From the NCBI GenBank assembly GCA_051744345.1, contig JBNJCW010000004.1:1-55932 (forward strand): a DNA stretch of 55,932 nucleotides. Direction: 5' to 3'. This document shows positions 1 to 55,932 of this stretch, piece by piece. The notes beneath the pieces are model-generated. The model searched no databases, had not been told where the DNA came from, and was given only the letters and a program-made list of their open reading frames with translations. Source of the DNA: Actinomycetota bacterium. Lineage in GTDB: Bacteria; Actinomycetota; Humimicrobiia; Humimicrobiales; Humimicrobiaceae. Both the position numbers and the translations under genes were made by a program. Positions within the stretch are counted from its first letter, which is position 1. The number at the start of each line of letters is the position of its first letter.

Positions 1-180
1 GGGCACCCGGGATGCCTGTTTTAGTGTATACATCCAAGGATTAAAAATTACAGTAATGCATTTCTTGCCTATATTTTATTGCCGGCTGCCATATTCCCTT
101 AGTAAGGTTTTTAGTACCTTGTGCGTTTAGGTTGTTTTTAAAAATTTAAGCATAAAAAGGTGTAATAAAAACCGGCCTTT

Positions 181-495
181 ATGAATTTAAACAAAAAAAG
201 AAAAGATATTACAGCAGAGGGCTCATTACAGGGTATCCTGTGGTCCAAAGGTATAAATAAGACTCCGGAAGGATAAAATCCATATTATTAACCAGGTCCT
301 GGCTTACGGAGATATGGGGTAAATAAAATGGCTGCTTAATGCGTACTACATCCAGGAGAGGTAAAAAGAAGTTTTTTTAAATCATACCAGTCCTGTTTAT
401 ACGCAGCCGGTCTTTTACTCTATCAAAAATATAATCTTAGCCTTAAAAGCAAAGGATGTTGATGAAAAAAAATATATCAAAGCTATGCCTGGATC
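181..495 (+). pseudogene. Decayed small protein (DUF6922-like, usual partner of AbiEii-type nucleotidyltransferases)
   Basis: Manual translation: ATG at 181 gives ...LQGILWSKG; a frameshift near 270 continues DKIHIINQVLAYGDMG*IKWLL...*KEVFLNH...IKNIILALK. The ILWS / IINQVLAYGD / IKWL pattern is recalled from DUF6922-type proteins. Two in-frame stops and one frameshift. End coordinate is approximate. Confidence 0.5.
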
Positions 496-960
496 TTCTG
501 AAGCCGCAGGAGAAAATTTTATTCAGACTTTCCCCAATTTTTGCCCGGAAAGGAATTTTAGCAGGGGGCACTTCTTTAATGCTTCAGCTTGGGCACCGGA
601 AATCTTTTGACCTTGACTTCTTTTTTTTATTTAATCCCCAAGCATTTCTTAAGGATGCTCTCAGGCATGTTCGGGTCAGATACGCATCAAGGTATTGGCG
701 GATAATTCAGATGAACCTACAGTCAATATATATGAAGAAAATAAGGTCACTTTTATTTTAAAAAAATGGTTTTCCTTTAAAAAAAAATAACTGATGCAAG
801 GAAAAAGTTTAAAGGATAATTTTCATAAAAACTGTTTTTATCCCAGCTTATACTTTGAAGAAATAGATGATTTTACCATAGATTTTATAGAGGAGACCTA
901 CCCCTTAAAGAAGTCAGCGGTTACCTGGTAAGAGAAACAGAGCGCTATAAAGGGGAAAGG
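456..960 (+). pseudogene. AbiEii/AbiGii-family nucleotidyltransferase toxin, fragmented
   Basis: ORF 456..761 carries LAGGTSLMLQLGHRKSFDLDFF (GGT..L..GHR.S.DLD motif). Further fragments in other frames at about 790-950 (KLFLSQL, YFEEIDDFTIDFIEE, KEVSGYL) look like the C-terminus. Several frameshifts and stops. Confidence 0.7.
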
Positions 961-1033
961 CTTAAAAGGCTGACAATACCCCGGATATCTTGGAAAAAAA
1001 TAATTTCGGGATGTTTTACAATTTATTATGTTA

Positions 1034-1062
1034 TTGACATCTATATGTAATTAACATATAGT
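1034..1062 (+). promoter_or_regulatory. Sigma70-type promoter with overlapping inverted-repeat operator
   Basis: TTGACA (1034-1039), 17 bp spacer, TATAGT (1057-1062). A perfect inverted repeat CTATATGT-N5-ACATATAG (1041-1061) fills the spacer and -10. Confidence 0.7.
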
Positions 1063-1091
1063 AAGTAAAAATTATTTTAGTTAAAAAATAA

Positions 1092-1589
1092 ATGGGCTTT
1101 TTTAACCGGTACCTGACAGCTATAATAATAAATTCCATTGCCGTAGGATGGCTGACGTTCTCCCTTATAAAGGATAGACCAAAGAGCAGGCAATCCTTGA
1201 AAATAGCCATAAGAACCTTTGTAAAGATACTGCCCCTCATAGTAATAATCATAGTATTTATCGGATTTCTGCTGGGATTCTTTCCTCCGGAACTTATCTC
1301 CAGGGTTATAGGGGAACAGGCCGGCTTCCGGGGAGTAATGGTTATCGCCGCCCTTGGTTCTGTCCTGTTTATACCTGCCCTTATATCCTTTCCCCTGGCA
1401 GCCTCCCTTTTGGATGGAGGGGCTTCGGTGATGGCGGTTGCCGCCTTTATAGCTACCCTGACCATGGTGGGGGCGGTAACCCTGCCTCTGGAGCTGAGGG
1501 AGCTGGGTAAAAAGATGACTGTTTTAAGGAATTTATTCAGTTTTATGTTTGCGTTAATAATTGCTTTTTTGATGGGAGTTATACTGTGA
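1092..1589 (+). CDS. Predicted permease subunit (DUF318/ArsP_1-like, split, part 1)
   Basis: 165 aa, hydrophobic. FPLAASLLDGGAS..AVAAFIATLTMVG...LPLE motif. Overlaps the next gene by 4 nt. Confidence 0.75.
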   Translation: MGFFNRYLTAIIINSIAVGWLTFSLIKDRPKSRQSLKIAIRTFVKILPLIVIIIVFIGFLLGFFPPELISRVIGEQAGFRGVMVIAALGSVLFIPALISFPLAASLLDGGASVMAVAAFIATLTMVGAVTLPLELRELGKKMTVLRNLFSFMFALIIAFLMGVIL

Positions 1590-2158
1590 AAGATTTAAAA
1601 GACATGGCCGGCCAAAAAGAAAAGCAGAAAAAAAGCTCCAAAAGGGACTATATTGCTATGGCGGCAGTGGTGGCGTTAGCTGTGGTTGTGCTGTTGGTTT
1701 TTCCAGAGAAATCCGGGCCGGTAATGGAAGTTTCAAAAAATTATTTGATTGAGCTGGCCCTCATCCTTCCTGCGGTTATGGTAATAATAGGGCTTTTTTC
1801 TGTATGGGTGCCTCAAGAGGCGGTAGTAAAATATATGGGCAAAACCTCGGGGATAAAGGGTATTTTCCTTTCCATAGGGCTGGGCATGCTTCCCACCGGT
1901 CCGCTGTATATCGCTTTTCCCATGGCTGCAGCTCTGCTCAGGAAAGGGGCAAAAAAATCAAACATAATAATATTTGTATCCGCCTGGGCATGTATAAAAC
2001 TGCCCCAGGAACTAATTGAAATACAATTTTTGGGAATAGAATTTACTCTTCTTAGGCTAACCCTTACCATTGTATTTGTGATTATAATGAGCATAGTGAT
2101 TGAAAAGCTGATTGAATTTACTGATAGAAAAGAGATTAAGGCGGATAAGAATTCTTGA
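1586..2158 (+). CDS. Predicted permease subunit (DUF318/ArsP_1-like, split, part 2)
   Basis: 190 aa, hydrophobic. GPLYIAFPMAAALLRKGA and WACIKLPQELIE motifs, paralogous to the upstream gene. Confidence 0.75.
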   Translation: MKDLKDMAGQKEKQKKSSKRDYIAMAAVVALAVVVLLVFPEKSGPVMEVSKNYLIELALILPAVMVIIGLFSVWVPQEAVVKYMGKTSGIKGIFLSIGLGMLPTGPLYIAFPMAAALLRKGAKKSNIIIFVSAWACIKLPQELIEIQFLGIEFTLLRLTLTIVFVIIMSIVIEKLIEFTDRKEIKADKNS

Positions 2159-2228
2159 CATATTCAGAGCGGCAGGCTTGTTCTGCCAGTATATTTTTAT
2201 CGTTTAAGCTAAAACGGAGGGCGGGCAT

Positions 2229-2534
2229 ATGAAAGTAGTTGATTTATACAAAATAGAATCTTTTCCCTACGGGGAAAGGGGAAAGAATGTGTTCTATAAA
2301 GCAGAGGAATTTAAGATAAGGATAATAAGTTTATCTGCCGGCCAGAGCATACCGGAATGCACCATGGCTTCCTATGTTGTTTTTGTGGTTCTGGAAGGTG
2401 AGGCTGTGGTTACGGTTAATGGTAAGAAGGCAGACATAAGCAGAGGAAAATGCCTAATCAGTGAGCCGGCAACCCTCTCCCTGGAAACCGAGACCGGGGT
2501 AAGGATTATGGGCCTGCAGATCAATAAAGAATAA
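2229..2534 (+). CDS. Cupin domain protein
   Basis: 101 aa. L.AGQSIPEC...VVFVVLEGEAVVTVNG pattern of a cupin beta-barrel. RBS ggaggg upstream. Confidence 0.7.
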   Translation: MKVVDLYKIESFPYGERGKNVFYKAEEFKIRIISLSAGQSIPECTMASYVVFVVLEGEAVVTVNGKKADISRGKCLISEPATLSLETETGVRIMGLQINKE

Positions 2535-2536
2535 TA

Positions 2537-2752
2537 TTGGAAGGAGGTAATATTATGTGTAATACAGAAACGGTTTCTAATTCAGGATGCTGCTGCCAGC
2601 CTGGTGACATGCACCGGGGCCACGGGCACAACTTGGGCCCAAAACCCCATTTTCCGAGCAAGGATGAGCAGTTAGACATGCTAAAAAGATATAAGCAGAA
2701 GCTAAAAAAGGAACTGGGCGAGGTAGAAGAGAAGATAAAGGATCTGGAGTAG
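2537..2752 (+). CDS. Small Cys/His-rich coiled-coil protein (DUF5320-like)
   Basis: GCCC and HRGHGH N-terminus, then FPSKDEQLDMLKRYKQKLKKELGEVEEKIKDLE coiled coil. True start is probably ATG 2555 after ggagg. Confidence 0.6.
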   Translation: MEGGNIMCNTETVSNSGCCCQPGDMHRGHGHNLGPKPHFPSKDEQLDMLKRYKQKLKKELGEVEEKIKDLE

Positions 2753-2756
2753 GCTG

Positions 2757-3140
2757 ATGATGTGTGACAGCGACACAGGCAATTCCAAATGTTCATGCCA
2801 CAGCGGCAGAATGGGCAGGTTTTTAATCCCTGCCCTGCTGCTGCTTCTGGCTGAAAAGCCTTCCCATGGCTACGAGCTTAGTGAAAGGTACTCTGAGCTG
2901 GGCTTTACTGAAGCCGAGTCTGATCCGGGAGCGATATACAGGAACCTTAGGCTCCTGGAAAAAGAAGGATTCATAAAGGCAAGGTGGGAAACCAAAGGAC
3001 AGGGCCCTGCCAAAAAGGTTTACTCTATAACCGCAGAGGGAACCGAGCTTCTTTCCAGCTGGGCCAGAGAGATAGGAGGAAGAAAAAATATACTGGAGTC
3101 TTTTTTAGAGAGGTTTAAAAAATTGAAAATAGAGCTGTGA
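2757..3140 (+). CDS. PadR-family transcriptional regulator
   Basis: LLLLLAEKPSHGYEL, GAIYRNLRLLEKEGFI and KKVYSITAEG winged-helix PadR motifs. Cys/His N-terminal extension. Confidence 0.9.
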   Translation: MMCDSDTGNSKCSCHSGRMGRFLIPALLLLLAEKPSHGYELSERYSELGFTEAESDPGAIYRNLRLLEKEGFIKARWETKGQGPAKKVYSITAEGTELLSSWAREIGGRKNILESFLERFKKLKIEL

Positions 3141-3388
3141 GCATGGATTCCTGCAGCATTTTTTATGCAGCAGGGATTTCCTACACTTTGTCCCCCATGC
3201 CTTAAATCCAGCCTACTGGTAAAAGGCGGGTTTAAGAAACTGCATCTGATAACATCCCGGGCTAAAAATAGCCTGTTATCCGGGGTGCCCAACATTTGAT
3301 TTAAGCTTTACATTTATTTGCACTTATATATACTATATTACTTAATAACTTAAATTACATATATTTTACCTATACTAAAGGATACACA

Positions 3389-5152
3389 TTGAAACCTGAG
3401 AGCGAACTCCTTACTGGAAATGAAGCTATTGCCAGAGGTGCATGGGAAGCAGGGGTAAAGGTAGCCACCGCCTATCCGGGCACGCCTTCTACAGAGATTT
3501 TGGAAAACATATCTGTTTATGGGGAAATCTATGCCCAGTGGTCGGTTAATGAAAAGGTTGCCCTGGAGGTTGCATCAGGAGCAAGTATTGAGGGAGTGAG
3601 GTCCCTGGCGGCTATGAAGCATGTGGGCTTAAATGTTGCCGCAGACCCTTTTATGACCCTGGCTTATACCGGGGTAGGAGGAGGGCTGGTATTGGTTTTT
3701 GCTGATGACCCGGATATGCACAGTTCCCAGAATGAACAGGATAACCGCTATTATGCCAAGATGGCAAAGGTTCCCATGCTGGAGCCTTCAGACAGCCAGG
3801 AAGCCAAAGACTTTACAAAAGCAGCCTTTGATATAAGCGAGAAGTATGACTGCCCGGTCCTTGTAAAAAGCACTACCAGGATTTCACATTCGAGGTCCCT
3901 GGTAAGCCTTGGGCAAAGGGTGGAGAGAAAGAAGCCGGAATATGAAAAGGACTGCCGCAAATATGTAATGATACCTGCCCACGGGAGGCTAAGGCATCAG
4001 GTTCTGCTCAAGAGATGGGAAAAGCTTACCAGTTATGTTAACCGGAGCGGCTTAAACTATATCTACTCTCCTAAAAACAGGGAGCCTGGTGATGTGGGCA
4101 TAATTACCAGCGGCATAAGTTATCAGTATGCAAGGGAGGTTTTTAGCGGATACCAGATATTAAAACTGGCTTTAACCAGCCCCCTGCCGGAGGAAGTTAT
4201 TGCTAAATTTGCCCGGGGCAAAAAACTTTTACTCATAGTAGAGGAACTGGAGCCCTTTCTGGAAGAGGGGATAAAGTCATTGGGCCTGGGAGCAGAGGTG
4301 GCAGGGAAACAATATTTTCCCCAGTACGGAGAACTATCCCTGGCAACCTTAAAAGAGGTAAAAAGAAAGCTTTTCGGGAGCAGGGAACCTGCAAGATCCG
4401 GGCAAGGCCCGGTTAATGTAGCTCCCAGGCCCCCGGTGCTCTGTGCGGGGTGTTCGCACAGGCCTGTTTTTCATGTGCTTAAGAAACTGAAGCTGAGGGT
4501 TATGGGGGATATAGGGTGTTACACCCTTTCAGTGCTGCCGCCCCTCAGTTCCATGGATACCTGCTTATGCATGGGTGCGGGGGTAGGCCAGGCACTGGGC
4601 ATGGAAAAAGCCAACCCCGGGCTTAAAGGCAAGCTGGTATCGGTTATAGGCGATTCTACTTTTTTCCATTCCGGCATAACTTCCCTTATAGATAATGTTT
4701 ATAATAAGGGAAGCAATGTAATAATAATACTGGATAACAGGATAACCGCTATGACCGGCCACCAGGCCCATCCGGGGATGGGAAAGACACTGAAAGGAGA
4801 AGATGCAGGTATTATCTGGCCTGAAGAGATTGCCCGGGCAGTGGGAGCAGCCAGTGTACAGGTGGTGGATTCTTATGATATGAAGGGGTTTGAAGATGTT
4901 TTAAAAAAGGAGCTGTCCAGAGAAGAGGTTTCGGTTATAGTGGCCAGGCAGGAGTGTGTGCTGTTGAATAAAAACAGGGGACAGGCAACTTTTTATATCG
5001 ACCCCGATGCATGCAATGCCTGCGGCGCCTGCCTGAAATTTGGCTGTCCTGCCATACAGTACAGGGATAAAACATACATTATAGACAAGCTGTTATGCAC
5101 TTCCTGCGGGGTTTGTGTCCAGTTGTGTAAATTTGATGCCATAAAAGAGTAA
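3389..5152 (+). CDS. iorA: Indolepyruvate:ferredoxin oxidoreductase alpha subunit
   Basis: LLTGNEAIARGA, AYPGTPSTE, PPVLCAGCSHR, TPP motif GDSTFFHSG...N, and two C-terminal 4Fe-4S motifs. TTG start. Confidence 0.95.
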   Translation: MKPESELLTGNEAIARGAWEAGVKVATAYPGTPSTEILENISVYGEIYAQWSVNEKVALEVASGASIEGVRSLAAMKHVGLNVAADPFMTLAYTGVGGGLVLVFADDPDMHSSQNEQDNRYYAKMAKVPMLEPSDSQEAKDFTKAAFDISEKYDCPVLVKSTTRISHSRSLVSLGQRVERKKPEYEKDCRKYVMIPAHGRLRHQVLLKRWEKLTSYVNRSGLNYIYSPKNREPGDVGIITSGISYQYAREVFSGYQILKLALTSPLPEEVIAKFARGKKLLLIVEELEPFLEEGIKSLGLGAEVAGKQYFPQYGELSLATLKEVKRKLFGSREPARSGQGPVNVAPRPPVLCAGCSHRPVFHVLKKLKLRVMGDIGCYTLSVLPPLSSMDTCLCMGAGVGQALGMEKANPGLKGKLVSVIGDSTFFHSGITSLIDNVYNKGSNVIIILDNRITAMTGHQAHPGMGKTLKGEDAGIIWPEEIARAVGAASVQVVDSYDMKGFEDVLKKELSREEVSVIVARQECVLLNKNRGQATFYIDPDACNACGACLKFGCPAIQYRDKTYIIDKLLCTSCGVCVQLCKFDAIKE

Positions 5153-5164
5153 AGGATATTTTTT

Positions 5165-5800
5165 ATGGGAAAAGACAGCAGGGTTAACCATATGGAGAGG
5201 GCAAGGGAAAGGTGTTTTCGGCTTCTGGGAGAAGGAAACACGGTTTCGGTTATGTTTTGCGGCGTGGGAGGGCAGGGGATAATTTTGGCTTCCACTGTTT
5301 TGGCCAGGGCCGCCCAGCTGGGAGGTTTTGATGTAAAGGTCTCAGAGGTTCACGGCATGGCCCAGAGGGGAGGCAGCGTTGTTGGCAGTGTGAGGCTGGG
5401 CAGGAAAGTTTTTTCCCCTACCATAGACGAGGCTGACCTTATAGTAGCCCTGGAAAAGCTGGAAGCGGCAAGGCATATGGGGAAGCTTGTCCGCGGCGGT
5501 TTTCTGCTGGTAAATGATTATGAGATAGTGCCTGTCTCCATGTATGCAAAAAAAGAAGAATACCCCCGCAATATACTGTCAGATATCTCCAAAATTACTC
5601 CCAGCTACAAGGCAATAGAGGCCGGAAAGATTGCGGCCAAACTGGGCCAGCCCAGGGTCCTTAATACCGTACTTTTGGGTTTTCTTTCCAATTTCCTGCC
5701 TATAGATAAAAAATGCTGGATAAGCTCTATCAAACAAACCATACCTTCCAGCTCTGTAGGGATAAATATCCAGGCCTTTGAAAGGGGCCTAAAATATTAA
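5165..5800 (+). CDS. iorB: Indolepyruvate:ferredoxin oxidoreductase beta subunit
   Basis: GVGGQGIILAS and SEVHGMAQRGGSV motifs; adjacent to iorA. Confidence 0.93.
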   Translation: MGKDSRVNHMERARERCFRLLGEGNTVSVMFCGVGGQGIILASTVLARAAQLGGFDVKVSEVHGMAQRGGSVVGSVRLGRKVFSPTIDEADLIVALEKLEAARHMGKLVRGGFLLVNDYEIVPVSMYAKKEEYPRNILSDISKITPSYKAIEAGKIAAKLGQPRVLNTVLLGFLSNFLPIDKKCWISSIKQTIPSSSVGINIQAFERGLKY

Positions 5801-5820
5801 TTTTAGCTTAGGAGGAAAAA

Positions 5821-6216
5821 ATGCCTGTAAAGCAAATAACTGTTTTTTTAGAAAACCAGACCGGCAGGCTTGCGGAAGTAGCCGGGATACTCAAAAGGCA
5901 GAATATCAACTTGCAGGGCTTTTCCACTACTGAAGCAAGGGACTACGGGATACTCAGGCTGGTAGTTTCTGATACCGAGAAAGCCAGAGAGAGCCTCAAA
6001 GACGCCGGTTTTACAACCCATGTTGCTGATGTAATCTGCGCTAAAGTAAAAGATGAGCCGGGAGAGCTGTTAAAGATACTGGAGCTTCTGGCCAGATCAA
6101 ACATAAATATTGACTATATTTATGTAATAGCCCAGACCAGGATAGTCTTAAGCGTTAAGGATTTGGAAAAGGCGGAGCAGGTTCTTGCAGATAACGGGGC
6201 TAAGCTTTGTACATAG
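5821..6216 (+). CDS. ACT domain (amino acid-binding) protein
   Basis: KQITVFLENQTGRLAEV and DEPGELLKILELL tandem ACT repeats; typical neighbour of ior/paaK. Confidence 0.88.
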   Translation: MPVKQITVFLENQTGRLAEVAGILKRQNINLQGFSTTEARDYGILRLVVSDTEKARESLKDAGFTTHVADVICAKVKDEPGELLKILELLARSNINIDYIYVIAQTRIVLSVKDLEKAEQVLADNGAKLCT

Positions 6217-6259
6217 TTTTTAATAAAAACTTATAACTAAAAAAAGAAAGGGGGTTTAG

Positions 6260-6364
6260 ATGCTTGGACTGGGGTTTTGGACTTTTCTTGCGTACATCCT
6301 GTGCATAATAAGTACTGTAGTCTGTGTGGTCTACGGGGCCATAATGTGGAACAAGAACAAATAA
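6260..6364 (+). CDS. Small single-pass accessory protein of the sodium:solute symporter
   Basis: Not in the ORF track. ATG 6260 gives MLGLGFWTFLAYILCIISTVVCVVYGAIMWNKNK*, with RBS gaaagggg upstream. The CV.YG...WN pattern is recalled from symporter small accessory proteins. Confidence 0.8.
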   Translation: MLGLGFWTFLAYILCIISTVVCVVYGAIMWNKNK

Positions 6365-6390
6365 AAAAATGATTGGAGAAAGGAGGGAAA

Positions 6391-7995
6391 GTGAATACTC
6401 CTCTGTTTAGTATCATTGTGGTGGTTTACCTGCTGATAATAGGTTTTCTGGGTTATCTGGGTTATACGGGGACCAAGGATTCAAGGGACTTCTTGATTGC
6501 CGGGGGCCAGATACACCCCTATATTATGGCCATATCCTATGGGGCGACATTTATATCAACCTCTGCCATTGTGGGCTTTGGCGGCGCCGCGGGGGTCTTT
6601 GGCATGGGGCTTTTGTGGCTTACTTTCTTAAATATTGCCCTGGGCATAGCTGTGGCCTTTATCTTCTTTGGCAAAAGAACCAGGCAGATGGGCCAGAATC
6701 TGGACGCCCATACCTTTCCTGAATTTTTGGGAAGGAGGTATGACTCGAGGTTTATCCAGGGGCTTGGCGGCCTAGTTATATTCCTGTTCATGCCTATTTA
6801 TACCGGAGTGGTGCTTATCGGGGCAGCAAGATTTATAGAGAGCACCCTTAATATAAACTTCATGGTGGCCCTGTTTATTTTTTCCATAATTATTGCCGCC
6901 TATGTTATCGCAGGGGGCCTTAAGGGGGTTATGTATACCGATGCGCTGCAGGGCACCATTATGTTTTTGGGCATGCTGGTATTGATATTCATCACCTATA
7001 TAAGGCTGGGGGGGATTGTACCTGCCCACCAGGCCTTAAGTGATATTTTCGACAAGGTGCCGGATGCCCTGGTGGCGGGAGGCCATCAGGGGTGGACCAA
7101 TATGCCTTCCCTGGGCTCACCGCTCTGGTGGTCCCTTGTTTCAACCATCATTATGGGCGTGGGCATAGGGGTTTTAGCCCAGCCCCAGCTGGTGGTCAGG
7201 TTTATGACTGTAAGAAGCTCAAAAGAGCTTAACCGGGCTGTGCTTGTGGGGGGCATCTTTATACTGTTTATGACTGGTGTGGCTTTTGTGGTAGGCTCCC
7301 TGTCCAATGCCTACTTTTTCCAGGAAACAGGGCAGATTGCCCTGGAGGCTGCAGAAGGTAACTCCGATTCGATAATCCCCGTTTATATAAACATGGCCAT
7401 GCCTACATGGTTTGTTTACCTGTTTATGCTTACCCTGCTGGCGGCGGCGATGTCTACCATAAGCTCGCAGTTCCATACCATGGGTTCAGCATTTTCCAGA
7501 GATATTATTGGAATCAGGAGCAGGGAAACCCGGGCTGATGAAGATGCAGCGGTTGAAAGGCCCACCAAGGGGCTGCTGGTTACAAAGATAGGGGTAATTA
7601 TAGGCATTATATTAAGCGTATTGCTGGGCTATTACCTGCCTACAAGCATTATAGCCAGGGGCACTGCCCTGTTCTTTGGGGTAGCAGCAGCAACTTTTTT
7701 GCCCATGTATATATGCGGCCTGTACTGGAAAAGGTCAACCAAGGCAGGTGCGGTAAGCGGAATGGTGGTCGGGGTAGTTACCAGTGTCTTCTGGATGCTG
7801 TTTATTCATAAAGACAATTCTGCTATGATAAGAATCTGTAATTTATTATTTGGAAAAGATACCCTGGCAAGCTACCCCTGGTCCGCTGTGGATCCCATAC
7901 TGATAGCATTTCCCGCAGCTTTCATAGTAACCATTGCGGTAAGCTTGTTTACCAAACCGCTTCCCGGGGGATTAATAGAAAAAAGCTTTAAATAA
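6391..7995 (+). CDS. Sodium:solute symporter family transporter
   Basis: About 13 TM helices. SYGATFISTSAIVGFGG, GGLKGVMYTDALQG and LLAAAMSTISSQ motifs. GTG 6391 follows RBS aaggaggg (ORF track starts at 6373). Confidence 0.93.
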   Translation: MNTPLFSIIVVVYLLIIGFLGYLGYTGTKDSRDFLIAGGQIHPYIMAISYGATFISTSAIVGFGGAAGVFGMGLLWLTFLNIALGIAVAFIFFGKRTRQMGQNLDAHTFPEFLGRRYDSRFIQGLGGLVIFLFMPIYTGVVLIGAARFIESTLNINFMVALFIFSIIIAAYVIAGGLKGVMYTDALQGTIMFLGMLVLIFITYIRLGGIVPAHQALSDIFDKVPDALVAGGHQGWTNMPSLGSPLWWSLVSTIIMGVGIGVLAQPQLVVRFMTVRSSKELNRAVLVGGIFILFMTGVAFVVGSLSNAYFFQETGQIALEAAEGNSDSIIPVYINMAMPTWFVYLFMLTLLAAAMSTISSQFHTMGSAFSRDIIGIRSRETRADEDAAVERPTKGLLVTKIGVIIGIILSVLLGYYLPTSIIARGTALFFGVAAATFLPMYICGLYWKRSTKAGAVSGMVVGVVTSVFWMLFIHKDNSAMIRICNLLFGKDTLASYPWSAVDPILIAFPAAFIVTIAVSLFTKPLPGGLIEKSFK

Positions 7996-8016
7996 ATTAG
8001 GGAAAGGAGGCCATCA

Positions 8017-9333
8017 TTGGTTAATGATTACTGGGAAAAAGATTATGAGACCATGCCCAGGGATAAGCTTTTGGAGCTGCAGACCGAAAGGCTTAAAAAT
8101 ACTCTGGTAAGGGTGTATGAAAGTGTAAAATTTTACAGGGAGAGGATCGATGACAGCGGCATTGATCTCTATAATTTCAAAAGCCTGGATGAGCTTGAAA
8201 AAATTCCCTTTACCACCAAGGATGACCTCCGCTTAAATTACCCCTTTGGCATGTTTGCCCGGCCCATGAGTGAAATTGTAAGGATACATTCATCTTCTGG
8301 AACCACCGGAAACCCCACTGTGGTGGGCTATACCAAAAATGATATCGCCCTCTGGGGAAACCTTATTGCCAGGAACCTCTACGGTGCCGGGGTAAGGGAA
8401 GATGATATTATACAGAACAGTTACGGCTACGGCCTTTTTACCGGCGGCCTGGGGCTTCATTACGGGGCCGAGCTTCTGGGAGCCACGGTAGTGCCTGTTT
8501 CCGGGGGAAACACCGAAAGGCAGCTTAAGATAATGGGTGACTACGGTTCCACCGTGCTCTGCTGCACCCCCTCATATGCCCTGTATATAGCGGAGGCAGG
8601 AAAAGAGATGGGCATTGATTTTTCGAAGCTGCCTCTCAGGACAGGCATACTGGGAGCAGAGCCGTGGACAGAAGAGATGAGGGCAGAAATAGAATCAAGG
8701 CTTTGCATTGATGCAGTGGATATATACGGCTTAAGCGAGATAATTGGGCCGGGGGTAAGTTGTGAGTGCCTTAAGAAAAAGGGCTTGCATGTGGCTGAAG
8801 ACCATTTCATAATAGAAATTGTAGACCCTGCCACCGGCAGGCAGGTCCCCCATGGAAAGAGGGGAGAGATGGTCTTTACGTCCATTACCAAGGAGGGGAT
8901 ACCCATAATCCGGTACCGCACCAGGGACCTTTCTGCTCTGGATGCCGGAGTTTGCGGCTGCGGGAGGACGCATGCCCGCATGGCCAAGCCCATGGGCCGC
9001 ACTGATGACATGCTCATAATCAGGGGGGTTAATGTGTTCCCTTCCCAGATAGAGGAGGTCCTGATGAAGGTAAAGGAGGTTGAGCCCCATTACCTTATAG
9101 TGGTGGACCGTAAAAATTACCTGGACAATATGGAGCTGTGGGTGGAGGTTTCAGAAGATATATTTTCAGAAAAAATGAATGAGCTGGAGGCTTTCGAATC
9201 TTCTATCGAGCACAAGCTCTATTCTGCTATAGGCATACACATAGATGTTAAGCTAAAGGAACCAAAGACAATTAAAAGAAGCAGCGGAAAAGCCAGGAGG
9301 GTTCTTGACCGGAGGAAAGGGGAGTCTCTGTAG
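8017..9333 (+). CDS. paaK: Phenylacetate-CoA ligase family protein, copy 1
   Basis: HSSSGTTGNPT, YGLSE and GRTDDMLIIRGVNVFPSQIE adenylate-forming motifs. Confidence 0.92.
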   Translation: MVNDYWEKDYETMPRDKLLELQTERLKNTLVRVYESVKFYRERIDDSGIDLYNFKSLDELEKIPFTTKDDLRLNYPFGMFARPMSEIVRIHSSSGTTGNPTVVGYTKNDIALWGNLIARNLYGAGVREDDIIQNSYGYGLFTGGLGLHYGAELLGATVVPVSGGNTERQLKIMGDYGSTVLCCTPSYALYIAEAGKEMGIDFSKLPLRTGILGAEPWTEEMRAEIESRLCIDAVDIYGLSEIIGPGVSCECLKKKGLHVAEDHFIIEIVDPATGRQVPHGKRGEMVFTSITKEGIPIIRYRTRDLSALDAGVCGCGRTHARMAKPMGRTDDMLIIRGVNVFPSQIEEVLMKVKEVEPHYLIVVDRKNYLDNMELWVEVSEDIFSEKMNELEAFESSIEHKLYSAIGIHIDVKLKEPKTIKRSSGKARRVLDRRKGESL

Positions 9334-9336
9334 GTG

Positions 9337-10650
9337 ATGGATAGAACAAATTTCTGGGACGCTGGGATTGCTGCCAGCAGCAGGGAAAAGATTGAATCTA
9401 TCCAGCTGGAGAGGCTGGCAGATACAATCAAGCATATATACGGAGCAAACAAATTTTACAAGTCAAGGATTGATTCTGCAGGCCTTGATCCTTTTAATAT
9501 AAAGGATATTAAAAGCATACAGAAGCTCCCCTTTACTACCAAGGAGGACCTGCGCCAAAATTACCCCTTCGGCCTTTTCTGCACTCCCCACAGCAAGATT
9601 GTAAGGGTGCATTCCTCTTCGGGTACCACCGGTAACCCCACCGTGGTAGGATACACCAAGGGTGATCTGGAGATATGGGCTGAAGTTCTGGCCAGGATAA
9701 TGTATGATGCCGGGGTAAGGGAAGATGATGTGGTGCAGGTAAGCCATGGTTTTGGGATGTTTACCGGGGGTTTTGGCTTCCAGTATGCGGCTGAAAAAAT
9801 AGGGGCACTGGTTATACCTATTTCAGGGGGAAACACCGAGAGGCAGCTTAAGGTCATGGCAGATTTTGGCTCCACCGTGCTCTGCTGCACTCCCTCCTAT
9901 GCCCTGTACATGTCTGAGGTGGCCAGAAAGATAGGGGTGGATTTTAACAGCCTGAAGCTTAAAGTGGGTTTTTTTGGGGCAGAGCCCTGGACCGAGGCCA
10001 TGCGGGGAGAAATTGAAGAGAGGCTTCATCTCACCGCACTGGACAGTTACGGCTTGAGCGAGGTGATTGGACCCGGGGTTAGCTGTGAGTGCGGAGTTCG
10101 TAATGGCCTGCATATAAACGAAGACCATTTTCTGGTAGAAATTATAAATCCGGATACGGGAGAGGTTCTTGAGCCCGGCCGGAAAGGGGAGCTGGTGTTT
10201 ACCTCCCTTACCAAAAAAGCGATGCCGGTTATACGCTACCGTACCAAGGACATATCCTATCTTATGGAGGAAGAATGCAGCTGCGGGAAAACGCTTGCCC
10301 GCATGGCCAAGCCCATGGGCCGCACTGATGACATGCTCATAATCAGGGGGGTTAATGTATTCCCTTCCCAGATAGAGGAGGTCCTGATGGGAATTGATGA
10401 CCTTGAGCCCCATTACCTCATAGTGCTTGACAGCAAAGATTACATGGATACGCTGGAAGTTTGGGTAGAGGTGTCAGAAAGCATATTTCATGAAGAGATA
10501 ATGGACCTGGAAGACTTTGAAAAATCTATAGAGGACAGGCTATACTCGGCCATAGGCATAAGAATCAAGGTAAGCCTAAAAGAGCCCCAGACCATAGCCC
10601 GGAGCCAGGGGAAAGCCCAGAGGGTTTTAGACAGAAGGAATAAAGATTAG
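9337..10650 (+). CDS. paaK: Phenylacetate-CoA ligase family protein, copy 2
   Basis: Same motifs; tandem paralog of the upstream gene. Confidence 0.92.
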   Translation: MDRTNFWDAGIAASSREKIESIQLERLADTIKHIYGANKFYKSRIDSAGLDPFNIKDIKSIQKLPFTTKEDLRQNYPFGLFCTPHSKIVRVHSSSGTTGNPTVVGYTKGDLEIWAEVLARIMYDAGVREDDVVQVSHGFGMFTGGFGFQYAAEKIGALVIPISGGNTERQLKVMADFGSTVLCCTPSYALYMSEVARKIGVDFNSLKLKVGFFGAEPWTEAMRGEIEERLHLTALDSYGLSEVIGPGVSCECGVRNGLHINEDHFLVEIINPDTGEVLEPGRKGELVFTSLTKKAMPVIRYRTKDISYLMEEECSCGKTLARMAKPMGRTDDMLIIRGVNVFPSQIEEVLMGIDDLEPHYLIVLDSKDYMDTLEVWVEVSESIFHEEIMDLEDFEKSIEDRLYSAIGIRIKVSLKEPQTIARSQGKAQRVLDRRNKD

Positions 10651-10684
10651 GTATCCATCAAAAAACAGCCAGTTAAAGAAAAAG

Positions 10685-11482
10685 GTGAAACTGCTATTGG
10701 GCAAGGAGGTCAGCTATATCAAAGGCCTTTTTCCCCATAATCTTAAGCAATACAGGAACTTGTCTCTTCTCTACACCCACAGCCTTCTTCTGTTTTCCCA
10801 TACAGAGCTGAATCCGGAAAAGCCTTCATGGGGCTGGAAAGTAAAAAATTTGGCTGCGGGTATTGAGATGCTGGGCATGGGTTGCGATTTCCATCTTTTT
10901 GATATTAATAATTTCGGAGAGAGAAATACCCGCAAAAGGGAAGAAAGATATACCCTTAACCTGCTTTTCGGGGATGTTTTTTATTCACGGGCCGTAGATT
11001 ACCTGTTAAGCTTCGGAGACAGCCTGGTCTTTGAAGAGGTCATAAATTCCCTCAAGCAGGTACACCGGAGCAGGCTGCTGCTGCACCGGCAGTTACTTGA
11101 AGTTGCAGCCAATCCTGCTTTGCTCAAGAATGTAATCGAAGAGAAAACCGCACTTCTTTTAGGTATAAATTCCCTGTTCAAGGGTACCTTCCTCTTAAGC
11201 TGGAGCATCTTTTCGGCAAAGGAAACCCGGTCAGCTATTGAACAGATGGGCAATTTGTATAAAATATTTAACTATATGACATTAATAAAAAGCCTTCAGG
11301 AGTTAAATGAGTTCCTGCATCTTATGTCCGGCAAACTTTCTGTGGATATGGATTTAGAGTTGGTGGAGGGTAAAAAAAATTCTATCAGAAGCAAGTTAGA
11401 TGCTTCACTGTCCGGGCTGGAAACGGACTGGCTGAAAGTTAAGTTTCCTGAGGTATTGGACAGGGTTCAGGGCGGGGTTTAA
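10685..11482 (+). CDS. Degenerate polyprenyl synthetase-fold protein (no DDxxD motifs)
   Basis: LLFGDVFYSRAVDYL matches the AVLxGDxLxxxA segment of trans-prenyltransferases, but the FARM position reads FHLFDINNF and no second DDxxD is present. Mostly helical. Confidence 0.55.
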   Translation: MKLLLGKEVSYIKGLFPHNLKQYRNLSLLYTHSLLLFSHTELNPEKPSWGWKVKNLAAGIEMLGMGCDFHLFDINNFGERNTRKREERYTLNLLFGDVFYSRAVDYLLSFGDSLVFEEVINSLKQVHRSRLLLHRQLLEVAANPALLKNVIEEKTALLLGINSLFKGTFLLSWSIFSAKETRSAIEQMGNLYKIFNYMTLIKSLQELNEFLHLMSGKLSVDMDLELVEGKKNSIRSKLDASLSGLETDWLKVKFPEVLDRVQGGV

Positions 11483-13207
11483 ATGAAAGCGGATCTAATT
11501 TTACTCCACGCACCGAGCGTGTATGATTTTAGAAAAAAGACCATCATGTTTGGGCCTATGAGCGATCTGGTGCCCAGCACCCCAATCTTTGAGATGTATC
11601 CCATAGGGTTTCTTACCCTGGCCAATTACCTTGAGAAGAGGGGATTTAAGGTAAGGATTGTAAATCTGGCCTACCGCATGCAGGAGGATAAAGCCTTTGA
11701 TGCTGAAAGATTCATCAGCAGGCTGAAAGCATCCGCTTTCGGGATAGACCTTCACTGGCTGCCGCACTGCCAGGGATCCACGGAGGTAGCAAAGATAGTA
11801 AAGAGGCATCACCCCCGTGTTCCGGTAATTTTTGGCGGCTTCAGTGCTTCTTTTTTTTATGCTGAGCTTATCAAATTTAGGCAAATAGACTATATAATCC
11901 GGGGAGATTCTGCTGAAGAACCGCTGGCCAGGCTCATGGAGATTATTAAAAGCGGCCGTCAGGAAGGTCTGGCAGATGTACCCAATTTGGTTTACAAGCA
12001 GGGAGAAAAAGTTTATGTTAACCCCATAGACTGTATATCCACGGACCTGGAGGAGATTGATTTTGATTACCGCCTCATGTTCAGGCAGGTGGTAAGGTTT
12101 TGGGATTTAAAAAGCCTGGTTCCCTTCAGTGGATGGCTTCGCTATCCCATTACCACTATTCCGATAGTAAGGGGATGTTTTTCGGAATGCTCCGGCTGCG
12201 GGGGCTCAAAAAGTGCATTTAATCTGTTCGCAAAACGCCGGATGCCTGCATACAGGTCGCCCAAAAAACTGGTGGAGGAGATTGGTAAAATCAACAAATA
12301 TATAAATGCGCCTGTCTTTTTGCTGGGGGATATAAACAGCAATGGCCCCGATTATGTGCAGGAATTTTTTGGGTATGCCAGAAAGCTTCCCTCCAGTATC
12401 CAGATTTTCTTTGAATTTTTCAGGCCTCCCGGGAAGCGTTTTTTTGACCAGGCAGAAGAGATATTTGATAATGTGCTCTACGAGATGTCCCCTGACTCCC
12501 ATGACCCTTTAATCAGGGAAGGGATGGGGAAGCCCCGGTTCAGCAACCGGGAGCTTGAAGAGGCTGTGGATTATGCCCTTAAAAAAGGAGCGGTGCGTTT
12601 TGACCTGTATTTTATGACTGGCCTTCCCGGCCAGGGAAAAGATTCGATCCTGGATACAGTGGACTATTGTGAGGAGCTATACCGGAAGCTGGGATGGGAT
12701 AAGCGGTTTATGCCTTTCATATCACCGATGGCCCCCTTCATCGATCCCGGAAGCAGGGCCTACACCAATCCTGAAAAATTTGGCTATACCCTTACCAGAA
12801 AAACCCTTGCCGGGCATATAGAGGCTATAACCCGGCCCTCGTGGAAATACATATTGAATTACAAAAGCAGCTCTCTGTCCACCCAGGACCTGGTTGATTC
12901 CACTTATCAGGCAGCCCTGGGACTAAATCGCCTGAAAGGAAAAGCAGGTTCAATCACTGCCGAAGTTATGGACCAGAACCAAAAGCGAATAAAGCATGCC
13001 CTGGATACCATGGAAAAGATAGACAGCATAATGGAAATAGAAGACAGGGATGAGAGACAGGCCAGGCTTGCAAGGCTGAAACAGGATACCGACCGTTACA
13101 GCATGTCTACGGTATGTGAAAAAAAAGAACTGGAATTTCCCCTGTTTAACAGCAGGTTCAACTGGTTTAGAATAATAAGGGAGGTACTGTTTAAGGCAGG
13201 CGGCTAA
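11483..13207 (+). CDS. B12-binding domain radical SAM protein (resembles the TIGR04190/Ta0216 family)
   Basis: N-terminal cobalamin-binding-like region (EMYPIGFLTLANYL, GIDLHWLPH, VIFGGFSAS, DYIIRGDSAEE). CX3CX2C motif RGCFSECSGC. Confidence 0.85.
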   Translation: MKADLILLHAPSVYDFRKKTIMFGPMSDLVPSTPIFEMYPIGFLTLANYLEKRGFKVRIVNLAYRMQEDKAFDAERFISRLKASAFGIDLHWLPHCQGSTEVAKIVKRHHPRVPVIFGGFSASFFYAELIKFRQIDYIIRGDSAEEPLARLMEIIKSGRQEGLADVPNLVYKQGEKVYVNPIDCISTDLEEIDFDYRLMFRQVVRFWDLKSLVPFSGWLRYPITTIPIVRGCFSECSGCGGSKSAFNLFAKRRMPAYRSPKKLVEEIGKINKYINAPVFLLGDINSNGPDYVQEFFGYARKLPSSIQIFFEFFRPPGKRFFDQAEEIFDNVLYEMSPDSHDPLIREGMGKPRFSNRELEEAVDYALKKGAVRFDLYFMTGLPGQGKDSILDTVDYCEELYRKLGWDKRFMPFISPMAPFIDPGSRAYTNPEKFGYTLTRKTLAGHIEAITRPSWKYILNYKSSSLSTQDLVDSTYQAALGLNRLKGKAGSITAEVMDQNQKRIKHALDTMEKIDSIMEIEDRDERQARLARLKQDTDRYSMSTVCEKKELEFPLFNSRFNWFRIIREVLFKAGG

Positions 13208-13211
13208 AAAG

Positions 13212-14177
13212 ATGTTAGATGAATTTAAGGTGTTTGGTTTTTTAAAAGAAGATATACAGAAATTAGAGCAGTACCTTCAGGGTTTTGCCCGGGGCCTGGA
13301 TGGAATACTGCAGGAAGGGATAACCAACACCCTGCTTGCCGGGGGCAAAAGGATAAGGCCTGCCCTTTTTTTCATAAGTGCCAGAAATAAAAAATATGAT
13401 ATAGATTACCTGCTTCCGGCTGCCGCTTCTATTGAAATAATACACACCGCTTCCCTTATACACGATGATATTATCGATAAGTCTGAGCTGCGGAGGGGCA
13501 AAAAAACCATACACAGCATTTATGACAATGATACTGCAAAATATATAGGGAACTATCTTTTTACCCATACCTTCTCTCTGCTTAATTCATACAGCCAGCC
13601 CCGGATACTGAGCGAGATGTCTTACGCTGCAGAGAATCTGGTAAAAGGGGAATTTAACCAGCTAAAAAAACATAAGAAATTAAACCAGGACGAAGATTAC
13701 TATTTTAATATGATAAATGAAAAGACCTCATCGCTGTTTAAGGCCAGCTGTGCCCTGGGGGGCATGCTCTCCGGTTCAACCAAAGCCGATATAGATAAAC
13801 TGAGGAGCTTTGGCCAGCTTCTGGGCACTGCTTTCCAGATTAATGATGACCTTCTGGATATAGGGGTAAACAGGAAGGGGAGCATAGGAAAGCCCATCGG
13901 CAATGACATAAGGCAGGAAAATGTTACCCTTCCGGTGATATATGCCTTAAAGGATCCCGAATTAAAGGATTCAGTAAAAAGGATTCTGGGAAAAGCAAAT
14001 AAAAGCGAAAAGGATATCAGCCTAATGCTGGATATGATAAACAGGACCGGTGCGGTAAATACGGCCAAGGCAAAATTCGAGTCTTATCTGGCCCGGGCAC
14101 AAAAAGCAGTGGACAGCATAGGCGGGCAGCAGAGAAGGGAAGGCCTTTTGAAGATACTGGATTACTTTAAGTCATGA
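13212..14177 (+). CDS. Polyprenyl diphosphate synthase (HepT/IspB-like)
   Basis: GGKRIRP, FARM LIHDDIIDKSELRRG, KT motif, SARM FQINDDLLD. Confidence 0.92.
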   Translation: MLDEFKVFGFLKEDIQKLEQYLQGFARGLDGILQEGITNTLLAGGKRIRPALFFISARNKKYDIDYLLPAAASIEIIHTASLIHDDIIDKSELRRGKKTIHSIYDNDTAKYIGNYLFTHTFSLLNSYSQPRILSEMSYAAENLVKGEFNQLKKHKKLNQDEDYYFNMINEKTSSLFKASCALGGMLSGSTKADIDKLRSFGQLLGTAFQINDDLLDIGVNRKGSIGKPIGNDIRQENVTLPVIYALKDPELKDSVKRILGKANKSEKDISLMLDMINRTGAVNTAKAKFESYLARAQKAVDSIGGQQRREGLLKILDYFKS

Positions 14178-15124
14178 ACAGTATTTTAAGCTTGGCTCTG
14201 GAGGTACTGGGGATTACCATCCCCATATTTGCAGTTATTATAATTGGCTACCTTATAAGGGTGAAGGGCATAATAAGTGATGCCGGGGTATTGGGGTTAA
14301 ACAAGATAGCCTACAATATCGGGCTTCCTGCACTTATACTGATAAGCATAGCCCAGTATAATCTTTCAGAAATTTTCAATGCACGGATAATAGGGGTTAT
14401 ATATTCCTCCTATCTTATATATATAATAATTATTTTTGCAGGCGCAAAATTCAGCCGGGAGCCGGGAAGGGTAAAAGGCGCTTTAATGGTATCTTCCTAC
14501 CGCTGCAATATGGCATTTATTGGTTTTCCCATAATAATTTCTGCTTTCGGGGGCCTGGCATTGGCCAAGGCAAGCCTGGTGGTTGCTTTCCTTACCCCGG
14601 TAAACATAGTTACAACCGTGCTCCTGTTCAAGATTTATAACCGCAGGGAAGAGGGGATTAAGGCAGGAAGGCTTCTCCGTGAGCTGGCTGTAGACCCGCT
14701 GATTTTGTCAGCGGTTCTGGGCATTATAATTTCATATATAAATATAAGTATCCCCCGGGCGGTAAGCAGCGTCCTGGATATCCTATCATCCATGGTTATA
14801 GGCCTGGCCCTGCTGGCTATCGGGGCTTCTTTCCGTTTTTTCCATATAAAGAGCTATATAAGGCTGCTTGTCTTTATAAGCATAGCCAAACTCCTGGTTA
14901 TGCCGGCTATAGCATTCCTTATGGCTGAGTTTGTGTTTAAACTGAATAATGTGGACAGGAATGTGACTGTGCTGCTGTTCTCCATGCCTCTGGCGGTAGC
15001 AGCCTATATAATGGCGAAGCAATACCGTTCTGAAGCAGATCTGGTGTCCTCGGCCCTTATCATAACCACGGTTATATCTTCGGTTACTGTATCCGTGTGG
15101 CTTCTGGTGCTGAAGGTTATCTAG
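14174..15124 (+). CDS. AEC (auxin efflux carrier) family transporter
   Basis: About 10 TM helices. NIGLPALI, NMAFIGFPII and MPLAVAAYIMAKQY motifs. Confidence 0.88.
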   Translation: MNSILSLALEVLGITIPIFAVIIIGYLIRVKGIISDAGVLGLNKIAYNIGLPALILISIAQYNLSEIFNARIIGVIYSSYLIYIIIIFAGAKFSREPGRVKGALMVSSYRCNMAFIGFPIIISAFGGLALAKASLVVAFLTPVNIVTTVLLFKIYNRREEGIKAGRLLRELAVDPLILSAVLGIIISYINISIPRAVSSVLDILSSMVIGLALLAIGASFRFFHIKSYIRLLVFISIAKLLVMPAIAFLMAEFVFKLNNVDRNVTVLLFSMPLAVAAYIMAKQYRSEADLVSSALIITTVISSVTVSVWLLVLKVI

Positions 15125-17379
15125 CTGTAGAGCATATGGTAGAGGTAGTAGTTGGCCATAACCTTCTTTACATAATCCCTGGTTTCATCATAGGGTATGT
15201 TTTCAACAAATTCGTATATGTCTTTGTCGCCCCATCTTGAAATCCAGCCGGCCATGGCCCCCGGCCCTCCGTTATAGGCTCCGGATGCGTAGTATTTATT
15301 GCCGTCAAAATTATCCAGCTGATCCCGTAAGTAAGAGGCGCCCATCATTATGCTTTTCTCCGGGTTATAAAGCTGCTCTACATGGAAGTTGTCCATACCC
15401 AGCTTCTGGGCAATTCCCTGGCCGGTGGCAGGCATTATCTGCATAAGGCCCCTGGCTCCCGCAAATGAGCTTACCTCAGGCTGGAACCTGCTTTCCTGCC
15501 TCATAACCGCCAGTATAAACAGGGGGTCTACATCAAACTTCTGGCCGTATTCTTCCACCATTTCCCGGTAGCCGTAAGGGTAGAGCAGGTAATGGTAGTA
15601 ATCTTTGTACTGGCCTTCCAGCCCGTACCTTAAGTTCCTCTGGTTTCGGGCCAGCATGCTTATGCTGTTATTGTAATCCTGTGATTGGTAAAACAGGGTA
15701 GAGAGTATCAGGATGCTGACAGGGTCTTTTTCCATTTCATCCTGGCCTGCTTCTATTTCTGCCGATGCGCTGCCAAAGATTTCTATCCTCAATAGTTCAA
15801 GCGCCTTGTTTATATGTGGGGGGATGACTTCATCATTGTTCTCATTGCCTTCAAGCGGGTTGTAGACCTCGGGGAGCACTTCATCGATTTGTGGATTAAA
15901 GGGGCTGGCTGAACGGTCTATGGGAGGTATTTCCGTGTAAATACCCTTATCCTCCAGTATTTTCTGGGATACAAAGGTGTAGTAGGAATAGGAGCTTAAG
16001 GATATTATCTTTTCAAAAAGCTCTGCGGCCTGTTCCGTCTGTTCCTTATTGGCCAGGCATTTAGCCTGCCAGAAAAGGCCTTTCTCCTCCAGTTCAGTAC
16101 TTTTAAAAGAAGATGCCATATTGGCAAATATCTCTTGGGCCCTGCTGTAACCTCCGGTACTGTAATATATCCAGCCAAGCTCCCACAAAACCTCACCCAG
16201 GCGGTCTCCGTTGGGGTATTCTTCAACCACCCGGTTGTAGTTTTCAATAGCTTTGTCCAGCTGGTCATCAAAGAAATAAATCCTTCCTATGCGGTATAGG
16301 GCATCGTCGCTCAGGTTACTCTGGGGGTACTGGTCTACCAGATTCTGGTAGTAGGAGACTGCCTGGCCGCTGTTGCCCAGATTGGTTTCTGCTCTTGCCA
16401 GAAAATAGAGGGCATCATCTCCGATACCTGTTCCCTGTGAAGACTGGTATGCGGATAAGAGGTGATCCCGGGCCTGCCCGTAATCCCTTAAATTGTAATA
16501 GCACATTCCCATCCTGAACAATACATTAGCCTCAAGCTGGCTGCTTATCTGGTAGTTTTCCAGAATATGGTTCAGCTGGCTTATTGCATTGTGATACTGG
16601 TAGTCGTAGAAAAATTCCAGTGCCCGGTCAAAAACCTGGTCAGCAGAAGGAACGAAAGGTTCCATATCATGGGCATCTGTAAGCCTTTCCAGGCTGATGT
16701 ATGCAATACCTGCATACTCATTGGTAGGATAGTCAAGCCATACTTTGCTGTAGTTGTGGTAAGCCTCTTGCAGTTTTGTATTTTTTTCCTGGCACAGGGC
16801 CAGCTGGAACAGGCAGTAACCGGCATAATCGGACTGGGGATAGCTTTCATAAAAGTCCTGGTACAGATCTTCCGCCCTGCTGTAATTTTCCCGGATAAAA
16901 TAAAGGTCTGCATATTCCAGAGCCGCCTTTTCTGCCCAGATGCTGCGGGGATGGTCCCCTAAAAGCAGGGAGTAGTATTCCTCTGAGAGGGAATATTTCT
17001 GCTGCATAAGCAGGCCTTTGGCAAGGTAATAGAAGATATGGTCCTGGAGTATATGGTAGGAATCCTTTATCCTTTCAAGATAGAACTGGGACTGCAGGTA
17101 CCGGCCTTCTTCGAAATAGTCCACTCCCTTTTTAAAATAATCCCTCTGGGTTTGGGTATCCATCTCCAGCTCCTCTTCAGGGCCTTCCCCGGGAATGGGT
17201 TTTTCCTCAGGGGTGATGGTTTCCACAGGCTCCTGCTCTATTTCTTCATTCTCTTCTTCGTTGAAATCTCCGGCAGGCTCAGGCCGGCCGGCTGTTTCGC
17301 CGATTGCAAAACAGGAAGAAAACAAAAAAACCAGCACCAGCAGCATAATGGGTATGTATAAATGTTTTTTAAAATCCAT
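15121..17379 (-). CDS. slt: Lipoprotein with TPR repeats and C-terminal soluble lytic transglycosylase domain
   Basis: Lipobox LFSSC, many TPR/BamD-like repeats, catalytic MRQESRF, GLMQIMP, and YNGGPG / ETRDYVKKV SLT motifs. Confidence 0.9.
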   Translation of the reverse strand: MDFKKHLYIPIMLLVLVFLFSSCFAIGETAGRPEPAGDFNEEENEEIEQEPVETITPEEKPIPGEGPEEELEMDTQTQRDYFKKGVDYFEEGRYLQSQFYLERIKDSYHILQDHIFYYLAKGLLMQQKYSLSEEYYSLLLGDHPRSIWAEKAALEYADLYFIRENYSRAEDLYQDFYESYPQSDYAGYCLFQLALCQEKNTKLQEAYHNYSKVWLDYPTNEYAGIAYISLERLTDAHDMEPFVPSADQVFDRALEFFYDYQYHNAISQLNHILENYQISSQLEANVLFRMGMCYYNLRDYGQARDHLLSAYQSSQGTGIGDDALYFLARAETNLGNSGQAVSYYQNLVDQYPQSNLSDDALYRIGRIYFFDDQLDKAIENYNRVVEEYPNGDRLGEVLWELGWIYYSTGGYSRAQEIFANMASSFKSTELEEKGLFWQAKCLANKEQTEQAAELFEKIISLSSYSYYTFVSQKILEDKGIYTEIPPIDRSASPFNPQIDEVLPEVYNPLEGNENNDEVIPPHINKALELLRIEIFGSASAEIEAGQDEMEKDPVSILILSTLFYQSQDYNNSISMLARNQRNLRYGLEGQYKDYYHYLLYPYGYREMVEEYGQKFDVDPLFILAVMRQESRFQPEVSSFAGARGLMQIMPATGQGIAQKLGMDNFHVEQLYNPEKSIMMGASYLRDQLDNFDGNKYYASGAYNGGPGAMAGWISRWGDKDIYEFVENIPYDETRDYVKKVMANYYLYHMLYS

Positions 17380-17471
17380 CTCCCTTTCCCCGATTCCTTT
17401 CTGCTTAGATTTTATAATCTAACCGATTGATAATGCAAATAATATAGATTATTGTGTTAAAATAAAAGGCT

Positions 17472-19976
17472 ATGGAAAACAAAAAATTAAACGCAGGCCT
17501 GGAGCATGTCTTTGACTGCCTGGATATATGGATTAGCGTCGCAGATAAAAATTTAAACATGGTTATATGGAACCGGAAAGCAGAAGAGCAAAGCGGTTAT
17601 CCCAGGCAGGCGGTGCTGGGGAGCCAAAAAGCGTGGGAGCTGCTTTATCCGGATAAAGATTACCGCAAAAAAGTAAAGGACAAACTATCCCTGGCCGCCG
17701 GAGGCAGGGGCCGGGAGAGTGTGGATACTGCTGCGGTAACCCGGAAAAATCTGCCCAAGCCGGTATCCTGGAGGCCTGTAAAGGTAGAAGGGAACCGCAC
17801 CCGGGGCATGTTTTTAGTGGGAACGGATATAACTGACAGAAAGGTCCTGAGGGCTTTAGCCGAAAGCGAGCAGAAGTTCAAGCTTTTTTCCGACCACCTT
17901 CCGGGTGCAGCGTATATCAAAACCACAGAAGGGCGCTATATTTTCTTTAATGAGTATTTCAGAAAAAATTTTGGCTGGGATACCTCCACTCTTCTGGGGA
18001 AGAATAATGAAGGAATATGGCCTCCGGACATTGCCGGGCAGCTGAAGGAAAATGACTCTGAAGTGCTTTCCAAAAACGAGGCTATGGTTTTTGAAGAGAC
18101 TGTAAAAATAGGCGGCAGAAAAAGGACATTTATAAGCTACAAGTTTCCCATTCCCTCCCCTCAGGGCACCATGCTGGGAGGCATATCCCTGGATATAACC
18201 GGCAGAAAGAGTATGGAAAGCCAGCTTGAAAAAAGCCGCAGAAAATATGAAGAAACCCTCAAGCTCCTTCCCGATATCATATTTGAAACTGATGCCGGAG
18301 GAAGGTTAACCTACCTGAACCGTGCGGGCAAAAATGTGCTGGGCAAAGATATTTCTGCAGGCACAGGGCTGCTGGATGTGGTGGCCGAAGGAGACAGGGC
18401 AAGGGTAGAGAAGGCCTTTCGGGCTATAACAGGGGGCAGGCAAAAAGAACCCCTCCTGCTTAAGTTCGAGGTTGTGGGCGCAGGCGGCAAAAGAATGCCG
18501 GCCGTAGGCCGTATTGGCGCCATTGAAAGCGGTGCAGGAGAAATTGAAGGAGCCAGGGGGGTTCTGGTGGATATAAGCGAGCTCAAGGAAAAGGAGCGGG
18601 ACCTGCAGGAGAGCGAGGAGAGGTACCGGAGCCTTTTTGATAATTCAAGGGACGGCATATACATCAGCACCATGGACGGCAGGTATGTGGACGCAAACCC
18701 GGCCCTGGTAAGAATGCTGGGATACGGCAGCAAGAAAGAGCTTGTCAGAAGGAATATATCCACAGATATATATGCAGATAGGAGCAAGAGGCCTTCTGCT
18801 GAAGAAAGGGAGAGGCCTTTTGAGGTAAGGCTGAGGAAAAAGGACGGCAAAACCATATGGGTGGAAATCAGTTCAAGGGTCATATACAAGGAGGGCAGGC
18901 CTGCTTACTATCAGGGCATTGTCAGGGATATTAGCGAAAGGAAAAGGTATGAGAGGCAGCTCCGCTACAAGTCATTCCATGACAGCCTTACCGGTCTGTA
19001 TAACCGCGCTTATTTTGAAGAAGAATTAAAAAGGCTGGATAATAAGAGGCAGCTTCCTTTAAGCATAATAGTTGGGGATGTCAACAGCCTGAAGCTGGTA
19101 AATGATGCTTTCGGGCACAGGGAAGGGGACAAGCTGCTTAAAAAGGCTGCCAACATACTCAAAAAAGCCTGCAGGAGTGAGGACATTGTAGCCAGGTGGG
19201 GAGGAGATGAGTTTACTATACTGCTTCCGAAGACCTCGGAGAAGGCGGCAGATGAAGCCATGGGAAGGATAAAGGAGAATGCCAGCCAATGCTTTATTGG
19301 TTATGTGCCCATAAGCATTTCAGTGGGCAGGGCAACCAAAAAAAGGGATGCTGAAGAGGTAAGGGAGGTCATAAGGGAAGCGGAGAATAATATGTACAGG
19401 CAAAAACTTCTGGAGAAAAAAGATGTATCCGGTTTGGTTCTCCAGTCACTTAAAAAAGCCTTGTTTAAAAAAAGCCGTTTCAACCGGGAACATGCCGCCA
19501 GGGTCAAAAACATGGCCATATCCCTGGGGCAGGCCTTGGGCCTTTCAGAGAGGAAGCTTGATGAGCTGGCCCTCCTGTCAACCTTTCATGATATAGGCAA
19601 GATATCCGTAGATGAGAATATTTTAAATAAACAGGGACCGCTTACAGGGGAGGAGTGGAAGCAGGTAAAGAGGCATTCTGAAATTGGATACAATATTGCC
19701 GAGTCTACCCCCCAGCTTTCATGTATCGCGGAGGCAATACTTGCCCATCATGAAAGGTGGGACGGTAAGGGATACCCGCAGGGGCTTGCCGGAGAGCAGA
19801 TACCGGTTTCTTCAAGGATACTTTCACTGGTTGATGCCTATGATGTGGTGCATAAGGGCTGCAGGTATAAAAAGAAGTTAAGCAAAGAGCAATCAATAGC
19901 TGAGATTGAGGCAAATTCAGGCACGCAGTTTGATCCTCATCTGGTAGAGATATTTGTAGAAATACTGGAGGAATAG
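17472..19976 (+). CDS. Multi-PAS diguanylate cyclase / HD-GYP phosphodiesterase
   Basis: Four PAS-like repeats, HDSLTGLYNR, RWGGDEF, FHDIGK and HHERWDGKGYP. Confidence 0.92.
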   Translation: MENKKLNAGLEHVFDCLDIWISVADKNLNMVIWNRKAEEQSGYPRQAVLGSQKAWELLYPDKDYRKKVKDKLSLAAGGRGRESVDTAAVTRKNLPKPVSWRPVKVEGNRTRGMFLVGTDITDRKVLRALAESEQKFKLFSDHLPGAAYIKTTEGRYIFFNEYFRKNFGWDTSTLLGKNNEGIWPPDIAGQLKENDSEVLSKNEAMVFEETVKIGGRKRTFISYKFPIPSPQGTMLGGISLDITGRKSMESQLEKSRRKYEETLKLLPDIIFETDAGGRLTYLNRAGKNVLGKDISAGTGLLDVVAEGDRARVEKAFRAITGGRQKEPLLLKFEVVGAGGKRMPAVGRIGAIESGAGEIEGARGVLVDISELKEKERDLQESEERYRSLFDNSRDGIYISTMDGRYVDANPALVRMLGYGSKKELVRRNISTDIYADRSKRPSAEERERPFEVRLRKKDGKTIWVEISSRVIYKEGRPAYYQGIVRDISERKRYERQLRYKSFHDSLTGLYNRAYFEEELKRLDNKRQLPLSIIVGDVNSLKLVNDAFGHREGDKLLKKAANILKKACRSEDIVARWGGDEFTILLPKTSEKAADEAMGRIKENASQCFIGYVPISISVGRATKKRDAEEVREVIREAENNMYRQKLLEKKDVSGLVLQSLKKALFKKSRFNREHAARVKNMAISLGQALGLSERKLDELALLSTFHDIGKISVDENILNKQGPLTGEEWKQVKRHSEIGYNIAESTPQLSCIAEAILAHHERWDGKGYPQGLAGEQIPVSSRILSLVDAYDVVHKGCRYKKKLSKEQSIAEIEANSGTQFDPHLVEIFVEILEE

Positions 19977-20023
19977 ATTGTAATTTGTTTTATTTATATC
20001 GATTTTAGCATTATAATTTTATC

Positions 20024-20905
20024 ATGATATTCAGGAAGAAAAAAATTGGGCTGGCTCTTTGCGGCGGTGCGGCCAGGGCGCTGTCCCATATAGGGGTGCT
20101 GAAGGTTCTGGATGAGCTGGGGGTAAAAATAGACGCTGTAAGCGGAACCAGCATGGGAGCAATCGTGGGCTCTTTTTACTGTTCCGGGGTGCCTTTGGAA
20201 GAGATTGAAGATTATGTCAACAGTATGGACTGGCGGAGCATCAGGATGTTCTCGGATATCACCCTCACCAAAATGGGGATAATAAATGGGAGGAAAGTGG
20301 AAAAAATCCTCAGCGGCTTTTTAAAAGGTAAAACATTTGAGCAATGCTGCCCCCAGTTCTGCTGTGTGGCTGTGGACATGTTAAAACAGGAGAGGGTGGT
20401 GCTAAGCTCGGGCAGCCTGGTGGATGCGGTAAGGGCTTCAATATCCATACCGGGGCTCTTTTCGCCGGTTACCCTGGATGATATGATACTGGTGGACGGG
20501 GGGGTCATTGAGCCTCTGCCTACCGAAGCTTTAAAAGATATATTTGATGTCGACATTATAATTGCGGTTGCTATTTCCACCTCCAGGCACAGGGATTTAA
20601 CCGATTACTACCAAAAAATCTCCAATATAGAAGAGGGTAACCGGTTCCTGGTTGCTTTAAAGAAGGCATTTGTAAGGCCCAGGACAAGGAAACATCCCCA
20701 TACATATGAAATACTTAATACCAGTTTCAATATAATACAGCGTGAATTGACCAGAAAATACTGCCAGCATGCGGATATAATAATTGAGCCGCAGGTAGGA
20801 GACTACGGCTTCTTTGAGTTTACCAAGGGCAGGGAGATAATGGAGAAGGGCCTGGCAGCTGCCCGGGAGAAAATCCCTGAAATTAAGAAAAAGCTCAATG
20901 TTTAG
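20024..20905 (+). CDS. Patatin-like phospholipase (RssA/NTE-like)
   Basis: LCGGAARALSHIGVL, GTSMG nucleophile motif and DGG motif. Confidence 0.92.
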   Translation: MIFRKKKIGLALCGGAARALSHIGVLKVLDELGVKIDAVSGTSMGAIVGSFYCSGVPLEEIEDYVNSMDWRSIRMFSDITLTKMGIINGRKVEKILSGFLKGKTFEQCCPQFCCVAVDMLKQERVVLSSGSLVDAVRASISIPGLFSPVTLDDMILVDGGVIEPLPTEALKDIFDVDIIIAVAISTSRHRDLTDYYQKISNIEEGNRFLVALKKAFVRPRTRKHPHTYEILNTSFNIIQRELTRKYCQHADIIIEPQVGDYGFFEFTKGREIMEKGLAAAREKIPEIKKKLNV

Positions 20906-21767
20906 GCAATTCAAACTCCATGGAAAAATCAGCCGCAGGGGCTGAATGGGTTATATAGCCGGTGGATATAAGGTCAATACCTGTCTGGCAGTACTCTTTC
21001 AGGTTGCCAAGGGTGATGTTCCCTGATACCTCTATGAGCGTTTCCTTCTTTGCCTTGCCCTTTATTTCCTTAACCGCTTCTCTTATCCGGCCGGGATCCA
21101 TATTATCCAGCATTATGATGTCTGCTTCTGCCTTAATGGCCTCTTTCAGCTGTTTGGCATCCTGGACCTCTACCTCTATCTTCAGGGTATGGGGGATTTT
21201 TGCTTTTATATTCCCTATCGCTTTGGCTATGCCCCCGGCTGCCCTTATGTGGTTGTCTTTTAGCATTACCCCGTCAAAAAGGCCGAAGCGATGATTGAAT
21301 CCGCCCCCTGTGCTTACTGCATACTTTTCAATGCTTCTCAATGTTGGCTTGGTCTTTCTGGTATCTGTAATTTTTACCCCCTGGGGGGAAGCTATTGAAC
21401 AAAATTTCCGGGTAAGGGTTGAGATTCCCGAAAGGTGCTGTATAAAATTCAGCGCAGACCGCTCTGCAGCCAGAAGGGAAGCGGTGGGTCCCTCGAGGTT
21501 GGCTGCTTTCTGCATGTTTTCGATTTTCTGGCCGTCCTCTTTTATCTTTTCCACCTCTATATCCCCATCAACCTGCATGAAGAGGCAGGCAGCTATATCC
21601 ATGCCGCAGAGGATAGCGCCTTCCTTTTGCTTGCATACAATATATGCAGTGCTCCTGTGGCCTGGAGGAAGCAGGTACCTGGTGGTTATGTCCCCAAAGC
21701 CCTGCAAGTCTTCAGAGAGGGTGCGCTTTATTAGTTCCATTACCTCATTTTTGGGTATTATTTCCAT
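20895..21767 (-). CDS. nadC: Nicotinate-nucleotide diphosphorylase (carboxylating)
   Basis: EDL..GDITT, TRKTKP, NHRFGLFD.VMLKDNH, IEVEV and IMLDNM motifs. Confidence 0.96.
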   Translation of the reverse strand: MEIIPKNEVMELIKRTLSEDLQGFGDITTRYLLPPGHRSTAYIVCKQKEGAILCGMDIAACLFMQVDGDIEVEKIKEDGQKIENMQKAANLEGPTASLLAAERSALNFIQHLSGISTLTRKFCSIASPQGVKITDTRKTKPTLRSIEKYAVSTGGGFNHRFGLFDGVMLKDNHIRAAGGIAKAIGNIKAKIPHTLKIEVEVQDAKQLKEAIKAEADIIMLDNMDPGRIREAVKEIKGKAKKETLIEVSGNITLGNLKEYCQTGIDLISTGYITHSAPAADFSMEFELPKH

Positions 21768-23412
21768 CTCCTACCTCCTGGAATGTAATTTTATCTTTTT
21801 GAAGCAGTATATGTTTTTTCCAGTTTTTATCATCTGTGTCCGGAAAGTCATTCCTCTGGTGGGTTCCCCTGCTTTCTTTCCTAAGTGAAGCAGCTTTAAT
21901 TATCAGGGAAGAAACGGTGAGCATATTGGCCAGCTCAACCTTCCTTTTGTCCGGCTGGTTGTAAAGATTATGGCTGGTTAAATGGTTTTTAACAAAATAG
22001 GCTGCCTCTTTTAAGCCCTGGCCGTCTCTGGAGATGCCTGCCTTCTCACTCATGGTTTTCCTCAGTGTGGTTATAGGGGTCTCGGTATCTTCTTCTTTTG
22101 CTTTCTTAAGGCTGGGGTTGCAGCCTGGGCCAAGGGCGTTTTCTATCTGGCCTTCTATTTTCCTGTCTGCTTTTTTACCCTGATTTAATTTCCTGTTAAT
22201 CTGCCTGTAGATATTCCATCCGTATACCAGCCCTTCTATCAGTGAATTTGAGGCTAAGCGGTTTGCTCCGTGGGCACCCGTTGCAGAAACTTCCCCGCAT
22301 GAATAGAGGCCCTCAATGGTGGTAAGGCCTTCATAGTCTGTTTTTATGCCTCCATTCATGTAATGGGCTGCAGGGGATACCTTGATAAGGTCCCTGGTGA
22401 GGTTCAGGCCGTTTTCCTTCAGTTTGAAAAATATATTGGGAAACCTCACCTTGAGCATGCTGGGCGGCAGATGGGTGGCATCTATATAGACAAAATTGCA
22501 TTTTGTCTCTTTCATTACCTTTACCATTTCCTTTACCACTATATCCCTGGGAGCAAGCTCGGCCCTGGGGTGGGCATCTTCCATAAAGCGGTTACCCTTG
22601 CAGTCCCTCAAGTAAGCCCCTTCGCCCCTTAATGCTTCGCTTATTAAAAAAAGACTGCCGTCTTTGGTCCTAAAAACGGTGGGGTGAAACTGGATAAATT
22701 CTATATCCATTATGGCTGCTCCGGCGCGGTAGGCCATGGCCACCCCGTCCCCGGTGGAGATATCGGGATTGGTGGTAAGCTCATAAATCTGGCCTATCCC
22801 CCCGCTGGCAAGAACCGTATATGAGCAAGGGTGTATCTCCATCCGGCCGGTTGCCAGGTTAAGGCCGGTTATACCTATGCACCTGTTATTGAAGGTGAGT
22901 ATATCCAGGACAAAGTAATTGGGAAAAAATTGGATTCCTTTCAGGGTCCGGGAGTGCTTAACCAGCTTCTTTTCTATTTCCTCTCCGGTAGCATCGCCGC
23001 CGGCATGAAGTACGCGGGGATAACTGTGCCCCCCTTCGGTGGTGAGGCTGATCTCACCTCCGGATATATCAAAATTTATCCCCAGCTCTATAAGTTTTTC
23101 AATCATCCTGGGGGCATTTTTTACCAGTATCTCTACTGCCTTGGGGTCACAGAGGCCCTGGCCGGCAACCATGGTATCCTGGTAATGGTTTTTCCAGAAG
23201 TCCGGTTTTTTTATTGCTGCTGCTATGCCGCCCTGTGCATACCAGGTGGTCGATTCCCTGAGGGAGCTCTTGGTAAGCACCTTTATCCGGTGCCGGCGGG
23301 AAAGCCTTATGGCGGTTGAGAGGCCTGCAATTCCGCTGCCTATTATGATGCAGTCACACGGCTCTGCAATTTTTATGCTTCTGCTGGGGGCTATAACATA
23401 TCTTGGTACCAT
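21745..23412 (-). CDS. nadB: L-aspartate oxidase
   Basis: IIGSGIAGL FAD motif, AQGGIAAA, EGGHS, QFHPT, HYMNGG and HGANRLASNSL. Confidence 0.95.
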   Translation of the reverse strand: MVPRYVIAPSRSIKIAEPCDCIIIGSGIAGLSTAIRLSRRHRIKVLTKSSLRESTTWYAQGGIAAAIKKPDFWKNHYQDTMVAGQGLCDPKAVEILVKNAPRMIEKLIELGINFDISGGEISLTTEGGHSYPRVLHAGGDATGEEIEKKLVKHSRTLKGIQFFPNYFVLDILTFNNRCIGITGLNLATGRMEIHPCSYTVLASGGIGQIYELTTNPDISTGDGVAMAYRAGAAIMDIEFIQFHPTVFRTKDGSLFLISEALRGEGAYLRDCKGNRFMEDAHPRAELAPRDIVVKEMVKVMKETKCNFVYIDATHLPPSMLKVRFPNIFFKLKENGLNLTRDLIKVSPAAHYMNGGIKTDYEGLTTIEGLYSCGEVSATGAHGANRLASNSLIEGLVYGWNIYRQINRKLNQGKKADRKIEGQIENALGPGCNPSLKKAKEEDTETPITTLRKTMSEKAGISRDGQGLKEAAYFVKNHLTSHNLYNQPDKRKVELANMLTVSSLIIKAASLRKESRGTHQRNDFPDTDDKNWKKHILLQKDKITFQEVGDGNNTQK

Positions 23413-24326
23413 TATTTTACTGCCAGCATCCTGTCAATAGCTTTTCTGGCCCTGTCCATTATTTCCTTGTCCAGAACAATTTTGTACTGCTGCTCTTCAA
23501 GGGACCAGAGGATTTTTTCCAGGTTGGTCCGCTTCATATTAGGGCAGATGCTTCTGGAGGATGCGGGATAGAATATTTTTTGGGGGTTCTCTTTTTTGAG
23601 CCGGTGTATGATTCCGGTTTCGGTGCCAATGATAAACTCTTTCCTGCTGGATTTTTTAACATAATCCAGTATTCCGCCTGTGCTGGCTACCTTGTCTGCT
23701 ACCTCGATAACATCCGGCGGAGATTCGGGATGGACAATTACCACTGCATCCAGATGCTCCCTTTTAAGTTTCAGGATTTGTTTTGCGCTGATTACCACAT
23801 GGGTCGGGCAGTAACCGTTCCACAGTATCATTTCCCTTCCTGTCCGGGACTGCACATAGCTTCCCAGATACTTGTCGGGTATAAAAATTATCTTCTTGTC
23901 CTGGAGGATGGTCTTTACTATTTTTTCTGCATTGGAGGAAGTGCAGCATATATCGCTTAATGCCTTTACCTCGGCGGTTGAATTTACATAGCAAACCACT
24001 ACCGCATCAGGGTACTTCTGCTTGAGCTCCTTAAGCTGGTCTGCATTTATCATATCCGCCATGGGGCATCCGCTGGATTTATCGGGAAGGAGCACCATTT
24101 TCTGGGGGGAGAGTATCTTGGCAGTTTCGGCCATAAAGTTTACCCCGCAGAATACAATTATGTCTTTTTCGGTACGGGAAGCCTGTATGCTGAGCTGCAG
24201 GGAATCTCCCACAAAGTCTGCTATATCCTGCACCTCGCCTATCTGGTAGTTGTGGGCAAGTATTACTGCGTTCTTTTTTTGTTTTAGCCTGGTTATCCTG
24301 GTGGATAACTCTAATTCATTATTCAC
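23412..24326 (-). CDS. nadA: Quinolinate synthase
   Basis: ILAHNYQ, GDSL, VFCGVNFMAETAKIL, GCPMAD, YVNS, HPES and CPNMK. Confidence 0.96.
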   Translation of the reverse strand: MNNELELSTRITRLKQKKNAVILAHNYQIGEVQDIADFVGDSLQLSIQASRTEKDIIVFCGVNFMAETAKILSPQKMVLLPDKSSGCPMADMINADQLKELKQKYPDAVVVCYVNSTAEVKALSDICCTSSNAEKIVKTILQDKKIIFIPDKYLGSYVQSRTGREMILWNGYCPTHVVISAKQILKLKREHLDAVVIVHPESPPDVIEVADKVASTGGILDYVKKSSRKEFIIGTETGIIHRLKKENPQKIFYPASSRSICPNMKRTNLEKILWSLEEQQYKIVLDKEIMDRARKAIDRMLAVK

Positions 24327-24472
24327 AATTTAAAATAAATAAGTGTAAATAGTATTAGTTATTTTAAACTAACCGGGACAAAATTTAAATAAGGTAATTG
24401 GCTCCCCGGCTATCTTTTTTAAAATTTTACCATAAATAGGAGGTGTTGACAGCTTTTATCCGCTTTTGCCTC

Positions 24473-24500
24473 TTGACATAAGAATTAACCCCTTTATAAT
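24473..24500 (+). promoter_or_regulatory. Sigma70-type promoter of the rrf2-metY operon
   Basis: TTGACA (24473-24478), 16 bp spacer, TATAAT (24495-24500). A second TTGACA lies at 24446-24451. Confidence 0.65.
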
Positions 24501-24545
24501 TCCTAGCAATACTATTAATACTATAAGAATAATAGGTTTATTGCA

Positions 24546-24992
24546 ATGATAAGAATAACCACCAAGGGAAGGTACGGCACAAGGCTGATGCTTGAGTTGG
24601 CGCTAAATTACGGAAAAGGCCTCACCTTACTCAAGGATATTGCCCGGAGGCAGTCAATATCCGAAGGGTACCTGGAACAGATAATCCCCAGCCTCAAGGC
24701 GGCAGGCCTGGTAAAATCCTACAGGGGCGCTTACGGGGGATACAAGCTGGCCAGGAAGCCTTCCGGGATAAGCATGAGGGAGATAATTACTGCCCTGGAG
24801 GGCCCTTTAAGCCTGGTGGACTGTGTGAGCCAGCCCCGGGCATGCGATAAGACCGGCGCCTGCGCTGTGAGGGAGCTGTGGTGTGATATGAGTGAAAAAA
24901 TCACAGCAGCGCTTGATTCTGAAAACCTGGAAAGTTTAGCCAAAAAGCACAGGAGCAAGCAGAAAAGCCAGCCCTCGATGTACCATATATAG
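24546..24992 (+). CDS. Rrf2-family transcriptional regulator (IscR/CymR-like, three Cys)
   Basis: TTKGRYG, YLEQI..L..AGLV.S.RGAYGGY.LA, and C-X6-C-X5-C. Confidence 0.93.
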   Translation: MIRITTKGRYGTRLMLELALNYGKGLTLLKDIARRQSISEGYLEQIIPSLKAAGLVKSYRGAYGGYKLARKPSGISMREIITALEGPLSLVDCVSQPRACDKTGACAVRELWCDMSEKITAALDSENLESLAKKHRSKQKSQPSMYHI

Positions 24993-25027
24993 CCCCTTAT
25001 TTTTCCAGCATAGCTGGAGATTTTTAA

Positions 25028-27506
<2,479 letters not shown>

Positions 27507-27510
<4 letters not shown>

Positions 27511-28886
27511 GGCAGGATATGGGAAAAGAATTTAATAATGTGCTGGAGGCGATTGGGAAAACCCCGCTGGTTAAGCTTAACAGGATAAGCAGGGGAATAA
27601 AATCAACCATATACGTTAAGCTTGAATGCCTTAATCCCGGCGGCAGCGTAAAAGACAGGATAGGGCTTTCCATGATAGAAGCGGCGGAAAAAGACGGCTC
27701 TCTGAAGCCGGGAGGCACTATTGTGGAGGCTACAGCAGGCAATACGGGGGTTGGCCTGGCCATGGCGGCAGCCATTAAAGGCTACCGCACTATTTTTGTT
27801 ATGCCGGATAAGATGAGTGCCGACAAGATCAGCCTGCTTAAAAGTTATGGGGCAGAGGTGGTCATTGTCCCCACCTCGGTTTCCCCGGATTCACCGGACA
27901 GCTATAACGGGGTGGCTGACAGGCTGGCCAAAGAGCTTCCCGGGGCCTACCGGCCCAACCAGTTTGAAAACCCTAACAATCCCCATGCCCATTACCTTAC
28001 AACCGGCCCGGAAATCTGGGAGGATTCCGGCGGAAGGGTTGAAGTTTTTGTGGCCGGCATGGGAACAGGGGGAACCATTTCCGGGGTGTCCCGTTACTTG
28101 AAGGAAAAGAATCCGGATATAGAAATAGTGGGGGCGGATCCCGAAGGTTCCATCCTGTCCGGGGATAGCCCCAAATCTTATATGGTGGAGGGGATAGGGG
28201 AAGATTTTATACCCAAGACCTTCAACCGCCAGGTGGTGGACCATATGGTCAGGGTAAGCGATAAGCAATCCTTTAATACCGCCCGGCGGCTGGCCCGGGA
28301 GGAGGGGCTGCTGGTAGGGGGGTCATCGGGCACGGCAGCGGCCGCTGCCCTAAAGTTTGCCCAGAGGCTTAAAACCCCCCGCTATATTGTGGTTTTGCTG
28401 CCCGATACGGGCAGAAACTACCTGACCAGGATATTTTCCGATGAGTGGATGCAGGAGAAAGGTTTCTGGGAAGAGGGAGAAGTAAGGGTAACCAGGCTGG
28501 GGGAGGTTGTGGACCAGAAGAATTTCCAGGCCATAATCGGGGTTAGCCCGGAGGATATGGCGGCTTCCGCGGTAGGGCTGATGCAAAAACACAATATATC
28601 CCAGCTTCCGGTTATAGACCGGGACAGGGTAGCCGGGAGCCTCGATGAGGCTTCTTTGATGAAGCTTCTCCATGACGGCATGGATTTTTCCCATACACCT
28701 GTTTCTGCGGTTATGGGAAGCCCTTTGCCTACCCTGGACCAGGATGTTGATATGCTGGAGGCTTACCGGATTCTCCTATCCGGTACCACCGCTATCATAG
28801 CTTTAAAAAACGGGGTTCCGGCAGGGGTGATCACCAGGGCGGATTTGATAAATTTCTGGTCCAATAGGAGGAAAGATGAAATTTGA
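27507..28886 (+). CDS. cbs: Cystathionine beta-synthase with C-terminal CBS domain pair
   Basis: KLECLNPGGSVKDR (PLP Lys), EATAGNTG, GMGTGGT, and C-terminal CBS repeats (ISQLPV, GVITRAD). Probable start is ATG 27519. Confidence 0.9.
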
Positions 28887-30012
28887 AACCAAAGCTATAC
28901 ATGAGGGACAGCAGCCTGATCCCGGGACGGGCGCAGTTATCCCTCCTGTATATCAGACTTCCACCTACCGCCAGGATGCAGTCGGCAGGCACAAAGGCTA
29001 TGAATACTCCCGCACCGATAATCCCACCAGGGATGCCCTGCAGAAGGTGCTTGCTTCCCTGGAGGGAGCCGAATACGGGCTTGCTTTCTCTTCGGGGGTG
29101 GCGGCTACCACTGCTGTTTTCAGCCTGCTTGGCCCCGGAGACCATGTGGTGGTGGGGGATGATATCTATGGGGGAACATACCGGCTGATAGAAAAGGTGT
29201 TTGTGCCCTGGGGCCTTAAGGTAAGCTATGCAAATCCGGATGCCGCCGGAAGCTTTGAGGATTTGGCCCGAAAGGATACTAAACTAATCTGGGTAGAGAC
29301 CCCTACCAACCCACTTCTGAAGGTGATTGACCTGGAGAGGCTGTCAGCCCTTTGCAGGAAAAAGAAAATCATTCTGGCCGTGGATAATACCTTTGCCACC
29401 CCTTATTTTCAAAAACCCCTGGATTTCGGGGCAGATATTGTGGTGCACAGCACCACCAAGTACCTCTCCGGGCACAGCGATATTATAGGGGGCGGGGCAG
29501 TGACCGGCAGCAAGGAAATACACAGCCGCATGAAATTTTACCAGAATGCAGCGGGAGCGGTTCCCGGCCCCTGGGATTGCTGGCTGGCAATCAGGGGTAT
29601 AAAGACGCTGGCGGTAAGGATGAGAGAGCATGAAAGAAACACCCTGTACCTGGCCCATTATTTGAAAAGCCATCCCCGGGTGGAAAAAATACACTACCCC
29701 GGATTACCGGACAGCAGATACCATGGCATTGCCTGCAGGCAGATGGAGGGTTTTGGAGCAATGATAAGCCTTGAGCTTAAGGGAGGGTATCCGGCGGTAG
29801 AGAGATTCCTTTCAAAACTTAAGCTGTTCCTGCTGGCAGAAAGCCTGGGTGGAGTAGAGTCCCTGGTATGCTATCCTCCCCGGATGACCCATGCCTCTTT
29901 TTCTGAAGAGCAGAGAAGACAGAGGCAGATAAATAATAACCTGGTAAGGCTCTCTGTGGGTATTGAAAACAGGACAGATCTCAAAGCTGACCTGCAGCAG
30001 GCTTTAAGTTAG
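28876..30012 (+). CDS. Cystathionine gamma-lyase / gamma-synthase
   Basis: YEYSRTDNPTR, ETPTNP, VDNTF, HSTTKYLSGHSD and AESLGGVESL. Confidence 0.92.
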   Translation: MKFETKAIHEGQQPDPGTGAVIPPVYQTSTYRQDAVGRHKGYEYSRTDNPTRDALQKVLASLEGAEYGLAFSSGVAATTAVFSLLGPGDHVVVGDDIYGGTYRLIEKVFVPWGLKVSYANPDAAGSFEDLARKDTKLIWVETPTNPLLKVIDLERLSALCRKKKIILAVDNTFATPYFQKPLDFGADIVVHSTTKYLSGHSDIIGGGAVTGSKEIHSRMKFYQNAAGAVPGPWDCWLAIRGIKTLAVRMREHERNTLYLAHYLKSHPRVEKIHYPGLPDSRYHGIACRQMEGFGAMISLELKGGYPAVERFLSKLKLFLLAESLGGVESLVCYPPRMTHASFSEEQRRQRQINNNLVRLSVGIENRTDLKADLQQALS

Positions 30013-30035
30013 CAATGACAATGGAGGTGACTGGT

Positions 30036-30857
30036 TTGGCAGAGAAATCCCCTGAAGAAAAATTATGCCTGCTGAGGGAGAAGATTAGAAGCATGGGCAG
30101 GGTTGCGGTTGCCTTTTCGGGAGGAGTGGACAGCTCCTTTCTTCTAAAGGTTTCCTCGGATACTCTGGGCAAAAATGCCATGGCCATAACCATAGATTCC
30201 CCTTCTTTTCCCCGGAAGGAACTGGACAGGGCGGCCGGGTTTGCCAGAAAATACGGGATAAGCCATGTGGTGATAAAGGCCGGCCTGGGAGGCAATAAGT
30301 TTGTTAAAAATGACCGGCTGAGGTGTTATTACTGCAAAAGCGAGGAGTTCAGGAATATAATTGAAACAGCGAAAGAATACGGGATTGGAGCTGTTTTAGA
30401 TGGCCAGAATGAAGATGATGCCGATGACTACCGGCCTGGCTCCCGCGCAGCCTCAGAACTGGGAGTAATAAGCCCCCTAAAAGACTGCCGGCTAAAAAAG
30501 CATCAGATAAGGGACCTGTCCAGGAAAATGGGGCTTTCCGGCTGGGACCGCCCTTCACTTGCCTGTCTGGCCAGCAGGGTCCCTTACGGGACAGAAATAA
30601 CCGAAAGCCTCTTAAAGATTATCGATCATTTGGAAAGCTACCTCCTGGAGAAGGGGTTTTCCCAGGTAAGGGTAAGACACCATGGACATTTAGCCAGGAT
30701 AGAGGTAGACAGGGATGAATTTAAAAAGTTTCTGGACAAAAACCTGGCGGCTGATATTGCAGAAGAATTTAAGGGGCAGGGCTATGTTTATATTACCCTT
30801 GATATTGAAGGATACCGGACGGGCAGCATGAATAAATTGATTAATCGGCCAGAATAG
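30036..30857 (+). CDS. larE: ATP-dependent sulfur transferase LarE family
   Basis: PP-loop AFSGGVDS, RCYYCK, DYRPG, ACLASRVPYG and VRVRHHG. TTG 30036 follows RBS ggaggtga (ORF track starts at 30015). Confidence 0.9.
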   Translation: MAEKSPEEKLCLLREKIRSMGRVAVAFSGGVDSSFLLKVSSDTLGKNAMAITIDSPSFPRKELDRAAGFARKYGISHVVIKAGLGGNKFVKNDRLRCYYCKSEEFRNIIETAKEYGIGAVLDGQNEDDADDYRPGSRAASELGVISPLKDCRLKKHQIRDLSRKMGLSGWDRPSLACLASRVPYGTEITESLLKIIDHLESYLLEKGFSQVRVRHHGHLARIEVDRDEFKKFLDKNLAADIAEEFKGQGYVYITLDIEGYRTGSMNKLINRPE

Positions 30858-30870
30858 GTTTGGTGGTACT

Positions 30871-31488
30871 ATGGTAGAAAAAAAGTATGACCGGAATGCA
30901 AGGTTTTATGATTTTTTTGAGTTTCCCCTTGAAAGGATGGTTTATTCGAAGTGGAGAAAAAAGTATTTTTCTCCCCTTGAGGGAAAAATACTGGAGGTGG
31001 GGGTGGGCACCGGAAAGAACATAGATTATTACCACCCTCAGGCCGAGGTTACTGCTATTGATTTTTCAGCAGGAATGCTTGAGAAGGCAAGGCGCAAGCT
31101 TGCCGCTTCAGGCAGGAAAAATGTTATCCTGGCCAAGATGGATGTGGAGGATCTTGCTTTTAAGTCCGGGCTTTTTGACTATGTTATAGCCAGTACAGTT
31201 TTCTGCTCTGTTCCCCATCCCTTGAAGGGACTGAAGGAAATAAACAGGGTGTTGAAGCCGGGAGCAAAAGCGGTGATGATAGAGCATGTCTTAAGCAAAA
31301 GGAAGGCAACCTCCTTGCTGCAGAATCTGTTTAATCCCCTGGTAAAATCCATTACCGGGGTCAGCATAAACAGGGATACAGCAGCCAGCATAAGGGAAGC
31401 AGGGATGGAGCTGGTAGCTGAAAAAGACCTGGCCATGGGTGATGTATTTAAGCTGTTTGTTGCGCAGAAAGGGCGAGCAGCAAAATAG
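30871..31488 (+). CDS. Class I SAM-dependent methyltransferase (PmtA/UbiE-like)
   Basis: ILEVGVGTG SAM motif, IDFS.GML, VFCSVP and RVLKPG. Confidence 0.88.
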   Translation: MVEKKYDRNARFYDFFEFPLERMVYSKWRKKYFSPLEGKILEVGVGTGKNIDYYHPQAEVTAIDFSAGMLEKARRKLAASGRKNVILAKMDVEDLAFKSGLFDYVIASTVFCSVPHPLKGLKEINRVLKPGAKAVMIEHVLSKRKATSLLQNLFNPLVKSITGVSINRDTAASIREAGMELVAEKDLAMGDVFKLFVAQKGRAAK

Positions 31489-31543
31489 ATGTTTTCATAA
31501 GTCCGATTATCCTATCTTTTTGATTCCTCCGCCTATTTAAGTT

Positions 31544-31571
31544 TTGACTTTTCCTATTTTAGTGATATTAT
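31544..31571 (+). promoter_or_regulatory. Putative topA promoter
   Basis: TTGACT (31544-31549), 16 bp spacer, extended -10 TGaTATTAT (31563-31571). Confidence 0.4.
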
Positions 31572-31583
31572 TTCAAATTCAAG

Positions 31584-33665
31584 GTGATTTTATTGAAACT
31601 TATAATATCTGAAAAAGAAATAGCGGCCAAAAGGATAGCTTCCATACTCTCAGGAAACGGGGTAAAGGAAGAAAAAGTCTATGGGGTGCCCACCTACGGC
31701 TTTAAACTGGATGGCACAGATTACCGGGTGATAGGGCTAAAGGGGCACATACTCAAGGTGGATTATCCCAAAAAATATGCAAACTGGTTCAAGGTTGACC
31801 CCATGGACCTCATAGATGCCGAGATAGAGAAAATGCCCATACAGAAGAAAATCATAAGGGCTTTGAGGAAGGTTGCCCGGGAAGCGGATGAGATAATCAT
31901 CGCTACCGACTATGACCGGGAAGGGGAACTGATAGGCTATGATGCGCTGAGCATTACAGAGGAGGAAAACAGTGTAGCTGTCAACAGAAGGGCCAGGTTT
32001 TCTTCAATAACTCCCCGGGAACTGGCTCAGTCTTTCGGCAAGCTGGGTAAGCTGGACTTCAATCTGGCTTTGGCCGGAAGGGCAAGGCAGGATATTGACC
32101 TGATATGGGGGGCAGCGCTTACCCGTTTTATATCCCTGGCCTCATACCAGGTAAAGGATAAATTCCTGTCTGTGGGAAGGGTGCAGACTCCGACCCTTGC
32201 CCTTATAGTGGACAGGGAGATGGAGATTAAGAATTTTAAGCCGGTTCCCTACTGGGTTATAAAGGTTTTGCTAAAGACAGAAGAAGGGGAAGAATTTGAG
32301 GCCGGGCATAAGAAAAAAAGGTTTTCCAGCAGAAAAGAAGCAGAGAAGGTTTACAATAATCTGGGAGGCAGGGGCCGGGTTGCAGAGATAAAGGAGAGGG
32401 AGAGAAAAATAGCTCCCCCCATACCTTTTAATACCACCGGCCTTATAGTGGCTGCCAACGGCATCGGGTTTACCGCCAGCAGGACCATAAATACTGCTGA
32501 AAATCTTTATATGAACGGGTATATAAGCTATCCCCGTACAGACAATACAGTTTATCCTTCTTTCCTTGATCCGGCTGAGGTGGTAAGGGAAGTAGGCAAA
32601 TCCCCGTTCTTCGGCCCCATGTGCTTAAGGGTCCTGGCCCAGGAAAAAATAAAGGCCAGCAGGGGAAGGAAGAGGTCTACCGACCATCCTCCCATATATC
32701 CCACCATGGCTGCAGGCAAAAAAGACCTTAGCGGTGATGAATGGAAGATATATGAGCTGGTGGTAAGGAGGTTCCTTGCTACCCTTATGCCCCCGGCCAG
32801 GCTCAAGGGCATATCGGCAAGGATTGACATAAACTCAGAAAGGTTTATTGCCAACGGCTCCCATCTGATGGAAAAAGGCTGGGTAGAGGTTTATCCTTAT
32901 TACAAGCATAAGGACCTCTATATCCCCCATCTTGATGAGGACCAGAGCCTGGATGTGGTTAAAAAAGACATACTGGATAAGGAAACCAAGCCTCCCGGCA
33001 GGTACACCCAGGGAAAGCTGGTGGAAAAAATGGAAGAGCTCGGGCTGGGCACCAAGGCCACCAGGCATACCATCATACAGACCCTGATAAGCCGGGGATA
33101 TGTTAAGGGCAATCCCCTGGAGCCTTTTGAGAAGGCCGTATCGGTGGTAAAGATGCTTAAAAAACACGCAGAAAAGATATCATCCCCGGATATGACCGCT
33201 GAGCTGGAAATGGATATGGACGGCATAGTGGCTGGTGATGAATCCAGGGAAGCGGTGGTCCAGAAATCAAGGGGTATGCTCAAAGAGGTAATGGCCAGGC
33301 TCAAAGATGAAAGACAAGAGATTGCCAGGGAGATAAAAAACGGCATAAAGGAAGACCTGAAAGTAGGGAAATGCCCCGCAGAAGGCTGTCCGGGGGAACT
33401 GGTGATAAGGACCTCCAAGAAAAGCAAAAAGAGGTTTATTGGCTGCAGCGCCTATCCCAATTGCAGGACCAGCTTTTCACTTCCCCAAAAAGGGCTTATA
33501 CTTACTACCAATGACAAGTGCAGGGAATGCGCATACCCTGTAATTAAGGTTATTACCAAGGGCAGAAGGCCCTGGAACCTATGCATTAATCCCGAGTGCC
33601 CGGGCAAAGATGAAAAGTATAAAAATTACAACCATAAAAAGAAAGGCAGCCCAGCTAATAACTGA
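31584..33665 (+). CDS. topA: DNA topoisomerase IA (archaeal-like type) with C-terminal Zn ribbons
   Basis: Toprim ISEK and ATDYDREGE, SVGRVQTPTL, catalytic GYISYPRT, GLGTKATR, and C-terminal CP..GC / C..YP.C Zn fingers. Confidence 0.93.
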   Translation: MILLKLIISEKEIAAKRIASILSGNGVKEEKVYGVPTYGFKLDGTDYRVIGLKGHILKVDYPKKYANWFKVDPMDLIDAEIEKMPIQKKIIRALRKVAREADEIIIATDYDREGELIGYDALSITEEENSVAVNRRARFSSITPRELAQSFGKLGKLDFNLALAGRARQDIDLIWGAALTRFISLASYQVKDKFLSVGRVQTPTLALIVDREMEIKNFKPVPYWVIKVLLKTEEGEEFEAGHKKKRFSSRKEAEKVYNNLGGRGRVAEIKERERKIAPPIPFNTTGLIVAANGIGFTASRTINTAENLYMNGYISYPRTDNTVYPSFLDPAEVVREVGKSPFFGPMCLRVLAQEKIKASRGRKRSTDHPPIYPTMAAGKKDLSGDEWKIYELVVRRFLATLMPPARLKGISARIDINSERFIANGSHLMEKGWVEVYPYYKHKDLYIPHLDEDQSLDVVKKDILDKETKPPGRYTQGKLVEKMEELGLGTKATRHTIIQTLISRGYVKGNPLEPFEKAVSVVKMLKKHAEKISSPDMTAELEMDMDGIVAGDESREAVVQKSRGMLKEVMARLKDERQEIAREIKNGIKEDLKVGKCPAEGCPGELVIRTSKKSKKRFIGCSAYPNCRTSFSLPQKGLILTTNDKCRECAYPVIKVITKGRRPWNLCINPECPGKDEKYKNYNHKKKGSPANN

Positions 33666-34467
33666 AGCCAGTTTCAGCCTGCCGCCGGATATAGTTTATG
33701 CATTAGAGGATGCCCGGTCTGCAGAGAGCAGCCCACGGGCGAAGAAAATACTGGGCTATATTTTAGAGAATGCGGAAACTGCCAGAAAGGAAAAGCTTCC
33801 CCTGTGCCAGGACTGCGGGACAGTGTATATAAGCCTGGACATAGGGCCCGGCATATGCATAGAAGAGGCCCATAGCCTGGAAGCTGGATTAAACGAAGCT
33901 GTGTCTGAAGTTTACCAAAAGGCCTATCTGAGGAAATCAATTGTATCCGATCCCCTTTTCAGGAGAAAAAATACCGGCTCAAACACGCCGGCGTCAGTAG
34001 AAACCTCTTTTGGCCCCGGGCGGGGGATAGAGATAAGCATTACCCTAAAGGGGGGAGGCAGCGAAAACTGCTCCTACCTTTTTATGTTAAATCCCTCGGC
34101 AGGAGAGAGTGAGCTGACAGAGCTGGTAAGGGATGTGGTCCAAGAAAATGTTACCAAATGCTGCCCCCCGGTAATCATAGGGGTTGGAATAGGCTCTACC
34201 GCATCCGGGGTAGTCGGCCTTGCCCGTAAGGCTAGTTTCAGGCGGCTGGACAGAAGAAATGGAAGCCGGAGGTACAGGGAACTTGAAGAGAAGATGCTCG
34301 GTGAGGTAAACAGGCTGGGTATCGGTCCTCAGGGCCTGGGGGGTTCCACCACAGCTTTGGCCTGCAATATAGAGTTTGCCCCCTGCCATATGGCCACCCT
34401 GCCGGTAGCTGTTTTTTTGGGTTGTCATTCCATGCGCAGGGCCTGTTCAAAAATATCTCCGTCGTAA
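33610..34467 (+). CDS. Fe-S hydro-lyase (fumarate/tartrate) alpha subunit
   Basis: PLCQDCG, LRKSIV.DP, KGGGSEN, CPPVIIGVGIG, GIGPQGLGG and CHMA. Confidence 0.92.
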   Translation: MKSIKITTIKRKAAQLITEASFSLPPDIVYALEDARSAESSPRAKKILGYILENAETARKEKLPLCQDCGTVYISLDIGPGICIEEAHSLEAGLNEAVSEVYQKAYLRKSIVSDPLFRRKNTGSNTPASVETSFGPGRGIEISITLKGGGSENCSYLFMLNPSAGESELTELVRDVVQENVTKCCPPVIIGVGIGSTASGVVGLARKASFRRLDRRNGSRRYRELEEKMLGEVNRLGIGPQGLGGSTTALACNIEFAPCHMATLPVAVFLGCHSMRRACSKISPS

Positions 34468-34979
34468 ATATCGTAGGCCACAAAAAGGGGAAAATTTTCC
34501 AGCTGAAGGCTGTATATGGCTTCTGCGCCCAGCTCATGGTAGGCGATCTGTTCTATTTTTTTTATCCTGGTAGAAAGGTAAGCAGCAATTCCGCCGACAG
34601 CAACGAAATAAACGGCGCAGTATTTTTTAATCATTTCCTTAAACTGGCTGCTTCTTGCCCCTTTGCCAATCATTGCCCTCAAACCGTTTTTAAGCAGTGG
34701 TTCGGTGAGGCTGTCCATGCGGGCGGCGGTGGTGGGGCCGACTGAGCCGCTTGTTTTTCCCGGCGGGGTGGGGGAGGGCCCCACATAGAATATGGTTGAG
34801 TCCTTGAGGTTTACGGGAAGGGGTTTGTTTTTCCTGATGCATTCAGCAATCCTTTTGTGGGCCATATCCCTTGCCCCGAATACCTCCCCGGTTAAAAACA
34901 CCATGTCCCCGGCCTTTAGGCTTTTTATTTTCTCCCCGGTTAAGGGGGTGCTTAGCTGTATGTCTTTATGGTTATTCAT
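34425..34979 (-). CDS. Fe-S hydro-lyase (fumarate/tartrate) beta subunit
   Basis: L.TPLT.E.I.SLKAGD.V.LTG....ARD.AH, GPTTAARMD, GKG and LGAEAI..L....FP. Real start is ATG 34979 (MNNHKD); the ORF track extension to 35090 lies inside the upstream gene. Confidence 0.92.
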   Translation of the reverse strand: MNNHKDIQLSTPLTGEKIKSLKAGDMVFLTGEVFGARDMAHKRIAECIRKNKPLPVNLKDSTIFYVGPSPTPPGKTSGSVGPTTAARMDSLTEPLLKNGLRAMIGKGARSSQFKEMIKKYCAVYFVAVGGIAAYLSTRIKKIEQIAYHELGAEAIYSLQLENFPLFVAYDIYDGDIFEQALRME

Positions 34980-35805
34980 CGAAGTCCGTATATTTGTCTT
35001 TTTTAAAGTAGTTGTCGTAGGAGTATATGGGTTTTCTGGTATCCTTGGTTCTCTTGCCTCTCCTGGAGCTGAAGGCAAGGGCGAATACAAGGAAGAGTAT
35101 AAACAGTACGATAAGGCCCAGTATCACCAGCAAAAAATAAGGGAGGAATTTGGTCCTCTTTCCTTCAATTCTTATGTCTTTTTCCTGGCCGTAACTGATA
35201 TTCCACAGGGCAATATTGCTGTTTGATACCACATCTGCATTTGAATCGACTATTTTTACCGGGAATTTTATCTGGTAGGCGATAGAGAGCATTTCCGGGT
35301 CTGCAGCCAGCAGGGCATCCAGCCGATTATAATCTGAATCCTTTTCGGTGGTGGCCAAAAGGCTTTCATCTACCAGCATGTCTACATAATCATAAAAAAA
35401 ATAGTCACTGTAAAAAAAGTAATCGCCTATGGTCATCTTAGCGTAAAACCGCCTGGGCGGCTCTTCGGAAAAATTATCTATGGAAATGTGCTGAAGAAAA
35501 TTTATGTCTTTGAAATTAATGGCTGATTTAAAATAGGTAAAATTTTCGTCCTGGTTTGTTTCTATATCGCCCTCCGGCAAAGAAGAGATGATCCTTTCAT
35601 ACAGGGTCTCATCACCGGCAAGCACGACTTCCCCCCGCTGCAGGTACTCTGTTTTTACCGCCACCTCAACCACCCTGGTTCCGCTGTAATCGGCATTGAT
35701 TTCGGTATAGATGTCTATAATGGACTGGTCGCAGGAGGTAAGAATGACAAGGAGGAAGAAAATAGCAGAAATAATTAAAATTTTTTGCCCAAGGGAAATC
35801 TCCAT
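34972..35805 (-). CDS. Putative lipoprotein with C-terminal TM anchor (LppM/DUF3153-like)
   Basis: Signal peptide with lipobox LTSC, a soluble domain, a C-terminal hydrophobic helix and a basic tail. Confidence 0.55.
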   Translation of the reverse strand: MEISLGQKILIISAIFFLLVILTSCDQSIIDIYTEINADYSGTRVVEVAVKTEYLQRGEVVLAGDETLYERIISSLPEGDIETNQDENFTYFKSAINFKDINFLQHISIDNFSEEPPRRFYAKMTIGDYFFYSDYFFYDYVDMLVDESLLATTEKDSDYNRLDALLAADPEMLSIAYQIKFPVKIVDSNADVVSNSNIALWNISYGQEKDIRIEGKRTKFLPYFLLVILGLIVLFILFLVFALAFSSRRGKRTKDTRKPIYSYDNYFKKDKYTDFDE

Positions 35806-35890
35806 TTGGCTTTAATTCTAACATATTAGATTTTTATATGATAGAAAAAAATAGGGGTTGCGGCCGGTAAAAAAAAGGAATTGGCCGGGC

Positions 35891-36658
35891 TTAAAGTAAT
35901 TGTTCAATAGCTTCGCTCAGCCCGTGGCGGTCATTGTCTGAAGTGGTATAGTCTGCATGCCTCTTTACCATTGAGGAAGCATTGCCCATGGCCACCCCGA
36001 TTTTTGCCATCCTTATCATTCCCAGGTCATTTTCTCCGTCCCCTATGGCCATAACCTGGTCCGGGGAGAGTTTGAGGTATTCCAGAATCCTTTTCAGTCC
36101 GTATGTTTTTCCTGCCCTGCGGTTAAAAATGTTTATGTAGTTTAAGCCCGAGTCCCTTACCTTGATTTCCCCGCTTATATCTTCGGCTTTTATTTTTACA
36201 TTGGAGCCATCCCTGGTCATTATGGTGCACAGAAGCACATTTTCAGCAATATGTTCAGCCAGCAGGTCATCTGTCTTTACCATCCTGTCTTTTCCCGGCA
36301 GCCCGTAAAGGTCGCTCTCATATGTCAGGCGGCCATCCATAGTGCTTACCAGAAGCTGCTGCTCCATTTTCCTGGAAAAATCAACTATAGCCCGGTAGGA
36401 GGGGGCATCTATGGGCAAATAGTCAAGCTTTTTGAGCCTGTGGTCAACTATCAGGGTACCATTGGATACCGCATGGGGGCTGGCCAGGCCCAGGCTGCTT
36501 ATTATCCTGCCTGCAGAGCGCAGGGGCTGGCCGGTAACAATGGCTACCTTTATACCCCTCTGGAGGCATTTTTGAACCGTTTCCCTGTTTTTATCGCTGA
36601 TCCTGGACCGGGAGTCAAGCAGGGTGCCGTCCAGGTCCAAAGCCAGAAGCTTAATCAT
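35891..36658 (-). CDS. Cof-type HAD-IIB family hydrolase
   Basis: ALDLDGTLL, VTG, K...L and AIGDGENDLGM. Confidence 0.92.
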   Translation of the reverse strand: MIKLLALDLDGTLLDSRSRISDKNRETVQKCLQRGIKVAIVTGQPLRSAGRIISSLGLASPHAVSNGTLIVDHRLKKLDYLPIDAPSYRAIVDFSRKMEQQLLVSTMDGRLTYESDLYGLPGKDRMVKTDDLLAEHIAENVLLCTIMTRDGSNVKIKAEDISGEIKVRDSGLNYINIFNRRAGKTYGLKRILEYLKLSPDQVMAIGDGENDLGMIRMAKIGVAMGNASSMVKRHADYTTSDNDRHGLSEAIEQLL

Positions 36659-36675
36659 ATAAAATACCCCTTCTA

Positions 36676-37239
36676 TTATTTGCCCGCGGTATAGAAAAGC
36701 TTGGCTTTCTTTTCGCCCAGGGTCCAGTACTGGCCGTCTACATAGCAGAGAGGATCAACCTTGCTGTAATCCGGCTTTCCGTCTTCTGTGTATTTTTCAT
36801 CCACATGGGTTTTTACAATTTTTCCCACAAACATCTCATGGGAGTGGAAGGGATAAACCTCCTCCAGGGTGCATTCCATGTTAATGGGGCATTCCGCTAT
36901 AAGGGGAACATCAATATCCTGGGCCTCAAATCTGGAAAGCCCGGTTAGCTCGAATTTATCAACCTTGTTTCCGTGGGTTGTGCCGCAGCGGTCTACTTCT
37001 TCCAACATCTGCTGTGTGGGTACGCATATGCCGAACTGCCTGCTCATTTTTATCAGGCGCCCGGAATATTTTCCGTTGCTTATGTTTATGTTTATAAGGT
37101 GCGGCCTGGAGTCTACGGTGCCCACCCAGGACAGGGGGATGATATTGTCTTTAATCTTTCCGTTTTCCTTCAGTCTGGCGGTCACCAGCATCACCGGCAG
37201 GGGGACTATATAATTTTTTGGTTTTTCCAATGTAAGCAT
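36676..37239 (-). CDS. Flavin reductase family protein
   Basis: PLPVMLVT, CGTTHG..VDKF, PLIAECPINMEC and HEMFVGKIV. Confidence 0.9.
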   Translation of the reverse strand: MLTLEKPKNYIVPLPVMLVTARLKENGKIKDNIIPLSWVGTVDSRPHLININISNGKYSGRLIKMSRQFGICVPTQQMLEEVDRCGTTHGNKVDKFELTGLSRFEAQDIDVPLIAECPINMECTLEEVYPFHSHEMFVGKIVKTHVDEKYTEDGKPDYSKVDPLCYVDGQYWTLGEKKAKLFYTAGK

Positions 37240-37379
37240 TTTTTCCTCCTTGTTTTGCTTAAAGGTACAGTATAGACTCTCTTTTTTTTATATCAAGCTG
37301 CCGTTTTTTTCCCTTGAGGCCATGACATAAGAGGCTGCTTGTATTAGAATGCTAACATTATATTTTTAAAACCAGGATT

Positions 37380-38588
37380 ATGGATAAAATATTCAGGATT
37401 ATAAAAATTGAGAGGATAAGCGTATCGGAAAAAGGCGTTCTGGCTTTTTCCATAGGGCAGAGGGTGATGCTGGGCATCCTCATAAACATCATCGGGCCCA
37501 TCGTCCCCCTGATTGCTGCAGACCTCGGTGTCGGGCTGGATTATATAGGGAGGACCATTTCCCTGGGCACCTTTGCGCTTCTGCTGACCTCTGTTGGCAT
37601 AGGTTACCTGGTTGAACTCTTTGGGTTTAAAAGGATAATCTTTTCGGGGATACTATTTATTATTGCCGGCTGTCTTGCCCTGTTTTTCTCTTATTCCTAT
37701 GCAGCTTTTACCCTCGCCTATTTCGTCCTGCAGTTTGGCATTGGCATAATCGGCATAAGCACCATATCCCTTATCGGCAGCCATTACTTCAAGGACCGGG
37801 CTGCCAATATACTTAAGGCCAATCTAGGCCTGGCCATAGGGGCCATAATTGCTCCCCTTATGGTCAGCCTGGCCGTAACCTATAGCTTGAGCTGGCAGGC
37901 TTTGTTCGTTTACCTGGTTATTCCCCAGGCGGGTATAACCATCATACTTTTTTCCCTGAGCATACCCAAGGCCAGGGGCAGGAAAATAAACCTGAGGGCA
38001 ATGTTTGATGAGCACAGGCATGTTATCTCCCACTCCTATATCATTCTCTGCTGTTTGGTGGCCCTGCTGTATGTATCCACCACCCAGACTTTTTATACCT
38101 GGTTTACCTCCTACTTTTCAGCCATGGATATCAGCCTGGACATAAGTTCGCTTTTTCTGGCTGTCTATGTAGGGGCCAACCTGGCGGGCATGGTGGTTAA
38201 AAACTATGCGGTTAAATTGGTGGCAGAAAAAAGGTTGCTTCTGGCAAGCATAATGGCCTCCTTTACCTTTCTGCTTTTAGCTTTCCTTATCCCCCACCTT
38301 GCAGCCAAGGTTGTTTTCATATTCCTTTTCGGGATAAGCATTTCCGGCAACTTCTCGCTGACCTTTTCCATGAGCCTTGGCATCGGCCAGAAATTTACCA
38401 ATTCAATTTCGGGGTTTCTGCATGCCTCTGCCTATGGCGGGCTGGTGCTTTTCCAGTACCTTAGCGGTTATCTTTCAGAATACTTTTCCAAGGACAGCGT
38501 GCTGTATATAGATCTGGGACTTCTGGGGGCATTGTTTTTTGTGGTGCTTGCCCTAAACGTTAAAAAATTCGGCAGGCAAGCTGCTTAG
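37380..38588 (+). CDS. MFS transporter
   Basis: 12 predicted TM helices. GYLVELFGFKR loop motif. Confidence 0.85.
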   Translation: MDKIFRIIKIERISVSEKGVLAFSIGQRVMLGILINIIGPIVPLIAADLGVGLDYIGRTISLGTFALLLTSVGIGYLVELFGFKRIIFSGILFIIAGCLALFFSYSYAAFTLAYFVLQFGIGIIGISTISLIGSHYFKDRAANILKANLGLAIGAIIAPLMVSLAVTYSLSWQALFVYLVIPQAGITIILFSLSIPKARGRKINLRAMFDEHRHVISHSYIILCCLVALLYVSTTQTFYTWFTSYFSAMDISLDISSLFLAVYVGANLAGMVVKNYAVKLVAEKRLLLASIMASFTFLLLAFLIPHLAAKVVFIFLFGISISGNFSLTFSMSLGIGQKFTNSISGFLHASAYGGLVLFQYLSGYLSEYFSKDSVLYIDLGLLGALFFVVLALNVKKFGRQAA

Positions 38589-38690
38589 AAAAATGTTTTA
38601 TTTAAGGCCGTAGCCCTTGGCCTTAAGCTTGCTGCTGTTACAAAAAATTTTGGTTTAAAAGCAAGCTGTTTTGGAAACAAAATCATTTGA

Positions 38691-38719
38691 TTGACGTTTA
38701 TATTTAATGTTGTTAGCAT
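38691..38719 (+). promoter_or_regulatory. Putative promoter of the activase fusion gene
   Basis: TTGACG (38691-38696), 17 bp spacer, TAGCAT (38714-38719) with TG extension at 38711-38712. Supports a start at ATG 38755. Confidence 0.5.
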
Positions 38720-38754
38720 TACAAAATGACTCTGTTAACTTAACCAAGGACAAG

Positions 38755-41700
38755 ATGAAACTTTATATAGGGTACGATATTGGCTCTATCAGCGTAAACC
38801 GTGCCGTAATAGACAGCGGGCGGAATATCATGGATATAATGCCATACAGCAGGCACCATGGCGAGCCCCTGGAATTGGTAAGGGGCGACCTGGAGGCTCT
38901 GTTTAAACAATACGGAAGCAATGATATCTGCGGGATTGCCTTTACCGGCTCGGGAGGCAAGGCTGTGTCCCGGGGCCTGAAGGTTTTGTTTATAAATGAA
39001 ATAGAGGCTTTGATGAATGCGTCCCGGAGCTTTATACCGGATGCCTCCACAGTTATAGATATAGGGGGCCAGGATTCCAAGTTTGTTGACTTGGCTATCG
39101 GTGACTATGCCATGAACGAGCTCTGTGCCGCAGGGACCGGCTCTTTTCTGGATCAGCAGGCTTCAAGGTTCGGGCTTTCCATTGAACAGTTTGCCGAGGT
39201 TGCCTTAAAATCCAGGAGCCCGGAAACCATTGCCGGAAGGTGCAGCGTTTTTGCCAAATCAGACATGATACACCTCCAGCAGGAAGCAGCAAAGGATGAG
39301 GATATAATCCTGGGGCTCTGTTGTGCCATGGCCAGGAGCTTTAAGTCCGGCATTGTTAAAGGCAAAAAATTCAAGCCGCCCGTAATATTTTGCGGCGGGG
39401 TTTCATATAACCGGGCCATGGTCAAGGCCTTCAGCGATATACTGGGCCAGGAACTGGTAGTGCCCGACCATAATGCGTCCATGGGAGCTATAGGGGCTGC
39501 CCTTTCAGCAGCCGGCAGGGGCACTATAGGTACCGGTAATTTGCTCAAAGACATGGATAGTTATATGGGGAGCTTAAAGTATGAAAGGGATACCTTCAAG
39601 CCCCTGGTTTTAGAAAAATCGGCGCTTCCTTCCTACAGCGAAGAAGGCTACCGTTTCGGCAGGGAGAAAGTGGATGCCTATATCGGTATAGATGTGGGCT
39701 CTATCAGCACCAATGTGGTGGCTATCGACAGGGACAAAAAGCTTATATCCAAGTGTTATCTAAGAACTGCAGGCAGGCCCATTGAAGCGGTGCGCAGGGG
39801 CATCTCCATAATTAACAAAAAAGTGGGGGACAGGATCAATGTAAGGGGCTCGGGAACCACAGGCTCGGGAAGGTACCTTATAGGGGATTTCGTGGGCTCC
39901 GATACGGTCATAAATGAAATTACCGCCCAGGCCACTGCTGCTGCGGCCATTGACCGGAGCGTGGATACCATATTTGAGATTGGGGGCCAGGATTCCAAAT
40001 ACATCTCCATGGAAAATGGGGTGGTGGTTGATTTTGAGATGAACAAGGTATGTGCGGCAGGGACCGGCTCTTTTCTGGAAGAGCAGTCAGAGAGGTTTGA
40101 CTTAAAGATAGAGGACTTTGCCCCTATTGCCCTGAAGGCCAAAAACCCCATTGATTTGGGGGAAAGGTGTACAGTATTTATGGAGACCAATGTCTATTCC
40201 CATTACCAGAAGGGGGCAAAGGTAGACAATATACTGGCCGGGCTGGCCTATTCAATCGTTATGAATTACATAAACCGGGTGGTGGCCAGAAAAAAGATAG
40301 GCAAAAAGATTTTCTTCCAGGGAGCGGTTGCCTTCAACCATTCGGTGGTGGCTGCATTTGAAAATTACCTGGGCACCAAAATAATAGTTCCTCCCCACCA
40401 TGAGGTTACCGGGGCCATAGGCACGGCCATAGTAGCCATGGAAAACAGCAGGGGGGATACCAATTTCAGGGGGTTTGAGCAGATTGCTGAAGTAAGTTAT
40501 TCCCAGAAGTCTTTTGAATGCAATGGGTGCCCCAATCACTGTGACATAAAAAAGGTGTCAATCGAGGGCGAAAAACCCCTGTTCTATGGGGGAAGATGTG
40601 AAAAATATGAGAAATCAAAGTCTTCGGCGTCAAGCATCCCCGACTATTTTAAGGAAAGGGAGGATATACTTTTAAATACCTACCGGGCCAGGGGAAATCC
40701 CGGGGCAAAAAAGGTGGGGATACCCTTTACCATGCTTACCTATGAATTTTATCCATTCTGGAGCGCCTATTTTGATAACCTGGGGTTCGAGGTGGTGCTC
40801 TCGGATAAGACCAATAAAAAGATAATTTCGGACGGCCTCTCTTCGGTTATTGCCGAGACCTGCTTTCCCATGAAGGCCATGCTGGGCCATATACATAACC
40901 TGACCCAGAAGGATGTAGACTATATTTTCCTTCCCACCATCAGGGATATGCCTGCCAAAGAGCATGCCATTAAGGGTGACAGGAGGGGAAGTTTCCCTTG
41001 CCCCTTTGTGCAGGGCATCCCCTGCGTGGTCAAGGCAGCCATTGATATGGAGGGGGTCCAGATACTTGATCCCATAGTTAATTTTAGTTTTGAGGGTTAT
41101 GCCAAATCAAAACAGCTTATGGATCTGGGGAAAAAGCTGGGCAGGGGCAGAAAAATAATAAAGAATGCGGTTGATGCCGCCTATCAGGCACAGAGAAACT
41201 TCTATGCCAGCCTCGGGGCCAGGGGCAATGAGGTATTGTCCCAGCTGGACAAAGACGAGCCGGCTATTGTGGTTACCTCCCGTTCCTATAACAGCTGTGA
41301 CCGGGCGGTTTCCATGGACATACCCAACAAATTGAGGGAATGCGGCATAAAGGTCCTGCCCCTTGATTTTCTGCCCGTGGATTCGGTTAACCTTCCTTCG
41401 GAATGGTCCAACCTGTACTGGGAGTTCGGGGACAGGATCATGAGTGCTGCCAGCATCATAGTCAAAGACGACAGGCTCTATCCTGCCTACCTTACAAATT
41501 TTGGCTGCGGCCCCGATTCCTTTATACTCCAGTATTTTGAACGGGAGATGGACAAGCCGTTTTTAAAGATTGAAATAGATGAGCATACCGGCGGAGCGGG
41601 AGTGGTAACCCGCTGCGAGGCTTTTATCGATTCGCTTAAAAACTCAAGGAAAATAAAGCAGAAGTTTGTGCAGGAGAAACCGAAACCGGCGCCGGTGATA

Positions 41701-43014
41701 TTTAAGAAAGATGAGAGGCGGACTATTTACATACCCTATATGAGCGATGGCTCCTATGCCATCCAGGCTGCATTCAAGAACCAGGGCATAGAGGCGGAGG
41801 TAATGCATTCTGATGACCAGACTCTGGAGCTGGGAAGAAGGCATACCCTGGGAAAGGAATGCTACCCGTTTATCATAACCACCGGGGACATACTGAAGAC
41901 CTTAAAAAACAATGACCCCAAAACCTGTGCATTTTTAATGCCCTTAACTTACGGGCCCTGCAGGTTCGGCCAGTACAACAAGATGCAGAAGATAATTATC
42001 CAGGAGCTGGGCTATGAAGGGGTGCCCATAGTGTCACCGGGGGCACCGGAGAGCTCAAGCTTCTACAGGGAATACGATATGGACAGCATGAAGGGCTACA
42101 GGATGCTGGGAAGGGCCATGCAGGGCGTGTTTACCCTGGATAATCTGGATAAGATGCTGCGCGCCACCAGGCCTTACCAGAAGGAGCCCGGGCGGTCAGA
42201 GGCTGCCTATAAAAAGTATCTTGAAGGGGTGGTCGGTTTGCTGGAAAAGGAAAAACATGAGGACCTTTTCCCCAAGCTGGTGGAGCTCCTGACGGAGGCA
42301 AGGAAGGATTTTGAGGCTATAGAAGTCAACAGGGAAAAGAAGCCCCTGATTGGTATTGTGGGGGAAATCTATGTAAGGAACCATCCATACAGCAATAATG
42401 AGATTGTGGAAAAGGTTGAGCAGCTGGGGGGTGAGGTGGAGATACCCACCATATCTGAATGGCCCAGCCATACAACCGCTACCAGCAAGCTGGATAATTC
42501 AATCAAGCAGGCTGACCTTATGTACAAGATTATAGAGGGCCTGCGCCCCGGGGGAAGCAGGAACGGCGGGATTGGGCCCATGGCAGCTGATTACATGAGG
42601 ACCGTGCGCACCTATGTGCTGAACCGGGTAAACAACCGTATTATATCCGGATACCTTAAAAAACTTGCCCGGCCGGTGGAAGGTTTTGTGAGGGGAACGG
42701 ATGACCACAGCATATACCATACCTGGGATAAGGCTGAGCCCTATATCATTAAATGGTTCGGGGAGGCTGCGTTGAGCGTGGGCAAGTCTGTTTCCTGGAT
42801 TGAAGAAGGCTGCGACGGGATAATCAATGTGATGCCGTTTACCTGTATGCCGGGAACCATGGTAACCGCTACCTCCAAAAGGATTAGGGAAAAATATAAG
42901 GTGCCCTGGCTTAACCTTGCCTTTGACGGCCTGGAGCAGGGGACCACAGAGACAAGGCTGGAAGCTTTCATGTACCAGGCAAAGCTTTATGCCCGGAACA
43001 AAGGAAAAAGCTAG
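38755..43014 (+). CDS. Double BadF/BcrAD activase + DUF2229 + HGD-D-like fusion (PlsA/R / Ger-like architecture)
   Basis: Two ASKHA/4Fe-4S activase modules (GYDIGSIS, IGGQDSK, MNELCAAGTGSFL, GRCSVF; GIDVGSIS, IGGQDSK, MNKVCAAGTGSFL, GERCTVF), then C..CPNHC, ETCFPMK, CPFVQ, FGCGPDSF, EIDEH, ECYP, GPCRFGQY, GIVGEIYVR and PFTCMP. Confidence 0.88.
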   Translation: MKLYIGYDIGSISVNRAVIDSGRNIMDIMPYSRHHGEPLELVRGDLEALFKQYGSNDICGIAFTGSGGKAVSRGLKVLFINEIEALMNASRSFIPDASTVIDIGGQDSKFVDLAIGDYAMNELCAAGTGSFLDQQASRFGLSIEQFAEVALKSRSPETIAGRCSVFAKSDMIHLQQEAAKDEDIILGLCCAMARSFKSGIVKGKKFKPPVIFCGGVSYNRAMVKAFSDILGQELVVPDHNASMGAIGAALSAAGRGTIGTGNLLKDMDSYMGSLKYERDTFKPLVLEKSALPSYSEEGYRFGREKVDAYIGIDVGSISTNVVAIDRDKKLISKCYLRTAGRPIEAVRRGISIINKKVGDRINVRGSGTTGSGRYLIGDFVGSDTVINEITAQATAAAAIDRSVDTIFEIGGQDSKYISMENGVVVDFEMNKVCAAGTGSFLEEQSERFDLKIEDFAPIALKAKNPIDLGERCTVFMETNVYSHYQKGAKVDNILAGLAYSIVMNYINRVVARKKIGKKIFFQGAVAFNHSVVAAFENYLGTKIIVPPHHEVTGAIGTAIVAMENSRGDTNFRGFEQIAEVSYSQKSFECNGCPNHCDIKKVSIEGEKPLFYGGRCEKYEKSKSSASSIPDYFKEREDILLNTYRARGNPGAKKVGIPFTMLTYEFYPFWSAYFDNLGFEVVLSDKTNKKIISDGLSSVIAETCFPMKAMLGHIHNLTQKDVDYIFLPTIRDMPAKEHAIKGDRRGSFPCPFVQGIPCVVKAAIDMEGVQILDPIVNFSFEGYAKSKQLMDLGKKLGRGRKIIKNAVDAAYQAQRNFYASLGARGNEVLSQLDKDEPAIVVTSRSYNSCDRAVSMDIPNKLRECGIKVLPLDFLPVDSVNLPSEWSNLYWEFGDRIMSAASIIVKDDRLYPAYLTNFGCGPDSFILQYFEREMDKPFLKIEIDEHTGGAGVVTRCEAFIDSLKNSRKIKQKFVQEKPKPAPVIFKKDERRTIYIPYMSDGSYAIQAAFKNQGIEAEVMHSDDQTLELGRRHTLGKECYPFIITTGDILKTLKNNDPKTCAFLMPLTYGPCRFGQYNKMQKIIIQELGYEGVPIVSPGAPESSSFYREYDMDSMKGYRMLGRAMQGVFTLDNLDKMLRATRPYQKEPGRSEAAYKKYLEGVVGLLEKEKHEDLFPKLVELLTEARKDFEAIEVNREKKPLIGIVGEIYVRNHPYSNNEIVEKVEQLGGEVEIPTISEWPSHTTATSKLDNSIKQADLMYKIIEGLRPGGSRNGGIGPMAADYMRTVRTYVLNRVNNRIISGYLKKLARPVEGFVRGTDDHSIYHTWDKAEPYIIKWFGEAALSVGKSVSWIEEGCDGIINVMPFTCMPGTMVTATSKRIREKYKVPWLNLAFDGLEQGTTETRLEAFMYQAKLYARNKGKS

Positions 43015-43088
43015 CCTCTTGTCCCCCATGTTTTTATGATTTAAGCATTCATCCGTGCTACAATATGTTCATCAGCAGAGGCATTGCA

Positions 43089-43712
43089 ATGAAGGGAAAA
43101 TTTATAACATTTGAAGGCCCTGACGGCTCGGGAAAGACCACCCAGATAAAGCTGGCTGCAGGCTACCTCAAAAAGAAGGGATACGGTGTGCTTACCGCCG
43201 TTGAGCCGGGGGGCACTCCCATAGGGGAAAAGATAAGAAGGATACTCCTGGATAAGAGAAATCTGGACATGACTTCCAGGGCAGAAACCCTGCTTTTTCT
43301 GGCATCCAGGGCCCAGCTGGCTGAAAAGGTTATAAGGCCGGCTTTAGAAGAGAAAAAGATCGTGATATGCGACCGTTTCTTTGATTCAACTGTTGTTTAC
43401 CAGGGGATTGCCAGGGGCCTGGGGGCAGACAGGATGCTTGACTTGAGCCTGTGGGCAACCGGCGGCCTGGTGCCTGATATGACTTTCCTTTTAAATGTAG
43501 GCGCAGGCAGGGGAGCTGCAAGAAAAAGCATGTCCGGAATTGCCGGGGACAGGCTTGAATCCCAGGGTGGTGATTTTATGCAGAAGGTTTGCCGTGGGTA
43601 CCTGGAGATAGCAGAAAAATTTAAGCAGCGGTATGTGGTAATAGATGGAGAGAAGGGCATTCAGGAGGTATTTGGGATAGTAAGGGATAAAATAGATGGC
43701 CTTATTGGATAA
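43089..43712 (+). CDS. tmk: Thymidylate kinase
   Basis: FITFEGPDGSGKTTQ, EPGGT and CDRFFDS...YQG. ATG 43089 chosen over 43065. Confidence 0.96.
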   Translation: MKGKFITFEGPDGSGKTTQIKLAAGYLKKKGYGVLTAVEPGGTPIGEKIRRILLDKRNLDMTSRAETLLFLASRAQLAEKVIRPALEEKKIVICDRFFDSTVVYQGIARGLGADRMLDLSLWATGGLVPDMTFLLNVGAGRGAARKSMSGIAGDRLESQGGDFMQKVCRGYLEIAEKFKQRYVVIDGEKGIQEVFGIVRDKIDGLIG

Positions 43713-44751
43713 TCTGGATTTTCTAACCGATGCTGACAAGAACAAATCAAACCTGAGGCTGCTTAAGGGCTTGGCGGTAAAAAATCTAAGCCATGCCTTC
43801 CTTTTTTCAGGAGGCAGCCACAGCTGCCTTTACCGGCTGGCGCTTGCTTTTGCGGCAAGCATAAACTGCCCCCGTTCAGGATGCGGGCAGTGCAGGATAT
43901 GCAAAAACACCCTCAAGGGCGTTTTTGCCAATCTGCTGGTAATAGAAGCGGAAGGCAATTTCCTGCTTAAAAGCGATGTTGAGGTCATAAAGAAATTTGT
44001 GTCCAGGACTTCCAATACGGAGGGCAAAAAAATCGTGATCATAAAGGAATCGGAAACCATGAATGATGCTTTTGCCAATAAGTTCCTGAAAACCCTGGAG
44101 GAGCCGCCGGATGAGGATTGCGTTTTTGTATTGCTTGCCGGCCAGGCAAAGGCGCTGCTTCCCACCGTTGTTTCCAGGTGCATGGAAATTGAATGGGAGT
44201 TTATGCCTGATGAGGCGGAGATATCCTGCATGGATTTTGATTTGCTCCAGGATGTCCTGAACTCTAAAATTAAAAAAATTGTGGAAGGGGACATAAGCCA
44301 GACCATGGGCCTGGGTTTAGAGGTATGCGGGATCCTGGAACAGTTTGCTGCCAAGATGAAGCAGGAATTCAAAAAAGAGGCGGATATGATAAGAAAGACC
44401 AGCGCCGATGACCTTCAGGCTGAGAGACAGATTAAATTTCTGTCCCAGAGCCAGCAGAGGAGGCTGGCCAGGTTCAATAAGTTGGGCATGGACCGGGTTT
44501 TTGATATAATAGTGGCCTGGCTGGAGGATATCCTTGCGGTTAAAGCGGGAGCCGGCCGGAGTGTTCTAAACTATGAGGATAATTACTCTTTTATAGATGC
44601 GAGCATTTTTGACATAAGTACGGAAAAAATAATGGGCATCCTTTCCAGGATAGAAGAAAACAGGAAATTTATGGACCGTTCCATAAACAGCGAGCTGGCA
44701 CTGGACAGCATCTTCTTAAGCCTGGAGGATGCATTGAGAGGTGAGAGATAA
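43696..44751 (+). CDS. holB: DNA polymerase III delta-prime subunit
   Basis: SHAFLF, C..SGCGQCRIC Zn motif, NKFLKTLEEPP and LLPTVVSRC; tmk-holB synteny. Confidence 0.9.
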   Translation: MALLDNLDFLTDADKNKSNLRLLKGLAVKNLSHAFLFSGGSHSCLYRLALAFAASINCPRSGCGQCRICKNTLKGVFANLLVIEAEGNFLLKSDVEVIKKFVSRTSNTEGKKIVIIKESETMNDAFANKFLKTLEEPPDEDCVFVLLAGQAKALLPTVVSRCMEIEWEFMPDEAEISCMDFDLLQDVLNSKIKKIVEGDISQTMGLGLEVCGILEQFAAKMKQEFKKEADMIRKTSADDLQAERQIKFLSQSQQRRLARFNKLGMDRVFDIIVAWLEDILAVKAGAGRSVLNYEDNYSFIDASIFDISTEKIMGILSRIEENRKFMDRSINSELALDSIFLSLEDALRGER

Positions 44752-45585
44752 ATGAAGCCATGTGTGGGAGTTATATTCAGGAAAAACGGAAGGATACATT
44801 ATTATGACCCCAATGATATTCCCGTAAAGGCCGGGGATAAGGTTATATGCCATGTTGGGGATTCCATAGAGATAGGGGAGGTAGTAAGCTCTCCCCAGGA
44901 TATTGATGAGGGAGGCATTTCTGCGCCCATTAGCAAGGTTATAAGGAAGGCAACCCATTATGACCTTTCTGTGGACGAGATAAACAAGAACAAGGAAGCA
45001 GAGGGAGTAAAAAAGTTTGAGAAGCTGGCCAAAAAGTACAAGCTGCCCATGAAGCTGGTGGATGTGCATGTGATGTTTGACAAGAGCAAGATGATTTTCT
45101 ATTTTACCTCTGAAAAAAGGGTTGATTTCAGGGATATGGTAAAGGAGCTTGCTTCTGCTTTTAAGATGCGCATAGAGCTGAGGCAGATAGGGGTAAGGGA
45201 TGAGGCCAAAATCATAGGGGGGCTGGGCCCATGCGGCTTGAGGCTCTGCTGCAAGAGCTTTTTAACCGATTTTGAGTCCATTTCTATCAAGATGGCCAAG
45301 GACCAGAACCTGCCCCTCAACCCTTTAAAGATTTCGGGCATATGCGGCAGGCTGATGTGCTGCCTGAAATACGAGCATGAGGATTATGAGGATTTCATGG
45401 ACAATGCCCCGGAGAGGGGCAGCAGGGTAAAAGTGGACAAAAACTCCGGATGCATATGCGGTTATGAGCCCCTGAAGGGCTGTGTTGTAATTGAGTTTGA
45501 CAACGAAACCAGGAAAACGGTGCCCCTCTGTGAAGTAGATATGATAGAAGAGGCACAGAAGGAAAAAGAAGAGAAGGACAAATGA
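44752..45585 (+). CDS. ricT: PSP1/YaaT (RicT) family protein
   Basis: RVDFRDMVK, RIELRQIGVRDEAK, GPCG..LCC and KISGICGRLMCCLKYE. Confidence 0.92.
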   Translation: MKPCVGVIFRKNGRIHYYDPNDIPVKAGDKVICHVGDSIEIGEVVSSPQDIDEGGISAPISKVIRKATHYDLSVDEINKNKEAEGVKKFEKLAKKYKLPMKLVDVHVMFDKSKMIFYFTSEKRVDFRDMVKELASAFKMRIELRQIGVRDEAKIIGGLGPCGLRLCCKSFLTDFESISIKMAKDQNLPLNPLKISGICGRLMCCLKYEHEDYEDFMDNAPERGSRVKVDKNSGCICGYEPLKGCVVIEFDNETRKTVPLCEVDMIEEAQKEKEEKDK

Positions 45586-45592
45586 TTAGGCT

Positions 45593-45668
45593 GCCGATGT
45601 AGCTCAATTGGCAGAGCAGCTCATTCGTAATGAGCAGGTTACCGGTTCAAATCCGGTCATCGGCTCCA
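45593..45668 (+). tRNA. tRNA-Thr(CGT)
   Basis: Acceptor stem GCCGATG/CATCGGC, D arm TAGCTCAATTGGCAGAGC, anticodon arm GCTCA-TTCGTAA-TGAGC, T arm ACCGG-TTCAAAT-CCGGT, encoded 3' CCA. Confidence 0.96.
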
Positions 45669-45681
45669 GCAAGGATAAATT

Positions 45682-47337
45682 ATGGTTATAAAAGAATTAA
45701 CCTCCAGGCTTACCAGGTACCTAAAGTCAATGCTGGGAGACGGCCATAAAAAGGTTATGGATTCTGTAACCCTGGCTGTGCCCAAGAATAAAAAATTCGG
45801 GGACCTTTCCACCAATGCAGCCATGGTACTGGCTTCCCTCCTGTCCAGGAACCCCCTGGAGATAGCCGAGCAGATAGCCGCCCATATAACCGAAAAATGG
45901 CCGGAGGCAGAAGATGTAAATGTGGCCAGGCCCGGCTTTATAAATTTTAGGCTGAAAGATTCCTTCATAAGGGCAGGGCTGGAGCAAATAATCTCTCAAA
46001 AAGGAAATTACGGGAAGAACAGCAGCGGCAAGGGCAGCAGGGTGAACCTGGAGTATGTAAGCTCCAACCCTACCGGCAACCTCCATATAGGCCACGGCCG
46101 CTGGGGTGTTCTGGGAGATGTCCTTTCCAGCCTGTATATGGCCAATGGTTATAAGGTTACCAGGGAGTATTATGTTAATGATTACGGGAGCCAGGTTAAG
46201 AAATTTGTGCAGTGTGCGGCATGCCTTTACCTGAGGCATTTTGGCAGGGATGCCGATTACCCCCCGGACGGCTACCCTGAAGAAACCGTTTTAAAGGCGG
46301 TAGCTAGAATCATAGAAGAGAAGGGCAGGGAATTCCTTTCTGCCGGGGGAGCCGATGTAGATACGAAGAGGCTTGAGCCGGTGGTGGTGGATGCCATGGT
46401 TTCTGAAATCAGGGAAACCCTTTCTTCCATGGGGGTAGAGTTTGATGTATGGTTTGCCGAAAGCAGCTTATATGAGGACAGCAACTTTAAAAAGGTTGTG
46501 GATAAGCTAAAGGATAAAGACCTGGCTTATTCCCGGGATGGGGCGCTGTGGTTCAGGAGCGGCCGGTTCGGGGATGACAAGGACCGGGTTATTATAAGGA
46601 AGGACAGCCAGCCCACCTATTTTGCTTCAGATATAATGTATCTCTTAAACAAGGCCGGGAGGGGGTTTGACTCCCTTATATATATACTGGGGGCGGACCA
46701 CCATGGTTATGTGGACCGGCTGATGGCCACTTGCAGGGCTCTGGGCCTGGATGGGATTGAGCTGGATATAATAATCGGGCAGCTGGTAAGCCTGATAAAG
46801 GGAGGCCAGCCGCTTAAGATGTCCAGGAGGAAGGGCAAGGTATATACCTTAAGGGACCTTATAGGGGAAGTGGGAAGGGATGCGGTTAGGTATTTTTTTG
46901 CTGACTGCTCTTTTGATACACCCATGGATTTTGATATTGACCTGGCAAAGCAGAAGTCAAACCAGAACCCTGTTTTTTATGTCCAGTATGCCCATGCCAG
47001 GATTGAAAGCATACTGGCTAAGCTGGAAAACAGCCCCGGGCTGGAAGCTGTGGATGCTTCCGGGCTGGGTCTGGAAACCGGGACTGAAAGGGAGATAGCC
47101 AAGCTGCTCCTTTTCTACCCTGATGAGGTTTACAGGGGGTGCCTCAGGAATGCCCCCTACTTTTTAACCCAGTACCTTTACAGCCTTGCTTCCCAGTTCC
47201 ACTATTTCTATAACCATTACCGGATTATAGAGGGCAAAAAGGTGGATTGGGGAAGGCTGGGCCTGGTGCTTCTGTTAAAACAGGTGCTTGTAAATGGCCT
47301 GGGCCTTCTGGGGATAAGCGCACCCAGGAAAATGTAA
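45682..47337 (+). CDS. argS: Arginine--tRNA ligase
   Basis: FGDLSTNAAM, SSNPTGNLHIGHGR (HIGH), GADHHGY, MSRRKG and YVQYAHARI. Confidence 0.97.
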   Translation: MVIKELTSRLTRYLKSMLGDGHKKVMDSVTLAVPKNKKFGDLSTNAAMVLASLLSRNPLEIAEQIAAHITEKWPEAEDVNVARPGFINFRLKDSFIRAGLEQIISQKGNYGKNSSGKGSRVNLEYVSSNPTGNLHIGHGRWGVLGDVLSSLYMANGYKVTREYYVNDYGSQVKKFVQCAACLYLRHFGRDADYPPDGYPEETVLKAVARIIEEKGREFLSAGGADVDTKRLEPVVVDAMVSEIRETLSSMGVEFDVWFAESSLYEDSNFKKVVDKLKDKDLAYSRDGALWFRSGRFGDDKDRVIIRKDSQPTYFASDIMYLLNKAGRGFDSLIYILGADHHGYVDRLMATCRALGLDGIELDIIIGQLVSLIKGGQPLKMSRRKGKVYTLRDLIGEVGRDAVRYFFADCSFDTPMDFDIDLAKQKSNQNPVFYVQYAHARIESILAKLENSPGLEAVDASGLGLETGTEREIAKLLLFYPDEVYRGCLRNAPYFLTQYLYSLASQFHYFYNHYRIIEGKKVDWGRLGLVLLLKQVLVNGLGLLGISAPRKM

Positions 47338-47361
47338 AATTTTATGAGAAGGTAGGAGCAT

Positions 47362-48672
47362 ATGTTATTACCGGTTACCAGCAGTATTGATAAGCAGGGA
47401 TTGCTTTCAGTGGGAGGCCTTAGCGTTCGCCAGCTTAAGGAAAAGTACGGGACTCCCCTGTATGTAATGGATATTGCCACCATAAAGAAACAGTGCAGAG
47501 ACTACAGGGAATGCTTTGCTTCTGTTGGACTGGATTCTGAAATTATTTATGCATCCAAGGCTTTTGCCAGCATAGCTTCCTGCCAGCTTATTGCCCTGGA
47601 GGGCTTGAGCATTGATGTATCTACCGGAGGAGAGCTCTATATTGCCCTTGAAAGCGGTTTTGAGCCCCACAGGATATTTTTCCATGGAAACAATAAATCC
47701 AAGCAGGAGATTGCATACGGGCTTAACAGTAATGTTGGCTATTTTATAGTGGATAATTTTGATGAGCTAAAGCTGCTGGCCGAGCTTGCCGCCGGGGCGG
47801 GCAGGAGGCAGAAGGTGTTTTTAAGGATTACCCCGGGCATTAAGGCCTCTACCCATGAATACATACAGACCGGAAAGGTTGAATCCAAGTTCGGTTTCGG
47901 GATCCACGGCTCTGTGGCCATGGAAGCGGTAAAGGCTGCCCTTAGCTACGGGAGCCTGGAGCTGGTGGGTATCCACAGCCATATCGGTTCACAGATATTC
48001 AACCTTTCTTCCTATGAGAAGCTTATCGATGTGCTGCTCAAGTTTTTAAGGAACATAAAGCCGGCCCTGGGCGCAGACATAAGGGGGGTAAATATAGGGG
48101 GCGGACTGGGTATACAGTATACCAGCCAGGACAAGCCCCCTACGGTTAGCCAGTTTGCAGAGGTGATTGGTGATGCAGCCAGAAGGTATGGAAAAAAGCA
48201 TGGGGTGGAAATAGAAAAAATGTACCTGGAGCCCGGAAGGTCAATTGTGGGCAATGCAGGCATAACCCTGTATGAGGCAGGTTCCGTAAAGGAGATACCC
48301 CATGTAAAAAACTATATAGCTGTGGACGGGGGCATGTCTGATAATATCAGGCCTATCCTGTATCAGGCAAAATATGAGGCGTTTCTGGCAGAGAGGATGA
48401 ATGATGAGCCGGCAGGCAAAACCTATACCGTCGTGGGCAAGCACTGTGAAAGCGGCGATGTGCTGGTGGAGGATATCCATTTGCCAATTGTAAATAAAGG
48501 TGATTTAATTGCTATTGCAGCTACAGGGGCCTATTGTTTTGCCATGTCCAGCAATTATAACGGCCAGCCCCGGAGCGCGGTGGTGGCTGTGGAGGATTCA
48601 AAAAGCTGGGTATGGATTGAAAGGCAGCAGTACTGCGATTTGATATCAGGAAACAGGAAGCTTTATGAATAA
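47362..48672 (+). CDS. lysA: Diaminopimelate decarboxylase
   Basis: YGTPLYV, YASKAF (PLP Lys), HGNNKS, HIGSQI, EPGRSIVG, HCESGD and MSSNYN. Confidence 0.96.
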   Translation: MLLPVTSSIDKQGLLSVGGLSVRQLKEKYGTPLYVMDIATIKKQCRDYRECFASVGLDSEIIYASKAFASIASCQLIALEGLSIDVSTGGELYIALESGFEPHRIFFHGNNKSKQEIAYGLNSNVGYFIVDNFDELKLLAELAAGAGRRQKVFLRITPGIKASTHEYIQTGKVESKFGFGIHGSVAMEAVKAALSYGSLELVGIHSHIGSQIFNLSSYEKLIDVLLKFLRNIKPALGADIRGVNIGGGLGIQYTSQDKPPTVSQFAEVIGDAARRYGKKHGVEIEKMYLEPGRSIVGNAGITLYEAGSVKEIPHVKNYIAVDGGMSDNIRPILYQAKYEAFLAERMNDEPAGKTYTVVGKHCESGDVLVEDIHLPIVNKGDLIAIAATGAYCFAMSSNYNGQPRSAVVAVEDSKSWVWIERQQYCDLISGNRKLYE

Positions 48673-49981
48673 TAATTATAAAAATATAAATATAGGGCTG
48701 ATAGGGTTTGGCTATATAGCCAGCTGCGTGTACCGTTTGATTCATGAGCAGAGGGATTATATAGCCAGCAAGATAGAAAGACGGCTGAATGTAACCCGCA
48801 TAGCAGAAAAAGACTTAAGCAAGCTTAAAAACAATATCCCCGGGCTATCCAGCGTGTCTGTCTCCGGTGATGCGGCCGACATACTGGAGGATGAGGACAT
48901 AGACATAGTGGTGGAGCTTATAGGGGGGATTGTGCCTGCTTATGATTTCGTGTCCAGGGCTCTGGAAAAGGGAAAGTATGTGGTTACTGCCAATAAGGAT
49001 TTGATAGCCAACAAGGGGAAAAAGCTTTTTGATATAGCCCAAGGGTCTAATGTGGATATTTTGTTTGAGGCAAGCGTATGCGGGGGGATACCCATAATCG
49101 GCCCGCTTAAGTCATCCCTTGCTTCAAATAATATCAGCAAGATTGTGGGGGTGGTAAACGGTACCACCAATTACATACTTACCCGGATGCAAAAGGATAA
49201 CCTTTCCTTTGCCCAGGCGCTGAAGATGGCCCAGGACCTGGGGTATGCGGAAAAGGCAAACCCTTCTGCTGATATTGAGGGATATGATGCAGCCTGCAAG
49301 CTGGCTATTCTTTCATCCATTGCTTTTAATTCCAGGGTGGTGATGGATGATGTCTACAGGGAAGGCATTACCTCCATAAAGGCAGTGGATATAGGCAATG
49401 CCCAGGAGATGGGCTACCGCATAAAGCTTTTGGCCATCGGCATGGAAAAAGAGGGCGGTATAACCGTGAAGGTGCATCCAGCCCTGGTGCCTGTAGGGCA
49501 TATCCTTGCTTCTATTGAAGATACCTATAATGCGGTTTATGTTTACGGAAATTACGTGGACGAGGTTATGGGCTATGGCCGGGGAGCGGGAGACAGGCCG
49601 ACCGCCTCCTCAGTAGTAGGGGATATTATAAAGATTGCCAGAAACCATGACCGGCACAATAAGGGGGCAATTTACGGCTGCAGCTGTTTTAAGGCAAAAA
49701 AGATAAAACCCATAGATGAGGATATTAGCAAGTTTTACCTGCTTATGGATGCGGCAGACAGGCCGGGGGTCCTGGCCAAGATCGCCAATGTCTTCGGGGA
49801 TAATGCGGTTAGCATTAAATCCATGATACAGAAGCAGGCCGAAAAGGAAGGCACAGCCAGGCTCATATTTATAACCCACGAAGTTTTAAATAAAAACCTT
49901 TATAAATCTATTGAACAGGTATCAAGTCTGGATGTGGTCCAAAAAGTTCTCAGTGCCATAAGGGTAGAGGATCTGGACTGA
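48665..49981 (+). CDS. hom: Homoserine dehydrogenase with C-terminal ACT domain
   Basis: IGFGYI, VVTANK, EASVCGGIP, NGTTNYIL, G.DAACK and DRPGVLA. Confidence 0.96.
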   Translation: MNNNYKNINIGLIGFGYIASCVYRLIHEQRDYIASKIERRLNVTRIAEKDLSKLKNNIPGLSSVSVSGDAADILEDEDIDIVVELIGGIVPAYDFVSRALEKGKYVVTANKDLIANKGKKLFDIAQGSNVDILFEASVCGGIPIIGPLKSSLASNNISKIVGVVNGTTNYILTRMQKDNLSFAQALKMAQDLGYAEKANPSADIEGYDAACKLAILSSIAFNSRVVMDDVYREGITSIKAVDIGNAQEMGYRIKLLAIGMEKEGGITVKVHPALVPVGHILASIEDTYNAVYVYGNYVDEVMGYGRGAGDRPTASSVVGDIIKIARNHDRHNKGAIYGCSCFKAKKIKPIDEDISKFYLLMDAADRPGVLAKIANVFGDNAVSIKSMIQKQAEKEGTARLIFITHEVLNKNLYKSIEQVSSLDVVQKVLSAIRVEDLD

Positions 49982-51486
49982 TGGCAGCAGAAATCAGGTA
50001 CAGGAGCACCAGAGGCGGTTCCAGTGTCAGCTGCCTTAAGGCTATAGTGGAGGGAATAGCAGAGGACGGAGGCCTGTATGTGCCCACTGATTTTCCCAGG
50101 CTGGAGGAGCCCTTAAAAGATTTAGCAGGGATCAGTTATGTGGAGCTGGCCCGTATGATTATGACTGGCTTTTTCCCTGATTTCAGTTCCCGGGATATCG
50201 CTGACTGTGTCCTTGCTGCCTATGATGACAAGTTTGATCACCCTCATATCGCTCCCCTAGTAAAAAAAGGGGATTACTTTTTTTTAGAGCTCTTCCATGG
50301 CCCCACCCTGGCTTTTAAGGATATGGCCTTATCCGTTCTTCCCCACCTGCTGAAAAAAGCATCCCAAATCCTGGGCAATGAGAGAAAGATAGTTATCCTT
50401 ACCGCAACCTCCGGGGATACGGGCAAGGCTGCCCTGGAAGGATTTGCTGATGTTGAGGGTACCGAGATTGTAGTTTTTTACCCCAGGAAAGGGGTGAGCA
50501 AAATACAGGAAAGGCAGATGGTAACCCAGGAGGGCAAAAACACCCATGTTGTTGCCATTGAGGGAAATTTTGATGATGCCCAGAGGGGGGTAAAGGAAAT
50601 ATTTTCCGACAGGCAGTTCAAAAAACTTCTGGAGGAGAGAGGATACATTTTTTCTTCTGCCAATTCCATAAATATTGGGAGGCTCATACCCCAGGTGGCC
50701 TATTATGTTTACAGTTATCTTAAGTTACTTCAGTGGGGAGAGATAGATGAAGGGCAGGAGATAAATTTTAGCGTTCCCACCGGAAATTTTGGCAATATCC
50801 TCGCTGCCTATTATGCCAGGAAGATGGGGCTGCCTGTGGGCAGGCTGATATGCGCTTCCAATATAAACAATGTGCTGTATGATTTTTTTAAAACCGGCGT
50901 ATATGACAGTAACCGAAAGCTTGTTCCCACCTCTTCTCCTTCCATGGATATACTTGTATCCAGCAACCTGGAAAGACTTATTTATGATGTAAGCGGGCAG
51001 GATTCTGATAAGATTAAGAGCCTTTTAGATGGGCTCAATACCAGCGGCAGGTATGAGATTAACCATGATATGAGGGGCAGACTGGGGGATTTTTATGGCG
51101 GTTTTGCCTCAGAAGAGGATACCGCCCGTGCCATCCGCCTGGCCTTTGAGAAGCTGGGATACCTTATTGATACCCATACCGCGGTGGGTTTTGATGTTTA
51201 CCAGAAATACCTAAGGGATACCGGAGACAGCCGCAGGGCGGTTATAGTATCCACTGCCAGCCCGTTTAAGTTCCCGGACAAGGTAATAGAAGCGGTAGGC
51301 GGTGATGCAGGGGCTGGTGACCAGATGGAGCTTATAGGAAGGCTTTCAGAGATAAGCGGGGTACCGGTGCCGGAAAGGATAAAAAAGCTTGCCCGGCTTC
51401 CGGTAAGGCATGATGCTGTATGCAGCGGAGAAGAAATGAAGGACCGGATAGCGGACATGCTGGAGCTGGGAAGGGATAGCCAATGA
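49981..51486 (+). CDS. thrC: Threonine synthase
   Basis: YRSTRG, LELFHGPTLAFKD, ATSGDTG, NSINIGR and VPTGNFGN. Confidence 0.96.
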   Translation: MAAEIRYRSTRGGSSVSCLKAIVEGIAEDGGLYVPTDFPRLEEPLKDLAGISYVELARMIMTGFFPDFSSRDIADCVLAAYDDKFDHPHIAPLVKKGDYFFLELFHGPTLAFKDMALSVLPHLLKKASQILGNERKIVILTATSGDTGKAALEGFADVEGTEIVVFYPRKGVSKIQERQMVTQEGKNTHVVAIEGNFDDAQRGVKEIFSDRQFKKLLEERGYIFSSANSINIGRLIPQVAYYVYSYLKLLQWGEIDEGQEINFSVPTGNFGNILAAYYARKMGLPVGRLICASNINNVLYDFFKTGVYDSNRKLVPTSSPSMDILVSSNLERLIYDVSGQDSDKIKSLLDGLNTSGRYEINHDMRGRLGDFYGGFASEEDTARAIRLAFEKLGYLIDTHTAVGFDVYQKYLRDTGDSRRAVIVSTASPFKFPDKVIEAVGGDAGAGDQMELIGRLSEISGVPVPERIKKLARLPVRHDAVCSGEEMKDRIADMLELGRDSQ

Positions 51487-52694
51487 AGTATGCCGTAGTT
51501 TTAATGGACGGGGCCGCAGACCGCCCGCTGGCAAAACTGGGGGAAAGGACTCCCCTGCAGGCAGCTAAAAAACCTGCCATTGATTCTTTAGCCAGGCATA
51601 GCATGCTGGGCATGGTAAGCACCATTCCTGCGGGCATGGAGCCGGGAAGCGATACCGCCAATCTCTCTGTGCTGGGCTATGACCCGCTAAGCTGCCATAC
51701 CGGCCGCTCCCCCCTGGAAGCAGTAAGCATGGGGGTAGAGCTGGGAGAGGCGGATGTAGCCTTCAGGTGCAACCTGGTCACCCTTTCGGAAGGCAGCTAC
51801 CGGCAGAAAAAAATGGTGGACCACAGCGCCGGGGAGATAACCACCCCAGAAGCAGAAGAGCTGATAGGAGCTGTGGGCCAAGAACTGGCTACGGAGTTCA
51901 TAAGCTTTTATCCCGGGGTTGGCTACAGACACCTGATGGTATGGAAAGGAGGGCCCCACCGGTTAAGCCTTACCCCTCCCCATGACATACTGGGGAAGGC
52001 AGTTGGGGATTATCTTCCCCGGGGAGATAAATCCTCCAGGATACTGGATATAATGGAGAAAAGCACCCGCATACTGGAGGGCCATCCTGTAAACCTCAGG
52101 CGGAAAGAAGAGGGCGAGAGGGAGGCCAACTCCATATGGATCTGGGGCCAGGGCAAAAAACCCGAGCTGACTTCTTTTTTCAATAAATACGGCATAAGAG
52201 GCTCGGTTATATCAGCGGTAGACCTCATAAAGGGCATAGGCATCTGTGCGGGGCTTAAAGCGGTGAAGGTGGAAGGGGCAACCGGAAACCTGCATACCAA
52301 TTTCAGGGGAAAGGCTGAAGCAGCCATAGAAGAGCTCAAGGATAGGCAATTTGTTTACATACATATAGAGGCCCCTGATGAATGCGGCCACCAGGGGGAC
52401 ATACAGGGAAAGATAAAGTCCATAGAGGAGATAGACCGGAAAGTTATAAGGCCTGTGTGGGATTACCTAAAAAAATCAGGAGATGATTTCAAGATCATGG
52501 TTCTTTCAGACCACCCCACCCCTATCTCGGTAAGGACCCACACCCCGGATCCGGTGCCTTTCCTGATATATAGCAGCAGGGGCAGGAGAAATAATCCCCG
52601 GGCTGCCTTTGATGAGTTCTGGCCGCAAAAAAACGGCCCGGCGGCAGTACAGGGCCACACGCTTATGGATATGTTTTTTAAAAAAATGGTATGA
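51483..52694 (+). CDS. apgM: Cofactor-independent phosphoglycerate mutase family protein (ApgM; thr-operon 'proposed homoserine kinase' type)
   Basis: DGAADRP, PGSDTANLS, EAPDECGHQG and DHPTP...RTH..DPVPF metalloenzyme motifs. Confidence 0.85.
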   Translation: MKYAVVLMDGAADRPLAKLGERTPLQAAKKPAIDSLARHSMLGMVSTIPAGMEPGSDTANLSVLGYDPLSCHTGRSPLEAVSMGVELGEADVAFRCNLVTLSEGSYRQKKMVDHSAGEITTPEAEELIGAVGQELATEFISFYPGVGYRHLMVWKGGPHRLSLTPPHDILGKAVGDYLPRGDKSSRILDIMEKSTRILEGHPVNLRRKEEGEREANSIWIWGQGKKPELTSFFNKYGIRGSVISAVDLIKGIGICAGLKAVKVEGATGNLHTNFRGKAEAAIEELKDRQFVYIHIEAPDECGHQGDIQGKIKSIEEIDRKVIRPVWDYLKKSGDDFKIMVLSDHPTPISVRTHTPDPVPFLIYSSRGRRNNPRAAFDEFWPQKNGPAAVQGHTLMDMFFKKMV

Positions 52695-53569
52695 AAAAAA
52701 ACACAGCTTGCCTAAAAGCATGCGCCACCTCTGCCAACCTGGGCCCCGGTTTTGACCGGGCGGGCCTGGCTCTGGCCCTTTATAACCATTACAGGGCCAG
52801 GTTCCGGAGTAAGGGCTACAGTTTTTTTGAGACCAATTCCCAAAAGCATATAGAACCCCGCTCGAGCCTGGTGGTAGCCTCTGTGGAAAATACGCTTAAG
52901 ATTTGCCGAAAGGATTGGAGAAAGGGGCTGGCCATAGAGGTAGAGCAGAACATCCCTCCGGGAAAGGGGCTGGGAAGCAGTGCCGCGGATATAATAGCGG
53001 GCATCCTTATAGCCGATAAGCTCTATGGGCTAAAGCTCTCAGAGCAGGATGTATTTGAGATTGCTTTGGGGATGGAAAAGCACCCGGACAATATAGCTGC
53101 AGCGATTACCGGCGGCCTGGCGGTGTGCTACAGGGTTGGAAAAAAATTTAGCTATACCAGGCTAAGTATCCATCCCCATATCAGGGTGCTGCTGTTTATA
53201 CCCAAAGGAAGTATCAGCACCAGAGATGCACGCAAAGCCATACCGGACAAGGTGCCGGCAGAGGATGCAGCGGATAATATTGCCAATTTCTGCCTTCTGG
53301 CTGACAGCTTAAGAAAAGGTGATATCAGCCGGGCTTCGGTGTTTATCCGGGACAGGCTGTACCAGGAATACCGAAGAAACATATACCCTGCCTCCATGGA
53401 GGTATTAGACAAACTTAACCTGGAATACGGGATACCTGCAGCCATAAGCGGCTCCGGCCCTTCGGTTATCGCTTTTGTTAAAAAAGACTTTAACCCATCT
53501 TCTCTGGCCGGCAAGTTTCCTGGATTCAGCATTACCCAGGCTGAAATAAGTTTTAATGGAAGCTGTTAA
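52691..53569 (+). CDS. thrB: Homoserine kinase
   Basis: ATSANLGPGFD, GHMP motif PPGKGLGSSAA, HPDN and SGSGP. Confidence 0.93.
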   Translation: MKKNTACLKACATSANLGPGFDRAGLALALYNHYRARFRSKGYSFFETNSQKHIEPRSSLVVASVENTLKICRKDWRKGLAIEVEQNIPPGKGLGSSAADIIAGILIADKLYGLKLSEQDVFEIALGMEKHPDNIAAAITGGLAVCYRVGKKFSYTRLSIHPHIRVLLFIPKGSISTRDARKAIPDKVPAEDAADNIANFCLLADSLRKGDISRASVFIRDRLYQEYRRNIYPASMEVLDKLNLEYGIPAAISGSGPSVIAFVKKDFNPSSLAGKFPGFSITQAEISFNGSC

Positions 53570-53814
53570 AGCAAAAGAATTGGCCTTATTTAACCGGGAC
53601 CAATTCCATATAAAAACGGTTATGGACCCTAAGGCAGGAAGCCATTACCATAAATAGTCCATAAAATGAAGAGATAGGAAAGAGGGGTCTATCAATGAAG
53701 TCCTCCAAAGAATTAAATAGCAATACTGCCATAGTGCAATCTTTACAGTATCAGCCAGAGGGAAATCACTGCAGGGAATTTGAGAGCAGGCTTCGAATAT
53801 GATATTATTGAATT

Positions 53815-53827
53815 ATTGTAATACAAT
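53815..53827. promoter_or_regulatory. Palindromic operator upstream of the RHH-PIN pair
   Basis: ATTGTA-A-TACAAT perfect inverted repeat 12 nt upstream of the antitoxin start. Confidence 0.5.
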
Positions 53828-53839
53828 GTAATAATTAAG

Positions 53840-54097
53840 GTGATTGATTTGGGCAGAAGAAGCAAAGTCTTAACTCTGTCGCTGCCTCCAGAAATGGCTC
53901 AGGAATTGGATAGAATGGCTAGAGGCGAAGGAAAGAGCAGGAGCGAGTTATTTAAGGATATGTTTAAAGCCTACAAGCAGCATATTGCTGAAAAAGAGTG
54001 GAGAGACCTTTTTAGTTTTGGGAAAGAAACAGCAGAAAAATTCAATATAAAAGATGAAGAAGAACTGTTTAAAATATTAGATGAAGAGGAGTCTTAA
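53840..54097 (+). CDS. CopG/ribbon-helix-helix protein, probable antitoxin
   Basis: KVLTLSLPPEMAQELDRMA..EGKSRSELF RHH pattern with an acidic C-terminus; directly upstream of a PIN gene. Confidence 0.85.
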   Translation: MIDLGRRSKVLTLSLPPEMAQELDRMARGEGKSRSELFKDMFKAYKQHIAEKEWRDLFSFGKETAEKFNIKDEEELFKILDEEES

Positions 54098-54105
54098 ACA
54101 GATCA

Positions 54106-54507
54106 ATGTTAAGAATCGTTTTTGATTCTAATGTATTCATCTCCGCACTTCTTTTTAAAGGTATACCTGCAAAGGTTCTGGATATGGCTTTTAAAAATAA
54201 GATAATCCTGATTACATCAGATGAAATTATTGCAGAGACAGTAAGGATATTAAGAGAAAAATTTAAATGGCCAGAACACAATATAGATAAATTTGTGAGA
54301 AGATTATCCGATATCAGTGTTAATGTAAAATCCCGGATTAATGTAAATATTGTAAAAGAAAGAGGACCGGATAACAGGATAATTGAGTGTGCAGTATCAG
54401 GGAAAGCTGATTTGATAGTGTCTGGGGACAAACATCTTCTAAAATTAAAAAAATATGAAAACATTCCAATAGCCAGGCCAAAATATTTGACTTGTTTGGT
54501 TAACTGA
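54106..54507 (+). CDS. PIN-domain toxin (VapC-like)
   Basis: RIVFDSNVFISA, DNRIIECA and IVSGDKHLL acidic PIN motifs. Confidence 0.9.
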   Translation: MLRIVFDSNVFISALLFKGIPAKVLDMAFKNKIILITSDEIIAETVRILREKFKWPEHNIDKFVRRLSDISVNVKSRINVNIVKERGPDNRIIECAVSGKADLIVSGDKHLLKLKKYENIPIARPKYLTCLVN

Positions 54508-54678
54508 GGCGTAAATTTTTTTTAAATTTCTAAAAATTCTAACATTATAGTTTCTGCACCATCATAAAATTCCGAAATCTGCTGTCCATTTTAAAAAAGA
54601 ACACAGGGTTATAACAGTATAAACCATTATTTCTTTTGCTCCGGTATGCTGCTATTGGTAAAACAATAAAATCCTTCT

Positions 54679-55475
54679 ATGCGTATGGAAAACATAATAG
54701 AAGCAAAATCGCTTGCCAGGCTTTTTGATGGATTCAAGGCGGCAGACAGCATTGATTTCTCCCTAAGGCAGGGAGAGATTTTTAGTTTTTTAGGGCCCAA
54801 TGGCGCTGGAAAAACAACCACCATAAGGATGCTTACCGGAATACTTATACCTGATAGGGGCACTGCCCTGATAGATGGGGTTGATATGGCCAGGGAACCC
54901 ATTAAGGCTAAGGAAAGCATAGGGGTTATTCCGGAAGTGGGTAATATTTACCTGGACCTCAGCGCAATGCAGAATATCTTTCTGGCGGGTAAATTTTATG
55001 GACTGGATAAAGTAACAATAAAAAAGAGGGCTGACAGGCTGCTCAAGATGCTGGAATTGGAGGGGAAGGGGAAACTAGCCGTAGGGGCCTTTTCCAAAGA
55101 CCAGAAACAGAGGGGCAGCATAGCTGCCGCTATTGTGCATGAACCCAAGGTGCTTTTTTTGGATGAGCATACCTCAGGCCTGGATGTAGGGAGCCAGAGG
55201 GCTCAAAGAGCGTGATTGAAAAAACCCGGTCTGTAGAGGTATCTTCCGGGCAGCAGACGGGGGTTCTGGAAAAGATTGGCTCCGTTAATAGGGCAGAAGT
55301 ACATGGGGATAAATTCAAGCTGTACACCGGAGGCCCCAGCCGGATGGTAAAAGAGGTGGCCAGGATTGCAGAAGAGCGCGATTGTCCTTTCTGTCATGCT
55401 AAAAGGGCTGTAGAATTTGGTGAATGGTTATGTTCTGATATTTTAAAAGAAGGTACCCCGCAGCGGCCGCAGTAA
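54679..55475 (+). pseudogene. ABC transporter ATP-binding protein, internally deleted and frameshifted
   Basis: Walker A GPNGAGKTT is intact. The signature reads FSKDQKQR and Walker B reads DEHTSG. The ORF stops at 55215 before the H-loop, and a C-terminal-like fragment continues in another frame (55212..55475). No permease gene is adjacent. Confidence 0.7.
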
Positions 55476-55884
55476 TTTAAGACCTTTGGGGATTGGCTTC
55501 AATCCGGTCCTCAACCTGTACATACTTGCAGCTAATGGCTGCTTTTCTGATAACGGATACTTTTATGCTTCTGAAATAAATATTGATACAGCATCGCTTG
55601 AAAGAATTTTCATACATAAAATGGATGGCGGCACCCCTCTCCCATAAACCAGGTAAGTTTTTAATCCGATAAACATATGTCGGCTTTGGGAAGATTCTAG
55701 GTTGTTGCTGCTAATACTCAAATATCACCGGCGTTAGCGTAGCAGGATTATTACAAGTGGAATGCTATCCAGGTTTTAATTTTACCTGATTGTTTACATA
55801 TTTTCTGCTAAAATCAATAAATATCAGATATTAAAAGATTTTAATTAAGTAAGCAAGAAGTCAATTATACGAGGAGATTAGCTT

Positions 55885-55932
55885 ATGAAGAGTTATGTAA
55901 GATTTGGTGCAATGATTGCAACATCAACAGTA
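55885..55932 (+). CDS. 5' end of a DUF305-like membrane protein (runs off the window)
   Basis: RBS gaggag, then MKSYVRFGAMIATSTV. The RF.AMIATSTV N-terminus is recalled from DUF305-containing proteins. Only 16 codons are visible. Confidence 0.5.
   Translation, partial: MKSYVRFGAMIATSTV

What the first reader, a model, noticed from the sequence alone, without database searches (positions are those of the whole stretch)
10685..15124. B12-radical SAM enzyme sandwiched between prenyl synthase genes: candidate undescribed isoprenoid, quinone or lipid modification system
Seen: degenerate prenyl synthase, B12-binding radical SAM (CX3CX2C), intact polyprenyl synthase and AEC exporter, with gaps of 0 nt, 4 nt and a 4-nt overlap. 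The block follows the aryl-CoA ligases after only 34 nt. Established: cobalamin-dependent radical SAM enzymes methylate or cyclise unactivated carbons, including isoprenoid lipids (HpnP/HpnR, archaeal GrsAB). I know of no assigned function for this Ta0216-like family. Inference: the enzyme methylates or otherwise modifies a polyprenyl chain or prenylated electron carrier, possibly fed by the aryl-CoA pathway upstream. Caveat: no UbiA-type prenyltransferase is in the window.
Basis: partly seen in the sequence, partly recalled or inferred. Interest (0 to 1): 0.75.

Follow-up and report, generated by a model that had tools for sequence, protein, structure and literature searches.

The report
B12 radical enzyme in quinone-tail operon
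An unstudied vitamin-B12-type radical enzyme sits between the two subunit genes of the enzyme that builds the long lipid tail of respiratory quinones, and in other microbes the same enzyme is next to, or fused with, the last enzymes of vitamin K2 (menaquinone) synthesis, so it most likely performs an undescribed late step on this quinone in anaerobes.

Summary
Four tightly packed genes lie at 10685-15124: a prenyl-synthase-fold protein without catalytic motifs, a TIGR04190 B12/radical SAM enzyme with CX3CX2C, an intact long-chain polyprenyl diphosphate synthase, and an AEC permease.

The layout matches the Bacillus gerC operon (hepS-menG-hepT), with the radical SAM gene in menG's place. Relatives at about 50% identity have hepS-like, rSAM, menG, hepT in that order. 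Two independent lineages carry rSAM-MenG fusions. Other lineages place the gene beside MenA-like UbiA, geranylgeranyl reductase, complex I or formate dehydrogenase.

Across the 87 genomes of this class, the gene co-varies with MenG (26/39 against 2/48) and with a second, PTO1314-like radical SAM (32/39 against 3/48). It occurs with the classical men pathway or with no head-group pathway, so it belongs to the late, prenyl-dependent stage.

My best reading is a cobalamin-dependent tailoring of prenylated (demethyl)menaquinol, probably C-methylation. The chemistry is inferred.

The upstream aryl-CoA ligases belong to an IorAB module and are not a feeder. This genome lacks both known head-group pathways and obvious quinone-using complexes, which remains unexplained. 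No publication on the family was found.

The parts
10685..11482 (+). HepS-like small subunit: a prenyl-synthase-fold protein (265 aa) that has lost both DDxxD motifs. The degenerate first motif is GCDFHLFD (nt 10880-10903). The conserved LLFGDVFYSRAV is at nt 10961-10996.
   Evidence: No Pfam or NCBIfam hit. The AF2 model has pLDDT 86.8 and is all-helical. Foldseek top hits are all trans-prenyl diphosphate synthases and include B. subtilis HepS chain 9kp1_A. There are 16 homologues directly upstream of the rSAM in related MAGs. The same GD(Y/F)(Y/F)YSRA motif occurs in the small ORFs upstream of distant rSAM homologues, two of which carry precomputed PF00348 hits, one of them only faint.
11483..13207 (+). 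TIGR04190 (Ta0216-family) B12-binding-domain radical SAM enzyme, 574 aa. The B12-like Rossmann domain spans nt 11588-11914. The CX3CX2C cluster motif is at nt 12176-12199.
   Evidence: TIGR04190 scores 611.7 bits against a cut-off of 500, with PF02310 and PF04055. Only three Cys are conserved across 39 diverse members. The AF2 model has pLDDT 94.2, and its best PDB matches are the cobalamin radical SAM enzymes TsrM, MgmA, TokK, CysS and OxsB. The start codon abuts the stop codon of orf265.
13212..14177 (+). HepT-like large (catalytic) subunit of a medium/long-chain trans-polyprenyl diphosphate synthase, 321 aa. FARM DDIID is at nt 13464-13478 and SARM DDLLD at nt 13845-13859.
   Evidence: PF00348 scores 222 bits. 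The best NCBIfam model is heptaprenyl diphosphate synthase component II, at 263 bits, below its cut-off of 456. Ala and Ser stand at positions -5 and -4 before FARM (IHTASLIHDD), which by the established chain-length rule is the long-chain pattern. The other two PF00348 genes of the genome are an FPP synthase (343 bits, above cut-off) and a short-chain GGPPS-like protein.
14174..15124 (+). AEC-family (auxin efflux carrier / Mem_trans) permease, 316 aa, overlapping the synthase gene by 4 nt. It is probably co-transcribed, but its membership of the functional unit is doubtful.
   Evidence: PF03547 scores 111.7 bits. It lies downstream of the synthase in most loci of this actinobacterial clade. 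It is absent from the distant rSAM loci and from all metagenome rSAM clusters except the one closest to the window.

Best explanation
The block is a gerC-type 'menaquinone late-step' operon. orf265 and the 321-aa synthase would form a heteromeric (HepS/HepT-like) medium/long-chain prenyl diphosphate synthase that makes the quinone tail. The TIGR04190 enzyme encoded between them would be a cobalamin-type radical SAM enzyme acting at the prenyl-dependent end of menaquinone-type quinone biosynthesis, beside the C2-methylase MenG.

The most likely reaction is a radical, methylcobalamin-mediated C-methylation of the prenylated (demethyl)menaquinol. The target could be another ring carbon, giving a methyl-menaquinone of the thermoplasmaquinone type, or a carbon of the methyl or prenyl substituent. 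In the usual class B cycle, SAM methylates cob(I)alamin, a second SAM gives the 5'-deoxyadenosyl radical, and the substrate radical takes the methyl group from methylcobalamin.

What is shown: the gene anatomy, family membership, the folds, the fusions, the neighbourhoods and the co-variation. What is inferred: the heteromer, the substrate, and above all the chemistry.

My odds are about 0.7 that it is a late-step quinone or prenyl-lipid enzyme, about 0.4 that it methylates, and about 0.25 that it makes ring-methylated menaquinone.
For: 1. Operon logic. Relatives at about 50% identity have small prenyl-synthase-like ORF, rSAM, UbiE/MenG, polyprenyl synthase in that order (L042, L044). L043 has small ORF, rSAM, synthase. 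L028 has rSAM followed by UbiE. From my own knowledge, this is the B. subtilis hepS-menG-hepT order with one gene added.

2. Rosetta-stone fusions of rSAM with a C-terminal UbiE/MenG domain (235-240 bits) occur in two separate 50%-identity clusters. Each is a single open frame in the DNA. One is also seen in further Logan assembly contigs.

3. In 80 metagenome loci forming 19 rSAM clusters at 65% identity, 7 clusters have UbiA (MenA-like), MenG-type methylase, polyprenyl synthase, a HepS-like ORF or a partner rSAM within 3.5 kb. Another 4 clusters lie beside formate dehydrogenase genes (FdhE and, in one cluster, FdnG/FdnH) and/or SelA, or beside a Nuo gene. Against an assumed 2-5% background, 7 of 19 gives P of 5e-8 to 2e-5.

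4. Archaeal members lie next to complex I genes, next to a cis-prenyltransferase, and next to a geranylgeranyl reductase. A Dethiobacter member lies near UbiA and a cytochrome b.

5. In the 87 genomes of this class, MenG is found in 26 of 39 rSAM-positive and 2 of 48 rSAM-negative genomes (genome-level P 2e-10, genus-level P 0.005). All 18 high-quality rSAM-positive genomes in the class that were checked have a UbiA, often adjacent to MenG or MenB.

6. The gene occurs both with a complete menFDBACE operon (genera g6, g12, g17; locus L050) and with no MenB or MqnA/D at all (own genus, g15, g16, G087, G090). It is therefore independent of how the head group is made.

7. None of the 14 control genomes, including the classical menaquinone producers E. 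coli, B. subtilis and C. glutamicum, has a true member. It is therefore not part of canonical synthesis.

8. The closest solved folds are cobalamin radical SAM methylases. The top hit, TsrM, methylates an aromatic carbon. The genome encodes CobT, CobS and CobU homologues.
Against: No experiment exists, and nothing in the sequence tells a methylase from a non-methylating B12 radical SAM such as BchE, GrsA, OxsB or ThnL.

Ring methylation of menaquinone is already explained elsewhere by class C enzymes (MenK/MqnK/MenK2, PMC10114718).

This particular genome (97% complete) has no MenB/C/D/H and no MqnA/D. It has no bona fide MenA; its only UbiA scores 59.6 bits against TIGR00751, whose cut-off is 102. 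tblastn finds no NuoH/L/M/N, CydAB, FrdB, cytochrome b or TatC. It is therefore unclear that this organism makes or uses a respiratory menaquinone.

8 of 19 metagenome rSAM clusters show MoxR/DUF58 or no recognisable link.

Co-variation inside one class is partly shared ancestry.
Confidence: 0.5

Rival explanations
1. Same substrate, different chemistry. The enzyme acts on the prenylated quinone but does not methylate it. Instead it does a B12/radical SAM reaction of the BchE, GrsA or ThnL kind. Examples are anaerobic oxidation of the benzylic/allylic C1' (chlorobiumquinone-like 1'-oxo-menaquinone), cyclisation of the side chain, or C-S bond formation (methylthio-quinone as in Thermoplasma and Aquificales).
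For: BchE is as close by profile score as HpnR (53 against 54 bits). OxsB and AprD4, which are not methylases, are also among the structural matches. From my own knowledge, several unusual quinones have no assigned biosynthetic genes, which the quinone survey also states in general terms (10.1101/2025.09.17.676790). A second radical SAM co-varies with the gene, which suggests multi-step radical chemistry.
Against: Most characterised B12-domain radical SAM enzymes are methylases, and the five best distinct structural matches (TsrM, MgmA, TokK, CysS) are mainly methylases. Fusion to a SAM-dependent methylase fits a pair of methylations at least as well.
Confidence: 0.15
2. The enzyme modifies the polyprenyl diphosphate or the growing chain (for example by methylation) before UbiA/MenA transfers it. 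It would work on the product of the HepS-like/HepT-like synthase whose genes flank it.
For: Conserved translational coupling to the HepS-like ORF and adjacency to the synthase are seen in lineages about 50% diverged. Adjacency to a cis-prenyltransferase and to a geranylgeranyl reductase is seen in archaea. Polyprenyl synthase adjacency is seen in 4 of 19 metagenome clusters.
Against: Fusions are with MenG, which acts on the quinol head group, not with a synthase. Many loci have UbiA or MenG but no synthase nearby. From my own knowledge, Bacillus puts menG in the same position, so position does not imply a chain substrate.
Confidence: 0.13
3. Together with the co-varying PTO1314/HpnH-like radical SAM (and, in some lineages, an aminofutalosine/5'-deoxyadenosine-deaminase-like amidohydrolase), the enzyme is part of an unrecognised route that builds or completes the quinone ring in anaerobes lacking both the Men and the futalosine pathways.
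For: The own genus (three genomes 97-98% complete), g15, g16, G087 and G090 have the rSAM without MenB or a strong MqnA/D match; the class genomes among them also keep MenG. The PTO1314-like rSAM is in 32 of 39 rSAM-positive against 3 of 48 negative genomes, and it is adjacent to TIGR04190 in L103 and L115. An amidohydrolase of the 5'-dA/aminofutalosine deaminase group follows the cluster in five loci. The only lineage in the class with real MqnA/D (g18) lacks both rSAMs.
Against: Genera g6, g12 and g17 carry a full classical men operon and both rSAMs, which would be redundant. The own genome lacks the amidohydrolase. Uptake of a naphthoate precursor from the community explains the missing head-group genes more simply.
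Confidence: 0.1
4. The enzyme has nothing to do with quinones or isoprenoids (for example an RNA, protein or cofactor modification), and the gene order reflects operon drift.
For: 8 of 19 metagenome clusters and 2 of the 12 loci retrieved with individual homologues show MoxR/DUF58, peptidase, RluD/YfiH or nothing recognisable. The own genome shows no obvious quinone-dependent complexes.
Against: Two independent fusions with MenG are seen, adjacency to four different quinone/prenyl gene families recurs in Actinomycetota, Bacillota, Thermoplasmata and Aigarchaeota, and the gene co-varies with MenG.
Confidence: 0.07

Closest known systems
Bacillus subtilis gerC operon hepS-menG(menH)-hepT, heteromeric heptaprenyl diphosphate synthase plus demethylmenaquinone methylase (structure 9kp1)
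   Same: A small non-catalytic subunit gene, one inserted quinone-modifying gene, then the catalytic subunit gene. The large subunit's best NCBIfam model is HepT. The small protein has the prenyl-synthase fold without DDxxD and matches HepS chain 9kp1_A. Distant relatives have the full order hepS-like, rSAM, menG, hepT.
   Different: The inserted gene here is a B12/radical SAM enzyme, and MenG is on another contig. orf265 does not match the Pfam HepS family and structurally resembles IspB-type synthases more than HepS (TM 0.58-0.65 against 0.47-0.52), so it may be an independent degenerate paralogue. The heteromer is inferred.
MqnK / MenK / MenK2, class C (HemN-like) radical SAM menaquinone C8- and C7-methyltransferases (Hein et al. 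2017, 2018, as summarised in PMC10114718)
   Same: These are radical SAM enzymes that tailor finished menaquinone by C-methylation in anaerobes. This is the functional model I consider most likely.
   Different: They belong to a different enzyme class: they have no B12 domain and have the HemN fold. E. coli HemN finds only one unrelated HemN-like gene in this genome, on C41. HemN (1olt) appears only at rank 32 of the rSAM model's structural matches, at TM 0.25. No homology is claimed, only possible analogy.
Class B cobalamin-dependent radical SAM methylases with solved structures: TsrM (6wtf), MgmA (9ccb), TokK (7kdx), CysS (9n1c)
   Same: N-terminal Rossmann B12-type domain, CX3CX2C partial TIM barrel and helical C-terminal domain. 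These are the best structural matches (E 2e-17 to 4e-13). TsrM methylates an aromatic sp2 carbon.
   Different: Sequence identity is only 11-15%. No PDB sequence match is found at E 1e-3. The substrates are unrelated (tryptophan, MCR glutamine, carbapenem, cystobactamid). Cobalamin binding and methyl transfer are not shown for TIGR04190.
Lipid-modifying B12 radical SAM enzymes HpnP/HpnR (hopanoid methylases), GrsA/GrsB (GDGT ring synthases), Gmm (GMGT methylase), reviewed in PMC13459092
   Same: B12-domain radical SAM enzymes that act on unactivated carbons of isoprenoid lipids.
   Different: The window protein scores 54 bits on HpnR (cut-off 650) and 21 bits on HpnJ (cut-off 578), so it is not a member. 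The review lists no quinone-modifying B12 enzyme.
BchE, anaerobic Mg-protoporphyrin monomethyl ester oxidative cyclase
   Same: A B12-domain radical SAM enzyme of anaerobes acting on a redox cofactor. It gives the third-best NCBIfam hit.
   Different: It scores 53 bits against a cut-off of 481. It has a different substrate and a non-methylating reaction.

Membership tests
NCBIfam TIGR04190 (B12_SAM_Ta0216) | Full-length match above the curated cut-off (500 bits) | tested here: met
   611.7 bits, residues 4-538 on profile positions 1-531 of 554.
Radical SAM superfamily | CX3CX2C motif for the SAM-binding [4Fe-4S] cluster in a partial TIM barrel | tested here: met
   C232, C236 and C239 are at least 90% conserved in 39 diverse members and invariant in the 14 closer ones. 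PF04055 scores 44 bits. A barrel is predicted at pLDDT 94.
Class B (cobalamin-dependent) radical SAM enzymes | N-terminal Rossmann-type B12-binding domain preceding the radical SAM domain | tested here: met
   PF02310 scores 54 bits over residues 36-144. The top Foldseek matches are cobalamin-bound TsrM, TokK, CysS and OxsB.
Class B (cobalamin-dependent) radical SAM enzymes | Actual cobalamin binding and methylcobalamin-mediated methyl transfer | not testable with these tools
   Only indirect evidence: the genome has CobT, CobS and CobU homologues. This needs UV-vis/EPR and turnover assays.
Heteromeric medium-chain prenyl diphosphate synthase (HepS/HepT, HexA/HexB type) | Catalytic subunit with intact FARM and SARM and small residues at positions -4/-5 before FARM | tested here: met
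   DDIID and DDLLD are present and the context is IHTASLIHDD. The best model is HepT at 263 bits, below its equivalog cut-off of 456.
Heteromeric medium-chain prenyl diphosphate synthase (HepS/HepT, HexA/HexB type) | Separate small subunit lacking DDxxD, encoded in the same operon | tested here: met
   orf265 has the prenyl-synthase fold and no DDxxD. It is conserved upstream in 16 aligned loci and in distant lineages. It does not hit Pfam's HepS family.
Heteromeric medium-chain prenyl diphosphate synthase (HepS/HepT, HexA/HexB type) | Physical heterodimer required for activity, and product chain length | not testable with these tools
   This needs co-purification and product analysis. No multimer prediction was available.
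MenK/MqnK/MenK2 class C menaquinone methyltransferases | HemN-like fold with HemN C-terminal domain and no B12 domain | tested here: not met
   The window rSAM has a B12 domain. HemN (1olt) matches only at TM 0.25, rank 32. The enzyme is therefore not a member; functional analogy remains possible.
HpnR / HpnP hopanoid methylases | Match above the family cut-off | tested here: not met
   HpnR scores 54.4 bits against a cut-off of 650.
Menaquinone biosynthesis, late steps (MenA, MenG context) | Genomic or physical linkage to MenG and MenA across lineages | tested here: met
   Fusions, coupling, UbiA directly upstream in 15 loci and co-variation.
Menaquinone biosynthesis, late steps (MenA, MenG context) | The host genome makes the naphthoquinone head group (Men or Mqn pathway) | tested here: not met
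   The own genome has no MenB/C/D/H by tblastn and no PF02621 match. The same holds for congeners G019 and G020. Other genera of the class do have menFDBACE.

The most novel reading that the evidence does not exclude
TIGR04190 and the co-varying PTO1314/HpnH-like radical SAM form a two-enzyme radical module, widespread in anaerobic Bacteria and Archaea. Either it makes a quinone not attributable to any known gene (a third, cobalamin-dependent route to methylated or otherwise altered menaquinone, possibly thermoplasmaquinone), or it completes a quinone ring by a route independent of both the Men and the futalosine pathways in lineages that lack both.
Probability: 0.2. Interest if true: 0.9.

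Novelty: new variant of a known kind. Interest (0 to 1): 0.7.

Why it matters
Menaquinone is the ancestral respiratory quinone, and its biosynthesis is regarded as fully mapped (Men and futalosine pathways, plus the class C methylases).

A large, catalogued but unstudied B12/radical SAM family has 387 representatives of 50%-identity clusters at E<1e-30. It is present in Actinomycetota, Bacillota, Thermoplasmata and Aigarchaeota. If it is wired into the last steps of menaquinone synthesis, an unrecognised quinone structure or biosynthetic step is common in anoxic habitats.

That would affect three things: the use of quinones as biomarkers and redox-potential proxies, the reading of 'incomplete' quinone pathways in MAGs, and the catalogue of cobalamin-dependent chemistry.

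The hypothesis can be tested directly by heterologous expression in a menaquinone-producing laboratory strain.

Tried and rejected
1. Aryl-CoA feed. Rejected because the PaaK pair belongs to an IorA-IorB-ACT-SSF module and is not linked to the rSAM outside this clade.

2. The FrdA-like gene in the window as a quinone-using fumarate reductase. Rejected: it is NadB within nadA-nadB-nadC.

3. The UbiA/SPASM-rSAM pair on contig C35 as the obligatory partner. Its distribution (10 genomes) does not follow TIGR04190 or MenG. The partner that does co-vary is the PTO1314-like rSAM on C5.

4. The futalosine pathway as the reason for the neighbouring amidohydrolase. G087, which has that arrangement, lacks MqnA/D. 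The amidohydrolase scores only below cut-off on 5'-deoxyadenosine and aminofutalosine deaminase models, so its role stays open.

5. Sequence search of the PDB gave nothing for the rSAM and only a chance hit (E 0.55) for the orf265 profile.

6. Literature searches for TIGR04190 and Ta0216 gave 0 papers. Searches combining methylmenaquinone, cobalamin and radical SAM, and two recent reviews or surveys, gave no B12 quinone enzyme.

7. Promoter and terminator scans were no better than shuffles for promoters and uninformative at the junctions.

8. The diverse alignment A2 was too variable for a metagenome scan, so the narrower A3 was used.

10. I could not obtain organism names for most homologues, so I could not compare the family's distribution with published quinone chemotaxonomy.

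Full report
**Observation**

The four ORFs are at the stated coordinates. orf265 (10685-11482) ends in TAA directly followed by the ATG of the radical SAM gene (11483-13207). Four bases separate that gene from the polyprenyl synthase (13212-14177). The synthase's TGA overlaps the ATG of an AEC permease (14174-15124). The block starts 34 nt after the second of two PaaK-like ligase genes.

The radical SAM protein is a full-length member of NCBIfam TIGR04190, at 611.7 bits against a cut-off of 500. It has Pfam B12-binding and Radical_SAM domains and the motif C232-x3-C236-x2-C239.

The synthase has intact DDIID and DDLLD motifs. Ala and Ser stand at positions -5 and -4 before the first motif, which is the long-chain pattern. 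Its best model is heptaprenyl diphosphate synthase component II. The other two PF00348 genes of the genome are an FPP synthase and a short-chain GGPPS-like protein. This is therefore the only candidate for a quinone-length tail.

orf265 has no family hit and no DDxxD. Its AlphaFold model (pLDDT 86.8) matches only trans-prenyl diphosphate synthases in the PDB, including the B. subtilis HepS chain. The stretches GIEMLGMGCDFHLFD and LLFGDVFYSRAV line up with the ...ELxHxxSLxHDD and GDxxxxRA regions of real synthases.

**Surroundings**

Upstream of the ligases lie IorA (3389-5152), IorB (5165-5800), an ACT-domain protein (5821-6216) and an SSF transporter (6373-7995). IorAB plus PaaK-like ligases form the usual arylpyruvate/arylacetate module of anaerobes (established knowledge). 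I therefore read the ligases as part of that module and not as a feeder.

All genes from 3389 to 15124 are on one strand with small gaps, so read-through is possible.

Downstream on the other strand is a TPR/lytic transglycosylase, followed by a PAS-GGDEF-HD protein.

**Organism and close relatives**

The nearest genomic relatives are uncultured Actinomycetota MAGs, among them Candidatus Humimicrobium. In 24 of 24 such loci with downstream sequence, the synthase follows the radical SAM gene. In most of these loci a homologue of orf265 precedes it. The ligases and the transglycosylase are also syntenic there, so this clade alone proves little.

**Distant relatives**

Homologues at about 50% identity settle the matter.
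- L042 and L044 read: small prenyl-synthase-like ORF, rSAM, UbiE/MenG, polyprenyl synthase, amidohydrolase.
- L043 reads the same without MenG.
- L028 reads: rSAM, UbiE, amidohydrolase, with start and stop codons overlapping or within a few bases.

As far as I know, this is the order of the Bacillus gerC operon (hepS-menG-hepT) with one gene added.

The exhaustive representative search found 387 cluster representatives at E<1e-30. Among them are two long proteins that are rSAM plus a C-terminal UbiE/MenG domain at 235-240 bits. Both are single open frames in their contigs. One is in an NCBI MAG and also in further Logan assembly contigs. The other is followed by the same amidohydrolase and TPR genes as the unfused loci.

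Other members:
- Thermoplasmatales and Thermoplasmata members lie directly beside complex I genes. One overlaps a cis-prenyltransferase gene.
- An Aigarchaeota/Nitrososphaeria member is followed by a geranylgeranyl reductase.
- A Dethiobacter member lies three genes after a UbiA and two after a cytochrome b.
- Two loci (L029, L056) show no link.

**Neighbourhood statistics**

A metagenome scan returned 80 loci at 43-70% identity. I clustered the rSAM sequences at 65% identity, giving 19 groups, and clustered the neighbouring ORFs (Pfam and NCBIfam of cluster representatives).
- Seven groups (34 loci) have a MenA-like UbiA, a MenG-type methylase, a polyprenyl synthase, a HepS-like ORF or a DUF3463 radical SAM within 3.5 kb. 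The UbiA is directly upstream, at a median of 17 nt, in 15 loci.
- Four groups lie beside formate dehydrogenase genes (FdhE and, in one group, FdnG/FdnH) and/or SelA, or beside a Nuo gene.
- Two groups lie beside MoxR/DUF58.
- Six groups show nothing I could recognise.

Polyprenyl synthase itself is adjacent in 4 of 19 groups. With an assumed background of 2-5%, 7 of 19 has P between 5e-8 and 2e-5. The background is my estimate, not a measurement.

**Phyletic pattern in the class**

The class holds 87 genomes in 19 genera.
- True TIGR04190 members occur in 39 genomes of 10 genera.
- MenG (TIGR01934 above cut-off) occurs in 28 genomes, 26 of them rSAM-positive. This gives genome-level P of 2e-10 and genus-level P of 0.005.
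- The two exceptions belong to genus g18. It is the only lineage with strong MqnA/D matches (254-256 bits), and it lacks the rSAM.
- MenB, within a full menF-menD-menB-menA-menC-menE operon, is present in g6, g12 and g17. It is absent from the own genus (three genomes 97-98% complete), from g15, g16, g4 and g5, and from two genomes outside the class that carry the rSAM.
- All 18 high-quality rSAM-positive genomes in the class that were checked have a UbiA, often next to MenG or MenB. Most rSAM-negative genomes have none.

The rSAM therefore travels with the late, prenyl-dependent genes and is indifferent to how the head group is supplied. That argues against a role in classical head-group synthesis and for a late or tailoring step.

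None of the 14 control genomes, which include classical menaquinone producers, has a true member.

**A second partner**

In L103 and L115 the gene before TIGR04190 is a radical SAM with a DUF3463 domain. It is closest to the PTO1314 family and to HpnH, and a polyprenyl synthase and a UbiA precede it.

A search of the class with TIGR03961 found an orthologous group (91-149 bits, below the family cut-off). It occurs in 32 of 39 rSAM-positive and 3 of 48 rSAM-negative genomes, with genus-level P of 1e-4. The own copy is at C5:36923-37816 in an unrelated context.

The namesakes of both families come from Thermoplasmatales. From my own knowledge, Thermoplasma makes methylated and methylthio-menaquinones whose genes have not been assigned. 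This is a lead, not evidence.

**Structure**

The rSAM model (pLDDT 94.2) has a Rossmann domain, a partial barrel and a helical C-terminal domain. Its best PDB matches are the cobalamin enzymes TsrM (E 2e-17), MgmA, TokK, CysS and OxsB, and then AprD4.

Only the three cluster cysteines are conserved across 39 diverse members, so there is no auxiliary cluster. The genome has CobT, CobS and CobU homologues.

This meets the architectural definition of a class B enzyme. It cannot tell methylation from other B12/radical SAM chemistry.

**Interpretation**

I read the block as a gerC-type operon for the quinone tail that also carries a cobalamin-type radical SAM enzyme of the late menaquinone steps.

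Methylation of the prenylated (demethyl)menaquinol is the most likely chemistry, for three reasons. Most characterised class B enzymes methylate. The fusion partner is itself a quinol C-methylase. Methylated menaquinones are known from anaerobes. This part is inference.

The rivals are non-methylating tailoring, action on the prenyl diphosphate, a role in an unknown ring-forming route, and no link at all. They are given with odds in their own sections.

**What does not fit**

This genome has MenG (225 bits) but no MenB/C/D/H and no MqnA/D. It also has no MenA next to MenG, unlike its congeners G019 and G020; here a tRNA and tuf lie there. Its single UbiA is divergent and is paired with a NirJ/AhbD-like SPASM radical SAM.

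With E. coli and archaeal queries I found no NuoH/L/M/N, CydAB, FrdB, cytochrome b or TatC.

Three readings remain open. The organism may salvage a head-group precursor and use the quinone with partners I did not search for. The product in this lineage may not be a respiratory quinone. Or an unknown route may exist.

**Comparison with the known**

No paper mentions TIGR04190 or Ta0216. A 2026 review of lipid-modifying radical SAM enzymes and a 2025 survey of bacterial quinone pathways list no B12 quinone enzyme. The known menaquinone ring methylases are class C enzymes.

The family is catalogued and its class is known, but the substrate context is new. I therefore rate it a new variant of a known kind.

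**Earlier notes of this scan**

I had reached the gerC/MenG reading before opening the earlier notes. Those notes, on other genomes, say the same. I re-tested here the MenG fusion, the UbiA partnership and the formate dehydrogenase/SelA context.

New in this report:
- the class-wide co-variation counts;
- independence from the head-group route;
- the co-varying PTO1314-like radical SAM;
- the absence of head-group and obvious quinone-using genes in this genome.

Noticed in passing
window 3389-10650: IorA, IorB, an ACT-domain protein, an SSF sodium:solute symporter and two tandem PaaK-like ligases (about 60% identical to each other) form an arylpyruvate/arylacetate module directly upstream, on the same strand with gaps of 0-156 nt.
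   Followed up: partly
whole genome G000 (contigs C35, C39, C4): The 97%-complete genome keeps MenG, a long-chain prenyl synthase and a UbiA, but it has no MenB/C/D/H and no MqnA/D. Two high-quality congeners are the same. This suggests head-group salvage or an unknown route.
   Followed up: partly
G000 C5:36923-37816 (- strand): A PTO1314/HpnH-like radical SAM (TIGR03961, 135 bits, below cut-off) co-varies with TIGR04190 across the class (32/39 against 3/48). It is adjacent to TIGR04190 in metagenome loci L103 and L115.
   Followed up: partly
G000 C35:2089-5037: A conserved trio: a 253-aa membrane protein, a divergent MenA-like UbiA and a NirJ/AhbD-like SPASM radical SAM. The UbiA/rSAM pair occurs in only about 10 genomes of the class, and its distribution does not follow MenG or TIGR04190.
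   Followed up: partly
loci L028, L042, L043, L044, L142: An amidohydrolase of about 450 aa follows the rSAM/MenG/synthase cluster in five loci. It matches 5'-deoxyadenosine and aminofutalosine deaminase models below cut-off, and a TPR protein follows it. It could remove SAM by-products. It is absent from the window's genome.
   Followed up: partly
class genomes G009, G010, G013, G015: Their TIGR04190 genes match the model in two pieces (about 1-155 and 154-527). In G009, G010 and G015 both pieces lie in one open frame, which indicates an insertion in the B12 domain region. In G003 the gene is split into two frames.
   Followed up: no
window 20895-24326 (- strand): A nadC-nadB-nadA operon. The FrdA-like hit here is L-aspartate oxidase, not a fumarate reductase.
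   Followed up: yes
window 25055-31488: A cluster of two Cys/Met PLP enzymes, a 385-aa radical SAM protein, a PALP+CBS enzyme, an ORF with no family hit and a UbiE-like class I methyltransferase (54 bits to PF01209), all on one strand.
   Followed up: no
window 1092-2158: Two adjacent half-size ORFs (165 and 190 aa) both match the N-terminal half of the ArsP_1 permease model. A PadR regulator lies at 2757-3140.
   Followed up: no
metagenome loci such as L086, L109, L112, L121, L133: In one lineage the TIGR04190 gene sits between formate dehydrogenase genes (FdnG, FdnH, FdhE, a UshA-like selenoprotein-family gene) and selA. RluD and YfiH lie downstream.
   Followed up: partly

Follow-up and report, generated by a model that had tools for sequence, protein, structure and literature searches.

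The open reading frame at positions 38,755–43,014 (forward strand) of the analysed stretch of DNA, referred to here as the window (55,932 nucleotides), probably encodes a single-chain glycerolipid ester reductase of the PlsA-PlsR/Ger type. Its sequence places the product among the ATP-driven Fe-S ester reductases of the PlsA-PlsR/Ger group. A preliminary description of this DNA had proposed the same family, and the proposal was borne out by the domain layout, by alignments to PlsA as well as PlsR, by the shared Fe-S cysteines and by a rooted tree. The protein is an ordinary new member of this known family and does not represent a novel enzyme type.

The gene and its genomic context

The coding sequence was complete and specified a protein of 1419 amino acids and 157.6 kDa with no predicted transmembrane segment, in agreement with the single polypeptide of about 1420 residues first described. 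The ATG start codon at 38,755 was preceded by the sequence AAGGA and the stop codon occupied positions 43,012–43,014. A longer frame starting at 38,707 would add 16 residues that were absent from every homologue, and the consensus of the homologue alignment began with MxLYLGxDIGS. The gap between the gene and the preceding MFS gene was 166 nucleotides and contained a sigma-70-like promoter match (TTGACG-17-TAGCAT with a TG element, 38,691–38,719, forward strand), which is a match to the consensus only. An Rfam search upstream of the gene gave no element.

The neighbouring genes encoded an MFS transporter, a flavin reductase, tmk, holB, PSP1 and argS, with no lipid genes next to the target gene. 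Genes for separate dehydratase subunits had been described as missing nearby, and none was found within approximately 10 kb; a classical HGD-D gene pair was located elsewhere in the genome (contig C9, 35,126–37,374). DUF2229 was present as a single copy in the 97%-complete genome. Most genomes of the family to which the host belongs contained a full-length orthologue, and the tmk-holB synteny was kept. COX1 (haem-copper oxidase) was sought in the host genome and was absent, while three PFOR-type matches were obtained, which together indicate that the host is an anaerobe. The genome also gave three PlsY matches, corresponding to PlsY-type ester-lipid synthesis. An alternative ether pathway of the ElbD type was considered and rejected, as the best NAD_binding_4 match was a sugar epimerase-methyltransferase fusion and not ElbD.

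Domain architecture

The N-terminal half contained the two ATP-dependent activase modules that had been described, both complete and of the HgdC/HadI type. Pfam BcrAD_BadFG was matched twice with an E-value of 1e-71, at approximately residues 1–255 (38,755–39,519, forward strand) and at residues 310–561 (39,682–40,437, forward strand), and the NCBIfam model TIGR00241 (CoA_E_activ) was also matched twice. Module 1 aligned end to end with HadI (4EHT, E 5e-30) and carried the motifs DIGS and DIGGQD together with the cluster cysteines C124 and C163, while module 2 aligned with HgdC (1HUX, E 6e-34) and carried C433 and C472. These four invariant cysteines aligned with the cluster cysteines of HgdC and HadI, where the equivalent residues are [4Fe-4S] ligands at the dimer interface. 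Module 2 was followed by a linker with four cysteines, C589-x2-C592-x3-C596 ... C615 (40,519–40,599, forward strand), that were invariant in both clades of the tree described below and are inferred from the sequence to bind a [4Fe-4S] relay cluster.

The DUF2229-like domain reported to follow the activases was recovered. The match to PF09989 covered residues 653–872 (40,711–41,370, forward strand) and profile positions 1–217 of 218, with an E-value of 8e-64. This core is part of a PlsA-type reductase domain that reached approximately residue 962 and contained the invariant cysteines C703, C749 and C918. The C-terminal region, residues 991–1417 (41,725–43,005, forward strand), had been called HGD-D-like and Cys-containing. 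The domain and its cysteines are real, with C1036, C1069 and C1364 invariant, but PlsR-like is the better name, because the match to HGD-D (PF06050) was restricted to residues 1350–1406 and at 22.7 bits (E 8e-5) fell below the cut-off of 28.4. With this score, and with the true HGD-D pair of the genome encoded elsewhere, an identity as 2-hydroxyacyl-CoA dehydratase was rejected. The PlsR-like assignment drew on alignment, a structural model and fold matching. The region aligned with Fusobacterium PlsR (E 8e-16) and with a Monoglobus protein that carries the annotation 2-hydroxyacyl-CoA dehydratase (E 5e-15).

An AF2 model of the catalytic half (residues 571–1419) had a pLDDT of 86 and a pTM of 0.86. 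Its top PDB fold matches were DCCP (7YZM, 7YYL) and BzdNO (8S02, 8S2R), each with a probability of 1.0. As modelled, the catalytic half consists of two catalytic domains in tandem, both with the benzoyl-CoA reductase/hydroxyacyl-CoA dehydratase/DCCP fold and each with three invariant cysteines.

Sequence relatives and position in the family tree

Fourteen cysteines (four in the activases, four in the linker and six in the catalytic domains) were common to the target and the Listeria and Fusobacterium PlsA-PlsR proteins and invariant across both clades, and every family-wide cysteine was present. C589, C592, C596, C615, C703, C749, C918, C1036, C1069 and C1364 occurred without exception in the 7 sequences of clade A and the 39 of clade B. 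The overall identity to the Listeria/Fusobacterium-type plasmalogen synthases was 25–29% (20% in the PlsR part), with 28% between Listeria Pls and residues 3–1236 of the target and 27% between Fusobacterium PlsA and residues 1–962. The Brocadia pituitae homologue was 44% identical over the full length. A homologue on a Paraclostridium plasmid, 35% identical to the target, lacked the linker and PlsR cysteines and had a very long branch; it was excluded from the rooted tree. The family comprised 930 clusters at 50% identity (E ≤ 1e-30), of which about six members have been tested experimentally. The best 80 loci from a scan of genome contigs were nearly all from MAGs, and the representatives of 50% clusters that were looked up bore no names of cultured organisms. 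The Listeria protein used as seed gave Paenibacillus matches with no Enterococcus among them, and a protein from a Desulfobacteraceae MAG gave Desulfobaccales-type MAGs with no Desulfatibacillum among them.

The tree was rooted with four split three-gene DUF2229 systems as outgroup. Clade A, containing PlsA(R) of the Listeria, Fusobacterium and Collinsella type, had a support of 100 and did not include the target. The target was placed in its sister clade B, a large group of environmental anaerobes that included Humimicrobiia-type Actinomycetota, WOR-3, the anammox bacteria Brocadia and Scalindua, Desulfobacterota, Nitrospirota and others. The two clades were divided by long, fully supported branches and were jointly monophyletic against the split systems with an SH-aLRT of 100. 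The target grouped with the Listeria and Fusobacterium PlsA(R) proteins against the split DUF2229 systems but fell outside the plasmalogen-synthase clade.

Proposed mechanism and product

The reaction cycle published for the family suggests how the enzyme might operate. When oxygen is absent, the activase cluster would be loaded by reduced ferredoxin, which the PFOR enzymes of the host could supply, for example, and ATP hydrolysis would push a low-potential electron via the linker cluster to the clusters of the catalytic domains. In an intact phospholipid (PG or PE), the acyl ester at sn-1 would then be reduced through a radical intermediate, and dehydration would give the vinyl ether of a plasmalogen. 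Enzymes of the Ger type would carry the reduction on to the saturated 1-O-alkyl ether, possibly at sn-2 also. Experimental validation of both activities, Ger and PlsA, has come from E. coli expressing the enzymes anaerobically (PMC13159169, PMC11150832, PMC12838417).

Alkyl-ether and vinyl-ether producers are not yet separable by sequence (PMC11868695, PMC13274423). We lean slightly towards an alkyl ether as the product, because the target groups with anammox and sulfate-reducer-type lineages outside the plasmalogen-synthase clade and differs little in mass from D. alkenivorans Ger. A strict plasmalogen synthase, functionally equivalent to PlsA-PlsR and making no further reduction to alkyl ethers, is somewhat unlikely. 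In its favour, the target has the domain order and cysteines of the Listeria single-chain PlsA, lactic acid bacteria and a further actinobacterium have validated single-chain PlsA proteins encoded by genes of similar size (4,248–4,920 bp; PMC12838417), and the sequence itself is compatible with either product. However, the position outside the clade of Listeria/Fusobacterium-type enzymes argues against this reading, as do the relatives in Brocadia, Scalindua and Desulfobacterota, since production of saturated alkyl ethers has been reported for the groups to which they belong (PMC8788747, PMC11868695).

It is unlikely that the same ATP-driven Fe-S reductase machinery acts on a substrate other than a glycerolipid (another ester, a thioester or a small molecule, as in DCCP), with clade B being functionally distinct. 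The low identity to the Listeria/Fusobacterium clade, the long branches separating the two and the position of the gene away from lipid genes would fit such a substrate, as would Cys189, which is invariant only in clade B. The best structural matches, to DCCP and benzoyl-CoA reductase subunits and not to a lipid enzyme, point the same way, but these are simply the nearest solved relatives, since the PDB entries searched include no PlsA/Ger structure. The whole domain order and all catalytic-domain cysteines are nevertheless common to PlsA-PlsR, and the discoverers of Ger class the homologues of anammox bacteria (Brocadiia) and Desulfobacterota, which are alkyl-ether-making groups, as Ger homologues (PMC8788747, PMC11868695). 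A paralogue without activity of its own, or one dependent on a partner or cofactor, like the D. alkenivorans Ger2 (153 kDa) that is highly similar to Ger and failed to produce ether lipids in E. coli (PMC11150832), is very unlikely for the sole DUF2229 gene of a 97%-complete genome, conserved at full length in most family genomes and keeping every conserved cysteine and ATPase motif, as expected of a working sole copy.

Significance

If the glycerolipid ester reductase is active, an uncultured anaerobic actinobacterial family would be able to turn its ester phospholipids into ether lipids anaerobically. This would bear on the sources of non-isoprenoid alkyl glycerol ethers and plasmalogens in anoxic sediments, and on how sharply the 'lipid divide' separates bacteria from archaea. 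The preliminary description considered such lipids notable for an uncultured lineage, which was an overstatement, as the reported distribution of Ger homologues covers more than 20 phyla, Actinobacteria among them (PMC13159169), and 4 of 146 Actinobacteriota MAGs from the Black Sea (PMC11868695). Publications already describe this enzyme family, the reactions it carries out and how widely it is distributed, Actinobacteriota MAGs included, so the locus is a data point and not a new principle. It is quite unlikely that clade B is a functionally distinct branch making, for example, saturated mono- and dialkyl glycerol ethers and, with an Mss-type synthase, membrane-spanning ether lipids; were this so, non-isoprenoid ether or brGDGT-like lipids would have a source in these abundant sediment actinobacteria. 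An Mss-type synthase has been reported in Black Sea Humimicrobiia MAGs.

Comparison with known systems

The closest known systems include PlsA-PlsR of C. perfringens (CPE1194/1195) and the single-chain PlsA of E. faecalis (EF1327), Listeria, L. cremoris and B. longum subsp. suis, in which the order Act1-Act2-Cys linker-Red1(DUF2229)-Red2(PlsR) is identical to that of the target. One difference is that a TetR-type regulator adjoins the gene in Collinsella and E. faecalis (PMC9702350), whereas none adjoins the target gene. Ger, also termed 'modified PlsA' (T. maritima Tmari_0479, AGL49404; D. alkenivorans SHJ90043), was compared by description only. It is likewise a single chain of approximately 1400 residues, the D. 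alkenivorans protein having a mass of 159 kDa against 157.6 kDa for the target, and comes from anaerobic hosts; relatives of the target occur in Brocadiia and Desulfobacterota, both listed by the Ger authors as carriers of Ger homologues, while its own host is a Humimicrobiia-type actinobacterium. The Pfam pattern of the target, BB-D followed by weak H/D fragments, is that given for Ger (PMC13159169), but the PlsA(R) proteins of Listeria, Fusobacterium and Collinsella share this pattern and the rule therefore does not discriminate Ger from PlsA.

Among the dehydratases and benzoyl-CoA reductases (HgdC/HgdAB, HadI/HadBC, BzdNOPQ and MbdOPQ), HgdC, HadI and MbdQ align end to end with the ATPase modules of the target, cluster cysteines included, and the class I benzoyl-CoA reductase subunits BzdN/O share the fold of its catalytic half. 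In contrast to these systems, the target fuses all parts in one chain and has two unlike ATPase modules in place of a homodimer, and the known substrates of the PlsA-PlsR/Ger family are phospholipid esters and not CoA thioesters. DCCP (7YYL, 7YZM) gave the best structural match to the catalytic half (E 2e-5), and DCCP-R matched the ATPase modules. DCCP itself has one domain, forms a homodimer and has its ATPase as a separate protein, but the 3 + 3 conserved cysteines of the target recall the six ligands of its [8Fe-9S] cluster.

Gene and domain organization

[quoted passage not shown] A single long open frame spans 38707-43014 (+), within which the ATG at 38755 is the likely start codon; it is preceded by AAGGA, and the 16 residues 5' of it have no counterpart among homologues. 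A sigma-70-like promoter match, a consensus match alone, lies at 38691-38719 (+). The predicted product contains 1419 aa (157.6 kDa), across which no transmembrane-like segment was found.

Pfam identified two BcrAD_BadFG domains (E 1e-71), a DUF2229 domain at residues 653-872 (E 8e-64) and, below its threshold, HGD-D at residues 1350-1406; NCBIfam identified two activase domains (TIGR00241). Both ATPase modules can be aligned over their full length with the crystallographic structures of HadI (4EHT) and HgdC (1HUX) and contain the DxGS and GGQD phosphate motifs, with C124/C163 and C433/C472 aligned to the dimer-interface [4Fe-4S] cysteines. Because each module aligns in this way, cluster cysteines included, the two could form a pseudo-dimer within one chain, the counterpart of the HgdC homodimer. 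The modules are followed by a C589-x2-C592-x3-C596...C615 motif.

Homology and phylogeny

Fusobacterium animalis PlsA aligns with residues 1-962 (27% identity) and PlsR, encoded by the adjacent gene, with residues 991-1417 (20%, E 8e-16), while the single-chain Listeria monocytogenes Pls is 28% identical over residues 3-1236. Among the matches listed, the closest (73-85%) were from Actinomycetota MAGs, those at 64-67% were labelled Candidatus Humimicrobiaceae, and a 41-48% tier comprised Syntrophaceae and other Desulfobacterota, Zixibacteria, WOR-3, Nitrospirota, Dehalococcoidales, Bacteroidales and anammox bacteria (Candidatus Brocadia pituitae 44%, Scalindua 43%). The family is very large: at E <= 1e-30, the catalytic half has matches in 930 clusters defined at 50% identity.

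A maximum-likelihood tree (LG+G4) resolved two fully supported clades: A, containing Listeria, Acetoanaerobium, Fusobacterium, Subdoligranulum, Collinsella, Haliovirga and Brevibacillus, and B, containing this protein and every environmental lineage. A tree of the catalytic half was rooted with four split three-gene DUF2229 systems, one from Monoglobus and the others from three genomes belonging to sister actinobacterial families. The two clades were jointly monophyletic (SH-aLRT 100), with support of 100 for A and 98 for B. The grouping with Listeria/Fusobacterium-type PlsA therefore holds relative to the split systems, but the protein is placed outside that plasmalogen-synthase clade.

Sister families within the host's class or phylum (G025:C47, G035:C17, G036:C1; loci L098-L100) lack the fused gene and instead carry separate genes for a DUF2229 protein (~330 aa), an HGD-D-like protein (~380 aa) and an activase (~340 aa). 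The activase bears a C-terminal extension that matches the linker of the fused protein as far as residues 619-635. A comparable operon of three genes is present in Monoglobus.

Conserved cysteines and structural model

Alignment of 47 family members revealed 14 cysteines that are invariant throughout both clades. The ATPase modules and the linker hold four each; the DUF2229 domain contributes C703, C749 and C918, and the PlsR-like domain C1036, C1069 and C1364. Cys189 of ATPase module 1 (39319-39321) occurs in 39/39 clade B sequences and is replaced by F, Y, L or A, never Cys, in clade A; it is a possible clade B marker. A 1282-aa homologue on Paraclostridium bifermentans plasmid pHD0315_2-2 (L087, 3282-7130; 35% over residues 79-1077) lacks the four linker and all three PlsR-domain cysteines, adjoins a Crp/Fnr regulator and forms a very long branch.

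AlphaFold2, given 46 aligned sequences, produced a confident model of residues 571-1419 (pLDDT 86.3, pTM 0.86). Its only significant PDB matches were the double-cubane cluster protein DCCP (7YZM, 7YYL) and the BzdN/O benzoyl-CoA reductase subunits (8S02, 8S2R). Each covered about half of the model, in keeping with a tandem pair of domains of this fold.

Genomic context

The host assembly (1.97 Mb, 97% complete, 0.7% contaminated) contains three PFOR-type and three PlsY matches, and no haem-copper oxidase was found in it, a combination that fits an anaerobe with ester phospholipid synthesis. The target is the only DUF2229 gene in the genome, in which no ElbD-like gene was found. Most genomes of the family hold full-length orthologues, and the order target-tmk-holB-PSP1-argS is conserved, unlike the upstream MFS and flavin-reductase genes.

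The PSP1-like gene and argS are separated by a tRNA gene at 45593-45665 (+) (Rfam, 72 bits). An ORF of 277 aa at 34972-35805 (-), with no Pfam or NCBIfam match, is conserved beside the target in the relatives L006 and L096, at 55-57% identity. A sulfur-metabolism cluster at 25055-30857 encodes two Cys/Met PLP enzymes, a CBS-domain PALP enzyme, a 'variant_rSAM' radical SAM protein (26353-27510; NF045502, E 4e-103) and the sacrificial sulfur transferase LarE (30015-30857).

Elsewhere, host contig C34 encodes a stand-alone 267-aa HgdC-type activase at 17953-18756 (-) (L097:5954-6757; Pfam E 5e-64), beside a TreT-like (trehalose synthase) glycosyltransferase and a DUF5752 gene and with no dehydratase subunit alongside. 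Contig C9 carries two adjacent full-length HGD-D (PF06050) genes at 35126-37374 (+) (E 9e-67 and 1e-63), assigned as a classical dehydratase/reductase pair, with no linked activase; the orphan C34 activase is possibly their partner.

Predicted function

Architecture, cofactor ligands and phylogeny assign the protein to the PlsA-PlsR/Ger family. Under anoxia, it would most probably convert the sn-1 ester linkage of phospholipids into an ether by reduction. The earlier interpretation as a plasmalogen or ether-lipid synthase is thus broadly upheld as to family, although not as to the plasmalogen-synthase clade. Plasmalogens were produced in E. coli by C. perfringens PlsA-PlsR and by single-chain PlsA of E. 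faecalis, L. cremoris and B. longum subsp. suis (PMC12838417, PMC9702350). That this protein is likewise a strict plasmalogen synthase is doubtful, if still a serious candidate; it shares the family architecture with such enzymes and lies outside their Listeria/Fusobacterium-type clade. According to one group, sequence cannot yet separate Ger from PlsA (PMC11868695, PMC13274423). A Pfam-pattern rule for doing so fails because Listeria, Fusobacterium and Collinsella show the same BB-D pattern as the target and Brocadia.

Action of the whole of clade B on a different substrate is improbable: although the clade is separate from A, the two share the 14 invariant cysteines. A silent copy resembling the inactive Ger2 of D. 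alkenivorans (PMC11150832) is very unlikely for the only DUF2229 gene of a host whose family mostly retains it. For the favoured ester-to-ether reduction, an alkyl ether is only slightly more probable as the product than a vinyl ether.

Ger homologues are known from Actinobacteria and many further phyla (PMC13159169), and were present in 4/146 Black Sea Actinobacteriota MAGs (PMC11868695). The gene adds one member to the already known PlsA-PlsR/Ger enzyme family.
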